IMG/VR virus record: IMGVR_UViG_3300005844_000013
Strand: one strand, 5' to 3'
DNA: 46,324 nucleotides
DNA from: a virus
Position 1 is the stretch's first letter, and each line of letters begins with the position of its first letter. Shown piece after piece: positions 1 through 46,324 of the stretch. The position numbers were made by a program, and so were the translations under genes. The notes beneath the pieces were generated by a model. That model was not told the DNA's origin. It searched no databases and worked only from the letters and a program-made list of their open reading frames with translations.

Positions 1-100
1 CATCGAAATTGACGATCGCGCGAACGTCGTGATCGCCGCGCACGTGAGTGGATTTCGCCGCCCGCTCGGGCTCACCGTGAAGGGCGCGCGGGAGATCGCC
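1..100. repeat. Terminal direct repeat, left copy (identical to 46225..46324)
   Basis: Nt 1-100 (catcgaaattgacgatcgcg...gggagatcgcc) are letter-for-letter identical to the last 100 nt of the window. This fits an end-overlapped circular assembly or a short terminal redundancy. Confidence 0.97.
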
Positions 101-133
101 GCGATTGCGGGATGGCGTGAAGTCGAGCGCTAG
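2..133 (+). CDS. 3' part of a junction-spanning 69-codon hypothetical gene (5' part at 46148..46324; nt 2-100 duplicate 46226..46324)
   Basis: The frame entering at nt 2 (IEIDDRANVVIAAHVSGFRRPLGLTVKGAREIAAIAGWREVER) continues the frame opened by GTG 46148. It stops at TAG 131-133. Confidence 0.55.
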   Translation: MEIDDRANVVIAAHVSGFRRPLGLTVKGAREIAAIAGWREVER

Positions 134-375
134 CCGACGATCGCCCACCCGACGATACTTACGTCGAGGGTCTGGATGGTCAGCAGCCCGAGAATGTTTG
201 AATTGATGACGAATGACACTCCGGGGACGATCGTCCCGACAGTGAGCCGCGCGCCAGGCGTTCCGAGTGGCGTTTGCGGGGTGATGATGACCACCATTCC
301 GGCCATCGCTGCGGTGGTCTGAACCGTCGCTGTTCCGAACGAGAGCGTTGCCGTTCCTGCCGCCGTGATTTGCAT
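130..375 (-). CDS. Hypothetical protein, last gene of the tail-fibre cassette (Gly/Thr/Val-rich, beta-type composition)
   Basis: 81-aa ORF in the track. ATG 375 lies 1 nt after the stop of 377..580. Its stop (130-132) overlaps the stop of the convergent + strand gene (131-133). Confidence 0.55.
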   Translation of the reverse strand: MQITAAGTATLSFGTATVQTTAAMAGMVVIITPQTPLGTPGARLTVGTIVPGVSFVINSNILGLLTIQTLDVSIVGWAIVG

Positions 376-376
376 G

Positions 377-580
377 TCAGGTCAGCCATCCAAGGCAGAG
401 CGCCAACCCCGGAAGCCGATCACCGTAACGGTCCTTCCGCCACGGATTGAGCAGGACTGCGCGACCCCGCCATGAACGGCCCTCGATCGTTTGTCCGCCG
501 CATTCATCGACGAACGGCGCACCGCCGCTTTGCTTCGTTGTCGTAATCACGAGCCTTCCGAAGATCCATGCCTTACTCAT
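377..580 (-). CDS. Hypothetical protein (tail-fibre cassette)
   Basis: 67-aa ORF. ATG 580 is preceded by GAGGAG 8 nt upstream, and that SD overlaps the fibre gene stop (TGAGGAGAGAAGGCGATG). Confidence 0.55.
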   Translation of the reverse strand: MSKAWIFGRLVITTTKQSGGAPFVDECGGQTIEGRSWRGRAVLLNPWRKDRYGDRLPGLALCLGWLT

Positions 581-592
581 CGCCTTCTCTCC

Positions 593-1591
593 TCAGTTCG
601 TCGCCGTGACGATCCACTTCGACAGGCCCCCATCGTAGATGAAACTCGCCGACGATGTACCCGCCCGCAGAACGATGTCCGCGCCGGTCAAGGTCTGAAT
701 CTGATTCGCGGCCGTCGACGTGAGCAGATTTTTGAGCGTCATCTGCTGCGCGGTGGTGTTGAAAATCACGAGTACTTGACCGTCCGTTCCGGCCGCGAAT
801 CCGGAGACGCTGAAGGCGCCCGTCGGGCCGGTGATCCGCACGAATCCTGCGTCCGCAATCGCCAAATCGTTGTTCGCCCCATTCGAGAGCGTCAAAGGCT
901 TGTTCGGGAAGACCGTCGATTTGAAGACCGTCACCTTCCCGGCCTGCGTGAGGGAAAAAATCGTCGACGGACCTGTACCCTCCTCGATGGTCAAGAGGCC
1001 CGTCGTCGCGTCGAGCGTGATATTGACGGCCAGATTGTTCGCCGAGCCGTTCCCGCCGATACGCACGCGCGTAGCCGTCGATGCCCCGCCGAAGATTTGC
1101 TGCCAGATCGTTGCGCCAGGAGGCGCGACACCGATGCCGACGCGGCCGGAGGTCTGCAGCGTGTCCGTCGTCGGTCCAACAAGTGCCGGATTGGTTTGTA
1201 CGACGAACTTGGTGCCGGTGCCGGTCTGCGACGCAATCGCCGTCGCGTTCCCAACCGACGTGATCGGCCCGGTCAGGTTCGCGTTGACCGTCGCGGTACC
1301 GGTGGTGTTACCTGTCCCGCCGCGCGCTACAGGAAGCGTCCCGGAAGTGATCGCCGCGGCATCCAGCGTGCCTCCGTCGGCGGCGTCCTGGTGGTCGTGC
1401 TGCGCGTTGGTAAAGTCGGCGATGGCCGGCGTGCCGAGCGTCGGAGCGGTCCCAAAAACCAGCGCCCCGGAGCCCGTCTCGTCGCTGACGAACGAGCGAA
1501 GTTGATCGGAGGTCAGAACCTCGTCAACGTCGTCGAGATCGTCCGCTTTGCGCCAGCGCCACGGCCAGAAACGTTTGCCGTAGACGGCCAC
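593..1591 (-). CDS. Tail fibre protein
   Basis: 332 aa with a GTG start 3 nt after the upstream stop. Gly/Thr/Ala/Asn-rich repetitive beta sequence. Contains LPVARGGTGNTTGTA, a motif common in phage fibre shafts, and a distinct C-terminal domain. Confidence 0.75.
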   Translation of the reverse strand: MAVYGKRFWPWRWRKADDLDDVDEVLTSDQLRSFVSDETGSGALVFGTAPTLGTPAIADFTNAQHDHQDAADGGTLDAAAITSGTLPVARGGTGNTTGTATVNANLTGPITSVGNATAIASQTGTGTKFVVQTNPALVGPTTDTLQTSGRVGIGVAPPGATIWQQIFGGASTATRVRIGGNGSANNLAVNITLDATTGLLTIEEGTGPSTIFSLTQAGKVTVFKSTVFPNKPLTLSNGANNDLAIADAGFVRITGPTGAFSVSGFAAGTDGQVLVIFNTTAQQMTLKNLLTSTAANQIQTLTGADIVLRAGTSSASFIYDGGLSKWIVTATN

Positions 1592-1594
1592 AGG

Positions 1595-1882
1595 CTACCA
1601 GCGGCGCGGATAATCGGTCGGGACGGGTGGAGAGCTCACGCCGACCGGCTCAGGAACCGGCGGCTGGATGCGGTTCAGCGCGTTGTCGATCGCCGCGATT
1701 TCCTGATCCGCCGCCCGACCGCGCATCTGCGCTTCTTCCCGGCACTTCATCAGCGTCTCGCGCATGGCGTCGAGATCACGGTGCGCGCGAGCCCAAACCG
1801 GCAGCGATTCGGCTGCTTTCGCGGTCCCGACTGAACCGTGGCCGACGAGTCCACCTTGCGCCGCCTGCTGGTATTCGCTCAT
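1595..1882 (-). CDS. Hypothetical protein, first gene of the tail-fibre cassette
   Basis: 95-aa ORF with AGGAGG 7 nt upstream of ATG 1882. Helical, charged composition. Confidence 0.6.
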   Translation of the reverse strand: MSEYQQAAQGGLVGHGSVGTAKAAESLPVWARAHRDLDAMRETLMKCREEAQMRGRAADQEIAAIDNALNRIQPPVPEPVGVSSPPVPTDYPRRW

Positions 1883-2389
1883 GGGATTTCCTCCTGTTCT
1901 GTATGCCCCGCATCCTACGCGCTCCCTTCACTCCCGCGCAACCGCCGAATTTACGCTCCGCTTTCCGCAGGCACTCGGTTGCCGAAATCGACAAGAACTT
2001 ACCCGATTAGAAATTAGCCGAATCGGCCACCGAGACGTGAAATGTCTGAATTTCGTGCGTGGACGGAGATGACGTATGACCCTCCACCTCAACGCTCGCG
2101 CCTGAGGGGTCTGGGCATAGGGCCATGGGCCACGGTCCCCGCCCTACCACCCACCCTCTGCCGCCCACCCTCGCCCGTGGTGGAGGGGTGGGTAGGTGGA
2201 ATGGGGTTGCCCACGCGCGGTAGCCGATCGTGCCTCACGCTGGCTCGTACGCAGCCGCGCGCTACCTCTCGCCCGCGTCAAACCTCAATCCGGTGGGGCA
2301 AGGGCTTGGGGGCTCGACGGCACAGCAGGCGGCTCGGTGCCGGCTAAAGGCGGCAGCAAGTGGGGTCTGCTGCCACGGCGCCTCCGTCC

Positions 2390-2752
2390 CTATTCGGTGA
2401 CGTGTCCCATAATACACGAAATGTTAAATTGGCCGGTTCGCGTAAGTGCTGATGCTGCCGGGGTTACGCGAATCTCAGAATATTCGGCCAGATTATGAGG
2501 GAGACTTACGCCCTTTTCGGGGCCGGAGTTCAGCGATTGACCCGCTTGCTCGGTGGGCGGGTTGGCACGGAACAGCTCGAACTTTGGGTATAACTTCCCG
2601 CAACCCTGCTGTTCCTTCCACGCCTCATCCAACGTCCGGCTGAAGATCGCATCGAAGCATCCGCCGCAGATCGTTCCGCGTTTCGTCCACCGCAACTGAC
2701 AGCCGCACTTGACTCCAAAGACTCGCCACCACAACTGCCAGAACATTCTCAT
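2390..2752 (-). CDS. Cys-rich hypothetical protein (CGC...CGGC zinc-ribbon-like N-terminus)
   Basis: 120-aa ORF with AAGGA abutting ATG 2752. The N-terminal ~75 codons have GC-rich third positions. The last ~45 codons are AT-rich and look non-coding, so the functional C-terminus is uncertain. Confidence 0.45.
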   Translation of the reverse strand: MRMFWQLWWRVFGVKCGCQLRWTKRGTICGGCFDAIFSRTLDEAWKEQQGCGKLYPKFELFRANPPTEQAGQSLNSGPEKGVSLPHNLAEYSEIRVTPAASALTRTGQFNISCIMGHVTE

Positions 2753-2764
2753 TCCTTCATCCTC

Positions 2765-3085
2765 TCACGATTTGGGGGGCCGATCACGTCGTTCGCTCAG
2801 GTAAATACTGACGGCACCACGGAGAATCACAATCGCAGCCAAGATGACGCCCCATGCGATCAGTTCACTCTCGCTCATCTTCGTTCGCTCCTTCACGATT
2901 TGCGGGACAGGGAGGGAGAAGGGTGCGATCGTGTCGTTTTCGCGTCCCCTTCCTTGGGCTGAGATTACCTCAGCGATTCCGTTCATCACCGCGCGAATCT
3001 GTTCGGAGTTTAGTGTCGAAGTGAGTTGTTCGACGTCCACCTTCACGCCGGCGAAAACTTCGATTACTTCGCCCACCTTTGCCAT
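2765..3085 (-). CDS. Hypothetical protein with a C-terminal transmembrane helix
   Basis: 106-aa ORF with AAAGGA abutting ATG 3085. Hydrophobic segment LIAWGVILAAIVILRGAVSIYL near the C-terminus. Confidence 0.55.
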   Translation of the reverse strand: MAKVGEVIEVFAGVKVDVEQLTSTLNSEQIRAVMNGIAEVISAQGRGRENDTIAPFSLPVPQIVKERTKMSESELIAWGVILAAIVILRGAVSIYLSERRDRPPKS

Positions 3086-3423
3086 TCCTTTCGTGTCTCT
3101 ACCTGCATGCGAAGATCGTCACGTTTCGTTGCTGCGCTGCTCGGTTGGTTGCTGGTCGGTGCGCTCGCGTTTGCGGTGGTGCGGATGTCCAGTCCGCGAC
3201 CGTCACACTGAGGCTTGTCGGCGACAGCGTTCGCACTTGCAAGTGAGAATGTGTTTATCGACCACTCGGCATCACCGTCCTTTCGTCACCCGTCCGGTGC
3301 TTCGTCTCATGAAGGCCACCGAACGTGTCAGCGCTGGTTTGACGTGCTTTCGAGGAGGAGGGGAATCGATCTCGGTCTCTGATGGCGGGCGCGCGAGAGC
3401 TTCCCTCCGAATTCGTGTTCTTG

Positions 3424-3621
3424 TCAAGAACTTTCTTGCTTGAATCGTTGGCATCGGCACGCTTTTGTAACCGCATCGCTCAGCCCGTGGAGGCATGTGC
3501 GCGCTGATGTTCCTACCTGCTCGTGTTCGCTCCTGTCGTGCCCGCAGATGCATCGCTTGCGTGCCTTCGCCTGGCGTTCCTTGATGCGCAGCTTTCGATT
3601 GAGCGCACCGAGAGATGGCAT
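3424..3621 (-). CDS. Small zinc-binding-type protein (CxCGHD...H...C...CxC motif), apparent paralogue of 4408..4569
   Basis: 65-aa ORF. Motif KRCICGHDRSEHE...C...CRCQRF. ATG 3621 lies 6 nt after the stop of 3628..3762. Confidence 0.55.
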   Translation of the reverse strand: MPSLGALNRKLRIKERQAKARKRCICGHDRSEHEQVGTSARTCLHGLSDAVTKACRCQRFKQESS

Positions 3622-3627
3622 GGTGCG

Positions 3628-3762
3628 TCAATGCGCGCACAGGAGTTCCACGCGGTTGGCCAGCCATTTCTCGCGCTCGTGACGCGGCACATGCGGCAAC
3701 GACCAACCGACGACGCAGCCTTTGTTGCAACGGGCAACGAGAATCGGCGCGTCACTCATCAT
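3628..3762 (-). CDS. Small hypothetical protein, 44 aa (MMSDAPILVARCNKGCVVGWSLPHVPRHEREKWLANRVELLCAH)
   Basis: Hand-translated; below the 60-aa track cut-off. It fills the gap between two same-strand genes and has protein-like composition with Cys/His pairs. Confidence 0.45.
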   Translation of the reverse strand: MMSDAPILVARCNKGCVVGWSLPHVPRHEREKWLANRVELLCAH

Positions 3763-3809
3763 CGTCACTCACCTACGGCGCTCATGCGTGCCCTTTCGGG
3801 TAGAGTCGG

Positions 3810-4022
3810 TCAATCCGCATGGTGGTCACGTGCGCGCTCGGCCGCTCGCACCATTTCCCGTAGATCACTCATTGAGATTACCCACGTGCCCTCGCCGTCG
3901 TGCTGAAACGCTACTCCGTCCGTGATCTCGCCACAGGCCGAAACGCCTGGATTGAATTGCAACCCTCTCCCGTCACCCACAACCTCGATTTCGTACCATC
4001 CTGCGTATTTGGTCGTCTTCAT
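3810..4022 (-). CDS. Hypothetical protein
   Basis: 70-aa ORF. ATG 4022 overlaps the stop of 4019..4396 (ATGA). Balanced composition. Confidence 0.6.
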   Translation of the reverse strand: MKTTKYAGWYEIEVVGDGRGLQFNPGVSACGEITDGVAFQHDGEGTWVISMSDLREMVRAAERARDHHAD

Positions 4023-4396
4023 CGCATCACAACCTCGACGGCTCCTTGCGCTTCCGTAGCCAGGCGGCGCGGGTTCATTTCACGTGCATTTGCGTGGTCA
4101 GATCCATTCATCAAATCGAAGGTTCCGGCCTGTTTGCGTGCGTACTTCAGGATCGTCGCGAGACGATGCGGCCCCGCAATATCGAAATACTCATCACCGT
4201 ACCGCGTGAACACATGGCAACCGATTCGTCCGCCACGAACGAATCTCGCAATCCACGGCTCACCCTCCGGCCATGCGGTCACCAACATGCGGTGCAGTTC
4301 GTAGCACGCCCCGTTGGTGAACCGCTCGCGCATCCATCGCGGCTCAACCTCGCGGAGGATTTGGATGAACTGCGCGATGTCGCGACGCTTGGCCAT
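4019..4396 (-). CDS. Hypothetical protein (125 aa from MAKRRDIAQF...)
   Basis: Track ORF 4019..4522 trimmed to the internal ATG 4396. The upstream 42 codons are Arg-rich shadow sequence and are occupied by gene 4408..4569. Confidence 0.6.
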   Translation of the reverse strand: MAKRRDIAQFIQILREVEPRWMRERFTNGACYELHRMLVTAWPEGEPWIARFVRGGRIGCHVFTRYGDEYFDIAGPHRLATILKYARKQAGTFDLMNGSDHANAREMNPRRLATEAQGAVEVVMR

Positions 4397-4407
4397 ATCA
4401 GTGGTGC

Positions 4408-4569
4408 TCAGGTCGGTGTCGGCGTTGGTGTCGCTATCTCGAATCCGGCGCACTTGCAGCCCTCGCCGTACATGCAACCGCCGTAGCCGGGGCGCGCGTG
4501 GACGTACATGTCGTGGCCGCACTTACAGGCGATCCAATCGGCCGAATCCGGTTCGCCGTCGTACTCCAT
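4408..4569 (-). CDS. Small zinc-binding-type protein, 53 aa (CxCGHD...H...C...CxC motif), apparent paralogue of 3424..3621
   Basis: Hand-translated: MEYDGEPDSADWIACKCGHDMYVHARPGYGGCMYGEGCKCAGFEIATPTPTPT. ATG 4569 directly abuts the stop of 4570..4803. Below the track cut-off. Confidence 0.55.
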   Translation of the reverse strand: MEYDGEPDSADWIACKCGHDMYVHARPGYGGCMYGEGCKCAGFEIATPTPTPT

Positions 4570-4803
4570 CTACTTCTTCCCCGGCTTCTCGGCCGGCGCC
4601 TTCGCTGCTTTCGGCGGTGCGCTGAGCCGCACCTTCAGCTTGCCGACTTCGGTCAGCAGTTGACCGACGGTCAGTGCTTCCAGTGCGTCCTTCGCTTCGA
4701 CCGCGGCCACGTGCATCGTGGTCAGCATCTTCTCGGTCGTGTCGATCTTGCCGGGGCTGAGGAACTGTTTCGCGAGCAGGTTGATTAGGTTCGGGGACGC
4801 CAT
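4570..4803 (-). CDS. Hypothetical protein (helical, Lys/Ala/Pro-rich tail)
   Basis: 77-aa ORF with clean, non-Arg-biased composition. Confidence 0.65.
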   Translation of the reverse strand: MASPNLINLLAKQFLSPGKIDTTEKMLTTMHVAAVEAKDALEALTVGQLLTEVGKLKVRLSAPPKAAKAPAEKPGKK

Positions 4804-4820
4804 TTCGTTTTCTCCTTCGT

Positions 4821-4970
4821 TCAGCCTTCAAGATTGCGTTTCATCGCTTCGAGTTCGGCGGCGGCCCGTTCGAATTTCGCCTGAGCCTTCGCCTTCTCGC
4901 GCAGCTTGCCAATGCACGATCCGACAGCGGTAAGGCCGAAGCGCTTGACGAGCTTCTGAACTTCAGGCAT
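4821..4970 (-). CDS. Small coiled-coil hypothetical protein (49 aa from MPEVQKLVKRF...)
   Basis: Track ORF 4821..5117 trimmed to ATG 4970, because the upstream part overlaps 5011..5694 and looks like shadow sequence. An earlier TTG start cannot be excluded. Confidence 0.5.
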   Translation of the reverse strand: MPEVQKLVKRFGLTAVGSCIGKLREKAKAQAKFERAAAELEAMKRNLEG

Positions 4971-5010
4971 TGCCGCTTCGCGCGCGGCGCGGTAGCCATA
5001 CAAATCCTCC

Positions 5011-5694
5011 TTACGCTGCTTTTGTGAGAACGATTTCGCCGATGATCTCGCGGTGGAGGCACCCGAACTTCTCGCCGTCCGACACCACATCGCCATAGAG
5101 AGCCACAACCCACACACGCTCGCCTTGCCACTTCTCGGGCTGCATCGTGGCGTGCAGCGTTCCTTTGTGGCACAGGCTCAGGGGGCCTGCGGTCTTCTGG
5201 ATGAGTCCCGGCGCGGCCACTTCTGTAGCACGGCCGCCGTTTGCGGGCTTGCCGAGCGTGTTGGATCGCCAGAACGCCAACACCGTCGCCTCGCGTTCCG
5301 CATTGGCGAGACGGCTCCGGATCGGCTCCGGCCATGATTCGCGCGACGCGAGGTACAACGAGCGCCAATAGCCGTCGCCGGAGCCGTAGCCGTAGCCGTA
5401 GCCGTCGCCGTAGCCGTCGCCGTAGCCGTAGCCGTAGCCGGAGCCGGAGCCGTCGCCGTAGCCGTAGCCGTAGCCGTCGCCGTAGCCGGAGCCGGAGCCG
5501 TAGCCGGAGCCGGAGCCGGAGCCGGAGCCGTCGCCGTAGCCGTAGCCGGAGCCGTCGCCGGAGCCGTAGCCGTAGCCGGAGCCGGAGCCGTCGCCGTAGC
5601 CGGAGCCGTCGCCGTAGCCGGAGCCGGAGCCGTCGCCGTAGCCGACTTGGGCATTCGCCCAAGTCGGCAGTTCACCACGGATTACCCGTTCCAC
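5011..5694 (-). CDS. Gly-X dipeptide-repeat protein: short N-terminus, 46 x (Gly-Tyr/Ser/Asp), C-terminal ~115-aa Cys/His-containing domain
   Basis: Track ORF 5011..5856 trimmed to GTG 5694, which has GGGAGG 8 nt upstream. This is the only frame that continues from the repeat into a complex, protein-like C-terminal domain (..LCHKGTLHATMQPEKWQGERVWVVALYGDVV..FGCLHREIIGEI). Confidence 0.65.
   Translation of the reverse strand: MERVIRGELPTWANAQVGYGDGSGSGYGDGSGYGDGSGSGYGYGSGDGSGYGYGDGSGSGSGSGYGSGSGYGDGYGYGYGDGSGSGYGYGYGDGYGDGYGYGYGSGDGYWRSLYLASRESWPEPIRSRLANAEREATVLAFWRSNTLGKPANGGRATEVAAPGLIQKTAGPLSLCHKGTLHATMQPEKWQGERVWVVALYGDVVSDGEKFGCLHREIIGEIVLTKAA
5368..5643. repeat. Hexanucleotide array, 46 units of GCCGNN (+ strand; NN = TA, TC or GA)
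   Basis: Read directly: gccgta/gccgtc/gccgga units with no interruption. Several frames on both strands are open across it: GYGDGS, RLRLRR and ATATAP on the - strand, SRSRSR on the + strand. Confidence 0.95.
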
Positions 5695-5975
5695 GGCGCA
5701 GCCTCCCACTTCGTAACGGCTTCCGGCGAAACTTCGAGAACGGCGGTGATGTCGCGTAGTTCGATGTCGGCAGGCGGACCAATCTTGCAGTTGCTGTTCG
5801 GTCCGACCGACGCGAGCCCCATGAAGCCGCGCAGATCCGCCGACCAGTAGACGCACAGCCGCGCGCGTTTCAGTTTGATGGTTGCGCCAGACGTGTCCTC
5901 CGCGAAACCGAAGAACACTCCTTTGTGGGCGGTGGTGACGATGACGGGACGCTCGGAAGATTTCTTGGTGACCAT
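5682..5975 (-). CDS. Hypothetical protein
   Basis: 97-aa ORF with AGGAGGAAAGA directly before ATG 5975. Its 3' end overlaps GTG 5694 of the repeat protein by 13 nt. Confidence 0.65.
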   Translation of the reverse strand: MVTKKSSERPVIVTTAHKGVFFGFAEDTSGATIKLKRARLCVYWSADLRGFMGLASVGPNSNCKIGPPADIELRDITAVLEVSPEAVTKWEAAPWNG

Positions 5976-6115
5976 TCTTTCCTCCTATTCGCAGGGGCTT
6001 CCATTCGCACCCTCGATGTTAGACGGCGGCGGCACGATGCTTCCGGCGCTGCCCCTGCGATGGAGTTCCGCTTAGGTTGCGGTTACCGCCACCGCCCAAC
6101 ATCCAAGGAACGAAT

Positions 6116-6271
6116 TCACCGCTTCACTTCGATGTAGAACGATTGCTCCAACCGCACTACGATTTCGGCGTTCAGGCTGCGATGGTTCTTCCTCGCCTCC
6201 TTCGCCAATTTGTCATGCAGTTCGCGCGACCACCTGAGCCGCCCCTCAATTCGTTCATCTCGCTTCGGCAT
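6116..6271 (-). CDS. Arc/MetJ-type ribbon-helix-helix DNA-binding protein, 51 aa
   Basis: Hand-translated: MPKRDERIEGRLRWSRELHDKLAKEARKNHRSLNAEIVVRLEQSFYIEVKR. It has a basic N-terminal strand and the HRSLNAEIVxRLEQS signature typical of Arc-family repressors. Below the track cut-off. Confidence 0.75.
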   Translation of the reverse strand: MPKRDERIEGRLRWSRELHDKLAKEARKNHRSLNAEIVVRLEQSFYIEVKR

Positions 6272-6323
6272 GGGTAGCAATATGGGGCCACCGCTCGGCT
6301 ACGTCAAGCAAAATCTTTCAACG

Positions 6324-6479
6324 TCACGGAACGAATACGACAGGCACCGACGGCCCCTCTTCCGCAGCGTCCGACAGCGCCTCGAACACGCGCCGGATTT
6401 CGGTGAGGGTGATGCTCGTGTGTTCGTGCTCGGTGCCCTTCAAGACGCTCTCGATTGCGCGCATGCTGACTTCGATCAT
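6324..6479 (-). CDS. Small acidic hypothetical protein, 51 aa
   Basis: Hand-translated: MIEVSMRAIESVLKGTEHEHTSITLTEIRRVFEALSDAAEEGPSVPVVFVP. GGAGGAATCC sits directly before ATG 6479. 9 acidic versus 4 basic residues. Below the track cut-off. Confidence 0.6.
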   Translation of the reverse strand: MIEVSMRAIESVLKGTEHEHTSITLTEIRRVFEALSDAAEEGPSVPVVFVP

Positions 6480-6558
6480 GGATTCCTCCGAATCGGAAAA
6501 TGGGCCGGGAAAAAGTCGTGACTTCGAGATTCAATCCCTTCCACCAAAGAGCGACCAT

Positions 6559-6590
6559 CCCATCGGCATCTTATTCTCCGGCCCGATGGG
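6559..6590 (-). promoter_or_regulatory. Candidate operator/promoter: perfect 8-bp inverted repeat CCCATCGG-N16-CCGATGGG enclosing a TAAGAT -10-like hexamer (- strand)
   Basis: Seen ~85 nt upstream of the acidic-protein/Arc pair. No good -35 was found, so the promoter assignment is tentative. Confidence 0.3.
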
Positions 6591-6873
6591 GCACACGTAC
6601 AGCAGTTGCCGCCTTATACGCGCGTTCTTTTTGAAGCGTGCCTTTTTGGACCGGGGCGCTGGTCGCTAGAAGAGGGAATGCAACCCTCAGCACGGGATCT
6701 ACCACCCGCTCGGAGCCCGGGAAGACCGGCGAGGAGGCCGGAGGAAGGCGCTTTCGTTGGCGACTGCTCAGTATCGCTTGGGGTTTCGGCGCAAGAGATG
6801 AAAACCCGCCGCGCGGGGACGTGTGTTATCCTTTTTCCGCGATTCGTTCTTTGACTGGGGCGATCGAGACCTA

Positions 6874-6913
6874 GGCCGGGTGAGTCTGTTCCGCTCCCCG
6901 GCCTTACTTTTTT
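6874..6913 (+). terminator. Intrinsic-terminator-like hairpin on the + strand (antisense to the flanking operon)
   Basis: GGCCGGG, a 16-nt loop, CCCGGCC, then TTACTTTTTT. No + strand protein gene ends here. Confidence 0.4.
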
Positions 6914-6981
6914 CCCTCCCGCGCTGACGATCATTCAGCCGTGAAGAGTGGCGCACCACCGTTCACTCCGTCAACTGTGCG

Positions 6982-7021
6982 TTTTGCCACACGTTGGGGC
7001 ATTTCTCCACACTTTGGGGAT
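6982..7021. repeat. Two tandem 20-bp direct repeats (ttttgccacacgttggggca / tttctccacactttggggat)
   Basis: 15 of 20 positions are identical, with 20-bp periodicity. Located immediately downstream of the Dam gene stop. Confidence 0.6.
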
Positions 7022-7031
7022 TCTTGGGACA

Positions 7032-7433
7032 CTACGCGCCGAAGAGCAAGAGAACGCAGTCAACCGGCGAGGTGTGTTTGTTCCCGACGAACTTCGGCTT
7101 TCCGAGGAAGAATTCAACTCGGGCGCCTAGGCTCAGCGCGCGGTGAAACCATCGGGCATTCGTTCGCGCCGGTACGAGCAAGCAAGCGAAATCAGCGGTC
7201 TCCGCAAGCTCCACGAACGGACGGATGTTCGACCATGGTGGATTGCAGAACACGCGCTCGCCCTTCCACGGCAGCGGCCTCGCGAACGTCGATGCGTGCT
7301 TCAGCAGACGGTTGTGTCGCTCGGCTGCGCCGTCCATCGTGAAGTTGAATCGGGCGTGCAGGCGATCGAACAACTCGCGGGGCGTCTGGTGAGTCTGCCG
7401 ACGCGCACCCTGATACCAATTGACGTAGCTCAT
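7032..7433 (-). CDS. dam: Phage-type DNA N6-adenine methyltransferase (Dam family)
   Basis: 133 aa. Motifs TPRELFDRLHARFNFTMDGAA and catalytic NPPW (FCNPPWSN) in the order typical of the small phage Dam family. No restriction partner nearby. Confidence 0.85.
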   Translation of the reverse strand: MSYVNWYQGARRQTHQTPRELFDRLHARFNFTMDGAAERHNRLLKHASTFARPLPWKGERVFCNPPWSNIRPFVELAETADFACLLVPARTNARWFHRALSLGARVEFFLGKPKFVGNKHTSPVDCVLLLFGA

Positions 7434-7486
7434 TTTTCACGGGCCTGCCAGATCACCGGCGGGCTCTTTCCTTTTAAGAAGCGTGC

Positions 7487-7996
7487 TTAGAGCAGCGTCT
7501 CAGACTTCTCACCGATCAGGTCAGCGAGTCCCTTCACCACCGCATCCGGTGGATTGCTGACCTTCGTGAGCGTCACGTGGCCATCGTCGAACGTGTACCC
7601 GTTGCGATACCCCTCGGTGCCGCTCATGGCCTTCGTGGCGACGTGGTAGCGCACGCGATGCGGCAGCGAGGTTTGATGTGTATCCTCATCGATCGCCGTC
7701 ACGACGTAGAAAAAGGAGTAGGTGCAGCAGTCGCCGAAGCAATTTCCGTGGCCCGGCTGGCTCCCTTTGGTGGACACACCGCCAGGCTCAGGCTTTCCGC
7801 CAGCAGCCACTTCGGGATTGGAGATCCAAGCCGGATCACCGTTGAACCAACCGAACCCTGATCTTCCGGTAACGACGTCGCCGACCTTGAAGCGCGGACT
7901 CATTCGCTTGGCCCTCGCTTCACACTCTTCCGCTTCGGCCAGCGTCGGGTATTCGGTTTCGCATACACCGCACAGGTAGATCGTTTTGGTTTTCAT
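7487..7996 (-). CDS. Hypothetical protein (N-terminal CxxC, 169 aa from MKTKTIYLCGVCE...)
   Basis: Track ORF trimmed to ATG 7996, which is preceded by GAGGAGAAGACG. Confidence 0.6.
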   Translation of the reverse strand: MKTKTIYLCGVCETEYPTLAEAEECEARAKRMSPRFKVGDVVTGRSGFGWFNGDPAWISNPEVAAGGKPEPGGVSTKGSQPGHGNCFGDCCTYSFFYVVTAIDEDTHQTSLPHRVRYHVATKAMSGTEGYRNGYTFDDGHVTLTKVSNPPDAVVKGLADLIGEKSETLL

Positions 7997-8006
7997 CGTC
8001 TTCTCC

Positions 8007-8216
8007 TCACTTCCGCCCCGAATGCGGCGCCCGCTGGTCGATGTGGTGGCTCTCGCGCTGCACAGCTCGTAGGAGCCGCGCATTCTCAGCCTCCAGGACA
8101 GCCACGCGATTGGACAGGAGCAACAGGAGCCACAGGAAGGGCCGGCCGATCGGCGCGTCTACGGGCGGCTCTGCGCGTGGCGTAGCGATCGGGACGGCTT
8201 TTAGGGGAGGGTTCAT
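8007..8216 (-). CDS. Hypothetical protein with a hydrophobic/coiled-coil centre (69 aa from MNPPLKAV...)
   Basis: Track ORF 8007..8363 trimmed to ATG 8216, which overlaps the stop of 8213..8416 (ATGA). Confidence 0.5.
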   Translation of the reverse strand: MNPPLKAVPIATPRAEPPVDAPIGRPFLWLLLLLSNRVAVLEAENARLLRAVQRESHHIDQRAPHSGRK

Positions 8217-8416
8217 TCGCCGATCGCCTTTCTGTGTGCATCGAGGGCGTTGCGCGCGACGGTCCTGCACCAGTTGTACCCGTTGCTGTCCGCGATCTCC
8301 GTCAAGGCAGCGACCAGCGCGGCGTTGCGGCCTTTCAGAATTTCGATAGTTACAGCCGCCCACTCTGCATACTCCTCGGCGCTCAGCGGCTTCGCGGTTT
8401 CGTCGTCAGGCATCAC
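8213..8416 (-). CDS. Hypothetical protein
   Basis: 67-aa ORF with ATGA overlaps at both ends. Helical, acidic composition. Confidence 0.65.
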   Translation of the reverse strand: MMPDDETAKPLSAEEYAEWAAVTIEILKGRNAALVAALTEIADSNGYNWCRTVARNALDAHRKAIGE

Positions 8417-8724
8417 TCGCCTCCCTTCGCGGCGTTGCGCTTGCCAGCGATGAGCACGCAGCCGCAGGATGGAGCGAGCACTTCGCCACCACCATCACGG
8501 AGCGCCGTTCCGTGCTCGCAACGCGGCAGCGGATGATGCGCATCAACGTAGACGGTAGCGGCCTTCAATCGCTCAACAGGATCAGTAAGGATGCGGCGGA
8601 ATTCAATGACCGCAGCAGGCACGCTTGGATGCGCACCTCGCATCTTGCGCGGATTCTTAGGGAGGAAGGCGCGGTCGATCAACTCCAGCAATTCGCGCGG
8701 CATCAAAACAGGAACTTCGATCAT
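8413..8724 (-). CDS. Hypothetical protein
   Basis: 103-aa ORF with ATGA overlaps at both ends. Confidence 0.65.
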   Translation of the reverse strand: MIEVPVLMPRELLELIDRAFLPKNPRKMRGAHPSVPAAVIEFRRILTDPVERLKAATVYVDAHHPLPRCEHGTALRDGGGEVLAPSCGCVLIAGKRNAAKGGE

Positions 8725-9059
8725 CGCCCATCCTCCCTTTCCGCCTGCGCCACAAACGGGTGGTAGGCGAACACGCGACCGAGGCGGCTATGAATCGGAT
8801 CGCGCGCGGGCAGATTGCAGACGTCACGGACCCATCCCTGCATGCGCTGGGCGCAGAGCGAAGGTTCCAACCGCTCCGCCTGCGCGTCGGGCCCGAGAAA
8901 CTGCTGCACGTGCTCGGCGTGCTCTTTGCGAGCGCCGGTTGCGGTGATCGAATACGACAGCTTCCATCCGCATGAACAGGTTGCGCGGTAGAGCATTTCG
9001 CGACGCGCCTTGTCGACGCGTTGCGACTTCAGCGAGAGGGTGTGGGGCTCGGTGGTCAT
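8721..9059 (-). CDS. Hypothetical protein with a CSCGW...H..H motif
   Basis: 112-aa ORF with ATGA overlaps at both ends. Confidence 0.65.
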   Translation of the reverse strand: MTTEPHTLSLKSQRVDKARREMLYRATCSCGWKLSYSITATGARKEHAEHVQQFLGPDAQAERLEPSLCAQRMQGWVRDVCNLPARDPIHSRLGRVFAYHPFVAQAEREDGR

Positions 9060-9196
9060 GGGCGTCTCCGATTGAAGAATCTGAACATGGCGCGGGCGAG
9101 TGGTTCATGCGGCTCACGTCGCGCCAAGAGAGACGTTGCTAACGCGCTTCCGATATAACCCATTACTGCCGCCACGAGGAAATGCAACGCGATCAT
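9056..9196 (-). CDS. Small membrane protein, 46 aa (MIALHFLVAAVMGYIGSALATSLLARREPHEPLARAMFRFFNRRRP)
   Basis: Hand-translated; below the track cut-off. ATGA overlaps with both neighbours. One clear transmembrane helix. Confidence 0.5.
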   Translation of the reverse strand: MIALHFLVAAVMGYIGSALATSLLARREPHEPLARAMFRFFNRRRP

Positions 9197-9558
9197 TCCG
9201 GATCTCCTTTGCCGAACAGCGCGTCAATTCGTGCGGTAGTCTCGTCATCCTCGTTCCAGCAGGCCGCGCACATGCTTCCGCGCGCATCGAGCCGCGGGCG
9301 GTCGCTCCCTTCGTGGTACGGGCAGAAGCCCATCGCCACGGTTGCCCGCGCGATGGCCTGCTCGCCGATCGCTGACCACGCCGCGATTCCGTACCGCACG
9401 GCCAATCTGTCGAGCAGCATCGCTGTTTCCTTCGCGATGATCGCGGATGGCGCGTTGAGTGCCATCAGCTTGCCGAGACGCTGGTAGCTCAGTTGGACAC
9501 GAGCCTTGCTCATCTCGTCGAATGACATCGGGGCGTCGGTGTTCACGTCGTTGCTCAT
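9193..9558 (-). CDS. Hypothetical protein
   Basis: 121-aa ORF with ATGA overlaps at both ends. Confidence 0.65.
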   Translation of the reverse strand: MSNDVNTDAPMSFDEMSKARVQLSYQRLGKLMALNAPSAIIAKETAMLLDRLAVRYGIAAWSAIGEQAIARATVAMGFCPYHEGSDRPRLDARGSMCAACWNEDDETTARIDALFGKGDPE

Positions 9559-9713
9559 CGCTCCTCCTCAAAATCCTTGTACGTCCCGGCGCACACGCCA
9601 GGATCGGTACGGACGCTCGTCTCGTCGAAGTGGATGGCGAAGTACCGCTCGCCGTTCTCGCTGTCGGTCTGGATCGGAGTGGGCGACTGGCATACGGGGC
9701 AGGCGGCGGTCAT
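9555..9713 (-). CDS. Small zinc-ribbon-like protein, 52 aa (MTAACPVCQSPTPIQTDSENGERYFAIHFDETSVRTDPGVCAGTYKDFEEER)
   Basis: Hand-translated; below the track cut-off. ATGA overlaps with both neighbours. Confidence 0.55.
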   Translation of the reverse strand: MTAACPVCQSPTPIQTDSENGERYFAIHFDETSVRTDPGVCAGTYKDFEEER

Positions 9714-9889
9714 GAGCGCGCCGCCAGGAAAGCCACAGCGTACGCTTCGAGCAGCGCGTCATTTTTGACGATCACCGAATCCAGACCGAGCCATCCTTCA
9801 ATCAGCGATTCGAGTGTGGCATTCGGCCACAGGGCGGCGTGCTTGGTACCGAGGCGGGTAGCGAGGGCGGTTGCTGTCGTGCTGTTCAT
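9710..9889 (-). CDS. First gene of the leftward early operon; small protein, possibly a Cro-like regulator (59 aa from MNSTTATALATRLG...)
   Basis: Track ORF 9710..9946 trimmed to ATG 9889. That ATG sits exactly 7 nt downstream of a near-consensus -10, so the mRNA would be leaderless. The helix-turn-helix reading is weak. Confidence 0.6.
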   Translation of the reverse strand: MNSTTATALATRLGTKHAALWPNATLESLIEGWLGLDSVIVKNDALLEAYAVAFLAARS

Positions 9890-9896
9890 ACGGAGC

Positions 9897-9925
9897 AACA
9901 TACATTCGGGGGTACGAATAGTCAA
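9897..9925 (-). promoter_or_regulatory. Leftward sigma70-type promoter: TTGACT-17 nt-TATGTT
   Basis: -35 at 9925..9920 and -10 at 9902..9897 on the - strand. ATG 9889 begins 7 nt after the -10. The dyad ATTCG-N6-CGAAT (9904..9919) fills the spacer. Confidence 0.55.
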
Positions 9926-9939
9926 GATGTATTTTGGGG

Positions 9940-9968
9940 TTGCCAAAAGAAACTTTCGGACTTACGAT
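9940..9968 (+). promoter_or_regulatory. Rightward sigma70-type promoter: TTGCCA-17 nt-TACGAT
   Basis: -35 at 9940..9945 and -10 at 9963..9968. ATG 9976 begins 7 nt after the -10. The imperfect dyad CCAAAAG-aaa-CTTTCGG (9943..9959) lies in the spacer. Confidence 0.55.
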
Positions 9969-9975
9969 ATGCGGC

Positions 9976-10161
9976 ATGGAACGAACGCAGAACCTCGGAC
10001 GCCCGCGAATCAGAGGTAAGAACGGCGCCAAGTTGCGGAAACGGAACATCAGCATGTTCGACTACCAGTGGAGCAAGCTGGGCAAGATCGCGCCCGACGG
10101 AGACCGCAGCGCCCTGCTCCGCAAGATGGTCGACGAACTCGGAAGCGAGGCGAAGCCGTGA
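9976..10161 (+). CDS. Ribbon-helix-helix (CopG/Arc-like) transcriptional regulator, 61 aa
   Basis: Track ORF trimmed to ATG 9976 (MERTQNLGRPRIRGKNGAKLRKRNISMFDYQWSKLGKIAPDGDRSALLRKMVDELGSEAKP). Basic N-terminus, a beta strand (RNISMF) and two helices. Confidence 0.7.
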   Translation: MERTQNLGRPRIRGKNGAKLRKRNISMFDYQWSKLGKIAPDGDRSALLRKMVDELGSEAKP

Positions 10162-10277
10162 ACGAAATCCTCATTCCCTGCGGCTGCGTGACAGTGGTTG
10201 TGATCGTTGCGGGCGTCATCGGATGGGCTGGCCTTTGCTTCGCGATCGTGGAGCGATGGCGGCGGCGAAGGAAGTAA
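10158..10277 (+). CDS. Small membrane peptide, 39 aa (VNEILIPCGCVTVVVIVAGVIGWAGLCFAIVERWRRRRK)
   Basis: GTG 10158 overlaps the RHH gene stop (GTGA). One transmembrane helix followed by a poly-Arg/Lys tail. This is the tail of track ORF 10068..10277. Confidence 0.45.
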   Translation: MNEILIPCGCVTVVVIVAGVIGWAGLCFAIVERWRRRRK

Positions 10278-10345
10278 CGAACCGAGCAAAAAGCAGAAGA
10301 GCGCGGCAGTAACCGCGCCCTTCGAACGCAAAGGAGGAATTGAGG

Positions 10346-10537
10346 ATGTCCAGTATTGAACCACAAGTCAGATTCCGTGTCGAGATCACCGTGCAGTCGT
10401 TCGATGGTCAGACGCCCAACGATGAGCGCAGAATCATCTACCTTCAGGAAGTCGAGACCTACCTCCCCGTCGCCCAGGTGATCGCCGCCGTCAACAGTTT
10501 CGAACTCGCCGAGACGACGGCGCCGGAGGTGGGATGA
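10346..10537 (+). CDS. Hypothetical protein (63 aa)
   Basis: AAGGAGG 8 nt upstream of ATG 10346. The stop overlaps the ATG of the next gene (ATGA). Confidence 0.65.
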   Translation: MSSIEPQVRFRVEITVQSFDGQTPNDERRIIYLQEVETYLPVAQVIAAVNSFELAETTAPEVG

Positions 10538-11463
10538 GATCCGAGGCGCTCGCAACTCTCGGCCACGCGCACACGATCGCAGCGGAGTACGACGGCAACC
10601 TCACCGTTCGCCAGCTCTACTACCAGCTCGTCGCGCAGGGGTTCATTCCTAACAGCCAGAAGTCCTATCAGCGAATCGTTTCAATCTTGACGGACGCGCG
10701 GCTCAGCGGAGACTTCCCGTTCGAGTGGCTGATCGATCGAACGCGCGAGGCGCGCCCCGGAAGGTTCGTAGGTAATCAGGATGACGTTGACGATGCGCTG
10801 TCCAGCGCGGCCGATGATCTACGACGGGCGCCGGAGGCGTGGCTGCATCGTGCTCGATGGTACGGACAGCCGACGCACGTTTCCGTGTGGGTCGAAAAAG
10901 AAGCCCTCATGGGCGTGTTCGAGGCGCCATGCGAACGTCTCGGCGTCGCGTGGTTTGTCCTGCGCGGCTACTCCTCGCTGTCGGCGCTGTCGCAGTGGGT
11001 CGACAACACGGCTGAGGCGTGCAGTGAGGGCGACGTCAGGGAAGCGGTCGTCCTCTACTTCGGCGACCACGATCCGGACGGGTGGGAGATCCCGCGCAGC
11101 GCTGAGCGAAACGTCGAGGCCATCGCCCGCGTGCGCGGCATCGATCTGCCGCCCGTGACGTTCGAGCGCGTCGCGCTGCTCGGCGATCAGATCCGGCGAT
11201 TCAAGCCGCCACCGTTCCCGGCGAAGGAGACCAGCTCCCGTTTCGAGTCGTACGTGCGCGAGCACGGGATGACGAACGCATGGGAGCTCGACGCACTCCG
11301 CCCCGACGTGCTTCAAAAGCTGATCGTTGACGGCGTCGAGGCACACTTCGACGAATCAATCCACGAGGAAAATAGCGAGACCATCGCAGAGGCACGAACG
11401 GCGATGCGGGCAAGGATGCAAAAGCCTGCATGGATCAAGGGCGTGCTCGGAGCCGACCAATGA
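10534..11463 (+). CDS. Spo11/topoisomerase-VI-subunit-A-like protein (winged-helix 5Y-CAP plus Toprim)
   Basis: 309 aa. Motifs LTVRQLYYQLV (candidate catalytic Tyr), VWVEKEALMGVF (Toprim Glu) and LYFGDHDPDGWEI (Toprim DxD), in Topo VI-A order. Confidence 0.6.
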   Translation: MRSEALATLGHAHTIAAEYDGNLTVRQLYYQLVAQGFIPNSQKSYQRIVSILTDARLSGDFPFEWLIDRTREARPGRFVGNQDDVDDALSSAADDLRRAPEAWLHRARWYGQPTHVSVWVEKEALMGVFEAPCERLGVAWFVLRGYSSLSALSQWVDNTAEACSEGDVREAVVLYFGDHDPDGWEIPRSAERNVEAIARVRGIDLPPVTFERVALLGDQIRRFKPPPFPAKETSSRFESYVREHGMTNAWELDALRPDVLQKLIVDGVEAHFDESIHEENSETIAEARTAMRARMQKPAWIKGVLGADQ

Positions 11464-12383
11464 CCGCCGCCCTCCTACCCGGCGTCCACCCCAACATCCC
11501 CGCCGCGGAGTACCACGCCGACCCATGCTCCGAACCTTCGTTGACCAGCTCGGGGATCAAAACGCTCCTGAGTGAGTCGCCCGCTGCGTTTGCGTCGCGC
11601 CATCCGAAACTCACGCAATGGCCTGAACTGCTTGACGAGTCCTCGAAGGCGAAAGATTTCGGCACCATCGTCCATTCGCTCGTGCTCGGAGTCGGCGCAG
11701 GATTCCACGCGTGCGACCCCAAGGACTGCCCCGCGCGCACGAAGAAGGGCGACCCGTACAAAAGCTGGGCGTACGGAGCGGCCGAATGGAAGGAAGAGCA
11801 GGAAGAGAAGGGCATCATCATCATGAGCCGCAAGGAAGGCGCGCGCGTCCAGTCCGCGGCCGAGTCCATGATCCGCTTGCTGCGCGACGAATACGGCGAC
11901 TGGCCAATCGGCGACTCGGAAGTCACGCTCGTTTGGCAGCGCGATACCTCGCTCGGACCTATCTGGTGCCGGGCACGCGCTGACCATCTGGCGCTGCGGC
12001 ACATGGTGGTGCTGGACCCGAAGTCCACCGGCCGGGGCATCAGCGACCGCATGCTTCAGAAGATGGCCGCGGATGACGGCTGGCACATTCAGGCGGCGTG
12101 GTACCTGGAAGCGGTGGAAGCGACGCATCCGGACGTTGACCTCGCCGGCCGCCTCACCTTCCGCTTTCCCGTCGTCGAGATGGCCCCGCCGTACCAGGCG
12201 CGCTTCGTTGATCTGCCAGAAGCGTGGATTCACATCGCGCGGCAGCGGAACGACCGCGCGGCGGAGCTGTTCGCGAAGTGCCTTGCGGCGAACGACTGGC
12301 CCGCGTACGCGCCGGTCTGCTCTCCGGAGCCGCCGACGTGGATGCTCACCGAATTTGAAGCTGAGGAGATGCGCGATGTGTAG
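11460..12383 (+). CDS. PD-(D/E)XK exonuclease, RecE/exonuclease VIII-like
   Basis: 307 aa from ATG 11460 (ATGA overlap). Motifs AEYHADPCSEPSLTSSGIKTLL, RADHL...VVLDPKS and QAAWY, in the order typical of the RecE-type PDDEXK domain. Confidence 0.8.
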   Translation: MTAALLPGVHPNIPAAEYHADPCSEPSLTSSGIKTLLSESPAAFASRHPKLTQWPELLDESSKAKDFGTIVHSLVLGVGAGFHACDPKDCPARTKKGDPYKSWAYGAAEWKEEQEEKGIIIMSRKEGARVQSAAESMIRLLRDEYGDWPIGDSEVTLVWQRDTSLGPIWCRARADHLALRHMVVLDPKSTGRGISDRMLQKMAADDGWHIQAAWYLEAVEATHPDVDLAGRLTFRFPVVEMAPPYQARFVDLPEAWIHIARQRNDRAAELFAKCLAANDWPAYAPVCSPEPPTWMLTEFEAEEMRDV

Positions 12384-12636
12384 CGACGATTTCAGCGGGA
12401 CAACAGACGAGTACAGCGCCCGAATGGGAGCCGAAGCCGCTGCAAAGGCGAGCAGTAAATTCAACGACGAAATGTGTGAGCACATGCGCGCCCTCGTTCA
12501 GTACTGCGAGGCCGTCGGCGTCATCTTCGGTGGATGTGGTGATTGCGGTTCGCCATGGCTGACGTGCTCCCATTGCGAGCAGACGGTGGATGACGCTGCC
12601 GAAGTATTCGCGCGCTCCGAGAAGGCCGCGTCATGA
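12376..12636 (+). CDS. Cys-rich hypothetical protein (GGCGDCGSPWLTCSHCEQ zinc-ribbon-like)
   Basis: 86 aa from ATG 12376, the tail of track ORF 12073..12636. Overlaps both neighbours. Confidence 0.6.
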   Translation: MCSDDFSGTTDEYSARMGAEAAAKASSKFNDEMCEHMRALVQYCEAVGVIFGGCGDCGSPWLTCSHCEQTVDDAAEVFARSEKAAS

Positions 12637-13655
12637 AGCTCCCCGATCGCACATTCACCACCGTCCACGCCGAACCAGGACCGCGCCCGCTGTGGGTTGG
12701 ACTATTCGGCCCGAGCGGTGGCGGCAAGACGTTCTCCGCGCTTCTCCTGGCGAAGGGCATTCAGTCCGTCGTCGGCGGGCGAATCAACTTCATCGACACG
12801 GAGTCCGGCCGCGGGCTCCACTACGCGGATCTCTTCGATTACGACTACACGCCGCTTCCGCCGCCTCACGGCTCGCTCGATTACCTCGCCGCCATCACAC
12901 ATGCCGTGAAGGGCAAAGGCGCGCGTATCGTCATCGTGGACAGCCTGAGCCATGAGCACGACGGCGAAGGCGGGATGATCGAATTCCAAGAGCGCGAGAT
13001 GGAGCGTCTGTCAGGTGGCGATTGGCAGAAGGCCGAGCGCGTCAAGATGCTCGCGTGGACGAAGCCGAAGGCCGCGCGCAAGCAACTCCTGCGCGGCATG
13101 CTGGCATTCGGGACGGACGCCGTTTTCATCCTTTGCTTCCGCGCCGATGAGCAATCCAAGCCGGTGAAGAAGGGCGACAAAACGGAAGTCATTCAGATGG
13201 GCTTCATGCCGATCGCCGGCAAACCGTTCGTGTACGAGGCTACAGTGTGCGCTCTGTTGATGCCAGGCGCGAACGGGGTGCCGACGTGGAATCCGGAGAA
13301 CGTCGGCGAGAAGCTGATGCGCAAGCTCCCCGAGCAGTTCAAAAAGATGTTTGCCGCAACAGAAGGGAAGCCGCTCAGCGAGGAGCATGGTCGCCTGATG
13401 GCCGAATGGGCGAAGGGCGGGGTGGCCGGCAAACCGCCGCGCCAGTCCCCTCCCCCGCCAACGGACAAGACGCTCGCCCAACGTGTCGACGCCGCAATCG
13501 AGAAGCTCGCGGAGAAGAACACGCACGCCGGCGTCAACGGCGTGTGGAAGGCGACCGAGGATCTGCGCGCCGAACTTGCCGACGCCCAAGAGGGCGCGCT
13601 GCTCGACAAACTGGTTGGGGCCAGAGACGATCGTCTTCGCGAGATTTCCAAATGA
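12633..13655 (+). CDS. Sak4-like / AAA_24-type RecA-fold ATPase (recombination mediator)
   Basis: 340 aa. Walker A GPSGGGKT and Walker B RIVIVDSLSHEHDG. Sits next to the exonuclease, as in phage recombination modules. Confidence 0.75.
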   Translation: MKLPDRTFTTVHAEPGPRPLWVGLFGPSGGGKTFSALLLAKGIQSVVGGRINFIDTESGRGLHYADLFDYDYTPLPPPHGSLDYLAAITHAVKGKGARIVIVDSLSHEHDGEGGMIEFQEREMERLSGGDWQKAERVKMLAWTKPKAARKQLLRGMLAFGTDAVFILCFRADEQSKPVKKGDKTEVIQMGFMPIAGKPFVYEATVCALLMPGANGVPTWNPENVGEKLMRKLPEQFKKMFAATEGKPLSEEHGRLMAEWAKGGVAGKPPRQSPPPPTDKTLAQRVDAAIEKLAEKNTHAGVNGVWKATEDLRAELADAQEGALLDKLVGARDDRLREISK

Positions 13656-13786
13656 CGAACAAACAGAAGAAGGCGCTTCTCAACCGCGTGTTCGATCCGA
13701 AGACGACGGCGAAGGAACGGCGGCGCGTGCTCCGATCCCTCCTCGGGCTCAATGGCAAGCGGGTCGCGCGGGAGTTGGCAAAATGA
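13652..13786 (+). CDS. Small basic hypothetical protein, 44 aa (MTNKQKKALLNRVFDPKTTAKERRRVLRSLLGLNGKRVARELAK)
   Basis: ATGA overlaps with both neighbours. Below the track cut-off as an independent ORF. Confidence 0.5.
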   Translation: MTNKQKKALLNRVFDPKTTAKERRRVLRSLLGLNGKRVARELAK

Positions 13787-14040
13787 TCGATCTGCACTTC
13801 AAGATGGTCACCGCCACGATGATGCAGCGAGGAGCCTATCACCGGTACGAGGTGTGGCGACACATGGAGTTCGTGGGTGAAGTGTTTCAGTTTGCACCTG
13901 ACGTGGACGCCACGACGCCCCGATGGCTCGCCCAATCGCCGGACGGTATTGTCCACGGTTGGCTGACCCGCATCCACACGCGAAAGGCGGCGGGTTCGGT
14001 GCTCGCCACGTACGCCGATAGGCCAGGGTCGCGCAGATGA
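13783..14040 (+). CDS. Hypothetical protein (85 aa)
   Basis: ATGA overlaps at both ends. This is the tail of track ORF 13483..14040. Confidence 0.6.
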   Translation: MIDLHFKMVTATMMQRGAYHRYEVWRHMEFVGEVFQFAPDVDATTPRWLAQSPDGIVHGWLTRIHTRKAAGSVLATYADRPGSRR

Positions 14041-14753
14041 CCTTCTACGCCCTCCTCCACTCCGCGATCCCCTTCGCTACGGACTTCCCGACGATCGTTG
14101 ACCAGTGCGGCGATGTGGCGCTCGTACGGGCCATGCTTCAGAGGGCCACATTGCAGCACCCGACAGGCGAACTGGAAGTGACCGAGACGTTGTTCAAGGC
14201 GTCCGCAGCCATGCCGAAGATCCCGCCCGAGCTGGCCCGCGCAGTCGAGCGGTGGAACGGGTCGAAGGTGCTGCGTCCGAATGTTCGGGCCATTCAGAAT
14301 CACGTAGGCCCGTATCGCAAGTGGAAGCGGATCAACGACGGACGGACGTACCTCCTCGAAGAGGTTGTCGTCGCTGCCGAGCGGGTTGTAGCGGCCGATC
14401 CGTTCTGGTCGTACCTAAACTTCGGTTTGCTGATGCGCCTCGACAAGGGCGGGATGCTCAACTCGGACAAGGTGCTTGAGGCGGCGGCGAAGATCGGCAC
14501 GTCGAGCAACCGCACGCCTGAGCCAGAGGAAGACGAGGCGACGCGGAGAGCAAGGGCCGCCGCGTTCCATGCGCCTAGGGTCGCGGGATTCATCGCTGAG
14601 CATGGCGATCCGGACCGCTCCGTCAGCGTGCGTGCGCTATTCAATGAATGGGCGGGCTCGCGCGGCGCTGGGGGAGTCTTCGCCGCACTCGGTTGCTCGC
14701 CGGCGCGTGACTTTTGGGACCAGTGGAAGGAACTTGCGGCGGAGGGCCGGTAG
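14037..14753 (+). CDS. Hypothetical protein (238 aa; no recognisable motif)
   Basis: Track ORF with an ATGA overlap to the upstream gene. The next gene's ATG directly abuts its stop. Confidence 0.65.
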   Translation: MTFYALLHSAIPFATDFPTIVDQCGDVALVRAMLQRATLQHPTGELEVTETLFKASAAMPKIPPELARAVERWNGSKVLRPNVRAIQNHVGPYRKWKRINDGRTYLLEEVVVAAERVVAADPFWSYLNFGLLMRLDKGGMLNSDKVLEAAAKIGTSSNRTPEPEEDEATRRARAAAFHAPRVAGFIAEHGDPDRSVSVRALFNEWAGSRGAGGVFAALGCSPARDFWDQWKELAAEGR

Positions 14754-15008
14754 ATGGGAAACCAGTACGGAAAGACCGTCGGCAAAGAAGAACGTGCACT
14801 TGCTTCTCTGCCACGCAGCGACGACGCGCGCGAGTTTGAAATCTGTTTCTTCGCGGAGCCTGGAAGCCTGCTTAGGGTCAAGGGCGTCAGGCGAATCTTC
14901 CAGATACTCCGCCAAGTGACATTCCGTTGCGGGATGTGCGCTCAGCCGGTTCTTGAAGAGGACATGCCGAAGCACACAGCGGAGCATGAGCACGCGCTCG
15001 GATTATGA
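14754..15008 (+). CDS. Hypothetical protein (CGMC...H..EH motif)
   Basis: 84-aa track ORF starting immediately after the upstream stop. Confidence 0.55.
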   Translation: MGNQYGKTVGKEERALASLPRSDDAREFEICFFAEPGSLLRVKGVRRIFQILRQVTFRCGMCAQPVLEEDMPKHTAEHEHALGL

Positions 15009-15036
15009 CCGCGCTGGACGCGCAGATGAGGATGGG

Positions 15037-15291
15037 ATGATGGACGGGCGCATTCTCGAATTTCGTATGAATGTAGAAGGCTTGTGTGCGGAGTGCAAAA
15101 TGGACGGCTACGCCCGCCTGACCGTCGGCGGCGTCTTCCATCAGTGGCGCCCGTCCGCTAACGATTTCTACTTGGCCCAATCGTGCAACCGCGGATCGCT
15201 CCTGCCGCGTCACGGTGCGAGGCTCAAACAGCGCGCGGAGTTGCCCAAGGATGCGGAAGTCTGCAAATGGTGCGATGCGAAGGAGAGTTGA
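15037..15291 (+). CDS. Zinc-ribbon-like hypothetical protein (CAEC...CKWC)
   Basis: Track ORF 14953..15291 trimmed to ATG 15037 (GAGGA upstream). An earlier ATG at 14986 is an alternative start. Confidence 0.5.
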
Positions 15292-15572
15292 TGCCCTGCG
15301 AAAGCATCCGTGTTGGTGACATCGTGACGATCGCATGCTCGCGCGGGAAAGCGCAACCGCGTGCTTGCCAGTTCTGCCGCGTGAAACTCTTCGCTGGCGG
15401 TCTGCTCTGCGACTTCGCGATCCCCGCGAACAAGAGCGGCACGTGCGACGCGTTCATGTGTCGGAAGTGCGCAAAACGCGTCGGCGACAATCGCGACTAC
15501 TGCCCGCCTCACGCGAAGATGCGTGACCCAAAGACGGGATGCGAGCCGGGCTGCGCCTGTGCGGAGGGATGA
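15291..15572 (+). CDS. Cys-rich hypothetical protein (93 aa)
   Basis: AAGGAGAG upstream of ATG 15291, with a TGATG overlap to the previous stop. 11 Cys residues. Confidence 0.6.
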
Positions 15573-16138
15573 TGACCACCTACATCGGCATCGACGTAGG
15601 CCTTGACGGAGCGATAGCGGCGATCTGTGACGGCGAGTTAGGGCCGTTGCTCTTTCCGATGCCCACGTTCACCGTGGAGTCGCGACGGAGCGGCGGGAAG
15701 AAGCACCGCGTGATGGACGCTGCGGGAGTGATGGATACCATCGAAACGTTGCGCCTGCATCAGCGTGATATACACGTCTTGATCGAGACCGCCCAACTCC
15801 GCCCCGCCATGATCGCGAGCGGCCACGTCTGCCCACGATGCGGCAAGGAACACATGTTCGCTGGGCAGGGACTCGCATCGCAGGCCGAATTCATCGGGCA
15901 ATTCCGCGAGATTCGCGGCATTCTGCGCGGGCTCGGCATCCCGTTCGATGAGGTTCATCCTGCGACGTGGAAGAAAGACGTATTCCACGGACGCAGCGAG
16001 AAGATGGACGCGCGCATTCTAGCGGGCCAACTCTACCCCTCCGTCGCTCCGAAAATGGCACTCAAAAAGAACGACGGATTGGCAGAGGCACTTTTGATCG
16101 CTGATTACCTGAAGCGGCACCGCACGGCGCCCTTCTGA
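15569..16138 (+). CDS. RuvC-like Holliday-junction resolvase with an inserted CxxC zinc ribbon
   Basis: 189 aa from ATG 15569 (ATGA overlap). Motifs [18 protein letters not shown] and [15 protein letters not shown] in RuvC-fold order. Insert [10 protein letters not shown]. Confidence 0.75.
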
Positions 16139-16148
16139 GGAGGAACGA

Positions 16149-16301
16149 ATGGCGAAGCTGAAGAAGTGGCCTGGATCGTACCGCAACCCGCAAAAGGTGG
16201 AGCTGGTCCGAACGATCGCGCCGCTCATGCCGCAAGAGGACGAGACGAAGGACTCTGACGCTGAGCGCTTTTACTTCACCACCGATCGGGAGTGGATGTG
16301 A
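16149..16301 (+). CDS. Small hypothetical protein, 50 aa (MAKLKKWPGSYRNPQKVELVRTIAPLMPQEDETKDSDAERFYFTTDREWM)
   Basis: GAGGAGGAACGA directly before ATG 16149. Below the track cut-off. Confidence 0.5.
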   Translation: MAKLKKWPGSYRNPQKVELVRTIAPLMPQEDETKDSDAERFYFTTDREWM

Positions 16302-16561
16302 GTCACACCTGTCCCGATTGCCAACAGTATTGCTTCTGCGATGGCGACGACACCTATATTGAGACGGAGTCGGAAACGTGCGATCACGAGTGCGCGCCGG
16401 AAGACATCGAGGGCGACTTCGAGGATTGGCCCAGGTACGAATGCTACGGCTGCGAGGACAACGGCTGCGCACTCTGCCTGGGCGACGAAGCGACCGACGA
16501 ACCGTCCGACCGTGGCGACCGCAAGGCAATCGACGAAGCGCTGGTCCGGCGACTGTTCTGA
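16298..16561 (+). CDS. Highly acidic, Cys-rich hypothetical protein
   Basis: GTG 16298 overlaps the upstream stop (GTGA); GTG 16292 is the alternative start. 12 Cys and many Asp/Glu residues. Last gene of the rightward block. Confidence 0.6.
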   Translation: MSHTCPDCQQYCFCDGDDTYIETESETCDHECAPEDIEGDFEDWPRYECYGCEDNGCALCLGDEATDEPSDRGDRKAIDEALVRRLF

Positions 16562-16594
16562 AATAGAAAGGGCGCCGACTTTCGCCGACGCCCT
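16560..16594 (-). terminator. Intrinsic terminator of the leftward late block
   Basis: On the - strand: AGGGCGUCGGC-GAAA-GUCGGCGCCCU. That is an 11-bp stem including 2 G-U pairs, with a GNRA tetraloop, followed by TTCTATTT. On the + strand the wobble pairs become mismatches. Confidence 0.6.
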
Positions 16595-16619
16595 CCATGT
16601 CAAAGCGTGCCACGCGGTC

Positions 16620-17072
16620 CTACGGCTGCTTACGTCCCGCATTCGTGCCGTCGTCGGTCACGTCCGCCGCGGGGCGATTTGTCAGGTCGGGCTGCGCGGC
16701 TTTCTTCGCGGCAGCGGCCTTGTACAGCGGCCCCTGGTGGAAGAAATTGGTCGCCTCGGCAGACGGGTTGGTGAACGCCTTGAACTTGCCTGGCTCGTTC
16801 GGGGCCGGTCCCCAGTTCCACACCTGACCGCCGTTCTCCACGGTCGCGGCGTTGATCGGATCGAGCGCACCCTCCGCTTCCTTCGCCGAGTTCCAACGTG
16901 CAGCGAAGATTGCCTTCGCGTCGGCGTCGGCAGCGAGCACGCCGGAGTTCAGATCACCGACCGAGGGGAATCCACCGCCGGTCGGGCTGGCGAGGATCTT
17001 GTCCACCTTCGCACTTAGATCGCGCACTTCCTGTCGTAATGCCACTAATAGCTCATGGGTTGTTTCGCTCAT
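16620..17072 (-). CDS. Hypothetical protein (150 aa)
   Basis: Track ORF with AAGGAG upstream of ATG 17072. Confidence 0.6.
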   Translation of the reverse strand: MSETTHELLVALRQEVRDLSAKVDKILASPTGGGFPSVGDLNSGVLAADADAKAIFAARWNSAKEAEGALDPINAATVENGGQVWNWGPAPNEPGKFKAFTNPSAEATNFFHQGPLYKAAAAKKAAQPDLTNRPAADVTDDGTNAGRKQP

Positions 17073-17087
17073 CGTTCATTCTCCTTT

Positions 17088-17420
17088 TTAGACTGTGGCC
17101 GTTCGCTGCCACTTGCCGCTCTTCACGTTTTCGTCTTCAATGCGCTGAAGCTCATTAGCCACCGCCATCAGTGCCTCCGCACGTCGCCGGATGTCGTTCG
17201 CGGTGCCAGGAATCGCGTTACTGGTAACCAGCAGAGGCAACGGTGCGAGGTCCAGTTTGATCACCGCGCGGTCGTTAAACTCGATCACCGTAGACCCGCC
17301 GCCAGCAGCATTGAGAATCCACGTGATCGTCGTCACGTGCCCCGCAAGCTCGCGGATCTCGCTGCCGTCGTCGTTGAGCAGCTTGGTCGTGTCAACGGTG
17401 CCTTGGCTGTAGATTCTCAT
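17088..17420 (-). CDS. Hypothetical protein (110 aa from MRIYSQGTVD...)
   Basis: Track ORF 17088..17639 trimmed to ATG 17420, which overlaps the lipoprotein gene stop (ATGA). Confidence 0.6.
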   Translation of the reverse strand: MRIYSQGTVDTTKLLNDDGSEIRELAGHVTTITWILNAAGGGSTVIEFNDRAVIKLDLAPLPLLVTSNAIPGTANDIRRRAEALMAVANELQRIEDENVKSGKWQRTATV

Positions 17421-17812
17421 GGCAGCAGGCCGCGGCTGCCGATCAGCGCCGATAGACGGACGATCATCAGCTTTCCATCGATCAGTAGCGGCGCACACGC
17501 GATGTGGATGTCTTCCGGCACGCCATCCTTGAACCGATCGAGCTTCACGTACGCCTTGGCGTAGGCGCTGAACACGCCGACAACGGCGGGCTCCGTCGTT
17601 GCTTCCTTGTCGGCATACTTCAGCAGCACGCCGGTGCAATTGGCGAGCGCCGTTGCGTTGTGCTGCTCGGCGATCGTGTGGGCGGCAAGGAGATCAGCGG
17701 TCGTGAATTGCGCGAGCGTCTGAGTCGTGCCGTCTGCGGCCTTGCGATTGAACATCGTGCTACAGGATGAGAGGAAGAGAACTGCGATTGCTGTTGCGAC
17801 TATTCGTTTCAT
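17417..17812 (-). CDS. Lipoprotein (signal peptide plus lipobox LSSC)
   Basis: 131 aa. MKRIVATAIAVLFLSSC matches a signal peptidase II lipobox. ATGA overlaps with both neighbours. Confidence 0.7.
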   Translation of the reverse strand: MKRIVATAIAVLFLSSCSTMFNRKAADGTTQTLAQFTTADLLAAHTIAEQHNATALANCTGVLLKYADKEATTEPAVVGVFSAYAKAYVKLDRFKDGVPEDIHIACAPLLIDGKLMIVRLSALIGSRGLLP

Positions 17813-17970
17813 GTGGCTCCTTTCGTGAGCATCATCTTATTGGCCGCTACTTTGATTCGCTTCAGGTGCGGAACGCGCCGAGTCGTCCCGCTGCCCAGTC
17901 GACGACAGGGGCGACCGTTCGCCGCATCGCATGCCGGACATTTGAACGATAGCACCGGCTCTGATTTCAT
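17809..17970 (-). CDS. Small zinc-finger protein (53 aa; CPACDAANGRPC...H)
   Basis: Track ORF 17809..18075 trimmed to ATG 17970, preceded by AAAGGAGGAGGG. The stop overlaps the lipoprotein ATG. Confidence 0.55.
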   Translation of the reverse strand: MKSEPVLSFKCPACDAANGRPCRRLGSGTTRRVPHLKRIKVAANKMMLTKGAT

Positions 17971-18172
17971 CCCTCCTCCTTTCGCGGCGGGTGTTCCGCC
18001 GAAGCTCTCGATGCGTGATTGTGGACCGGTTGTGGTGGGCCGGTTCCCGCTGAACGTTGTCTTGCTGGCGATCAACCCAGTAGCCCCAACGAAGCGCCGT
18101 GTACAGTGGCGGTCCTAGCCGACGTTGCCGACATTCGCTGTCAACCCCGCTTGCCACGCCGCAATCACGCAT

Positions 18173-18370
18173 TCAAAGATCCGACTTCCTTGGTGGCCCG
18201 CAACGCATCGTCAGCGGATGCATTCCTGGTGTCCCGCATGGACACGTTTCGGATGGCCGCAACAACGGCTGATCGTTGCATTCACAATCCTCCGTAGCGG
18301 GCTCGAAATGGTCCAGCGTGAACCTGACGGACTTCCCGCAATTCGGGCAACGATTCACGAGAACAACCAC
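18173..18370 (-). CDS. Zinc-ribbon protein (CPNC...CEC...CPC)
   Basis: 65-aa track ORF with eight Cys residues in paired motifs. Confidence 0.55.
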   Translation of the reverse strand: MVVLVNRCPNCGKSVRFTLDHFEPATEDCECNDQPLLRPSETCPCGTPGMHPLTMRCGPPRKSDL

Positions 18371-18380
18371 GCGAGCAGCT

Positions 18381-18647
18381 TCACCATGCCACCTCTATTT
18401 CTTCTCGGAATTTCGCTGCCCACGACGCGATGACGGCCCGAGCGAATACGTTGATGTCGATCGCCAGCGCGCGCGATAATCCGCAAACCACGCCAGCAGA
18501 CGGAAGCCGCGTTCCTCGCTCCAATTCGGAGAGGTAGGACGTGGAGACGTCGGCCTTTTCGGATAGCCTTCCAAGGGTGAATTGTCGCTTGGTGCGCGCC
18601 GCCTTAAGGGCTTCGCCGAAGGCGTTGAGTTTCGGTCTTACGCTCAT
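18381..18647 (-). CDS. XRE-family helix-turn-helix transcriptional regulator
   Basis: 88 aa from ATG 18647. QFTLGRLSEKADVSTSYLSELERGTRLPS is a classical Cro/CI-type HTH. Confidence 0.8.
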   Translation of the reverse strand: MSVRPKLNAFGEALKAARTKRQFTLGRLSEKADVSTSYLSELERGTRLPSAGVVCGLSRALAIDINVFARAVIASWAAKFREEIEVAW

Positions 18648-18689
18648 TTGCGGAACATCGTAAATCCGAAACCGCAAAAGCGCAAGCCC

Positions 18690-20108
18690 TCACCGGATCG
18701 TGATCGCCTTCGCCGCCACCGGCACGCTCGCCGTCACGCTCACCGTGAACGTCCCCGCCGAGCCGTAGATGTGCTGACCGGTGCGGGAACACAACGTGGT
18801 GAACGTCGGCGACGAATCGCCGAACCGCCAGACGCAATTCCCGCCAATCGGCGGCTGCACCTGGAAGAACATGAACGCGCCGACCATCGGATTGCTCAGG
18901 GGGTCAACCACGATCGCGGCGGCAGACGTTGGGACGGGAACGGGGACCGGAACCGGCACTGGCGCTGGCTGCGGGGCTGGCTGAGGCACCGGCGCCGGTT
19001 GGGGGCATGGGCACATCGGGACTGGCGTGGACGCGGGCGTGAGTACCGCCTGGGGCTGCGGTGCGGGCACAGGAACCGGCGCGGCGACGATCTCGTAAAC
19101 GTCCGTCAGTCCGATCGCGGCGGCGACGAGGTACACCTTCCCGCCCGTCGCGAAGATCGCCACATCGCAGCCGAGCCCCAAAGTGTCGAGTCCCGACTGC
19201 GCCGGCGTGGCGAAGGTCTTGTCCGGATTGCGGGAGTAGTAGAGGCGGAAGAACCCGCCGAGTGGGACCTCGCTGCCATCCGAGCGGAAGAGGCGGAGGT
19301 CGGCCCCGAGACCATCCCTTCGCTGGCCGTAGATGGCGGTGTAGCCCTCACCTGTCGAGACTCCAGGGAGGAAGTACGCGTCGAGCAACGAGGCGAGGGC
19401 CGCCGGCGCGTTGCGGCTCGTATCCGGCGGGACCGGTCCCGGCAGCGCATCAACGCGGTCGACCCCATCAGGCCTCATGCGGTAGCGCGCCGTGCCGCCG
19501 CCGTCCGATGAGGCGATGGCGAAGTAGACGCCTCCGATTTTGACGGCGCGGATCGCGGTCGCCACCGGATCCCCGGTGATGGTGCTCGACGGGACGATGG
19601 CGATCGGCTGGAGGTTCGTCCCGAGGAATGCCGTGCCCATCATCGTGGCCGCGACGTAGACGACGCCGCGATCGTCGATGTCGACCTCCTGCAGCGGCTC
19701 GCGGACGTCGACCCCGGGCTGTGGCAACCACCAACCCTGATCCGGACCGAGCATCAGCTCGCGACTCGCAGTGTTGCGCACCGTCCACGTCATCTGCTCG
19801 CCGGACGCCATCCGTTGCAGGAGCCGCGAGAGCTTGTAGTCCCCGATCGCGGAGCCGAAGCCGATGACGATCGTGTCGAGCGGCACGGACACGCGGACAC
19901 GGCGGCCACGCATGGCAGACGGCCCCATGACGCCCTCGGGGGTGTCGTGCGAGTCGAGCACGCGGCCGACAAAGCGGAGGGTTGGAGGGACGGCTACGGT
20001 GCGTCGGCCGTCAGCGGTGTTCGCGCCCGGTTTGGGCCATGGCTGGCCGTTGACCTGGAGAGCAACGAAAAGAAAGAGGATCGTGGTGACGAATCGAAGT
20101 TTCTTCAT
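18690..20108 (-). CDS. Secreted protein: signal peptide, repeat-rich beta (propeller-like) region, Pro-rich linker, C-terminal PKD-like domain
   Basis: 472 aa from ATG 20108. Signal peptide MKKLRFVTTILFLFVALQVNGQ. Linker PVPVPAPQPQ...PAPVPVPVPVPVP. PKD-like CVWRFGDSSP...HIYGSAGTFTVSVTA. Confidence 0.7.
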   Translation of the reverse strand: MKKLRFVTTILFLFVALQVNGQPWPKPGANTADGRRTVAVPPTLRFVGRVLDSHDTPEGVMGPSAMRGRRVRVSVPLDTIVIGFGSAIGDYKLSRLLQRMASGEQMTWTVRNTASRELMLGPDQGWWLPQPGVDVREPLQEVDIDDRGVVYVAATMMGTAFLGTNLQPIAIVPSSTITGDPVATAIRAVKIGGVYFAIASSDGGGTARYRMRPDGVDRVDALPGPVPPDTSRNAPAALASLLDAYFLPGVSTGEGYTAIYGQRRDGLGADLRLFRSDGSEVPLGGFFRLYYSRNPDKTFATPAQSGLDTLGLGCDVAIFATGGKVYLVAAAIGLTDVYEIVAAPVPVPAPQPQAVLTPASTPVPMCPCPQPAPVPQPAPQPAPVPVPVPVPVPTSAAAIVVDPLSNPMVGAFMFFQVQPPIGGNCVWRFGDSSPTFTTLCSRTGQHIYGSAGTFTVSVTASVPVAAKAITIR

Positions 20109-20121
20109 CGGCGCCGAGTGT

Positions 20122-20149
20122 AACAAAAACGCCGCCCTTTCGAGCGGCG
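20122..20149 (-). terminator. Intrinsic terminator 13 nt upstream of the start codon of 18690..20108
   Basis: On the - strand: CGCCGCUC-GAAA-GGGCGGCG. That is an 8-bp stem with a GNRA tetraloop, followed by TTTTTGTT. Same design as the terminator at 16560..16594. Confidence 0.65.
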
Positions 20150-20264
20150 CCGACTCCCCAAAGTCGATTGCTGACGTCCCGCGTATCGGGAATGTTCAAC
20201 AACTTGTTGGGAAAATTAAAAGAGCGAGAACATCGATCGCTACGCGCGCAACGTGGCAGCGATT

Positions 20265-20450
20265 CTACCGCAACTTCGCCGGGACATGCACCAGCCCGAG
20301 GTAGCCGAGAATCCAGAGCACCAGCAGAATGACGACGATGGCGATCACCACTTGCTTGAACGGCTCAGCGAGCGGAACAAAACGCAGCAGAAGCCACAGG
20401 CAGAACCCGATCACGATGAGCACGAGGATGATGGTCACGATTCCGGTCAT
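20265..20450 (-). CDS. Small two-TM membrane protein (holin candidate)
   Basis: 61 aa with two hydrophobic helices and a short basic C-terminus. ATGA overlap with the upstream membrane protein. Two genes downstream of the endolysin. Confidence 0.6.
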   Translation of the reverse strand: MTGIVTIILVLIVIGFCLWLLLRFVPLAEPFKQVVIAIVVILLVLWILGYLGLVHVPAKLR

Positions 20451-20896
20451 GGTTTCTCCTGCCCTTTCCGTTGCAGCGCGTTGTGCTCGATACCAAGCGC
20501 TTCGAGCTTCTTGTTCACGTTGTTTGCCTCGCGCGATGCCTCCAGCGCGTTCACGTTCGCATCGCGGCTGATGGCCGTGTTCTCGGCGATCATCGCCGTG
20601 AGCTTTTTGTTCTCCGCGAGGAGTTCCTGGGCGACGATGCGCGCGGCATCCTTGGCGACAGTAGCCACCGCCGCGGCGACCCGTTCCTCGCGTGCGCGCA
20701 ACTCGGTAACGGTGCCGAAATGCTCGGCGCTGCTTTCATTCCGAAGTGTGCGCTGCCTACGCCCAAGGATGAGAGTTGCGAGCACCTGAACGGTCGCCAT
20801 CGCGGCGAGCAGGACGGCAGTGTTGACGTTGCGGTCGAACCAGCCCTGCGGTGGCAGAACGGCGAGTTGGATCATCAGTAGGAGCGCGGTGAGCAT
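20447..20896 (-). CDS. Membrane protein with two N-terminal TM helices and a coiled-coil tail (holin/spanin-type lysis accessory)
   Basis: 149 aa from ATG 20896, which shares one nt with the endolysin stop (TGATG). Track ORF trimmed. Confidence 0.55.
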   Translation of the reverse strand: MLTALLLMIQLAVLPPQGWFDRNVNTAVLLAAMATVQVLATLILGRRQRTLRNESSAEHFGTVTELRAREERVAAAVATVAKDAARIVAQELLAENKKLTAMIAENTAISRDANVNALEASREANNVNKKLEALGIEHNALQRKGQEKP

Positions 20897-21336
20897 CACC
20901 CCGGCAGCTCCGCGTGCGGCATGTCGTTGAGCGACTCGTCCGGATCGGGGACGACCGGCCAGCCGTCCCCGTCCCAATCGCCGCCCCAGCGCAATCCGAA
21001 TCGTTGGAAAAGCTGCCCGAGGCTCCAGTAGAGCGCGACGAGCATCGCCCTGTCGAAACCCTCGACGTTGTCGATGTACGCGCCGTCGCTCAGCCGGAAG
21101 ATCCCGAAGTCGATCGCGCGCGTCGGCTTCGTGTTGTGCTTGCTCTCCCGCTGCACCCCATCGAAGCGCGACTTGCCCGCCTTGAACGCGACCATCTGCT
21201 CAGCAGCGGTTCGGAACACTTCGATGGGGCGCGCCTCGTAGCCGAGCGGCCGGAACGTCGCGTTGTACCGGTCGGTCGCCGCCGTCACTTTCGCAACGAG
21301 CGTCGAGTCAGCGTCGGCGTAATCCCTGGTCGGCAT
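20896..21336 (-). CDS. Endolysin, peptidase M15 family (L-alanyl-D-glutamate / D-Ala-D-Ala peptidase type)
   Basis: 146 aa. Zinc-ligand motifs SKHNTKPTRAIDF (SxH...D) and WGGDW...DMPHAE (D..H.E). Confidence 0.85.
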   Translation of the reverse strand: MPTRDYADADSTLVAKVTAATDRYNATFRPLGYEARPIEVFRTAAEQMVAFKAGKSRFDGVQRESKHNTKPTRAIDFGIFRLSDGAYIDNVEGFDRAMLVALYWSLGQLFQRFGLRWGGDWDGDGWPVVPDPDESLNDMPHAELPG

Positions 21337-21728
21337 CAGGACTCGTCGGTTTCGTCGGACCCGTACCCGGCGAGCTTCTGGCCGAATTCCAGCAGCTCGT
21401 GCTTGTAGTCGTCGAATTCGGCGGCGGTCGGCGAGACGATTCCCACGATGCCCGCGCGGAAGTGGTCGATGCGCTCCGCGAAATCACACGCCTGCTGCGA
21501 GTATTCGGCCGCCTCTTCCTCGTAGCCCTTCGTCATGCCCAAGGCGTCCATCTTCTCGTACGCCACGATGTAGCGGTCGATGTACTGCGCCATGCCGTGA
21601 GCCGCGATGCGTTCGGCCGGCTGAGTGTCGGACATGTTTGCGAACTGATCCGCAGCGACGGCGAGGGCGCCGCAGTCGATGATGATCTTGCAGGGAATGC
21701 AGTTCATACGCTTCTTCGTGGTAGCCAT
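21336..21728 (-). CDS. Hypothetical acidic protein
   Basis: 130-aa track ORF whose stop shares one nt with the endolysin ATG. Confidence 0.6.
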   Translation of the reverse strand: MATTKKRMNCIPCKIIIDCGALAVAADQFANMSDTQPAERIAAHGMAQYIDRYIVAYEKMDALGMTKGYEEEAAEYSQQACDFAERIDHFRAGIVGIVSPTAAEFDDYKHELLEFGQKLAGYGSDETDES

Positions 21729-21743
21729 CGGTCTCTCCTTCGT

Positions 21744-22154
21744 TTACGGTTGTTTCGATTCCAGTTTGATGACGCGCTCGCGGGTGTTGGTCTGATACGC
21801 GTTCTGAGTTCGTTCGTCCTCGTCGTGACGAAGTACGAAAGAATCGTACTCCCTCCGCAACGTTCCGACCAATCCGGTAAGCGCGTTCACGCCATCATGC
21901 TCGGTGTTCCACGCTTTGAGGACATCTTCCTGTTTCTTCTCGAAGCTCGACATCCGCCCGAGAAGATCCCGATTGAAGTTGTCCTGGTTACGCTTGAACT
22001 CCTCGAAGTCGCGCCGCTGGTTGAGGTCAGCGGTTGCCTGATTCACCGACGATCGCCAGTACGTCACGCCCTGCGCCAGAAGGAAAACGAAGATCGTGAA
22101 AAGGAACTCCGGTTTCTGGTACCACCGCCGCTCTTGCCCTCGCGCTTCGGTCAT
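21744..22154 (-). CDS. Type-II membrane protein with a coiled-coil ectodomain (i-spanin-like)
   Basis: 136 aa with a single N-terminal TM helix ([17 protein letters not shown]) and a charged helical remainder. ATGA overlap with the upstream gene. Confidence 0.55.
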
Positions 22155-24637
22155 TTGAATTCCTTGCCGCCGTAGATGCGCTTAAAGTAGGAATAGATGT
22201 CTGGATACTTGCTCTGCAACTCACGCGGAGTGAGAACGTACACAGCATTGAATTCCGCAAAGCTATGCCACCCGCCGCCCTCCTTCATGGTACGGGAGTC
22301 CTGATCCATTCCAGAACCAGAGCTTTCATAGTCTTTGATGATTCTCGGGATTTTGGCCTCCAGCGCATCGACCTTGTCGTACATGCGCTCATACTCGGCC
22401 CGGCGCGCATTACTCAGAACCTGCAAGCCGCCCTTCGGATCAGATTCGGCCATAGCATTCAGCTCGTTTATGGCGCTTTTCCACGGCGCAACGTATCGAT
22501 TGTGAATCTGCTGCCACGCCACGCGCTCCGGTTGAGTTAAATCCCTCTCGAACATTGCATGCCCGTATTCATGCAACTCAGTGGTGATGCCCGAACCCTT
22601 CGCGGTCTGAATAATGTTTGGGTCGTCGGGCTGCATGTACATCCCAGCCTTCCACTTAGAAGGCACCTTTCCCGAGCGGTCGAGAACTCCCGAGCGTTGT
22701 TCGGGTACATCGCTGCCGTAAAGGCCTGATGCCCCCAAATAGTCGCCATTACGATTACGAATAATTCCGTCGAGTGGGGACATGCCAATCACCGATCTCG
22801 CCGTCTTGAACCGAGCCGGAAGCAGTTCGGCAATTGGCATGCTGCGAATCTGCGCAACCCGTCGAGAATCTACTGGAAATTCATGCGAACCCTCGTATTC
22901 CGCACCCCGCTGGAGGACGCCCGCGCCATCGCTCCCGCCATACATCGCGGCCTGATCTTCATGCAGTTTCTTCGCGTACGCGGTTGCCTCGCTGGCGCTT
23001 CCGAAGATCCCAAGATGCTTCCCTGTGCGGCGATATTCGCTGACGGCCTCCGCATTCGTCATGATCCGACCGTCATCACTCACGGTAGGAATCAACACCT
23101 CGCCCTTTGGCGTACCAAACGACATCGAGCGCACGGTGCTGATTGAACCGTCACCATTCTTCACGACCGGACGTCTCGTCAGATCGATATTGCCAGGGAC
23201 GAGGGGCGCAGTGGCGACACTCCGCGTAACAACTTCGCTCTGACCGCCGGGCGCTGATTGCTTCAGTTGCGATTGCGAAAGGTCAGTCGTACGGGCCGTT
23301 GGCTCTTGCTTCAGGATCGATTCCAGCTTGGGCTTCGGCGCAGCGCTCTTCTTCGACGTGTTGAGTTTCTGAATCGTGGCGGTGAGCGGACGAGAGGCGG
23401 TGCGCATGCCCGTGCCGATCGCGGCGGGTACTCCAGCCATAACGCCAGTCTTCGATGCCACGTGGACAAGCGCGCCGATCGGGTGACCATGCGCCAAGAG
23501 AACGAGGTCGCTGAGCGAGAGCGGCGATTCGCGCATCTTGACTGGAATACGCCGTACGATGGCCTGCTCGATCGGCATCAGGTCGCCGAGTTGCTTATTG
23601 ATGGCGATTAACTCCGGAGGCGTGGCCTGCTCGATGGCGCCTTTAAGTTTCGAGTAGTACGTGTTTGCAACCGCTTCCATCGTCTTATCCGCGTCCGTCT
23701 TCCCGTACGACCATGCGCCCTTCAGGCCAACGGCGCGCTTCAAGGTCTGCGCTTCATCAATGCTGACAGCATTCCCGATCGCGGCGGCGTCTTCTTTGAA
23801 GCGGTCGATCGCGTTCCTGATCGCCGTCGCATCGCCTGGGCTCTTGATTCGTCCGGCGCGCGACAGAAGTTCTTGCTCGGTGTCGGCCAACGCTTGCGTG
23901 AGATCAACGGTTCCGGGGCTGTTCGCCGTGATGCTCCGCAACTCAGTCACGAGCTTCGTGATCTTCTCGTTTACCGCCTTCAGCGCACGCGGGAGGGTCG
24001 CCCGCCCAACGCCGTACGCATCCACGTTCTCCGGCTTGAACCCGGCCGCGATGTCGGCCGACGTTGGGCGCATCAGCGACATCTGCATCTTTGCGCCGAG
24101 CGCCTTCATGAACTTGGCCGTTCCCTCGAAGAGTGCCGGGAGAACGGCGCCGGTCGCCGCGTTCACTACCGCCTCTTGATCCGTGCCACCCTGCGCCTTC
24201 GTGACGCCAGCTCCGGAGATCGCCGCTGATGCCGTACGGGCCATCTTCGGGATCTTCGTGAGCGCTGGCGCAATCTTCGTCAGGCCCTTCGCCACGGCAC
24301 CCTCACCGGCCATGAACTCCGCGCCCTGCTCGGTGAACCTTCCGAGGCGCTGACCCGCATTCGACGGTTCAAGCGCGGCTTCAATCTTGGGGCTCCGTAC
24401 GGTGTCGGCGGGTTGGCCCTGGATGGTGTTGGCGACGCCCTTGTAGAGGTTGTAAGCGGTGCTGCCGATGCCCTTCAACTGGCCAGCGATGATGTTGCCT
24501 GGATTGAGCGTCGAGGCCTTCTCCGCGAAGCTTTGGGCGCGCGGCGGGGGTGCGGTCGGTCGCGGTGCTGCCGCAGGAACATCCTCCCACTGATCGTCGT
24601 CAACATCGACCCACTCGTCAGCGGCTACGGGTGCCAT
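22151..24637 (-). CDS. Large internal virion/ejection protein with a C-terminal HExxH metallopeptidase-like motif
   Basis: 828 aa, the last and largest of the post-nozzle proteins (T7 gp16-like position). Motifs [26 protein letters not shown]...VLIPTV and [13 protein letters not shown]. Confidence 0.6.
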
Positions 24638-26172
24638 GTCGCACCACCATCATCCGAGTAGACCGTGCGGCGTTCCCCGGTGGCCTTGTTGACCTGTTCC
24701 TTCGACATGCGGCCACCGCCAGTCCCAGCGCTTGGCGCGGCAGCAGCAGATGGTGCACCACCGCCGCCGAGCGGCACAACGTTTCCGTTCTCCAGCGCGT
24801 CCGGATCGATGCCGAACTTGCTCAGCGTCTTGCGCGACCCGTCGCTGAGGATCTGAAAATCTTTCGGCTTGCCCATGCCCTGCTGATACTGCGAGGCGAG
24901 AGCTGAGAGTCGTCCGCCCATCAGTTCAATCATCGTGTTGATCGCGCCGTGAAGCTGCTCGGGTGACATGTTCGGCTTCAGGTTCTCCCGCCATGCTTTG
25001 ATTTCTTGATCCGTCGCGCCTGTCCCCTTGAAGACGCTCGCCATCTCCGATTCAACCGCGTTGGCGGCGTTCTGGAAGTTCGTGACCTTTGGCGAGCCGG
25101 TTTGTTTGCTGAAGAAGTTGCCGACGGTGTTGGCGATCTGCACTTCGCTATTGTCCATCTTGTCGACGGCTTCTGAAAGCGAGGCAAGATGCTTGACCGC
25201 CGTGTTGATCGAGCGGATGTTCCGCGCGCCCATCCCGGAGTTGAAGTCTTGGCGCAACTTGTTTCGTGACGCGAACTGCGTCATGTCATAGCTCGGGTCG
25301 TACTGGAGGACTTCCTTGATGAGCCGATTCCGTTCGCTCCCTGCATCCTTCGGGTTGCGAAGAGATGCCACCTTTGTAGGATCGACGAAATAGCCCGCAA
25401 TTGACTTGATGAGCCGCTGTTCTGACGGTGGGAGTGTGTTCAGGAAGGCTTCGCCGATCGGGCCTCCGCCGTCGGCAGGCACGGCGGCTGACGTGGCCGT
25501 ATTCTTTGCGCGCGCGTTAGCTCGCGACTCCAGCGCATCGGCCGTCATTTTGTCGGTGAACGGTCCATTCCTGAACTTGATTTCGGAGCGTACGTTCTCC
25601 GTCTTTGGCCCAGCCGTGAACGTCGTTTCGGCGTTGGCCAGCCCGGTCTGGGCGGTGCGTAGTGGCCCCTGCGTTTTCTCCACCAGCGCCACATCGGCGG
25701 AAGGGTCCATCTTGGCTTCGATGCGCGCTTGGCTGGTCTGCGGATTCGTTGGGTCATTCGTCTTGATGATGTCGGAAAGCTGCTGCTGCCTGAACGGTTC
25801 CTTCCCAACCTCGCCGGTATTGAAAACGATCGTCGGATCGGTGTTCGTCGCCGTGCCGCCCTTCATCCGATTGGCGGCTTCGATCTGAACCTGACGCTTC
25901 GCTTCCTCGAATTCATCGGGCGGCAAATCCTCGATGTTCGGGATGTACCGCGCCGCAGACGGATCTGCCTGCGCGAGCTGACTGCGCACCGCCCGTAATT
26001 GCTGAGGGTTGGCCTTGCGTGCGATGGCGTACTGCATCACGGCATCGGCGCGAGCGCGCGCCTTCGAGTCCTCATCCGCCGCCGCCTTGTCCGATCGGCC
26101 ACGGATTACGTTCGCCAGCCCGCCGATTGCATCGGAGAGCCTTGGGCGGTTGTTCGTGATTACCTGCGTCAT
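24625..26172 (-). CDS. Internal virion/ejection protein
   Basis: 515 aa. Position in the post-nozzle series. Helical, Ala/Gln/Asn-rich composition. Confidence 0.55.
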
Positions 26173-26181
26173 CGCGTCATC

Positions 26182-28107
26182 CTACGGCTGCACGTACACG
26201 GGCGGATTCGGGCCGAATGCCCCGGCGATCTTCGCGGCCAGGTCAGGCGTGATCCCGGCGTTGATGAGGTAACCGAGTTCGGTGATGTACGCATTCTGAT
26301 CGCCCTGATAGAGCCCCGCCTGGAGCTTCGCCCAATCAAGAGTGTTGCTCATGCCGAACATCTTCTCTTCGGAAGCGATCTTGGCGAGCGCTGCACCAGC
26401 ACCGGCATTCGCGGCGGCTGAGGCAGCGGCGGCGTGGAGTTGCGCTGCGCTGATCGCGGCATTCGCGTCGATCTTCGCTTTGTCGATTCCGAGCTGGCCG
26501 AGGTAGCGCTGCAAGAGGTCGTTCTTGTCGATGCCGAGTTTCGTAATCGTGTCCGAGTCCGCCGAGTTGAGCCACCGTTGCAAATCCGCGTTGGTCTTGA
26601 TGCCGAAGCGCTGCGTGGCGTCCTGCATCTGCGCGATGGCAAGCTGTGATGCACGGTTCAGGGCCGCCTCGGTATGCTCTGCGAGTTGCCCGCCCTGTTG
26701 CGCGGCGAGTAAAGCGATGTTGCGATCCAGCGACTCGTTGAAGCCACCGGAGTCCGTCTTGCCGGTCAGAGCACCTTGGGCGCGGAGGACGCGAGCGAGG
26801 TCCGACTGCTGGCGCTCGAACTGTGGGCCGTAGAACTTCCCCATGATGTCGGCGATGTCGGTTGGGGTCTGGCCTCCGGCGACAGTCGGGTTCCACGGTG
26901 CAGGGGGCTCTGGAGGCGGCGTGGCGGCGGGAGGGATAGATGGTGGCGTAGCCGCAGATGGAGGCGCAGCGGCGGCAGGGGACGCCTGCGGGGCCATTTC
27001 GGGCGTTGGGGCCGGTGCGTTGGGGTAGGTCTGCGCGTACCACGTCTTGAAATCCAGCCCCTGATCCCGGCGGGCGGCAAATTGCGCCTGCGCCTCTTCG
27101 GGCGATGGCGGGGCGGTCGGAATCCACGCGTTGCCTCCCGAGGTTTGGGTTGGCGTTGTCGCAGGGGGGGTCGTTGGCGTCTGTGCCGGAGTCGGACCGC
27201 CAGCCTTCAGCCACTCCGTAATGCTCCCCTGGAAGCCCGAGGTTCGGTAGGCCGTGACCGTGCCGCCGGTGATGTTCGCATACGACGGATCGAGGTACTG
27301 AAATTTCCTGTACCACGACGCCGCGACTTCGGGATCTTCGGTGCCCGGTGGCTTCGGCGGCGGGTTTTGCGGCCCGTACGGCATGCCGCCAGCGTCGTGC
27401 GTGTCGTTGCCGGTGTTCATTGTGCCGGGAGTGACCTGTGGAGGCGCTACGGCGCGCTCCCGCGTGCCTCCTGTCGGTGCGGCAGTCGGCGGCACCGGGA
27501 CGACAGGCTGCGACGGAGAGGGCGCGGGCTGACCATCGGGGATTTGCACCTCTGGCGTGGCCTGCTGTTGCAACGGTGTCGGTCCAGGTGTGCCGCCAGG
27601 AATGCCGGCAGTCGCGCCGCTCGCCGGGATTGCGCCCGACGGCTGAGCCTCGGCTTCCGGTGACGATTGAATGACTCCAGCAAGCGTGCTCGCGCTCGAT
27701 GTAGTGAGCGTCGGCACGGGCGGAATCGCGTCGGGATGGAACGGCGGCGGCGGAAGCGACGGCTGTTGCTGTGGTGCTGGCGCGGGAGTGGGTGTCGCCG
27801 TCTGAGCCTTCATCGCAGGAGGAGGAGGGGCATTGCTGCCCATCAGGACGGACGCCAGCGGAGAAGCTTGCGGCTGAGCGGGCGTGGCCGGTTGCGCCGG
27901 TTTCGGAGGAGGATTCCAGACCATCGGCGCATCGTGAAAGGCCGCGTACGGATTGGTCTTTCCGCCGCCACCGGTAGCGCGTTCCTGCTGATTCTGTCTG
28001 GCGGCGGGCGTGTTGGTCCCAAGAATCCCGTACAGCGAATCGGCCGAAGGTTTCTCGGTGTATTCGGGAGCCTGAGGAGTGCCATAGTTGTAGCTGTATC
28101 CCGCCAC
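26182..28107 (-). CDS. Internal virion/ejection protein with a ~430-aa Pro/Ala/Thr/Gln-rich N-terminal region
   Basis: 641 aa. The low-complexity N-terminal two thirds are followed by a helical C-terminal third. The shadow ORF 26336..28219 was rejected. Confidence 0.6.
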   Translation of the reverse strand: MAGYSYNYGTPQAPEYTEKPSADSLYGILGTNTPAARQNQQERATGGGGKTNPYAAFHDAPMVWNPPPKPAQPATPAQPQASPLASVLMGSNAPPPPAMKAQTATPTPAPAPQQQPSLPPPPFHPDAIPPVPTLTTSSASTLAGVIQSSPEAEAQPSGAIPASGATAGIPGGTPGPTPLQQQATPEVQIPDGQPAPSPSQPVVPVPPTAAPTGGTRERAVAPPQVTPGTMNTGNDTHDAGGMPYGPQNPPPKPPGTEDPEVAASWYRKFQYLDPSYANITGGTVTAYRTSGFQGSITEWLKAGGPTPAQTPTTPPATTPTQTSGGNAWIPTAPPSPEEAQAQFAARRDQGLDFKTWYAQTYPNAPAPTPEMAPQASPAAAAPPSAATPPSIPPAATPPPEPPAPWNPTVAGGQTPTDIADIMGKFYGPQFERQQSDLARVLRAQGALTGKTDSGGFNESLDRNIALLAAQQGGQLAEHTEAALNRASQLAIAQMQDATQRFGIKTNADLQRWLNSADSDTITKLGIDKNDLLQRYLGQLGIDKAKIDANAAISAAQLHAAAASAAANAGAGAALAKIASEEKMFGMSNTLDWAKLQAGLYQGDQNAYITELGYLINAGITPDLAAKIAGAFGPNPPVYVQP

Positions 28108-28118
28108 GTTCGTTTACC

Positions 28119-28691
28119 TCACGGACCGGTAGGAGGCGGCGTTGTCGCGCCCCCTCCGATGATCTTCGCCAGTTCTGCCGCTGACATTCGGGCGCCCGGC
28201 GTGTAGCCCGTCTCGCCACGCTTCAGAGCGTTGATGTCGAGCGTACTGCGGTTGCTCAGGTCGTGCTGAAGGATCGGCATCGCCATCGCGGCCGTGTTCG
28301 GCGTTTGCTTCAGCACGCCCATCGCCCAATCAAGCATCTGTTTCTGTTCAGGTGACATCGGCGGGAACTGGAAAGATCCCTTCTTCTGCGACTCGTAGAC
28401 GCTGGTGGCGAAAGCGAGCCAATCGAGAACCGAGGCGCCGCCGATGGTCTTGCCGAGGACTGACGCGCCAGTCTTTGCAGCAGGAGCGGCGCCCCCCGGC
28501 GATCCTGCCCCGCCGCCGGGAGCTCCAGCGCCGCCTCCCGGCGCGCCCGTTTGCGGCTTCGTGGGCTCGTACCGCCCCGTCTTGGGGTTGTACGAGATGA
28601 CGCTGCCGGGCGTATAGGACCCCGCGCCCTCATCCGGTAATGGCGTCGGTTTGAGCGGGTTCCCGTTCTCGTCCCATTGATTTGTCGCCAT
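28119..28691 (-). CDS. Small internal virion protein (190 aa from MATNQWDENG...)
   Basis: Track ORF 28119..29051 trimmed to ATG 28691, which shares one nt with the upstream stop. Contains a GAPGGGAG tandem. Confidence 0.55.
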   Translation of the reverse strand: MATNQWDENGNPLKPTPLPDEGAGSYTPGSVISYNPKTGRYEPTKPQTGAPGGGAGAPGGGAGSPGGAAPAAKTGASVLGKTIGGASVLDWLAFATSVYESQKKGSFQFPPMSPEQKQMLDWAMGVLKQTPNTAAMAMPILQHDLSNRSTLDINALKRGETGYTPGARMSAAELAKIIGGGATTPPPTGP

Positions 28692-29032
28692 CAGACTCTC
28701 CCGACGAACACAGTGTAACGCCCAACCGCCGAGGCGTGAAACGTGACCGACGTTTCGTCCCACGTCCCTTTGTCGTCGTCGTCCAACCACCAATTGCCGT
28801 CGACGTTGGGCTCCACGTCGATTCGGTTGGGCACCTTGCCGAGTGAGTGCGTGACGGTGACGGTCCCGCCGTTCACCGAGCAGAAGCCGGGTACGCCTTC
28901 CGCCCACGACACGACGCCGCGCAGATTGTTTTTCAGCGCCGACGTGATGTTGTCGAGCGTCGCTATCGAAACTGGCGTGACATCTTTCATCAGAGAGAAC
29001 TCGCGATCGTAGTCGGAAGCGACAGCGGCCAT
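28691..29032 (-). CDS. Small virion structural protein
   Basis: 113-aa track ORF directly downstream of the nozzle-like gene (T7 gp13-like position). Confidence 0.55.
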   Translation of the reverse strand: MAAVASDYDREFSLMKDVTPVSIATLDNITSALKNNLRGVVSWAEGVPGFCSVNGGTVTVTHSLGKVPNRIDVEPNVDGNWWLDDDDKGTWDETSVTFHASAVGRYTVFVGRV

Positions 29033-31302
29033 TCGCCAGCGAGAAGTTCAAGGTACGCCTCGCCGCCGGAGAGCGCCCATGCTGCCGCGCCGAGCGATCC
29101 GACGTGATCGATCTTAGCGGTGGCGGTCACCCCGCTCTGGTACAGGCCGAGAGAGATGCGATCCTTCGTCGGGTCGAAGCGCACCTCGTCATACTTCGGG
29201 TACGTCACGCCGCGATCAAAAGAAACGTACGCGTAGAGCGCTTCACCGGCCTGCGTGTAGGTCGCGATGTGATACAGCCCTACCTCGTGCAGGCACAGCT
29301 CCGCCCGCGGGGTGGCCAGCTCGAACGGTTTGAGGACTAGCGATTTCGTTCCCGCGTACGTCGTAGCCGTGTTGTTCAACTCGTCCTGCTGAGTCAGCGA
29401 TTCGTCGAGGCGGCAGAGTCCCTGTCCTCCGTACGCGACGTACATCCGCTGCGTGGTGGGGTTGTAGGCCAGCGCGTTGACTTCGGCGCCGTTCGGGGTG
29501 GTGTGGCGCGTCCATGCCCCGTCGTACCGGAGATGGCAGCAGTAGAGTTTCCCCTTCTGCGTGTAGACCCACACCTCCCGGTTTTTTCTGTCCACGGCGA
29601 GCAGCGGCCGGTTGTACGTGGCCTGCGAAGGAACCCAATTGCTCCCGTTCGCAAGGATCTCTTCGCGCATGCCGTCGCCGAAGAACGGTTTCGGATCATC
29701 GAGCCCTTTCATCCGGTAGCCGTCGTTCTCGCTGATCCAGAACATTTCATCGTCGCCGTCGTCGTCGATCGCCAAGGAGCCCAGCAACCCGATCGCACGC
29801 GGCAACCGTTCCGGCAGCAGCGGGTTGTCTGGGTCATCCGTCCCGATGAACTGCCACATCCCGCGGCGCTTGAACATGAAGTACCGACCCGAATGGACGC
29901 GCGCGCCGGTCGCATGGCCGGCGATCTCCTTCGGCTCAAAATTGTTCGCTCCACGGATCGCCTCGGGGTCGCTCGTTTCTGACCATACGATCGCCTCCAG
30001 GTTGATCGTGGCCGACGTCGCGGTCTCTGTGTTGAAGAACGGGAAATAGTAATCGCCGATGGTGAGCTGTTGGCCGTAGTTTTTCTTCGCGGGGTCTCCA
30101 TCTGCGAGACCATCGCGCAGCGAAACTTCAACCGTCGCGAGCGTGATTGTCGGCGTTGACGTGTTGAAGAACTTCAGGCGTGGTGCGTACTGCGTGGTGT
30201 TCGTGGCGCGCGGCGCCGTCATCGTCAGAAAGTACGTGTTGAAGTTGGGGGATTCGGTTGCGGTCGGGAGGTACATCTCGCGTGAGGCTACGACTTCCCG
30301 CCCCTCGTTCGTCCATGTGACGGTGTTGTCCGTCGTCGTACCGCCCAAGGTCGCGTTCCACGCTGGCGTACCGCCTCCCGAGGTTCCTGCCGTCGTGCAG
30401 CGTTGCCTGCTGGTGCCGTCGCTGATTAGGTCGCCGACGACGTACGCCGTCGCGACCTGCCAATTCGTCACGAGAAACCATTCCATCGTGATCGGCATCT
30501 TGTATGTCGCGTGCGTATTTCGTAGATCACTTCGCCACATCGCATTGCGTTTCGTCGCGGCGGCGCTGAAGGAGGCCGGACCGACGTTCACAACGCCGAA
30601 CGAGAAATACGCCGTGAAGGCCGCCGTCGTGGATGTCGGGAGAAGTCGGCTGATGGTCACCCCGCCGCTCGTAATGTTGCTCGCCGACACCGCGCTCTTG
30701 TTCCACCCAGGAATTCCGAAGTCGTACATTCCGGTGATACCAGACGCGCCAACGGTCAACGGTGTCACCGTCACGCGCGGGTAGGCGAGGATGAGGCGAT
30801 CAATGAATGCGGTGATGGTTCGCGAAACGATCGGCGAGTTGAAGGGCGTGGGCGAGATGTTCGTGCCATCGAAGACGGCGGCGGCGGTCGGGAATCCGGC
30901 ACCGTCGTCCATCATGTAATAGACCTTGCCGCGGTAATTCGCATGCCCCGTGACCCGCGATGCCGTCAACGTGCCGGTGATCGCGCTGCTCCACGTCTCC
31001 CCACTTGCCGCCTTCACGTACAAGTTTCGCGAGGTGTCGAGCGCGCAGAAACGGGTCTGCGAGTTGACCAGATCCTCGAAGCGCATCAGGCCCGAAATGT
31101 TCATGAGTGAGTCGTACTTGAACGGAGGACGCGCATCGAGGCGCGGCCCTGGGCGAATCAGCATGTTCTCGATGAGGCGCGCGTAGCCATCCGGGATCGT
31201 TGCCGCGTTGCCGGCGAGGTATGAGCCTTTCCACCACAAGAGCGGGACTGGTCGCGGGTCAACGGCCACTGACGGCGGGATCAGTTTCCGAGTCCGAGTC
31301 AT
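28990..31302 (-). CDS. Large tail (nozzle / tail tubular B-like) protein
   Basis: 770 aa, beta-rich. Its size and its position after the adaptor-like gene and before the ejection proteins match podovirus nozzle proteins. This is a positional inference only. Confidence 0.5.
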   Translation of the reverse strand: MTRTRKLIPPSVAVDPRPVPLLWWKGSYLAGNAATIPDGYARLIENMLIRPGPRLDARPPFKYDSLMNISGLMRFEDLVNSQTRFCALDTSRNLYVKAASGETWSSAITGTLTASRVTGHANYRGKVYYMMDDGAGFPTAAAVFDGTNISPTPFNSPIVSRTITAFIDRLILAYPRVTVTPLTVGASGITGMYDFGIPGWNKSAVSASNITSGGVTISRLLPTSTTAAFTAYFSFGVVNVGPASFSAAATKRNAMWRSDLRNTHATYKMPITMEWFLVTNWQVATAYVVGDLISDGTSRQRCTTAGTSGGGTPAWNATLGGTTTDNTVTWTNEGREVVASREMYLPTATESPNFNTYFLTMTAPRATNTTQYAPRLKFFNTSTPTITLATVEVSLRDGLADGDPAKKNYGQQLTIGDYYFPFFNTETATSATINLEAIVWSETSDPEAIRGANNFEPKEIAGHATGARVHSGRYFMFKRRGMWQFIGTDDPDNPLLPERLPRAIGLLGSLAIDDDGDDEMFWISENDGYRMKGLDDPKPFFGDGMREEILANGSNWVPSQATYNRPLLAVDRKNREVWVYTQKGKLYCCHLRYDGAWTRHTTPNGAEVNALAYNPTTQRMYVAYGGQGLCRLDESLTQQDELNNTATTYAGTKSLVLKPFELATPRAELCLHEVGLYHIATYTQAGEALYAYVSFDRGVTYPKYDEVRFDPTKDRISLGLYQSGVTATAKIDHVGSLGAAAWALSGGEAYLELLAGEWPLSLPTTIASSL

Positions 31303-31312
31303 GCGACCCCAT

Positions 31313-31342
31313 TTGCGCCATTTGTAACAACGCGACTACACT
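31313..31342 (+). promoter_or_regulatory. Candidate promoter of the opposite-strand moron: TTGCGC-18 nt-TACACT
   Basis: Lies in the 62-nt gap upstream of 31365. AAGGAG follows at 31351, 8 nt before the ATG. Confidence 0.4.
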
Positions 31343-31364
31343 CCTGCCGTAAGGAGAAATTCCA

Positions 31365-31856
31365 ATGCAAAAGTGCCTGATTGCCGTAGTGCTGTTTCTG
31401 CTCTTCCCTTTCGTGGGTAACGCTCAGGATTTTGAGCCGAAGATCCATGCCTCGGTGACCGCCGCCATTGCCGAGATTCAAGCCTCTCCGCGGCCTGTCG
31501 CGTTGTTCCCCGCCTTCACGTCCACGACGATCGCGACCGATCGCGGCCCGCTGCGCACGGATTCCCTCGGATGGGTCACCGTGACGGCCGTCGAATCCAA
31601 CGCCTCGTGCCTGCTGCTCTCCCCGCACGCCGTGACGCCGATCCTCGCTTTCGGGCCGTGTCCTGCCGTCTGGCTGCACAATCCGGTGACGACGGTTCAT
31701 TTCACGATGGCGAGCCTCCTGATCGAGTTGAACGGCAAAGCGGAGGTCGTGAAACAGGGCTGCGTCGTGTCGCACGAGATCATGTATCGCGGCATGACCG
31801 AGGTGCCGCAGTTCTGGCTGACGTGCCGCGACGGCTTCTTCACGTTCGCCTGCTGA
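31365..31856 (+). CDS. Secreted hypothetical protein (moron) encoded antisense to the tail operon
   Basis: 163 aa. Strong SD. Signal peptide MQKCLIAVVLFLLFPFVGNAQD. Five Cys residues in the mature part. The competing - strand ORF 31299..31862 is Arg-rich shadow. Confidence 0.7.
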   Translation: MQKCLIAVVLFLLFPFVGNAQDFEPKIHASVTAAIAEIQASPRPVALFPAFTSTTIATDRGPLRTDSLGWVTVTAVESNASCLLLSPHAVTPILAFGPCPAVWLHNPVTTVHFTMASLLIELNGKAEVVKQGCVVSHEIMYRGMTEVPQFWLTCRDGFFTFAC

Positions 31857-31858
31857 GG

Positions 31859-32617
31859 TCATCGCCGGTACACCGTTGCGCGGGTTGGGGCACCGATCAC
31901 CGAAAGCGTGTTCGACTGCCCCAACCCTTCGAGCGCGGATGTGTCGCTGGTCTCTTCGAGGATCTCGTGAACGCGCGTCATCAGCTCCCGCGACCGCGCA
32001 AACCAGCCGCGTCGTTCCTGGATGATCGCCGCCGCCAGCATCACGGTCGGGTCATCCCAAAACTCATCACAGATGAACGCCGCGCCGGAAGATGCCATCG
32101 TTTCTGACCCGACCCCGTACGCGCGGAAGTAGTCGACGTGATCGGCGTCGGTGGTCGGGTAGTAGAAAATGAACCATCCGTGGCGAGTCCAAATCGACGC
32201 GTACCCCGTCGCCGAATCACGGGCGAGAAAATCGAATTGCTCGCGCGCCTTGAACTCGACAGGCTTCTCTCGGATCACAGCCCAATTGCCGAGAGGAGGC
32301 GGCCCGCCAGTCGGGACGGTGCCGCTCTCCTGCTTCGTGATCTTGTTGATGTAGATCGAATCGGGAGCAACGGTTCGCCTGTCGAAGGAATTGGCTCCGG
32401 CGACGGTCGGGCCGATGGTCCAATCCTTTTTCAGTTCAGGGAAAAGATCGACGCTTCCCTTCGGACCGATCGCCATGCGGATGAGGCGATTCCGCGCGCG
32501 GTTGATGAACCGATCGATGACGGCAGCTCCGGCACCGTAATACGGGTCCGTGTCCGGCAAGTTGCGGCATGCCAGTTGAACCTCGGACCGGAACTCCGCG
32601 CGCGTCAGGTTCGCCAT
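31859..32617 (-). CDS. Adaptor / tail tubular A-like structural protein
   Basis: 252 aa. Lies between the small head-completion-type genes and the nozzle-like gene. Positional inference. Confidence 0.45.
   Translation of the reverse strand: MANLTRAEFRSEVQLACRNLPDTDPYYGAGAAVIDRFINRARNRLIRMAIGPKGSVDLFPELKKDWTIGPTVAGANSFDRRTVAPDSIYINKITKQESGTVPTGGPPPLGNWAVIREKPVEFKAREQFDFLARDSATGYASIWTRHGWFIFYYPTTDADHVDYFRAYGVGSETMASSGAAFICDEFWDDPTVMLAAAIIQERRGWFARSRELMTRVHEILEETSDTSALEGLGQSNTLSVIGAPTRATVYRR
31882..31927. repeat. Perfect 11-bp inverted repeat GGGTTGGGGCA-N24-TGCCCCAACCC (possible terminator/insulator for the moron)
   Basis: Starts 26 nt after the moron stop, inside the 3' end of the - strand gene 31859..32617. 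Only a weak T-tract (CTTCGAG) follows. Confidence 0.4.
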
Positions 32618-32992
32618 TTATTCGATGAAGCTGCCGAGCACGTTCACGGTCATATCGAGGCCAAGCGCGTTGCTGAGTTGCACCTGAAACTGCGGCGGCA
32701 CGGCTGCGCTGACCTGTCGTCCGAACTGCGCTGACCCCGCTTCGGCGATGCCTGGATAGATCGTGACGATGGACGTGTTCTCGGCGGGAAGCGCTTCGAC
32801 GCGAATGCACTCCTGCGAGGCCTGCTCGTTGTTGCTGTCCTTATCGACCGCGACGACGGCCACGTTGACTGTGTTCTCTTCCTGGCTCGTACTGCCCACT
32901 ACCACGAGGAGTTGCAACCCTTTTGCGCCGCCCGAAACGAACGTTGTGCTGCTGCCAGACTGCGCCTCGCTCACTTCAAATCCAAAGTCCAT
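32618..32992 (-). CDS. Virion structural protein (hypothetical)
   Basis: 124-aa track ORF. Its stop directly abuts the next gene's ATG. Confidence 0.55.
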   Translation of the reverse strand: MDFGFEVSEAQSGSSTTFVSGGAKGLQLLVVVGSTSQEENTVNVAVVAVDKDSNNEQASQECIRVEALPAENTSIVTIYPGIAEAGSAQFGRQVSAAVPPQFQVQLSNALGLDMTVNVLGSFIE

Positions 32993-33004
32993 GAATCCCT
33001 CCCA

Positions 33005-33520
33005 TTACGAAATCCTTAGCAGCTCGAATGTGGACCCAGCAAGAACTGACGACGCCGTTACGTCCGTAGTCTGTTGGGCGAATTGTACGGTCAGAGTTCC
33101 AGCCACGCTGACCGTAATCGTTCCGTTGATAGTGACGTTGGTATCGACGCCAAACGCGAACGTTTCGGCGCCCACGCTTGCGCCTAGCGCCGTCGCTTTG
33201 CCGGTTTGAATCTGCGGTGCGGCTGGGTCACCGAAGATCACGCTGCGCGCCCAAACGGCGGTTGCGGTCGCGGAGCCGCCGATGGCGTATTTCGTCCCGC
33301 CCGCCTGCGAATTCACGTTCATGAGCGCCGCGAGTTTGTACGTGCCCGGCTCCACGGTGAAGGTTAGGCCGGTCACGTTCGCCAGTGTGCTGTTCGTCTT
33401 GTCGAATTGAACCGTGACGACCGCGATGCGCGATGGGCCACCGACGCTCCCAGCCAGCGGTGAGTAGCGCGCGTCCGCCGCTGTCTGCGTGATGCCGGTC
33501 GCGTAGACGTAATCACTCAT
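33005..33520 (-). CDS. Virion structural protein (beta-rich, fibre/jelly-roll-like)
   Basis: 171-aa track ORF with an ATGA overlap to the upstream gene. Confidence 0.55.
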   Translation of the reverse strand: MSDYVYATGITQTAADARYSPLAGSVGGPSRIAVVTVQFDKTNSTLANVTGLTFTVEPGTYKLAALMNVNSQAGGTKYAIGGSATATAVWARSVIFGDPAAPQIQTGKATALGASVGAETFAFGVDTNVTINGTITVSVAGTLTVQFAQQTTDVTASSVLAGSTFELLRIS

Positions 33521-33867
33521 ACCTGCACCGGACTGAGAATGAATTTCATCCCGCTGGTGTCGCCGTCGACGTACGTCGAGCCGAGGTCCACATCGTTACC
33601 GTCGCCGAAGGGACCGATGGTGAAGGCTGGCGTCGCGGAGTTCAGCAACACGTTGTAGACCGTCGAGCTGACCGTGTTCGAGACGCCGCCCGATGGCTGA
33701 AGGCCGATGTAGCCCGTCTTCGTCGGATCTTCGAGCCGCACGCTGCACCGGTTGCAGTATCGCAGCGTCGGCATCTGCATACCGCCCACGACGTACGTTG
33801 CGGCGGCTACGAGCGGCTGGCGTGTGCCCGCCGTCGTCAGAGTCACGGGAGAAAGGATTCCGGCCAT
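33517..33867 (-). CDS. Virion structural protein (hypothetical)
   Basis: 116-aa track ORF. Confidence 0.55.
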   Translation of the reverse strand: MAGILSPVTLTTAGTRQPLVAAATYVVGGMQMPTLRYCNRCSVRLEDPTKTGYIGLQPSGGVSNTVSSTVYNVLLNSATPAFTIGPFGDGNDVDLGSTYVDGDTSGMKFILSPVQV

Positions 33868-33870
33868 GAA

Positions 33871-34458
33871 TTACCTCACGTCGAATAGGCGCGGCCAAAC
33901 CGTGCCGTTGAAGGTGAATGAATATCGCCCAGCATTCATGCCACCGGAAGCCTGCACAGAAAGCGTGCGCAAAATGTCGGACACCAGAACCGGCGGGGTA
34001 GCGTCCGTTATCCCCCCACTCCCGTACACGATGGTATCGCCTGCATCGAAACCGTTCCCCGTGAGAGACACCGGAACAGCCACCCCGCCGCGAATGAGAA
34101 CGACCGGAAAAGGATCAACGCTCACCACGAACGACGGATAGAACGGAACCGAGTCGTACCCGGTCGCGACCTGTCCGTCATGCGAGGGAGGCTGCTGCTC
34201 GACTGCGCTCAGTGCAGCAACCATAGTTGCGGCGGCGGCACGTTTCAGATCGCGATCGATCGAGCTGCCCTCCGGCTCGTGGCAGCAGAAGCGACCCACG
34301 AACGCCGAGGAGGAGAGTTCGTCGCCCCCAGGCTGAAACTCCTGATGGCGAACCGGATATTCAGCGCCGCAAATATCGCAATTGAACGAGCCGAGGCTTC
34401 CGCCGCGAAGGCGTTCGTCGTCGAAGACATGCTGCGGGATTGCGGCGGCTTTTCCCAT
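33871..34458 (-). CDS. Structural protein with an N-terminal zinc ribbon and a C-terminal Ig-like (IPT/Big-type) domain
   Basis: 195 aa. CDICG...CCHE at the N-terminus. The C-terminal pattern PVVLIRGGVAVPVSLTGNGFDAGDTIVYG...RYSFTF is typical of Ig-like folds. Confidence 0.55.
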   Translation of the reverse strand: MGKAAAIPQHVFDDERLRGGSLGSFNCDICGAEYPVRHQEFQPGGDELSSSAFVGRFCCHEPEGSSIDRDLKRAAAATMVAALSAVEQQPPSHDGQVATGYDSVPFYPSFVVSVDPFPVVLIRGGVAVPVSLTGNGFDAGDTIVYGSGGITDATPPVLVSDILRTLSVQASGGMNAGRYSFTFNGTVWPRLFDVR

Positions 34459-34519
34459 TCGTTACCACACGCGGCGGGGCGGACCCGTAGGCCCGCCCAC
34501 ACCGTTGCTGCCAGAGAGG

Positions 34520-35482
34520 TTACACCCCGGCGTTGATGAGCGCGCACTTCGCGCTCTCGAAGAACGGGGCGACGCGAGAGTAGTACTCCACAAGCTTGGT
34601 ACCGGTGCGCGGAATCGTCGCGCGGCGAACGGTCGGCTTCTCCTTGACCCAGAAGCACAGATCGTTGTCGTCGAGGTTGAGCAGCATCCACGAGGTCTCC
34701 AGCGCGCCGAGGTAGGTGTTGAGGATCGGAACCCACTCGACTTCTTCGTACCGCTCGTTGAGCGCGTTGGGGGTGCCGTAATTCATCGTGTCCGGCTGGC
34801 GAACGGCCTTCAGCAGCTCCGGAATGCGCCACGACCAGTAGCGGCCGTGAACGATGCCGATGCGCTTGATGGACCCCTGCGGGCGGCCGGTCTCGTCGGG
34901 GATGTTCTCCAGCATCGTGACGCCTTCCATGAGCGCCAGGGCGTTGAGCGTGCCGGAGGTTTGGTTGTTGGACCACGTAACCGGCGTGCCCTTGGTGGTG
35001 ACGTGCGAGGTGGAGAAGAGCGCCAGCCCATCGCGGCCCGCACCCTGCCAGAACGAGGTTGCGGTTGTGGACGTACCGCGGAGCTGGAAGTCGGTGCAGA
35101 GCAGTTCCCACGCCCATTCGTGGGAGTCGTTCATGTCGCTGCCCATCTTGGCGAAGAACTTCACCTTGTCGTCGTCGATACGCCCGTTGGCGAACATGTC
35201 GGTTTCCAGCTCGTGCGGAGTCAGGACGGCGATGGTGAGCTTCTTCGGTTTGATGACGAGGGTCGTACCCGGCGCGTATTCGTCGAGGTGCGACTGCCCG
35301 CCGAGCGGGGTGTAGGCCGCCGGGCCGAGCTTGACGCCCGTCACGGAGCGATGGTCGGCGTTCTCTTCGCTGATGGAGCGCGTGTATTTGGTGTACGTGC
35401 GTCCCGGTTTGTCGCGCTTCTCTTCGAAGGCGAGGTCTTGGGTCGAGTAGAGGAAGTCGGTGAACTGGTCGAGTGTCATCAT
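34520..35482 (-). CDS. Major capsid protein (HK97-fold expected)
   Basis: 320 aa with AAGGA 9 nt upstream. Its size and its position downstream of the portal and scaffold genes fit a major capsid protein. Both shadow ORFs were rejected. Confidence 0.65.
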   Translation of the reverse strand: MMTLDQFTDFLYSTQDLAFEEKRDKPGRTYTKYTRSISEENADHRSVTGVKLGPAAYTPLGGQSHLDEYAPGTTLVIKPKKLTIAVLTPHELETDMFANGRIDDDKVKFFAKMGSDMNDSHEWAWELLCTDFQLRGTSTTATSFWQGAGRDGLALFSTSHVTTKGTPVTWSNNQTSGTLNALALMEGVTMLENIPDETGRPQGSIKRIGIVHGRYWSWRIPELLKAVRQPDTMNYGTPNALNERYEEVEWVPILNTYLGALETSWMLLNLDDNDLCFWVKEKPTVRRATIPRTGTKLVEYYSRVAPFFESAKCALINAGV

Positions 35483-35494
35483 GGCGTCTGATCC

Positions 35495-35986
35495 TTACTG
35501 ACCGGTCTGGAGGTTGGCGTCGTCGAACACCACGAACGCCGCCCACTTGGTATCGCCGATTTGGAAGCCCGGCGGGGTTGTGCCCTGAATGTAGCCGACC
35601 GCGCGGCACTGGTCGCCAGCGTCGCCGGTCGAGCCGTACCACAGTCCGGTGGTCGCGTCCTTCACGACACCGAGGTTTCCAGCCGCCACACCGAGGAGGT
35701 TCTGCGCGAGAGCTTCGTCCACGCAGATGACCCACTTGTCGCCAGCGCGGAGGCGGATCACGAGGTTCTTGTACTGGGCCGCCGTGCCGTTTTTGCCATC
35801 AGCGGCCAGGACGCCGTAGATGACGGAGGGGGATGTGCCGCACTCGTCGATGCGGCCATTGGAGTCGATGATGACTGGGGTTCCGGCCAGTCCGGTCAGC
35901 GACGCGGACTCGGGCCACTCCTCGATACATTCATCGTAGACGTTCTGATCGAACGGGTACCACGGGAAATAGGCTCCTGCTGCCAT
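35495..35986 (-). CDS. Putative head decoration protein
   Basis: 163 aa, immediately upstream of the capsid gene, beta-rich. Positional inference only. Confidence 0.4.
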   Translation of the reverse strand: MAAGAYFPWYPFDQNVYDECIEEWPESASLTGLAGTPVIIDSNGRIDECGTSPSVIYGVLAADGKNGTAAQYKNLVIRLRAGDKWVICVDEALAQNLLGVAAGNLGVVKDATTGLWYGSTGDAGDQCRAVGYIQGTTPPGFQIGDTKWAAFVVFDDANLQTGQ

Positions 35987-36032
35987 GTCGCATGTCTCTA
36001 TCTCCTCGCCCTGCCATGCGCGACCAAGCGCC

Positions 36033-36335
36033 TTACGGATTCAAAAGTGCCTTCAACTCTCCGATTGCGTGAAATTCCGAAGGAGAGGCTTCCGTCAGGC
36101 CTGACAACAGGTCCCGAAGCAAATCGGCTTCGTCTTGATCGAAGTCGACTTCCCCGTCTTGAAACTGGTAGGTGGTTTCGTGTTCAGACTTGATGATGGC
36201 CGCCGAGCCTTTCAGCTTGTCGAATACGCGCGCCGCCACAGGAACAACGTCCATGCTGAAGCGCCGCTCATTCGATCCAGAAAAGAAGAGGGACAAGAGC
36301 AGGCCTTTGTGCGTCCTGTTGCTTACGGTCATCAT
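36033..36335 (-). CDS. Small acidic hypothetical protein
   Basis: 100-aa track ORF. The internal ATG 36254 (MDVVPVAARVF...) is an alternative start. Confidence 0.5.
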   Translation of the reverse strand: MMTVSNRTHKGLLLSLFFSGSNERRFSMDVVPVAARVFDKLKGSAAIIKSEHETTYQFQDGEVDFDQDEADLLRDLLSGLTEASPSEFHAIGELKALLNP

Positions 36336-36342
36336 CGGTTTC

Positions 36343-37233
36343 TTAGTAGAGGCTCGCGATCGGTCCGAGGTCGGCGGTGAACGTCGTCGGAACGGTCAGG
36401 GTGGCAAAGGTGGAATCGGTGGCATAAGTCAGTGATCCGACCGTGCCGGTGGCGAACGATCCGATGACGTGGCCGCGCAGGTCATGCGTGGTCGTGTCGT
36501 AGATTGCGCCGATGAAGTACGTCGCCGGGCCGACGACGGCGATCGGCGCCCCGGTGAACGGGATGAGCTGGTATGCGGTCGTTCCGGACATCGCCGTCGA
36601 CGCCGACACCGCGACGCGCGTTCCGGTCGTTCCGGAGACGCTGAAGAGCGCGACCTTCCCGTTTCCCGCAACGGCAGTCCCGTTGAAGATCGCCACGCCG
36701 GTCACGCTCATATTGGCCGGCACGAACACCTCGGCGAGGTACATCATCCCGGCCGTGTTCGTCGCGGAGTTGGTTCCAGAGGTGGTCGCGATTGCCGGCA
36801 CGCCACCGGTGTGACAGAGGCGCGGCGAGGTAGCGAATCCGCCAGCGGCAGCTACGCCACCGGTGGGCGTGATCGCGCCGCGAATGGTGGTCGCGCCGGA
36901 GTCGAGAACGGTGATGTTGGTATTCGCGTCGCCGTGGTCACGGAACACGAGCGATGTCACCGGCTGGATGATCTTCTCGGAAGTTCCGTTGAAGGTGATT
37001 CCGTCGTCGGTGAGAACGACGCCGCCCGCCGTGATGGTGAGCGTGCTGCGAAGCGTCGCGCTTCCGGCGTCTACAATCTTGAAGTTGTCGGCGCTGTCCG
37101 CGTTGTTGCGGATGGAAAGGGACGTGGCGCCGGCGATGATCTTACCTGCCGCCGTGGAAATCGTGAGGCTTGAACCGATCACGTTCCCGGTGGTGATGTT
37201 TGAGGTTGCGGTGTTCCCGATGTACGTGGGCAT
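36343..37233 (-). CDS. Fibre-like structural protein (Thr/Gly/Ala/Ser-rich beta repeats)
   Basis: 296 aa. Composition is very similar to the shaft of fibre 593..1591, but the gene lies inside the head-morphogenesis module. Confidence 0.55.
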   Translation of the reverse strand: MPTYIGNTATSNITTGNVIGSSLTISTAAGKIIAGATSLSIRNNADSADNFKIVDAGSATLRSTLTITAGGVVLTDDGITFNGTSEKIIQPVTSLVFRDHGDANTNITVLDSGATTIRGAITPTGGVAAAGGFATSPRLCHTGGVPAIATTSGTNSATNTAGMMYLAEVFVPANMSVTGVAIFNGTAVAGNGKVALFSVSGTTGTRVAVSASTAMSGTTAYQLIPFTGAPIAVVGPATYFIGAIYDTTTHDLRGHVIGSFATGTVGSLTYATDSTFATLTVPTTFTADLGPIASLY

Positions 37234-37236
37234 CCC

Positions 37237-37845
37237 CTACTCCTCTTTCAGTTGAATGGTTTCTTCCTCGCCCTCGGTGATCTTCACGTCGGTTACTTCC
37301 ATGTCTGCGGGGAGGTCGAGATTCCCGGCCTCACGTTGCCAATTCTTCGCTGCCCCCGCCGCCTTTTGTTCGACCGAAGTCTGAACGTCGGTGGAGCGTC
37401 GGAGTTTCTCTTCTTGCTCCTTCTGCGCCTCCGCGCCGGTTCGCCACATCAGAACCGTCGCTGGCTTGGTGCGCCCGCCGAGGGTGATGCGTTTGCCGAG
37501 GTCTGGGCGCCAGAGATGACGCTTGCTGAAATTGATGTCGAAATCTTTCGCGAGCGCTTCTTGAAATCCCGCCGCTGTCATACGTGACCAGTCCAGAAGG
37601 GAGCGATCACTGTCGGAGTCTTCCCACAGTTTGATGTCTATCTCCATCGTCGGGTTGGAACGCAAACGAAAATCGCCCGGATAGACGGACGCTACCGAAC
37701 CGCGAGCGTTGATTACGTCCTCTTGCTTGGTGATGAAGTGCTCCCCGTGAACGGGCGCATGGATCTTCCGGAGTTTCTTCGGCGCCCGGAAGTTGAAGAG
37801 AGGGTTTGCGTCAACTGCGGTGAAGTCCTGTTCGTTCGCTGGCAT
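37237..37845 (-). CDS. Hypothetical head-module protein
   Basis: 202-aa track ORF between the scaffold-like and fibre-like genes. Confidence 0.55.
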   Translation of the reverse strand: MPANEQDFTAVDANPLFNFRAPKKLRKIHAPVHGEHFITKQEDVINARGSVASVYPGDFRLRSNPTMEIDIKLWEDSDSDRSLLDWSRMTAAGFQEALAKDFDINFSKRHLWRPDLGKRITLGGRTKPATVLMWRTGAEAQKEQEEKLRRSTDVQTSVEQKAAGAAKNWQREAGNLDLPADMEVTDVKITEGEEETIQLKEE

Positions 37846-37854
37846 TCGTTGCTC

Positions 37855-38823
37855 CTACGCCGTGCGGCGGCGCTTGGTCTGACTCATCGCGGCTGAAGCC
37901 GCTGCGTTCAATTTGTCGTCGGGGAGTTTGTAGCCCTGTGAGCGGAAGTGCTTGGCGACGCGGTCAACAACGTTCTGCGTTCGCACGTCAAACTCCGGAG
38001 TGACTGGCGTATCGACCGGAGCGGCCGGGGCGCCAGAGCCGACCGTCGGGGCGGGTGCGGTCGGCGATGGTTGACGTGGCGCGGCGGCCGTCGGCTTCGG
38101 CGCCTTGTACGAAACGATGTCGTCGATCCACTTCGCCGCTTCCACGTAGCTCTGCGGATCGTCAGGTGCCCACCCTTTTGATTCGACGACGCTGGAAATG
38201 ATCTCGATCTCTCGGTCTGACGCCCAATCCTTCGCCTCGCGGCCGAGAAGTACGCCCGCCTGCCGGTGCGCTGCGCGGATGTTGTTGTTCAACTCCAGTT
38301 TTTCGAGACGGCTGAGTCGCTGATCGATCGGCTGCAACTTCTCGTCGATCTGCGGAACGATGCGCCCCTCGGCGATATCCGCCACGCGACCGAGGGCGAG
38401 GTTGGGATCGGCGGCGGCGACTTCGCCGAGTGATTCGCGGCGGATCTGCTCTTCGTAAGTCTCTGGCGTCGGCGCGGGCGCGGTCGGCGCGGCGGGCTGC
38501 CTTTCGAGGACCGAGCCGAGGAGTCGCTTCAAGAGGAGCGCTTCCTGGACGGCGGTGTTCTTCTCTTCTCCGATCGCGTCGCGTTGCTGGATGCTGCGCC
38601 GGCGATCCTCGGCCAACTCGCGCAGCGTTTTCCCACGAAGCGTCGGCGGGATCAAGTCGTCATCGTCTGGGAGGATGCTGTCGAAGGATAGTGTCGCCGG
38701 AGCAACAGGGGCGGCGGGGACAGCGGGCGTTTCGGGGACGGCCGGAGTTGGCGTCTGGGCGTCATCCGGCGCGCCGTCGTTCATCGCGTGCAGCTTCCTC
38801 ATCTGTTCTTCGATGACGCTCAT
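37855..38823 (-). CDS. Scaffolding protein (putative)
   Basis: 322 aa. Helical and charged with Pro/Ala-rich linkers. One small gene downstream of the portal gene. Confidence 0.5.
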   Translation of the reverse strand: MSVIEEQMRKLHAMNDGAPDDAQTPTPAVPETPAVPAAPVAPATLSFDSILPDDDDLIPPTLRGKTLRELAEDRRRSIQQRDAIGEEKNTAVQEALLLKRLLGSVLERQPAAPTAPAPTPETYEEQIRRESLGEVAAADPNLALGRVADIAEGRIVPQIDEKLQPIDQRLSRLEKLELNNNIRAAHRQAGVLLGREAKDWASDREIEIISSVVESKGWAPDDPQSYVEAAKWIDDIVSYKAPKPTAAAPRQPSPTAPAPTVGSGAPAAPVDTPVTPEFDVRTQNVVDRVAKHFRSQGYKLPDDKLNAAASAAMSQTKRRRTA

Positions 38824-39101
38824 TTCACATCCTCGGTCGGTGGATTCTCGACTTTGTCGCGCAAAGTTTCAAGTATTTGCAGCGTTTCGTCAAATCCGGC
38901 GATTTGCCCGCGACGGAAATCGAGAGACTGATCCGTCTTTTCATGGCCCAAGCGCTCCCGGTGGTCGAACAGCTTCCGGTGGAGTTGCGACAGGAACTCC
39001 CGGAAGAACAGGTTGTCCGCCAGAGCTGCCAGATGATTCTTGTCCGGCTTGTAGCTGGGGAACAGATCCTCCACCTTCGGCGGTAGGAAGCTGGGGGGCA
39101 T
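38820..39101 (-). CDS. Hypothetical protein overlapping the 3' end of the portal gene out of frame
   Basis: 93 aa with GGAGGAG 4 nt upstream of ATG 39101. Third codon positions are visibly more G/C-rich than in the portal frame across the overlap. ATGA overlap with the scaffold gene. Confidence 0.6.
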   Translation of the reverse strand: MPPSFLPPKVEDLFPSYKPDKNHLAALADNLFFREFLSQLHRKLFDHRERLGHEKTDQSLDFRRGQIAGFDETLQILETLRDKVENPPTEDVK

Positions 39102-41175
39102 TCACTCCTCCTTGCGCTGCTGCGGCTGCTGCCGCCTCGGCCTGCTGCGCCGCTTCGTCGATCAACGACTGCCGCCATCCGGCAATCATCTTCTCGTCGA
39201 TCGCGTAATGCTGCGTGTCGAGTTTGAAGCTGCGAATCCGTTCCGCGTAGAGCCGATTGCGACGAAGCAAAAGGAACTGCGCGGCATCGCGTTTGGCCTG
39301 TGGCACCTGCCCATCAAGGATCGTCTGAAGCAGGCCCATGTCCGCTTCGTTCTGCGCGTCGGTGTCCTGGGCGAGCAGTCCAGCCTTCTCGAAACGCGCC
39401 TGGGCGGAGTCGTCGTCCCCGGTCGCCGTCACCCGGCAGGAGAAGTGATTCGCGATCACCTCGCGAGGGAAGCCGATGATCTTCGAGACGATCTTCTTTT
39501 TCTCCGGATCGTTGTACGGGATCACGGCGTACTGCGAGAACTGCGCGATGGTTTGGAGGTACAGCATGATCGCCTTCGCAATCGAGCGCCGTTCGGAGCG
39601 GAGGAGTTGAATTGACTGTTGCTTGACCGACTGCTGCGTGAGGGCGACCGTCGCTCCCGGCGTGCGGTTCGGAATGTCCGTCTCGTCCTGACGGAGGAGG
39701 CTCTCGCCCATCGCCGTGAGCATCCCGATTTCCGGCGCGAGCGTTTCGACCGGCGCGCCAAGTTGCTGAAGGCTGATGTCGCTGGGTTCGTCGAAGGAGA
39801 GCGCGTCGCCAGGGCGAACTTGAAAGTTCTTCGCCTTCAGTTGCCGCCACGTCGGTGAGTTTTCTTTGATGAGGAACACCTTCAGCGTGTTCTGGACCTT
39901 GTTCTTCACCTGGAGATCCATGAAGCTCGACAGGAGGGCCTGGATCGGCGCCACGTCTCCGGACGCCGACATTCCACTGAACCGATGCGGGCGCTTGTGG
40001 CGGAAGAACGGCACGATGAGGCGCTGTCCGCTCCACGACCAATTCGCCGTCATGCTCAGGAAGGTGCGCGATTTCACGTGCAGGTCGCCGAGGCAAGATC
40101 GGATCTCGATGGCCTTCGTTCCGTCTTGCTGCGTGATGAGGAACGGGTGAAAGAAGGAGAGGGTCCGTACGTCGTGCTCGGCGAGCGGCTTTTCGGCCAC
40201 GAGCGAATCGATCCTGTCGGCGCGCGCTTCTATTGGGTCGTTTTCGCGCAGGTTCTCGCCGAAGTTCATGACTTTGTCGATGAGCGACTGATCCGGCCCT
40301 TTCTTGCCCCACTTGCGCGCGAAGTCGTAACGGCCTTCCTTGATTCCTTCCCACAACTTCTGATTGGTCAGCGGGTTCTTCTCGGCGATCCACCACGCCG
40401 TTTGTTCGTCCTCGATCGGGAGCGAGGTCGTGACGTTGTAGCCGGAGACGTGCCGGATGCGCACGAGGTTGCGCGGAACGACGGTTGTATCTTCCACACC
40501 GAAAATCTGCACGTCACCTTTTGCCGTTCGGATGAACTTGCGGGTTTTTGCGTGCAACACGCGTGGGTCGTAGTCGATGCGCCAATAGGTCGGATTCTCA
40601 CCGACCATGATTGCGTGCGTGGTGTCCTCAACGAGCTGCTCGAAATCCTCGCACTCGGTCAGGTAGTACTGGATGAGGTCCTGAAAGTTCGCGGCGATCT
40701 CTTCGCTCGACAACTCCTCGGTCTCGTAGATCGGCTGTGGCCCGGCTTCCTCGTACCCGACTACCGGCGTGTTCGTCGACGGGCTATCCATCACGCCAAC
40801 GGGAACCTCGTACGATCCGCCGTCGAGCGGGCGGAATGTCATGTACGGATCTTTGCCGAGGATCTGATTGGAGACCCACGCGATTTGCTGATTGATGATG
40901 CCCTTCCCGAGCGGGACGGTCAGAACTTCGTTGGCGCCCGGTTCGTCCGCCTCGTACGCATCCTCTGCGGCGCGCATGCGGCGGAACCGCTCTTCGTAAT
41001 TCTTGTCGCCCTGCTCGACCTGATCGGCGTACGTGCTACCCATCTTCGCGAGGATGTCTTTGGCTGGGTAGATGCGGTCGTAGCCGTACCGCTCGTCAGT
41101 CTCGATCTTCGCCGAATCCGTCTCCCTGCGGAGGAGAGGACTGATCGGGTCGTTAGCGTTGGCGTCGGGTTCCAC
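38941..41175 (-). CDS. Portal protein
   Basis: About 744 aa. Lies between the terminase and scaffold genes. The start is set at GTG 41175 (GAAAGG upstream). The track start TTG 41253 and ATG 41043 are alternatives. Confidence 0.65.
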   Translation of the reverse strand: MEPDANANDPISPLLRRETDSAKIETDERYGYDRIYPAKDILAKMGSTYADQVEQGDKNYEERFRRMRAAEDAYEADEPGANEVLTVPLGKGIINQQIAWVSNQILGKDPYMTFRPLDGGSYEVPVGVMDSPSTNTPVVGYEEAGPQPIYETEELSSEEIAANFQDLIQYYLTECEDFEQLVEDTTHAIMVGENPTYWRIDYDPRVLHAKTRKFIRTAKGDVQIFGVEDTTVVPRNLVRIRHVSGYNVTTSLPIEDEQTAWWIAEKNPLTNQKLWEGIKEGRYDFARKWGKKGPDQSLIDKVMNFGENLRENDPIEARADRIDSLVAEKPLAEHDVRTLSFFHPFLITQQDGTKAIEIRSCLGDLHVKSRTFLSMTANWSWSGQRLIVPFFRHKRPHRFSGMSASGDVAPIQALLSSFMDLQVKNKVQNTLKVFLIKENSPTWRQLKAKNFQVRPGDALSFDEPSDISLQQLGAPVETLAPEIGMLTAMGESLLRQDETDIPNRTPGATVALTQQSVKQQSIQLLRSERRSIAKAIMLYLQTIAQFSQYAVIPYNDPEKKKIVSKIIGFPREVIANHFSCRVTATGDDDSAQARFEKAGLLAQDTDAQNEADMGLLQTILDGQVPQAKRDAAQFLLLRRNRLYAERIRSFKLDTQHYAIDEKMIAGWRQSLIDEAAQQAEAAAAAAAQGGVNAPQLPTAEGGGSVPQLQAGQESSGSSGGQPVLPGVPVATPPEAVRPPGALGP

Positions 41176-41653
41176 GCTTGCCTTTCGTGTGCATCGGTCG
41201 CTGATTCGGCGCGGGAATGATGCCTCGTTCGCGCTTGCTCGGCGGGAGAGCAATCTGAGTGGTGATCTCCGTCATGAGGTGTTGAATCGCGTACGCGTAC
41301 GCCTCGCAACTGTTCTCCGAATGCCGCACTCCAATTTTGTAGAGCATGGAGTCGACGGCATGAAAGACTTCATGCGCGAGCTGCCCCCAATGCTTCGGCG
41401 TGTCGGTGAAGTTGCGCAGGCGCAGCACGGTTCCGCCGCCGCGAAGCATTACGCAACGACCCTCAACCGTCGTCTCTCCTTCCACGCTTAACTCGCGGGC
41501 CTCTTCCTCGGTTGGGTCAATTCCGCGCTCTGCCAACGCCGCAACTACCTCGGAATCGGAAGCGCCAATCGCCACCATCACATCGAACGGATATCCGCCG
41601 TGCGCGACTACAAAGATGGACGTTGGGGCCACAATCTCCCGCTTCTTTTTCAT
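41153..41653 (-). CDS. Small HExxH zinc-metallopeptidase-like protein
   Basis: 166 aa. LAHEVFHAVDSMLYKIGVRHSENSCEAYAYAIQHL contains HExxH plus a downstream Glu. Confidence 0.55.
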   Translation of the reverse strand: MKKKREIVAPTSIFVVAHGGYPFDVMVAIGASDSEVVAALAERGIDPTEEEARELSVEGETTVEGRCVMLRGGGTVLRLRNFTDTPKHWGQLAHEVFHAVDSMLYKIGVRHSENSCEAYAYAIQHLMTEITTQIALPPSKRERGIIPAPNQRPMHTKGKRGTRRQR

Positions 41654-41747
41654 GAGCGCACCCGTCGTCCCTCTCGGTAGTGGTCTTCGCGGCTACCGGG
41701 CGAGGGAAGCGCGCGCGAATCTACCGAGTAGGGGCGGCGGCTAACGT

Positions 41748-41996
41748 TCATGCGGACTTCCGATTCCTAGAAACGATCATCTCGGCCTCTCTGGTTTGGA
41801 GAGAGAATTCCATCGCCTCGATCGTGCGACGGTTTTCTTCGGTGTCGACGTCCGCCCCGATCACCCCCAAACGATGATCTGTAACCGAAAGGTACGGATT
41901 GAGGATGAGATCCCAATCAGCCGCACGCGGGAACTCGGCCGCAACGTCTGCCATCAGCCATTGCCATCTGCGCCCATAGATGAGTTTCGTTTTCAT
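41748..41996 (-). CDS. Hypothetical protein (82 aa from MKTKLIYGRRWQW...)
   Basis: Track ORF trimmed to ATG 41996, which overlaps the terL stop (ATGA). Confidence 0.55.
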   Translation of the reverse strand: MKTKLIYGRRWQWLMADVAAEFPRAADWDLILNPYLSVTDHRLGVIGADVDTEENRRTIEAMEFSLQTREAEMIVSRNRKSA

Positions 41997-43843
41997 GCCG
42001 CGCGACCCCTCGGTAAGCAATCCATCCAATTCGAGTTGTCGATGCCGGTCAGCCGATTCACGTTTCGCGATGATAGTGCTTTTTCAAGCAAAGTGCTCGA
42101 CGCGTCGGCCTCGATCTGTTCCGGCGACGGCGGACGCTTGCAAAGTGAACACGCCATCCATGTGCCATCGAGCCGGTTATCGACCGCGTTCTTTCGTAGC
42201 GTTCCGTCGGGCTTGCGCGGCTGGTATCTCGACGCCTCGTGAATCCAATTGATGAGGCGCGGATTCACGTAGAAGTCGCCTGTCAGCATGCGGCCAGCGA
42301 TCCATCGGCGAATGTGCGCGTCCTTCGCTTCCTGCCCCGACGTGATCGGCTCGATGCGGCGGGCGAGCGACTGAAACTCCGGTGTGCGCGTCATCCATTC
42401 AACGGTCATACCTTGTGTGGCGTTGGTGTCGACGCCAACATGTTTCGGCGACTCGCATTTCTTGTCGAATGGATTGGCCGCGTCGAGCATCCGATCGTAT
42501 CCGCGCCCCACCATTTCATCGAGCAGGATTTCGACGCCCTCGTGATCCATGACGACGTATTCAAATGCCCATTCGTCGCCGGTCTGCGAAACGCTCTGGT
42601 CGGCGGCCCATGCGCGCGCCGTACGGGGCAGGGTCTTCACGTCGAGCAGCCGCCAGTCGTCCGCGTTGAATTCCGGACGCGACCGATCGCGGCACGTCTT
42701 CTCCTTTCCCTTCTTCGGGAGCATGAGCACTTCGCGCTGCAACTCCTCGCTAAAAATCCAGTGGATGCCCTTCGCCGCGTCGAGCATGGCCTTCGTGAAG
42801 ACGAACGATCCGCCATCCTTATGCGGCACCATGTAGAAGTTGTGCAGCAACTCGGCGATGGAATGTTTGTCCTCGTTCGCCCGCGCCTTCCGCTTCAACT
42901 CGTTGACGGCCTCGCGTGTGAACCATCCATCCTCTGGCATGGTCAGCGTGCCGTCGGAAAAAATGTTCTCGATGGTCGTGCCGCCCTCGTGTTCCTCGAT
43001 CGGCATGACGATGTGCAGGACGCCGGGATCGGCCATCAACACGGAGTGATCGTCGAGCTCCCCGCTGACCGTGCCGATGTACACCTCTCGGCTTCCGCCG
43101 AACACTTCGCGAATCTGGAGCGCGTCAATGCCGGCGATGAAGCGAAGGGCGTCCTCGATCGAAGCCTCGCCGTACTCCGTGCCCGCGATGTCATCGAGCC
43201 GGATCTTTCCGTAGTGATTGCCGCGCCACTGCGAGGTGATGCCGCGGCCCTCGATCGTCGCTTCCGCCGCCTTCTCGGTTCGGCCAGCGAGGAGGAGCGC
43301 CTTCATGGTCACATCGCTCTTCGGGCTGAGCGGAACGCGCTCCGGGTACCAGAACGCGTACTCCGGACTCATGACGATCTCGCCGATGGTGATAACGCGC
43401 TTCTCCGCGTACGGGTCGGACTTCGAGCCGATGCCAACGCGCAGATTCGGGTTGACCGTCGTTTCCCACAGGTCCGCGCAATCGGCGTCGACGGACTTGC
43501 CCATCCCGCGCGGACCGCACATGTAGACGCGCTTCAGCCGCGCCTTGATCCTCGGAAGGTCTGCGCGGCTGCGCCAGTCGATCGGCGGGCTTTGCCGCAA
43601 AAAGTCCTCTCGAACCTGACGCGCGATGATACCCTCGAAGCGCGGATCGTCGAGCGTTGCAGCGAGGAGGGCGGCCTGGCCGGTGTAGACGTAGAGCAGC
43701 GGCCGGTGAATGCGCTCGACGGCTAGGTCCGCCTGCCTGCAGACGTACTTGAAGAAGTACCACGGGTCCGAGTCCATCCGCGCGCGCAAGAGAGCGCGAG
43801 TCTCCGGATCGATCCGGCGCAGTTCGTCAGCTTGGAAGCACAT
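41993..43843 (-). CDS. terL: Terminase large subunit
   Basis: 616 aa. Walker A YMCGPRGMGKS near the N-terminus and acidic nuclease-type motifs in the C-terminal half. Lies between terS and the portal gene. Confidence 0.85.
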   Translation of the reverse strand: MCFQADELRRIDPETRALLRARMDSDPWYFFKYVCRQADLAVERIHRPLLYVYTGQAALLAATLDDPRFEGIIARQVREDFLRQSPPIDWRSRADLPRIKARLKRVYMCGPRGMGKSVDADCADLWETTVNPNLRVGIGSKSDPYAEKRVITIGEIVMSPEYAFWYPERVPLSPKSDVTMKALLLAGRTEKAAEATIEGRGITSQWRGNHYGKIRLDDIAGTEYGEASIEDALRFIAGIDALQIREVFGGSREVYIGTVSGELDDHSVLMADPGVLHIVMPIEEHEGGTTIENIFSDGTLTMPEDGWFTREAVNELKRKARANEDKHSIAELLHNFYMVPHKDGGSFVFTKAMLDAAKGIHWIFSEELQREVLMLPKKGKEKTCRDRSRPEFNADDWRLLDVKTLPRTARAWAADQSVSQTGDEWAFEYVVMDHEGVEILLDEMVGRGYDRMLDAANPFDKKCESPKHVGVDTNATQGMTVEWMTRTPEFQSLARRIEPITSGQEAKDAHIRRWIAGRMLTGDFYVNPRLINWIHEASRYQPRKPDGTLRKNAVDNRLDGTWMACSLCKRPPSPEQIEADASSTLLEKALSSRNVNRLTGIDNSNWMDCLPRGRAA

Positions 43844-44468
43844 CGATCACGGTTTCTCCCGGCGGAACGTTCTCTCGCGGCGTCACCGTGATGCTCTCGG
43901 CGATGGGGGCGTATCCGCGGACGATGAATTGCGGCGCCGGCGCCTCCAGCAACTTCGCGGCGCCGAGGAGATCCGCGTCGCGCTCAACGTCCGCCCCGAA
44001 AGCGCGGAGGGTGGACTTCGGGAGCACGTACAACTCGTGCCGGTGCGTGACGGTGCCGCCGTGGAGCGTCTTGACCGTCGATGTTGGCGAGCCGCGGAGC
44101 TGGTGAATGAGCTTCCATGCGTTGTCGGCGGCCGTTTTTACGTCATCGCCTTCCGTCAGCGCGCGCTCGATCGCCCCGATCGCCGCGCCGAGGTACTTTT
44201 CGAGTTCGTCTTCGGCCTTCTCTTTGGCGATGGCCTTGAACTCGCGGCGGTTGACCTTCACGAGCGGCTTGACGGTGTTGATGATCTCCTGGATGACACC
44301 ACCGCGTCCGAGTTCGTTGTAGATCGTGCGGCTCGTGCAGCCCAGCGACTCGGCTACCTCGTCCTTCGTCGCTCCGGCGGCCAGACCGACCGCAATGGCG
44401 ATCTCTCGGAGGGAGTATTTTCGGTCGGTTTCGCCAGGTAAACTTCGCGTCCTCGCCACGATCGGCAA
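43827..44468 (-). CDS. terS: Terminase small subunit (putative) with an N-terminal HTH
   Basis: 213 aa. LREIAIAVGLAAGATKDEVAESLGCTSRTIYN is an HTH. Overlaps terL by 17 nt. The start is TTG 44468 or GTG 44459. Confidence 0.55.
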   Translation of the reverse strand: MPIVARTRSLPGETDRKYSLREIAIAVGLAAGATKDEVAESLGCTSRTIYNELGRGGVIQEIINTVKPLVKVNRREFKAIAKEKAEDELEKYLGAAIGAIERALTEGDDVKTAADNAWKLIHQLRGSPTSTVKTLHGGTVTHRHELYVLPKSTLRAFGADVERDADLLGAAKLLEAPAPQFIVRGYAPIAESITVTPRENVPPGETVIDVLPS

Positions 44469-44497
44469 TCATGCGCGTGTAAGCGTCCGCGCGTCAA
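44468..44497 (-). promoter_or_regulatory. Candidate promoter of the leftward packaging/virion block: TTGACG-18 nt-CATGAT
   Basis: -35 at 44497..44492 and -10 at 44473..44468 on the - strand. The predicted start site is at or next to the terS start codons. Weak -10. Confidence 0.3.
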
Positions 44498-44541
44498 CGG
44501 CTTAGCGAAAGTGCTCCGTTTCGAGCGTGAAATCACTTAAA

Positions 44542-44775
44542 ATGCGCGCTCAACAGATGCCCTCAGGAGTGTACCTTCGTTGCGAATTCCTTCAGTGTAA
44601 GCGCGGAAAATACCGCCGGATGGCCTCGAAACGGCTCAATCCGGACATCCGGCACCTGTATCCCAACGAGTTCTACAACGCTTGCAAAAAGCATTGGGAT
44701 CGGATCAACAACCACGGCGATCCGAGCATCGTGAAGCATCCGTGGAGTCACGATCCGTTCAAAAAGAGGAGATGA
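44542..44775 (+). CDS. Basic Cys/His-containing hypothetical protein in a lower-GC island (possible degenerate HNH/His-Me finger)
   Basis: 77 aa from ATG 44542; GTG 44527 and ATG 44557 are alternatives. CX4C...RHLYPNEFYNACKKH gives a CCCH arrangement. Noticeably AT-richer than the surrounding sequence. Confidence 0.5.
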   Translation: MRAQQMPSGVYLRCEFLQCKRGKYRRMASKRLNPDIRHLYPNEFYNACKKHWDRINNHGDPSIVKHPWSHDPFKKRR

Positions 44776-44781
44776 GCGCAC

Positions 44782-44973
44782 ATGAAACTGACATTCGAGA
44801 TCCAGCCCGCCCGCGAAACCGGTGAGGCGCACGAAACGGGCTACACCGCACACTGCGTCGAAGAGCCAGGGGTGATCACGCAGGGTGAAAGCGTCGAAGA
44901 GACACTGGTCAACCTCGCCGACGCGTACCGCGAATACGTACTCGCCATCGCGCAAAAGGTGGCCCCGGTATGA
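44782..44973 (+). CDS. HicB-like (UPF0150) antitoxin-fold protein without a DNA-binding extension
   Basis: 63 aa with AAGAGGAGA upstream. GYTAHCVEEPGVITQGESVEETLVNLADAYREYV matches the HicB N-terminal domain pattern (GY.A...PG..tQGet.EEa..N..eA). Confidence 0.7.
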   Translation: MKLTFEIQPARETGEAHETGYTAHCVEEPGVITQGESVEETLVNLADAYREYVLAIAQKVAPV

Positions 44974-45470
44974 AGCAAACGCTGATTCCCAACAACGGCC
45001 GCATCGTGGCGCGCAAGGCTTCCACGCGAGAATTCTACGAGTACCGCCCCTCCCCGATCACGTTTGGCGAAGAGGATACCAACCTCGTTTACATCGGCGA
45101 TAACAAGTACGAGAACATCCGCCAGATTTGGGGCATGGTGGTCGGCGTCGGCAAACCCGAAACCACGATGTACGGAACGAGGATCACGACCGACGCCGAG
45201 GAGGGCGATTTCATCGCCATGACGAACATGGGGGTTGAGATTCCTCTGGAGAACGGCAAGGGGCAGATTGAGTTTCTGACCGTCATCACCTTTGATGGCG
45301 TACTCGGTCGATTGGAGGCGGTGTGCGACGCCCCGAACTGCAACTACCGCGACAGGAAAAACGTCCGGCTGGTGATCTGCCCGAAGTGCGGCGCAGGACC
45401 GGCGGTCGAGTTGGTCAAGCCGTCGCTCGTCGAGTCGGCGGCCGTGGCGGCGAGCAAGGTGCGGTCGTGA
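44970..45470 (+). CDS. GroES/Cpn10-like domain protein fused to a C-terminal zinc ribbon
   Basis: 166 aa with an ATGA overlap. LIPNNGRIVARK and GMVVGVG...EGDFIAM...VLGRLE resemble the co-chaperonin beta-barrel pattern. The tail is CDAPNC...CPKCG. The fold call is tentative. Confidence 0.45.
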   Translation: MKQTLIPNNGRIVARKASTREFYEYRPSPITFGEEDTNLVYIGDNKYENIRQIWGMVVGVGKPETTMYGTRITTDAEEGDFIAMTNMGVEIPLENGKGQIEFLTVITFDGVLGRLEAVCDAPNCNYRDRKNVRLVICPKCGAGPAVELVKPSLVESAAVAASKVRS

Positions 45471-45751
45471 GCCTCCGCGAATTCTCTGTAACGATCACCC
45501 CTGAAGCGGTGCGCTCGCTAGCGGAAACGTGGCCTGCGGACTCACCGGTTTTGCAGTCGAGTCGCCAAGCCGCGAGCGCTCTGATCGATTGCGCGATCTT
45601 CGAATGGGGAACGCTCGGCCTCCCAATTCACATCACTGTTTCGGTTCCTGATTCGTTGATCGGATGTCGTTGTGTCGCGGAGTGGCTCAAAACTCACACG
45701 CCGCGCGAGCGCACAATCATTCGTCACGCCGAGGATTGCTCCCTACGGTAG
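45467..45751 (+). CDS. Hypothetical protein (94 aa)
   Basis: GTG 45467 overlaps the upstream stop (GTGA). This is the tail of track ORF 45323..45751. Confidence 0.55.
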   Translation: MSLREFSVTITPEAVRSLAETWPADSPVLQSSRQAASALIDCAIFEWGTLGLPIHITVSVPDSLIGCRCVAEWLKTHTPRERTIIRHAEDCSLR

Positions 45752-45776
45752 ACTTCAGGACGAAAAGGAGAACGAC

Positions 45777-46151
45777 ATGACCACCGACTTCAAGGAACAA
45801 ATGCGCGAGCAGTTGGAAGGAAAGAAGACCGACGGATGGACCCCCGAGGAAGCCCTTCGATGGCTCGAAAAGCAGTGCGGGCGATCGAACGAGGAGTTCC
45901 GCGGGCACGGCATTCCGCTCGTGGAGGAAGTCTTCGGCGGACACTTCGAGGGCGGACAGGCGGGCGCGTGGGTCGCGAACGTGGCGCCGGAAAACGCCGA
46001 CGGAACGCCCGTGAAGCCGATCACCGAGGAAGCGCCCGCGCCAGCCGCCGAGGAAGCACCCGCTGCGGTCCAGTTGGAACCGGACGCCATCACCGAGAAG
46101 CATTCGGAAGAGCCGCCCGCACCGACCGCTGCGAAGAAAAAGGCGAAGTGA
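45777..46151 (+). CDS. Acidic hypothetical protein with an Ala/Pro/Glu-rich tail ending KKKAK
   Basis: 124 aa from ATG 45777, with AAGGAGA upstream. Confidence 0.6.
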   Translation: MTTDFKEQMREQLEGKKTDGWTPEEALRWLEKQCGRSNEEFRGHGIPLVEEVFGGHFEGGQAGAWVANVAPENADGTPVKPITEEAPAPAAEEAPAAVQLEPDAITEKHSEEPPAPTAAKKKAK

Positions 46152-46324
46152 AACAACTCTTCCGCCCCGAAGTGAACACCTACTTCCGCTGCATCATCCC
46201 GCCGCGGGCTGGCGAATCCTTCCTCATCGAAATTGACGATCGCGCGAACGTCGTGATCGCCGCGCACGTGAGTGGATTTCGCCGCCCGCTCGGGCTCACC
46301 GTGAAGGGCGCGCGGGAGATCGCC
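46148..46324 (+). CDS. 5' part of the junction-spanning 69-codon hypothetical gene (continues at nt 101..133 after circularisation)
   Basis: GTG 46148 overlaps the upstream stop (GTGA). The frame is open to the window end. The full product is VKQLFRPEVNTYFRCIIPPRAGESFLIEIDDRANVVIAAHVSGFRRPLGLTVKGAREIAAIAGWREVER. Confidence 0.55.
   Translation, partial: MKQLFRPEVNTYFRCIIPPRAGESFLIEIDDRANVVIAAHVSGFRRPLGLTVKGAREIA
46225..46324. repeat. Terminal direct repeat, right copy (identical to 1..100)
   Basis: Letter-for-letter identical to nt 1-100. Confidence 0.97.

Follow-up and report, generated by a model that had tools for sequence, protein, structure and literature searches.

An Arc-family regulator gene and its orphan acidic neighbor in the early arm of a complete phage genome

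Two short genes, each of 51 codons, lie one behind the other on the minus strand of a phage genome. Both are real genes; the second clearly codes for an Arc-family ribbon–helix–helix (RHH) protein, and the first, which codes for a small acidic protein, is best read as a fast-evolving orphan early gene. What, if anything, do the two have to do with each other? Judging from the sequences compared, the best explanation is that they are neighbors and not a functional pair. We hold it moderately probable that the acidic gene ends an upstream transcription unit and that arc opens a leaderless unit of its own, which runs on through two further genes (one for a DUF6948 protein and one for a repeat protein) and which the Arc-like protein, as an autoregulator, keeps in check.

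Taken alone, the finding matters little: it lengthens by one each the list of Arc-family regulators and that of small orphan genes in phages. It does carry a caution: a small acidic ORF beside a small DNA binder, with a dyad nearby, is not enough to call an acr–aca operon, and comparison with one relative was all that it took to move the promoter and dissolve the gene pair. The locus is best read as regulator biology of an ordinary kind, with a few unexplained additions, of which three are of note: three predicted promoters each set exactly 7 nt ahead of an ATG, a strand-specific RNA structure of 125 nt, and the pairing of DUF6948 with a repeat gene.

The Genome and Its Two Short Genes

The window (the whole stretch of DNA analyzed, 46,324 nucleotides) is a complete, circularly assembled phage genome of 46,224 bp, its first 100 nt being the same as its last 100 (1–100 and 46225–46324). 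It is rich in GC (58–66%), and both 51-codon genes belong to an arm of small minus-strand genes reaching from ~9.9 kb down to 0.1 kb. The proteins coded in the window include a Dam-type methyltransferase (by Pfam and PHROG), a protein matching a PHROG family annotated as DNA topoisomerase, a Holliday-junction resolvase, a PD-(D/E)XK nuclease, and a depolymerase domain. There are no tRNAs in the window, Rfam gave no match at its gathering threshold over the whole window or at E ≤ 1 on 5900–7100, and no DNA relative turned up among GenBank phages for 5000–9000, the sole region compared. The closest relatives are three metagenomic contigs of ~46.6 kb from soil or rhizosphere (L001–L003), and set against them the early arm consists, over its entire length, of blocks of 77–98% identity interspersed with unrelated DNA. 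Both 51-codon genes are present, and called as genes, in these three contigs.

The upstream gene (MIEVSMRAIESVLKGTEHEHTSITLTEIRRVFEALSDAAEEGPSVPVVFVP; 6324–6479, minus strand) had been predicted to carry a good Shine–Dalgarno sequence and to code for a net acidic protein, and it does both. GGAGGA stands at 6489–6484 on the minus strand, 4 nt ahead of the ATG, and the 51-aa product has 9 D/E vs. 4 K/R and a pI of 4.7. Its GC content by codon position (0.62/0.42/0.81) resembles that of known genes of the phage genome, a signature that the overlapping ORFs of 84 and 103 aa do not have.

How far does the acidic family reach? Across billions of sequences, it amounts to three protein clusters. A word-indexed search of 5.8 billion proteins returned only the protein itself and one other that is 88% identical (P0002) and is coded in L001–L003, an exhaustive HMMER/phmmer pass over 1.84 billion representatives added one further homolog (P0005; 61% identical, 51 aa), and scans of viral and metagenome contigs for further loci of the gene recovered only the known relative. 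The homologs are all exactly 51 aa long, and pairwise dN/dS is 0.31–0.45, even at dS ~1, which together argue for a protein that is real but loosely constrained.

Nor do the structural and family libraries say what it is like. Pfam, PHROG, and NCBIfam gave no match, PDB gave none by sequence or by profile search, and Foldseek found nothing at E ≤ 0.001 in PDB and BFVD; in these general libraries (Pfam, PHROGs, NCBIfam, PDB, and Foldseek on PDB/BFVD), no relationship to a known anti-defense protein appeared. AlphaFold2 (AF2), given the alignment of three sequences, predicts a strand–helix–helix–strand fold with a pLDDT of 79. The protein is not detectably a DNA binder, and its binding partner is probably a protein of the host or of the phage. 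As an observation on its own, the two helices of residues 8–40 resemble one unit of TPR_10/12-type repeats (ALAIxEKVLGxEHPxT), a likeness that probably reflects a helical-hairpin motif in common rather than homology; the remaining hits of the exhaustive search, all multi-repeat TPR-like proteins, were set aside on that judgment.

The downstream gene (6116–6271, minus strand) is the more familiar of the two. That its 51-aa product would be Arc-like was borne out wherever we looked: it matches Pfam Arc (PF03869) over residues 12–46 at E 7.4e-12, with 45.4 bits against a cut-off of 20.4 bits; it matches PHROG Arc-like families; and phmmer on PDB pairs its residues 6–47 with residues 6–47 of P22 Arc (1myk; E 2.4e-5). 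The two proteins belong to the same family, are nearly alike in length (51 vs. 53 aa in P22), and are collinear over the N-terminal β-strand, helix A, the G/N-R-S turn, and helix B; they differ in the DNA-contacting residues of the strand, which are E9, R11, and R13 in the window vs. Q9, N11, and R13 in P22. The window protein is basic (pI 10.3), is 96% identical in the relative, and has a dN/dS of 0.13. An HMM built from its Arc relatives picks out a single Arc-family ORF in the window. A PDB entry named “Arc family DNA-binding protein” (9pio) proved to be only a ClpXP substrate and was put aside.

The Upstream Dyad

The original prediction had joined the two genes into an acr–aca counter-defense operon, in which the acidic protein inhibits a defense system and the RHH protein, in the manner of an Aca, represses a promoter 5′ of both and with it its own gene. 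There are things to be said for the idea. In an early accessory arm, the gene of a small DNA binder is directly preceded by that of a small acidic orphan, the Dam-type methyltransferase is coded in the same arm, relative L001 has a weak Acb2/Tad1-hairpin match elsewhere among its early genes, and a dN/dS of 0.3–0.45 fits a gene caught in an arms race. We nevertheless consider such an operon decidedly unlikely, and the case against it begins with the region where its promoter had been placed.

The dyad that had been noted there, CCCATCGG-N16-CCGATGGG around a TAAGAT hexamer, exists as described at 6559–6590. It is not conserved, and it does not stand out statistically: the window has 51 perfect 8-bp dyads with loops of 3–30 nt vs. 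39 ± 8 in random sequences (first-order Markov sequences modelled on the window, with an expectation of about 0.46 per 545 bp), which is no more than chance would give. The promoter scan found no sigma-70-like promoter at the dyad, the best −35 that can be assigned to TAAGAT by eye matches at two positions of six, and the RNA fold of 6640–6480 is unremarkable (z −0.9).

The dyad lies, moreover, within a lineage-specific stretch of 543 bp (6489–7031, minus strand) between dam and the acidic gene that contains no ORF with a coding signature. BLASTN of the window against the relatives gives a block of 92% identity over 5500–6488 that ends 9 nt 5′ of the acidic ATG, and in the alignment, identity begins at the Shine–Dalgarno sequence of the acidic gene (6488). 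In place of 6489–7031, L001–L003 have genes of 129, 145, and 64 aa, the last of which overlaps the acidic ATG as ATGA. Because the stretch has no counterpart in these closest relatives, the dyad cannot be a conserved control element of the gene pair, and the proposal that it is an operator-overlapped promoter is not supported. For an acr–aca operon, this means that a conserved upstream promoter or operator is missing.

Some smaller features of this region may be recorded here. The mosaic breakpoint falls exactly at the Shine–Dalgarno sequence of the acidic gene, at 6488 in the window and at 9992 in L001. Two perfect 8-bp inverted repeats within 6489–7031, each with a spacer of exactly 16 nt, lie at 6559–6590 and 6873–6904; a terminator-like hairpin with a T-run lies at 6817–6805; and a tandem pair of 20-mers (6979–7018) comes directly after dam.

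A Promoter-Like Site Between the Genes

If not at the dyad, where would the promoter be? The sole sigma-70-like site in 5600–7500, where 0.4 would be expected per 1.9 kb on both strands, is TTGACG-17-CATATT (6279–6307, minus strand), which lies within the 52 nt that separate the two genes, its −10 hexamer ending 7 nt before the arc ATG. It is on the coding strand and matches the consensus at 9 of 12 positions, the consensus being that of sigma-70, from which the host and its sigma factors may differ. An acr–aca operon would have its promoter ahead of both genes, and here, the best candidate separates them. This 52-nt stretch is nearly unchanged in L001–L003, where both hexamers are identical and one base of the spacer differs, a conservation that could just mirror the 92% overall identity in the one closely related lineage that carries arc.

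The position of this site is of more interest than its score. A promoter scan of 1–20000 gave four best sites, two of which form a divergent pair at 9.9 kb, and three of the four are followed, after exactly 7 nt, by the ATG of a coding ORF (at 6271, 9889, and 9976). The relatives have the same layout again, both at arc and at a divergent region of their own. There is no Shine–Dalgarno sequence ahead of the arc ATG, and this lack, together with the spacing at three sites and its repetition in relatives, suggests that leaderless early transcripts may be the rule in this phage group; a transcript of arc from 6279–6307 is predicted to be leaderless, its start site being itself a prediction. The divergent pair has some details of its own: its sites read TTGACT-17-TATGTT (minus) and TTGCCA-17-TACGAT (plus), the ATGs at 9889 and 9976 open ORFs of 59 and 61 aa, and the 61-aa product looks RHH-like by eye and matches no family.

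The scheme that we favor can be put together from these pieces. The acidic gene would close the 3′ end of an upstream early transcription unit. From the promoter at 6307→6279, transcription would begin at the A of the arc ATG or right beside it and so give a leaderless mRNA, which, we infer, would be translated as such and which would continue through a structured spacer into DUF6948 and the gene for the Gly/Tyr-repeat protein. A dimer or tetramer of the Arc-like protein would then bind its own promoter and limit both itself and the genes downstream. The model for this last step is P22, where Arc, the first gene of the Pant operon, represses Pant; by that analogy, autorepression is the most likely action of the window protein. 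The only operator candidate at the arc promoter, GTAGC-N19-GCTAC, is of the kind expected by chance. In the gap from the acidic gene to arc, no terminator was found, and read-through would put the two on one RNA. With no integrase among the ~40 window proteins scanned, an immunity role for the Arc-like protein is doubtful.

Would the protein have to work mainly on its own unit? It might instead be a trans-acting temporal regulator that shuts off other early promoters, of which the window offers at least two, predicted to be leaderless, at 9.9 kb, and it is common for members of the Arc family to have several operators, P22 Arc working on Pant and on Pmnt alike. We rate this as rather unlikely. 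Searches by k-mers and by alignments yielded no convincing motif common to the arc promoter region and either the 9.9-kb promoters or other intergenic regions.

The Two Genes in Relatives

The original prediction depended on the acidic ORF being conserved beside homologs of the RHH gene. The two are adjacent in two phage lineages, those of the window and of L001–L003, and there the linkage ends. The 61% identical homolog P0005 lies on a 52-kb contig (L012), where the next gene codes for a protein of 100 aa that is unrelated and matches nothing in Pfam and where the Arc-family HMM finds no Arc-family ORF within the 16.7 kb examined. The gene for that homolog has no Shine–Dalgarno sequence. Its ATG comes 8 nt after the end of a weak TTGCCT-17-TACACT; on the 5′ side of the gene, a terminator-like hairpin and a T-run can be seen by eye, and TTGACG-17-TACACT follows directly on its 3′ side. 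With hairpin, weak promoter, gene, and new promoter in that order, 9940–10200 of L012 has the look of a one-gene unit.

The view from the other gene is the same, so that the original prediction fails its own check from both sides. We compared 12 loci with Arc relatives 43–59% identical to the window protein (five viral contigs and seven bacterial genomes), and not one has the acidic gene. In eight of them, the Arc relative directly borders a divergent intergenic region, often with a second Arc-like gene facing it, and in 11, there is no co-directional small gene upstream; the exception, in L009, resembles an Xis-type HTH protein by eye. Recurrence of the regulator downstream of varied small genes was thus not seen across the 12 loci. 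In two viral loci (L007 and L008), the Arc relatives stand beside genes that read by eye as antirepressors, with Bro-N/Ant-type N termini, and in two bacterial loci (L049 and L050), the Arc relative is followed by what looks by eye like a PIN-type toxin gene. By eye again, L007 3570–4974 and L008 2982–4306 are immI-like layouts, in which divergent pairs of Arc-like genes come with antirepressor-like genes.

An acr is expected to vary beside a conserved aca, so the loss of linkage alone would not be fatal to an acr–aca operon, and a precedent exists for its RHH regulator in Aca14, the only RHH-type Aca described, the earlier Aca families being HTH regulators of a different fold (bioRxiv 10.64898/2026.07.27.740549). 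Like Aca14, the window protein is a small regulator of the RHH type, coded in an accessory region of a phage with a small orphan gene directly 5′. Unlike the Aca14 case, the window pair has no inverted repeat overlapping an upstream promoter, its predicted promoter comes after the putative effector and not before it, and the neighbor of its Arc-like gene matches no known Acr or, indeed, anything known. BLASTP of the Arc-like protein against Aca14 gave no alignment even at E ≤ 100, which leaves the window protein outside the one Aca family of its fold. The predicted layout, effector and then regulator behind a single upstream dyad-controlled promoter, is not that of a locus with a promoter-like site between the genes, with their linkage not conserved, and with 11 of 12 related arc loci lacking a small upstream gene on the same strand.

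A more novel outcome is also conceivable: the acidic protein could be a new counter-defense or host-takeover protein beside an Aca-like RHH protein that is unrelated to Aca14, or the leaderless unit of arc, RNA structure, DUF6948, and repeat gene could be a new kind of regulated effector module. We think this unlikely.

Could the acidic protein act on the Arc-like protein itself, as a partner or antagonist, perhaps as an RHH-binding anti-repressor? Their adjacency in two phage lineages and their opposite net charges (pI 4.7 vs. 10.3) would suit such a role, and the predicted strand–helix–helix start of the acidic protein is superficially RHH-like. The resemblance does not survive comparison of profiles (hhalign of the acidic protein against the Arc-family alignment gives a relationship probability of 0.4%), and on L012, as noted, the acidic gene manages without an Arc-family gene nearby. 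We see such a partnership as very unlikely.

A type II toxin–antitoxin pair, with the RHH protein as antitoxin, strikes us as extremely improbable. The Arc-like protein has its fold class in common with RHH antitoxins (FitA/VapB, ParD, and CopG type), it has sub-threshold, weak Pfam matches to FitA-like, HicB, and ParD-like families, and the two bacterial homologs followed by PIN-type genes are RHH+PIN pairs. Unlike those antitoxins, it is a bare 51-aa RHH with no C-terminal toxin-binding extension, and it has neither an adjacent toxin gene nor an overlapping partner: the gaps on its two sides are 52 and 140 nt, neither neighbor matches a toxin family in Pfam or PHROG, the acidic protein does not resemble known toxins, and DUF6948 is mostly found without an RHH gene.

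The Genes Downstream of arc

We return to the reading that we prefer, a unit that arc opens, and to what follows arc in it. The immI region of P22 is laid out as Pant–arc–ant, with a divergent mnt and the sar RNA, and an immI-like layout had been proposed for the window as well. It holds only weakly: a promoter-like site directly precedes arc, which would be the first gene behind it, genes on the same strand follow arc, and arc–ant layouts are found in L007 and L008, where the Arc relatives are more distant. What does not hold is the rest. In the window, arc is followed by DUF6948 and the Gly/Tyr-repeat gene, with no Ant, Bro-N, or KilAC match; no mnt-like gene lies in the divergent direction, where the plus-strand ORFs of the locus are without a coding signature; and the arc mRNA, unlike that of P22, is predicted to be leaderless.

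The DUF6948 gene (5682–5975, minus strand) has a strong Shine–Dalgarno sequence and codes for a 97-aa protein that matches Pfam PF22253 at E 1.6e-24. It is tightly constrained (dN/dS 0.04) and present in 31 viral contigs (loci L013–L043); the comparisons below are with the 30 others. A terminator-like site was looked for between arc and DUF6948 and none was found, and the two are probably cotranscribed. The genes 5′ of DUF6948 vary among the contigs, by eye an HTH protein in L014 and an RHH-like protein in L036, and Arc is there only in the close relative. In 30 other phages, DUF6948 has no Arc neighbor, so Arc is not an obligatory part of the module; arc looks like a lineage-specific addition ahead of a widespread DUF6948 module, which is consistent with, and not proof of, a local regulator. 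As to what the DUF6948 protein does, a PDB profile search and a literature search each returned nothing, and an AF2 model from the single sequence was unusable (pLDDT 37).

Between arc and DUF6948 lies a spacer of 140 nt, most of which (5989–6115, minus strand, that is, the sense strand) folds as a long RNA hairpin. Folded in the sense direction and compared with shuffles, it has an energy of −74.8 kcal/mol and a z of −5.3, none of 200 shuffles being as stable, whereas the antisense of the region reaches only a z of −1.8. The hairpin region in the relative has a z of −4.3, and three substitutions there in the 3′ arm (TCT to CTC) keep the pairing by exchange of G-U and G-C. A perfect 10-nt complement joins the hairpin loop (6051–6060) to 5989–5998, just 5′ of the DUF6948 Shine–Dalgarno sequence, and this second pairing might give rise to a pseudoknot or to an alternative fold. 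Rfam has no match for the hairpin, which is also not a general feature of the DUF6948 module when sought upstream of the gene in the 30 other phages.

The last gene of the proposed unit (5011–5709, minus strand) codes for a protein with Gly/Tyr/Asp/Ser repeats, and its start overlaps the end of DUF6948, at the conserved KWExxPW with which the DUF6948 protein closes. A repeat ORF overlaps the DUF6948 end in ~20 of the 30 other viral contigs as well, the pair of DUF6948 and a Gly/Tyr-repeat gene recurring in this way across soil phage contigs.

Follow-up and report, generated by a model that had tools for sequence, protein, structure and literature searches.

A stand-alone homologue of Topo VI-A in a circular phage genome

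A stop-free open reading frame at positions 10534–11463 of the window (the whole stretch of 46,324 nucleotides that was analysed) encodes a protein of 309 residues that almost certainly belongs to the published Topo mini-A (Mini-A) family. It is a further member of that family and not a new kind of protein. The best explanation of its function, which we regard as reasonably probable, is that of an autonomous enzyme which breaks DNA, and possibly reseals it, within the replication/recombination module of the phage.

10534–11463, + strand: Topo mini-A gene, 309 residues, stand-alone homologue of the Topo VI-A/Spo11 A subunit without a B subunit (phrog_6247, hhalign, AF2 model)

The product of the open reading frame matches the PHROGs family phrog_6247, annotated ‘DNA topoisomerase’, with an E-value of 2.2e-67. 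Profiles from Pfam (at E <= 1) and NCBIfam gave no match. The AF2 model of the protein has a pLDDT of 93 and displays the beta-alpha-beta order of secondary structure of a Toprim domain; a separate model of the Toprim/C-terminal part reaches a pLDDT of 97.

Topo mini-A proteins were described as virus-encoded homologues of Topo VI-A and Spo11, about 300 residues in length, which lack a B subunit (Takahashi, Da Cunha, Krupovic, Mayer, Forterre and Gadelle, NAR Genom Bioinform 2019/2020; PMC7671362). Their kinship with Topo VI-A/Spo11 was reached independently in that study, via PSI-BLAST and phylogeny, and a T2BI box of the form xWELDAL was said to be sufficient to separate Mini-A from Topo VI (RAEQQSL-type) and Topo VIII (RVELNAM) (PMC7671362). 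The protein encoded here resembles these relatives in its length, its truncated 5Y-CAP domain followed by Toprim, its RxxYY, Toprim glutamate, DxDxxG and xWELDAL motifs, its viral source and the lack of a B subunit; no difference from published Topo mini-A was seen at the protein level. The source is indeed viral, a circularly closed phage genome with a terminase, an endolysin and tail domains. It differs from other sources of Mini-A in being an uncultured phage of about 46 kb without a cultured relative and without recognisable replisome or initiator genes.

The family is very large and at 50% identity splits into over 10,000 clusters. Homologues were found in 78 records of cultured phages, many of them annotated as topoisomerase, and at least 564 relatives or loci are present in IMG/VR; as for published Topo mini-A, the homologues include proteins of Pseudomonas, Salmonella and other phages. 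Interest in Mini-A stems from its presence in archaeal viruses and in phages that infect pathogens, and from its central place in the debate on how type IIB topoisomerases and Spo11 arose. The first-pass annotation had implied that a stand-alone tyrosine/Toprim enzyme would be novel in phages, a view that does not survive comparison with the literature and databases: such proteins have been published as Topo mini-A (PMC7671362), catalogued as phrog_6247, annotated in many cultured phages and proposed as the initiator in skuldviruses. A search of the literature up to February 2026 found no biochemical or genetic study of any Mini-A.

Active-site motifs and their conservation

Conservation was assessed in two alignments, A1 (45 homologues, 47–76% identity) and A2 (50 homologues, 32–74% identity). 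T24, R26, Y30, E121, K122, D178, D180 and G183 are invariant in both. The conserved motifs are as follows.

10603–10623, + strand: 5Y-CAP active-site motif T24-V-R26-Q-L-Y29-Y30; T24, R26 and Y30 invariant, Y29 at least 90% conserved
10735–10746, + strand: family-invariant motif D68-R-T-R71 in the loop that follows the CAP helices; D68 and R71 invariant in A1 and A2, R69 invariant in A1
10885–10905, + strand: first Toprim motif VWVEKEA; E121, K122 and A124 invariant in A1 and A2
11059–11082, + strand: Toprim DxD motif FGDHDPDG (DxDxxG); D178, D180 and G183 invariant in A1 and A2
11278–11298, + strand: T2BI box AWELDAL, residues 249–255; A249–L255 invariant in A1, E251, D253 and A254 invariant in A2

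The tyrosine of the CAP domain, the Toprim glutamate and the DxD motif had been put forward as three hallmarks of the Topo VI-A/Spo11 fold, to be checked by aligning homologues. All three are present in canonical order and spacing and stay invariant down to 32% identity, the alignments bearing out Y30, E121, D178 and D180 in both sets. RQLYY (residues 26–30) agrees with the RxxY/FY pattern of the family, and the T24–Y30 motif falls opposite REAYY (R99/Y103) in Methanocaldococcus Topo VI-A; the tyrosine predicted to be catalytic is Y30, and R26 would be its partner arginine. VWVEKEA, which caps the strand E114–120 in the AF2 model, aligns with IET (E197) of Topo VI-A, and E121 is predicted to serve as general acid/base and metal ligand. 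FGDHDPDG aligns with DGDPYG (D249/D251) of Topo VI-A, and its aspartates D178 and D180 are predicted to bind Mg2+. The metal site of a Toprim domain, a glutamate followed by DxDxxG, is thus found here as E121 and D178-H-D180-P-D-G183, and AWELDAL fits the published Mini-A signature xWELDAL. The D68-R-T-R71 motif, of which no description was found in the Mini-A literature, may contact DNA.

Relationship to Topo VI-A and Spo11

Comparison of deeper profiles by hhalign points to significant homology between Mini-A and Topo VI-A at the superfamily level (P about 2e-5). The local and global P-values were 2.9e-5 and 1.7e-5, respectively, with every motif in register. The score of 43.9 lies about 7 sd above column-shuffled controls (17.1 +/- 3.7, maximum 29.5, n=40), and the reversed alignment scored 13.1. 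Four motifs follow one another in the same order and at similar distances (Y30/E121/D178/E251 of Mini-A and Y103/E197/D249/E340 of Topo VI-A), and the local match reaches past the generic Toprim core into a segment specific to Topo VI-A (GVTPqDIxxYxLPxxPLK / vALxxDQIxxYnPPPfPAK). The global alignment, in which R26/Y30 correspond to R99/Y103, begins at about residue 68 of Topo VI-A, which indicates that the N-terminal ~70 residues of Topo VI-A are missing from Mini-A. The annotation of the protein as a stand-alone Topo VI-A/Spo11 homologue is upheld by this profile match, by the conserved motifs and by the lack of a B subunit.

Other searches did not reveal this relationship. A first, shallow hhalign comparison with four PDB-derived fragments of Topo VI-A/Spo11 gave a probability of 2.4%, and neither plain nor profile HMM searches of PDB sequences with Mini-A matched Topo VI-A. 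PF21180 was touched by two of 45 family members (best E 0.029), and the curated Pfam thresholds of PF04406 (TP6A_N) and PF21180 were not reached. Foldseek, proposed at the outset as a check on the assignment, did not lend it support: run against the PDB with both the full and the Toprim/C-terminal models, it placed no Topo VI-A, Spo11 or JetD among the best 50 matches, and a search of BFVD with the full model did not retrieve them either. The matches obtained were weak and were to Toprim (RecR, 2i5r, primases) and Rossmann-like folds only.

Mini-A resembles Topo VI-A (1D3Y, 2Q2E, 2ZBK) in the collinear catalytic arginine and tyrosine, Toprim glutamate, DxD motif and T2BI-type box. It differs in being shorter at the N-terminus, where the Top6B-binding part of the CAP domain is missing, in having no Top6B/GHKL partner and in being viral rather than chromosomal. 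Spo11 (8URQ) carries the same catalytic motifs, and by analogy Mini-A may serve to break DNA rather than to pass strands. However, Spo11 acts together with numerous accessory factors and a B-like subunit that is degenerate (Top6BL/Rec102-Rec104), whereas Mini-A has no conserved partner. Topo VIII, a plasmid-borne type IIB enzyme (Gadelle et al. 2014), is likewise restricted to mobile elements and has catalytic residues in common with Mini-A, but possesses both B (GHKL ATPase) and A moieties, fused or split, and a RVELNAM box, in contrast to the WELDAL box of Mini-A and its lack of an ATPase.

The phage genome and the neighbourhood of the gene

The source genome is circularly closed at about 46.2 kb, a circular assembly being indicated by a terminal redundancy of 100 bp. 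It carries a large terminase, for which tblastn found no match in cultured phages, an endolysin and depolymerase-type tail domains. A megablast search with the first 25 kb returned a single match, a stretch of 65 bp inside the Mini-A gene. A PHROG match to ‘partition protein ATPase’ was also recorded in the genome; a scan for Walker motifs did not locate its open reading frame. Around Mini-A the following features were recognised.

9897–9968, no strand assigned: sigma-70-like promoter matches arranged back to back; they lie where gene orientation switches, in a divergent intergenic region that precedes the rightward operon of Mini-A
10346–10537, + strand: open reading frame of 63 residues, ATGA-coupled to Mini-A and confined to this lineage (overlap, ribosome-binding site, gene call)
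11460–12383, + strand: RecE-like exonuclease of the PD-(D/E)XK type, its start joined to the stop codon of Mini-A by an ATGA overlap (phrog_412, exonuclease VIII, E 2.7e-51; DUF3799 E 2.3e-8; PDDEXK_1 E 6e-5)
12633–13655, + strand: P-loop RecA-fold-like ATPase (phrog_1366 E 5e-44; AAA_24 E 2.6e-4, below the Pfam cut-off; UvsX-like E 0.003)
15572–16138, + strand: RuvC-like Holliday-junction resolvase, 188 residues (phrog_1770 E 3.8e-21; gene call)

Much of the arrangement given in the first-pass annotation holds in this phage, in which Mini-A does head a block of recombination genes. The ATGA overlap with the upstream 63-residue frame is present and is preceded by a ribosome-binding site, GGAGGTG, and the RecE-like exonuclease directly downstream, confirmed by its PHROG and Pfam DUF3799/PDDEXK matches, begins at a second ATGA overlap at 11460. 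The ATPase is P-loop and RecA-fold-like, but its designation as Sak4-like is weakly supported: phrog_1366 is a family of unknown function, and BLASTP gave E 0.005 against the Sak4 of PaMx25 and E 0.2–0.7 against RecA chains, so that the protein is only possibly a Sak4-type annealing protein. The RuvC-like assignment is confirmed; about 4 kb containing several open reading frames separate this downstream gene from Mini-A. The 63-residue frame itself has no family match in profile searches that included Pfam, PHROGs, NCBIfam and PADLOC. The promoter matches are only suggestive, since two sites were found and 1.3 were expected.

The reported absence of a GHKL partner can be extended to the whole genome, as no GHKL/Topo VI-B protein was found among its 71 open reading frames (Pfam, PHROGs, E <= 1e-3). 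No polymerase, primase, helicase or initiator was recognisable among them, and Mini-A is the one gene of this genome recognisable as a candidate for starting replication. SMC-like proteins, kleisins, JetABC, OLD-type ATPases and other defence partners were not found in the genome either, and no origin-like iterons or repeats occur in or beside the Mini-A gene. The genome, being complete and having Mini-A translationally coupled to recombination enzymes, offers a clean natural case for the hypothesis that Mini-A starts replication.

Gene contexts in other phages

In a survey of 80 viral loci, the genes right beside Mini-A whose function could be assigned encode DNA polymerases, helicases, primase, RecE-like proteins, Sak4, Erf, SSB, resolvase, ligase and regulators; there are no structural or lysis genes among them. 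Tallies of upstream and downstream neighbours by PHROG revealed no dominant family in these loci. A conserved partner (‘Mini-B’) was sought by all-against-all BLAST clustering of 4,163 open reading frames within +/-4 kb, in which every family was confined to 8 or fewer of the 81 loci, and jackhmmer searches of 82 loci with the neighbours of Mini-A in this genome found nothing. The small open reading frames upstream of Mini-A genes are related neither to one another nor to the 63-residue frame described above. A search of genome contigs with the single Mini-A protein, which was too specific, yielded only one weak and irrelevant locus.

Mini-A proteins 61–74% identical to this one have unrelated gene contexts. 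The coupling of Mini-A to a RecE-like exonuclease was not seen in the other loci examined and is lineage-specific; the functional weight that had been placed on the neighbourhood of the 63-residue frame, RecE, Sak4 and RuvC is not supported, the arrangement being conserved neither at 61–74% identity nor across the 80 viral loci. In PaMx25 and the P0048 contig, Mini-A occurs together with the phage’s own primase, helicase or polymerase, and on a contig of 377 kb one homologue lies directly upstream of cas3/cas5/cas7. The Mini-A gene moves among unrelated phages on its own, as one cassette. This mobility and the lack of a conserved partner set two constraints on any mechanism for Mini-A.

Proposed mechanism

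By analogy with Topo VI-A and Spo11, the most likely role of Mini-A is that of a tyrosine/Mg2+ DNA-breaking enzyme which serves phage replication or recombination. The cleavage chemistry itself appears likely. Following the known chemistry of these relatives, Mini-A would probably be dimeric, and Tyr30, positioned by Arg26, would attack a DNA phosphodiester with the aid of Mg2+ held by the Toprim site Glu121/Asp178/Asp180. Cleavage would leave the protein joined to the 5' end and the 3'-OH free. As there is no ATP-driven gate, classical type II strand passage should not be possible for Mini-A. The resulting nick or double-strand break, possibly resealed, could provide a 3'-OH or ends; from these, rolling-circle or recombination-dependent replication could be set up by the polymerase of the host together with the RecE-like exonuclease, the RecA-fold ATPase and RuvC that are co-expressed with Mini-A. 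A role in replication or recombination is favoured by the assigned neighbours across the viral loci, and in this phage by the ATGA coupling to the exonuclease and the absence of any other recognisable initiator or replisome gene.

Alternative explanations

Were Mini-A an ATP-independent topoisomerase, a dimer would cut and reseal DNA, relaxing supercoils or decatenating or unknotting replicating or packaged phage genomes. Its kinship with the DNA-cleaving subunit of a genuine topoisomerase, the conserved T2BI box, which is thought to regulate cleavage, the location of its gene in replication modules and the label ‘DNA topoisomerase’ in PHROGs and GenBank all suit this explanation, but the annotations amount to homology transfer. 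For strand passage, type IIB enzymes need the ATPase gate of the B subunit and also the N-terminal segment of the CAP domain to which this subunit binds; the genome lacks GHKL proteins, Mini-A lacks the segment, and no conserved partner is available to replace the B subunit. We consider such a topoisomerase rather unlikely.

A hydrolytic Toprim nuclease, like JetD/MksG or OLD, would instead cut the DNA of the host, of a competing phage or of a plasmid, as a selfish or defence/counter-defence cassette. JetD/MksG are Topo VI-A-like Toprim nucleases of the Wadjet/Mks plasmid-defence systems, sharing with Mini-A the Toprim DxD motif and, in cleaving DNA, the independence from a GHKL subunit. The movement of Mini-A as a single cassette between unrelated backbones, the homologue beside cas genes and the at most generic Toprim or Rossmann-like matches from Foldseek are in keeping with a nuclease of this kind, as is a local PADLOC match to JetD at the DxD motif (E 8e-4). 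However, this match covers only the 26 residues 171–196; JetD works with the JetABC SMC complex, of which the genome has no genes, nor has it an OLD-type ATPase, and the assigned neighbours are replication/recombination genes and regulators rather than defence islands. JetD is not known to carry the catalytic tyrosine, and a purely hydrolytic Toprim nuclease would have no need of the tyrosine and arginine that are invariant in Mini-A. We hold this explanation to be improbable. Less probable still is that the resemblance to Topo VI-A/Spo11 is convergent or a coincidence of motifs, Mini-A then being a Toprim enzyme whose N-terminal helices form an unrelated domain and whose function is a different one, for instance primase-like or RecR-like. 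The failure of Pfam, NCBIfam, PDB profile and Foldseek searches, the latter with confident models, and the low probability from the shallow hhalign comparison would all be expected from convergence, but it is difficult to reconcile with the deeper hhalign result, with a match extending beyond the Toprim core, with four collinear motifs at near-identical spacing and with the kinship found independently by PSI-BLAST and phylogeny (PMC7671362).

Possible roles in the start of replication

Within the preferred reading of Mini-A as an autonomous DNA-breaking enzyme, a more specific role as the break-maker which starts replication or recombination can be proposed only tentatively. Skuldviruses encode Mini-A and no other replication protein, and for this reason their describers proposed it as the replication initiator. 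HUH rolling-circle initiators cut with the polarity expected for Mini-A, leaving a 5'-phosphotyrosyl link and a free 3'-OH. The similarity is one of function only, that of the tyrosine link and 3'-OH primer in the role proposed for skuldvirus Mini-A; the fold and metal site are unrelated, and no repeat resembling a double-strand origin lies beside the Mini-A gene. The lack of origin-like repeats and the lack of conservation of the recombination neighbourhood argue against the role in replication or recombination, and Mini-A is not a universal initiator, since many phages that carry it, such as PaMx25 and that of the P0048 contig, have a primase, helicase or polymerase of their own. A simple relay in which Mini-A cuts and RecE resects would also not be straightforward, because a protein bound to the 5' end would block a 5'-3' exonuclease of the RecE type unless it were removed.

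The position of Mini-A beside recombination genes in this phage invites a closer analogy with Spo11. As a phage counterpart of Spo11, Mini-A would make programmed, protein-linked breaks in the phage’s own DNA, independently of a partner, and these would start recombination-dependent or rolling-circle replication before being passed to the RecE-like exonuclease, the RecA-fold ATPase and RuvC. We regard this as a speculative and rather doubtful extension of the break-maker proposal. If true, Mini-A would be the sole phage-encoded function for the initiation of replication in phages such as this one.

The Mini-A gene and its operon

The ORF at 10534–11463 lies in a rightward operon that starts from a divergent control region at about 9.9 kb, and its product is one more Mini-A (Topo mini-A), a member of an already described family of stand-alone Topo VI-A/Spo11 relatives. 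The three motifs by which the first-pass annotation had recognised a Spo11/Topo VI-A-like protein are present where it had placed them, in the order TVRQLYY, VWVEKEA, FGDHDPDG.

Features of the Mini-A operon (window coordinates)
10534–11463, +, Mini-A ORF, 309 codons without interruption
10603–10623, +, TVRQLYY (R26, Y30), tyrosine motif
10885–10905, +, VWVEKEA (E121), Toprim Glu
11059–11082, +, FGDHDPDG (D178, D180), DxD
from 11460, RecE-like PD-(D/E)XK exonuclease (phrog_412, E 2.7e-51)
after the exonuclease gene, 86-aa ORF
after the 86-aa ORF, P-loop ATPase (phrog_1366)
after the ATPase gene, several small ORFs
after the small ORFs, RuvC-like resolvase (phrog_1770, E 3.8e-21)

An upstream 63-aa ORF ends in the ATGA junction noted earlier, its stop overlapping the Mini-A start, and immediately 5′ of the junction stands a Shine–Dalgarno sequence, GGAGGTG. 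At a second ATGA the Mini-A stop overlaps the start of the gene that follows. The exonuclease directly after Mini-A and the RuvC-like gene had likewise been described correctly. Of the proposed ‘Sak4-like’ ATPase, the P-loop ATPase itself is present, but the Sak4-like label is weakly supported.

Homologues of Mini-A number more than 6,000 in a word-indexed search; an exhaustive profile search returned 10,176 clusters (50% identity) at E ≤ 1e-3, 1,528 of them at E ≤ 1e-30. In two alignments, spanning 47–76% and 32–74% identity to the query, T24, R26, Y30, E121, K122, D178, D180 and G183 are invariant; conservation of the Tyr, Glu and DxD residues thus holds across homologues, and the motifs are not due to chance. 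A loop after the CAP helices carries a further short motif, DRTR (10735–10746, residues D68-R-T-R71), which is invariant or near-invariant family-wide. It does not feature among the Mini-A signatures discussed in the available part of Takahashi et al. (PMC7671362), and may contact DNA.

A published viral family

Pfam and NCBIfam hold no model for this protein, while in PHROGs it matches phrog_6247, ‘DNA topoisomerase’, over its full length (E 2.2e-67). By tblastn, 78 records of cultured phages contain homologues of 33–38% identity, among them those of Pseudomonas phages PaMx25, NP1 and JG012, Xylella phages Sano and Salvo, cyanophage Pam3, and phages of Stenotrophomonas, Salmonella, Roseobacter, Flavobacterium and Microbacterium. 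Several already bear the label ‘DNA topoisomerase’ or ‘DNA topoisomerase VI’.

According to Takahashi et al. (PMC7671362), Mini-A comprises hundreds of proteins of ~300 aa from bacterial and archaeal viruses, whose only domains are a truncated 5Y-CAP and a Toprim domain. The RxxY/FY tyrosine motif, the Glu and DxDxxG are all conserved, no B subunit is encoded nearby, and a C-terminal T2BI box, xWELDAL, is said to suffice for telling Mini-A apart from Topo VI and Topo VIII. Here the box reads AWELDAL (residues 249–255) and is family-invariant; length, domains, motifs, missing B subunit and viral origin agree as well. The first-pass annotation was right about the fold, which it recognised from sequence alone, but the novelty that it implied does not hold: the family has been published since 2019, has a PHROGs entry, and dozens of cultured phages carry an annotated copy.

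Relationship to Topo VI-A and Spo11

The evidence on kinship with Topo VI-A is mixed. HMM searches of PDB sequences, started from the single sequence or from a family profile, did not find Topo VI-A, and only two of 45 family members grazed the Pfam Topo VI-A Toprim model (best E 0.029). AlphaFold models were made of the full-length protein (pLDDT 93, pTM 0.84) and, separately, of the Toprim/C-terminal half (pLDDT 96.7); Topo VI-A, Spo11 and JetD are absent from the best 50 Foldseek matches in the PDB for both. Foldseek returned weak matches to Toprim proteins and domains (RecR, the small protein 2I5R, primases), together with generic Rossmann-like folds.

Topo VI-A profiles were built from PDB alignments and a homologue search. 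A shallow profile–profile comparison placed all motifs in register with weak statistics. With deep profiles (113 diverse Mini-A and 123 Topo VI-A sequences) the comparison became significant: the local alignment (P 2.9e-5, probability 74%) covers not only the generic Toprim core but also a segment specific to Topo VI-A, and the global alignment (P 1.7e-5, 244 columns) aligns the Tyr, Glu and DxD motifs. The score was 43.9, against 17.1 ± 3.7 for column-shuffled profiles (maximum 29.5, n=40); reversing the alignment gave 13.1. In both proteins the four signature positions come in the same order and at similar spacing.

Signature positions in Mini-A and Methanocaldococcus-type Topo VI-A
Arg / catalytic Tyr: R26 / Y30; R99 / Y103
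Toprim Glu: E121; E197
DxD: D178 / D180; D249 / D251
T2BI Glu: E251; E340

Homology at the superfamily level is well supported by these profile comparisons, and a Mini-A unrelated to Topo VI-A/Spo11, as the negative fold searches might suggest, is highly improbable. Mini-A does not belong to Topo VI-A/Spo11 proper, since the N-terminal ~70 residues of Topo VI-A are absent from it, no B subunit accompanies it, and it scores below curated thresholds.

Gene neighbourhoods of Mini-A

Of at least 564 Mini-A loci in IMG/VR, 80 were fetched. Jackhmmer searches of these with the genes that neighbour Mini-A in the window matched essentially their own contig alone. PHROG tallies of immediate same-strand neighbours revealed no dominant family; those with an assigned function were DNA polymerases, helicases, primase, RecE-like, Sak4-like and Erf-like proteins, SSB, resolvase, ligase and regulators/excisionases, with no structural or lysis genes. 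In an unbiased BLAST clustering of all 4,163 ORFs within ±4 kb, no neighbour family recurred beyond 8 of the 81 loci or beyond 5 of the 67 Mini-A lineages, and the small upstream ORFs, often overlapping the Mini-A start, show no kinship to one another. Even Mini-A proteins 61–74% identical to this one have quite different settings.

Settings of relatives with 61–74% identity
followed by small ORFs and an HNH gene
alone, divergent from a 1,842-aa ddrB-ParB-domain protein (a Mini-A 72% identical to this one; locus L089, 1156–6684, ENA ERZ25039550 contig_95056, 46.6 kb)
with a VapE-like primase on one side and, on the other, a 717-aa PDDEXK nuclease, DEAD helicase and Pol A
before a Thg1-like gene adjoining a portal gene
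upstream of DnaB

In PaMx25 a Sak4-like gene directly follows the Mini-A homologue, with a Cas4-type exonuclease near; in Salvo, Bhz60 and Pam3 none follows directly. The weight first placed on the RecE/Sak4/RuvC block is not supported, and the neighbourhood is only partly meaningful. Given the varied contexts and the lack of a shared neighbour family, Mini-A is a one-gene cassette that settles in the early or DNA-metabolism regions of phages unrelated to one another, with no detectable obligatory partner. This extends the statement, in PMC7671362, that a conserved partner subunit, ‘Mini-B’, does not exist.

One homologue, P0118 (47% identical; locus L088, 8001–14417, ENA ERZ27298648 contig k119_410728, 377 kb), has its gene immediately before cas3-like (DEAD), cas5d and cas7 genes. 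This contig also has PARP-like, RNA-ligase and NAD-dependent DNA-ligase genes, and may be a jumbo phage or megaplasmid with type I-C CRISPR-Cas.

Possible roles of Mini-A

The full set of residues used by Topo VI-A and Spo11 for Mg2+-dependent tyrosine transesterification is invariant in Mini-A; there is no ATPase (B) subunit. By analogy with their chemistry, the enzyme would probably be a dimer in which Tyr30 attacks DNA, forming a 5′-phosphotyrosyl link and leaving a 3′-OH, a polarity shared with rolling-circle initiators. Type II strand passage should be impossible because an ATP gate is lacking. Among 71 ORFs compared with PHROGs and Pfam (E ≤ 1e-3), no DNA polymerase, primase, replicative helicase, loader, Rep-type initiator or integrase was found, nor any GHKL/Topo VI-B partner, as had been noted. 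Skuldviruses resemble this phage in having Mini-A and no other recognisable replication gene, on which ground their describers proposed an initiator role.

The reading favoured here for this phage, tentatively, is that Mini-A is a break-maker starting rolling-circle or recombination-dependent replication, which the co-expressed exonuclease, ATPase and resolvase would assist. Several points stand against it: no origin-like repeats were found next to the gene, a protein attached at the 5′ end would impede a RecE-type exonuclease, many phages with Mini-A encode a replisome of their own, and the neighbourhood is not conserved. Since many ORFs of the genome have no match in PHROGs or Pfam, a novel initiator may be among them. 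It is rather unlikely that Mini-A is an ATP-independent relaxing or decatenating enzyme; that it is a conflict nuclease or selfish cassette appears improbable. Within this very large Spo11-related viral family, the genome is a clean example, Mini-A being its sole visible candidate for starting replication.

Other features of the phage genome

Bases 1–100 are identical to 46225–46324; the assembly is therefore circularly closed, at ~46,224 bp, and is probably a complete phage genome. Other assemblies include near-identical contigs of 46.3–46.4 kb, and an identical Mini-A protein occurs on contigs of nearly this length. The genome encodes a large terminase, endolysin, depolymerase-type tail domains, Dam methylase, and Arc and HTH regulators; matches of one ORF to partition protein ATPase families (phrog_795, E 1.9e-13; phrog_2685) hint at a plasmid-like prophage lifestyle. 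No cultured relative was found, the terminase having no tblastn match. In the first 25 kb, the sole megablast match to cultured phages is 65 bp (10600–10664), 85% identical to Xylella phage Salvo, and encodes LTVRQLYYQ, the active-site helix of Mini-A.

The hexamer TAGCCG occurs in 46 tandem copies at 5369–5644, inside ORF 5011–5856 (minus strand), where it encodes a Gly/Tyr/Ser/Asp-rich low-complexity stretch of ~90 residues (GYGDGSGSGYG...) in a 281-aa protein without a family match. ORF 130–375 (minus strand) encodes a K1-capsule-lyase C-terminal domain (PF24146, E 4e-13), a phage depolymerase C-terminal domain is matched elsewhere, and the 478-aa ORF 18690–20126 (minus strand) contains a PKD domain; together these suggest an encapsulated bacterium as host.
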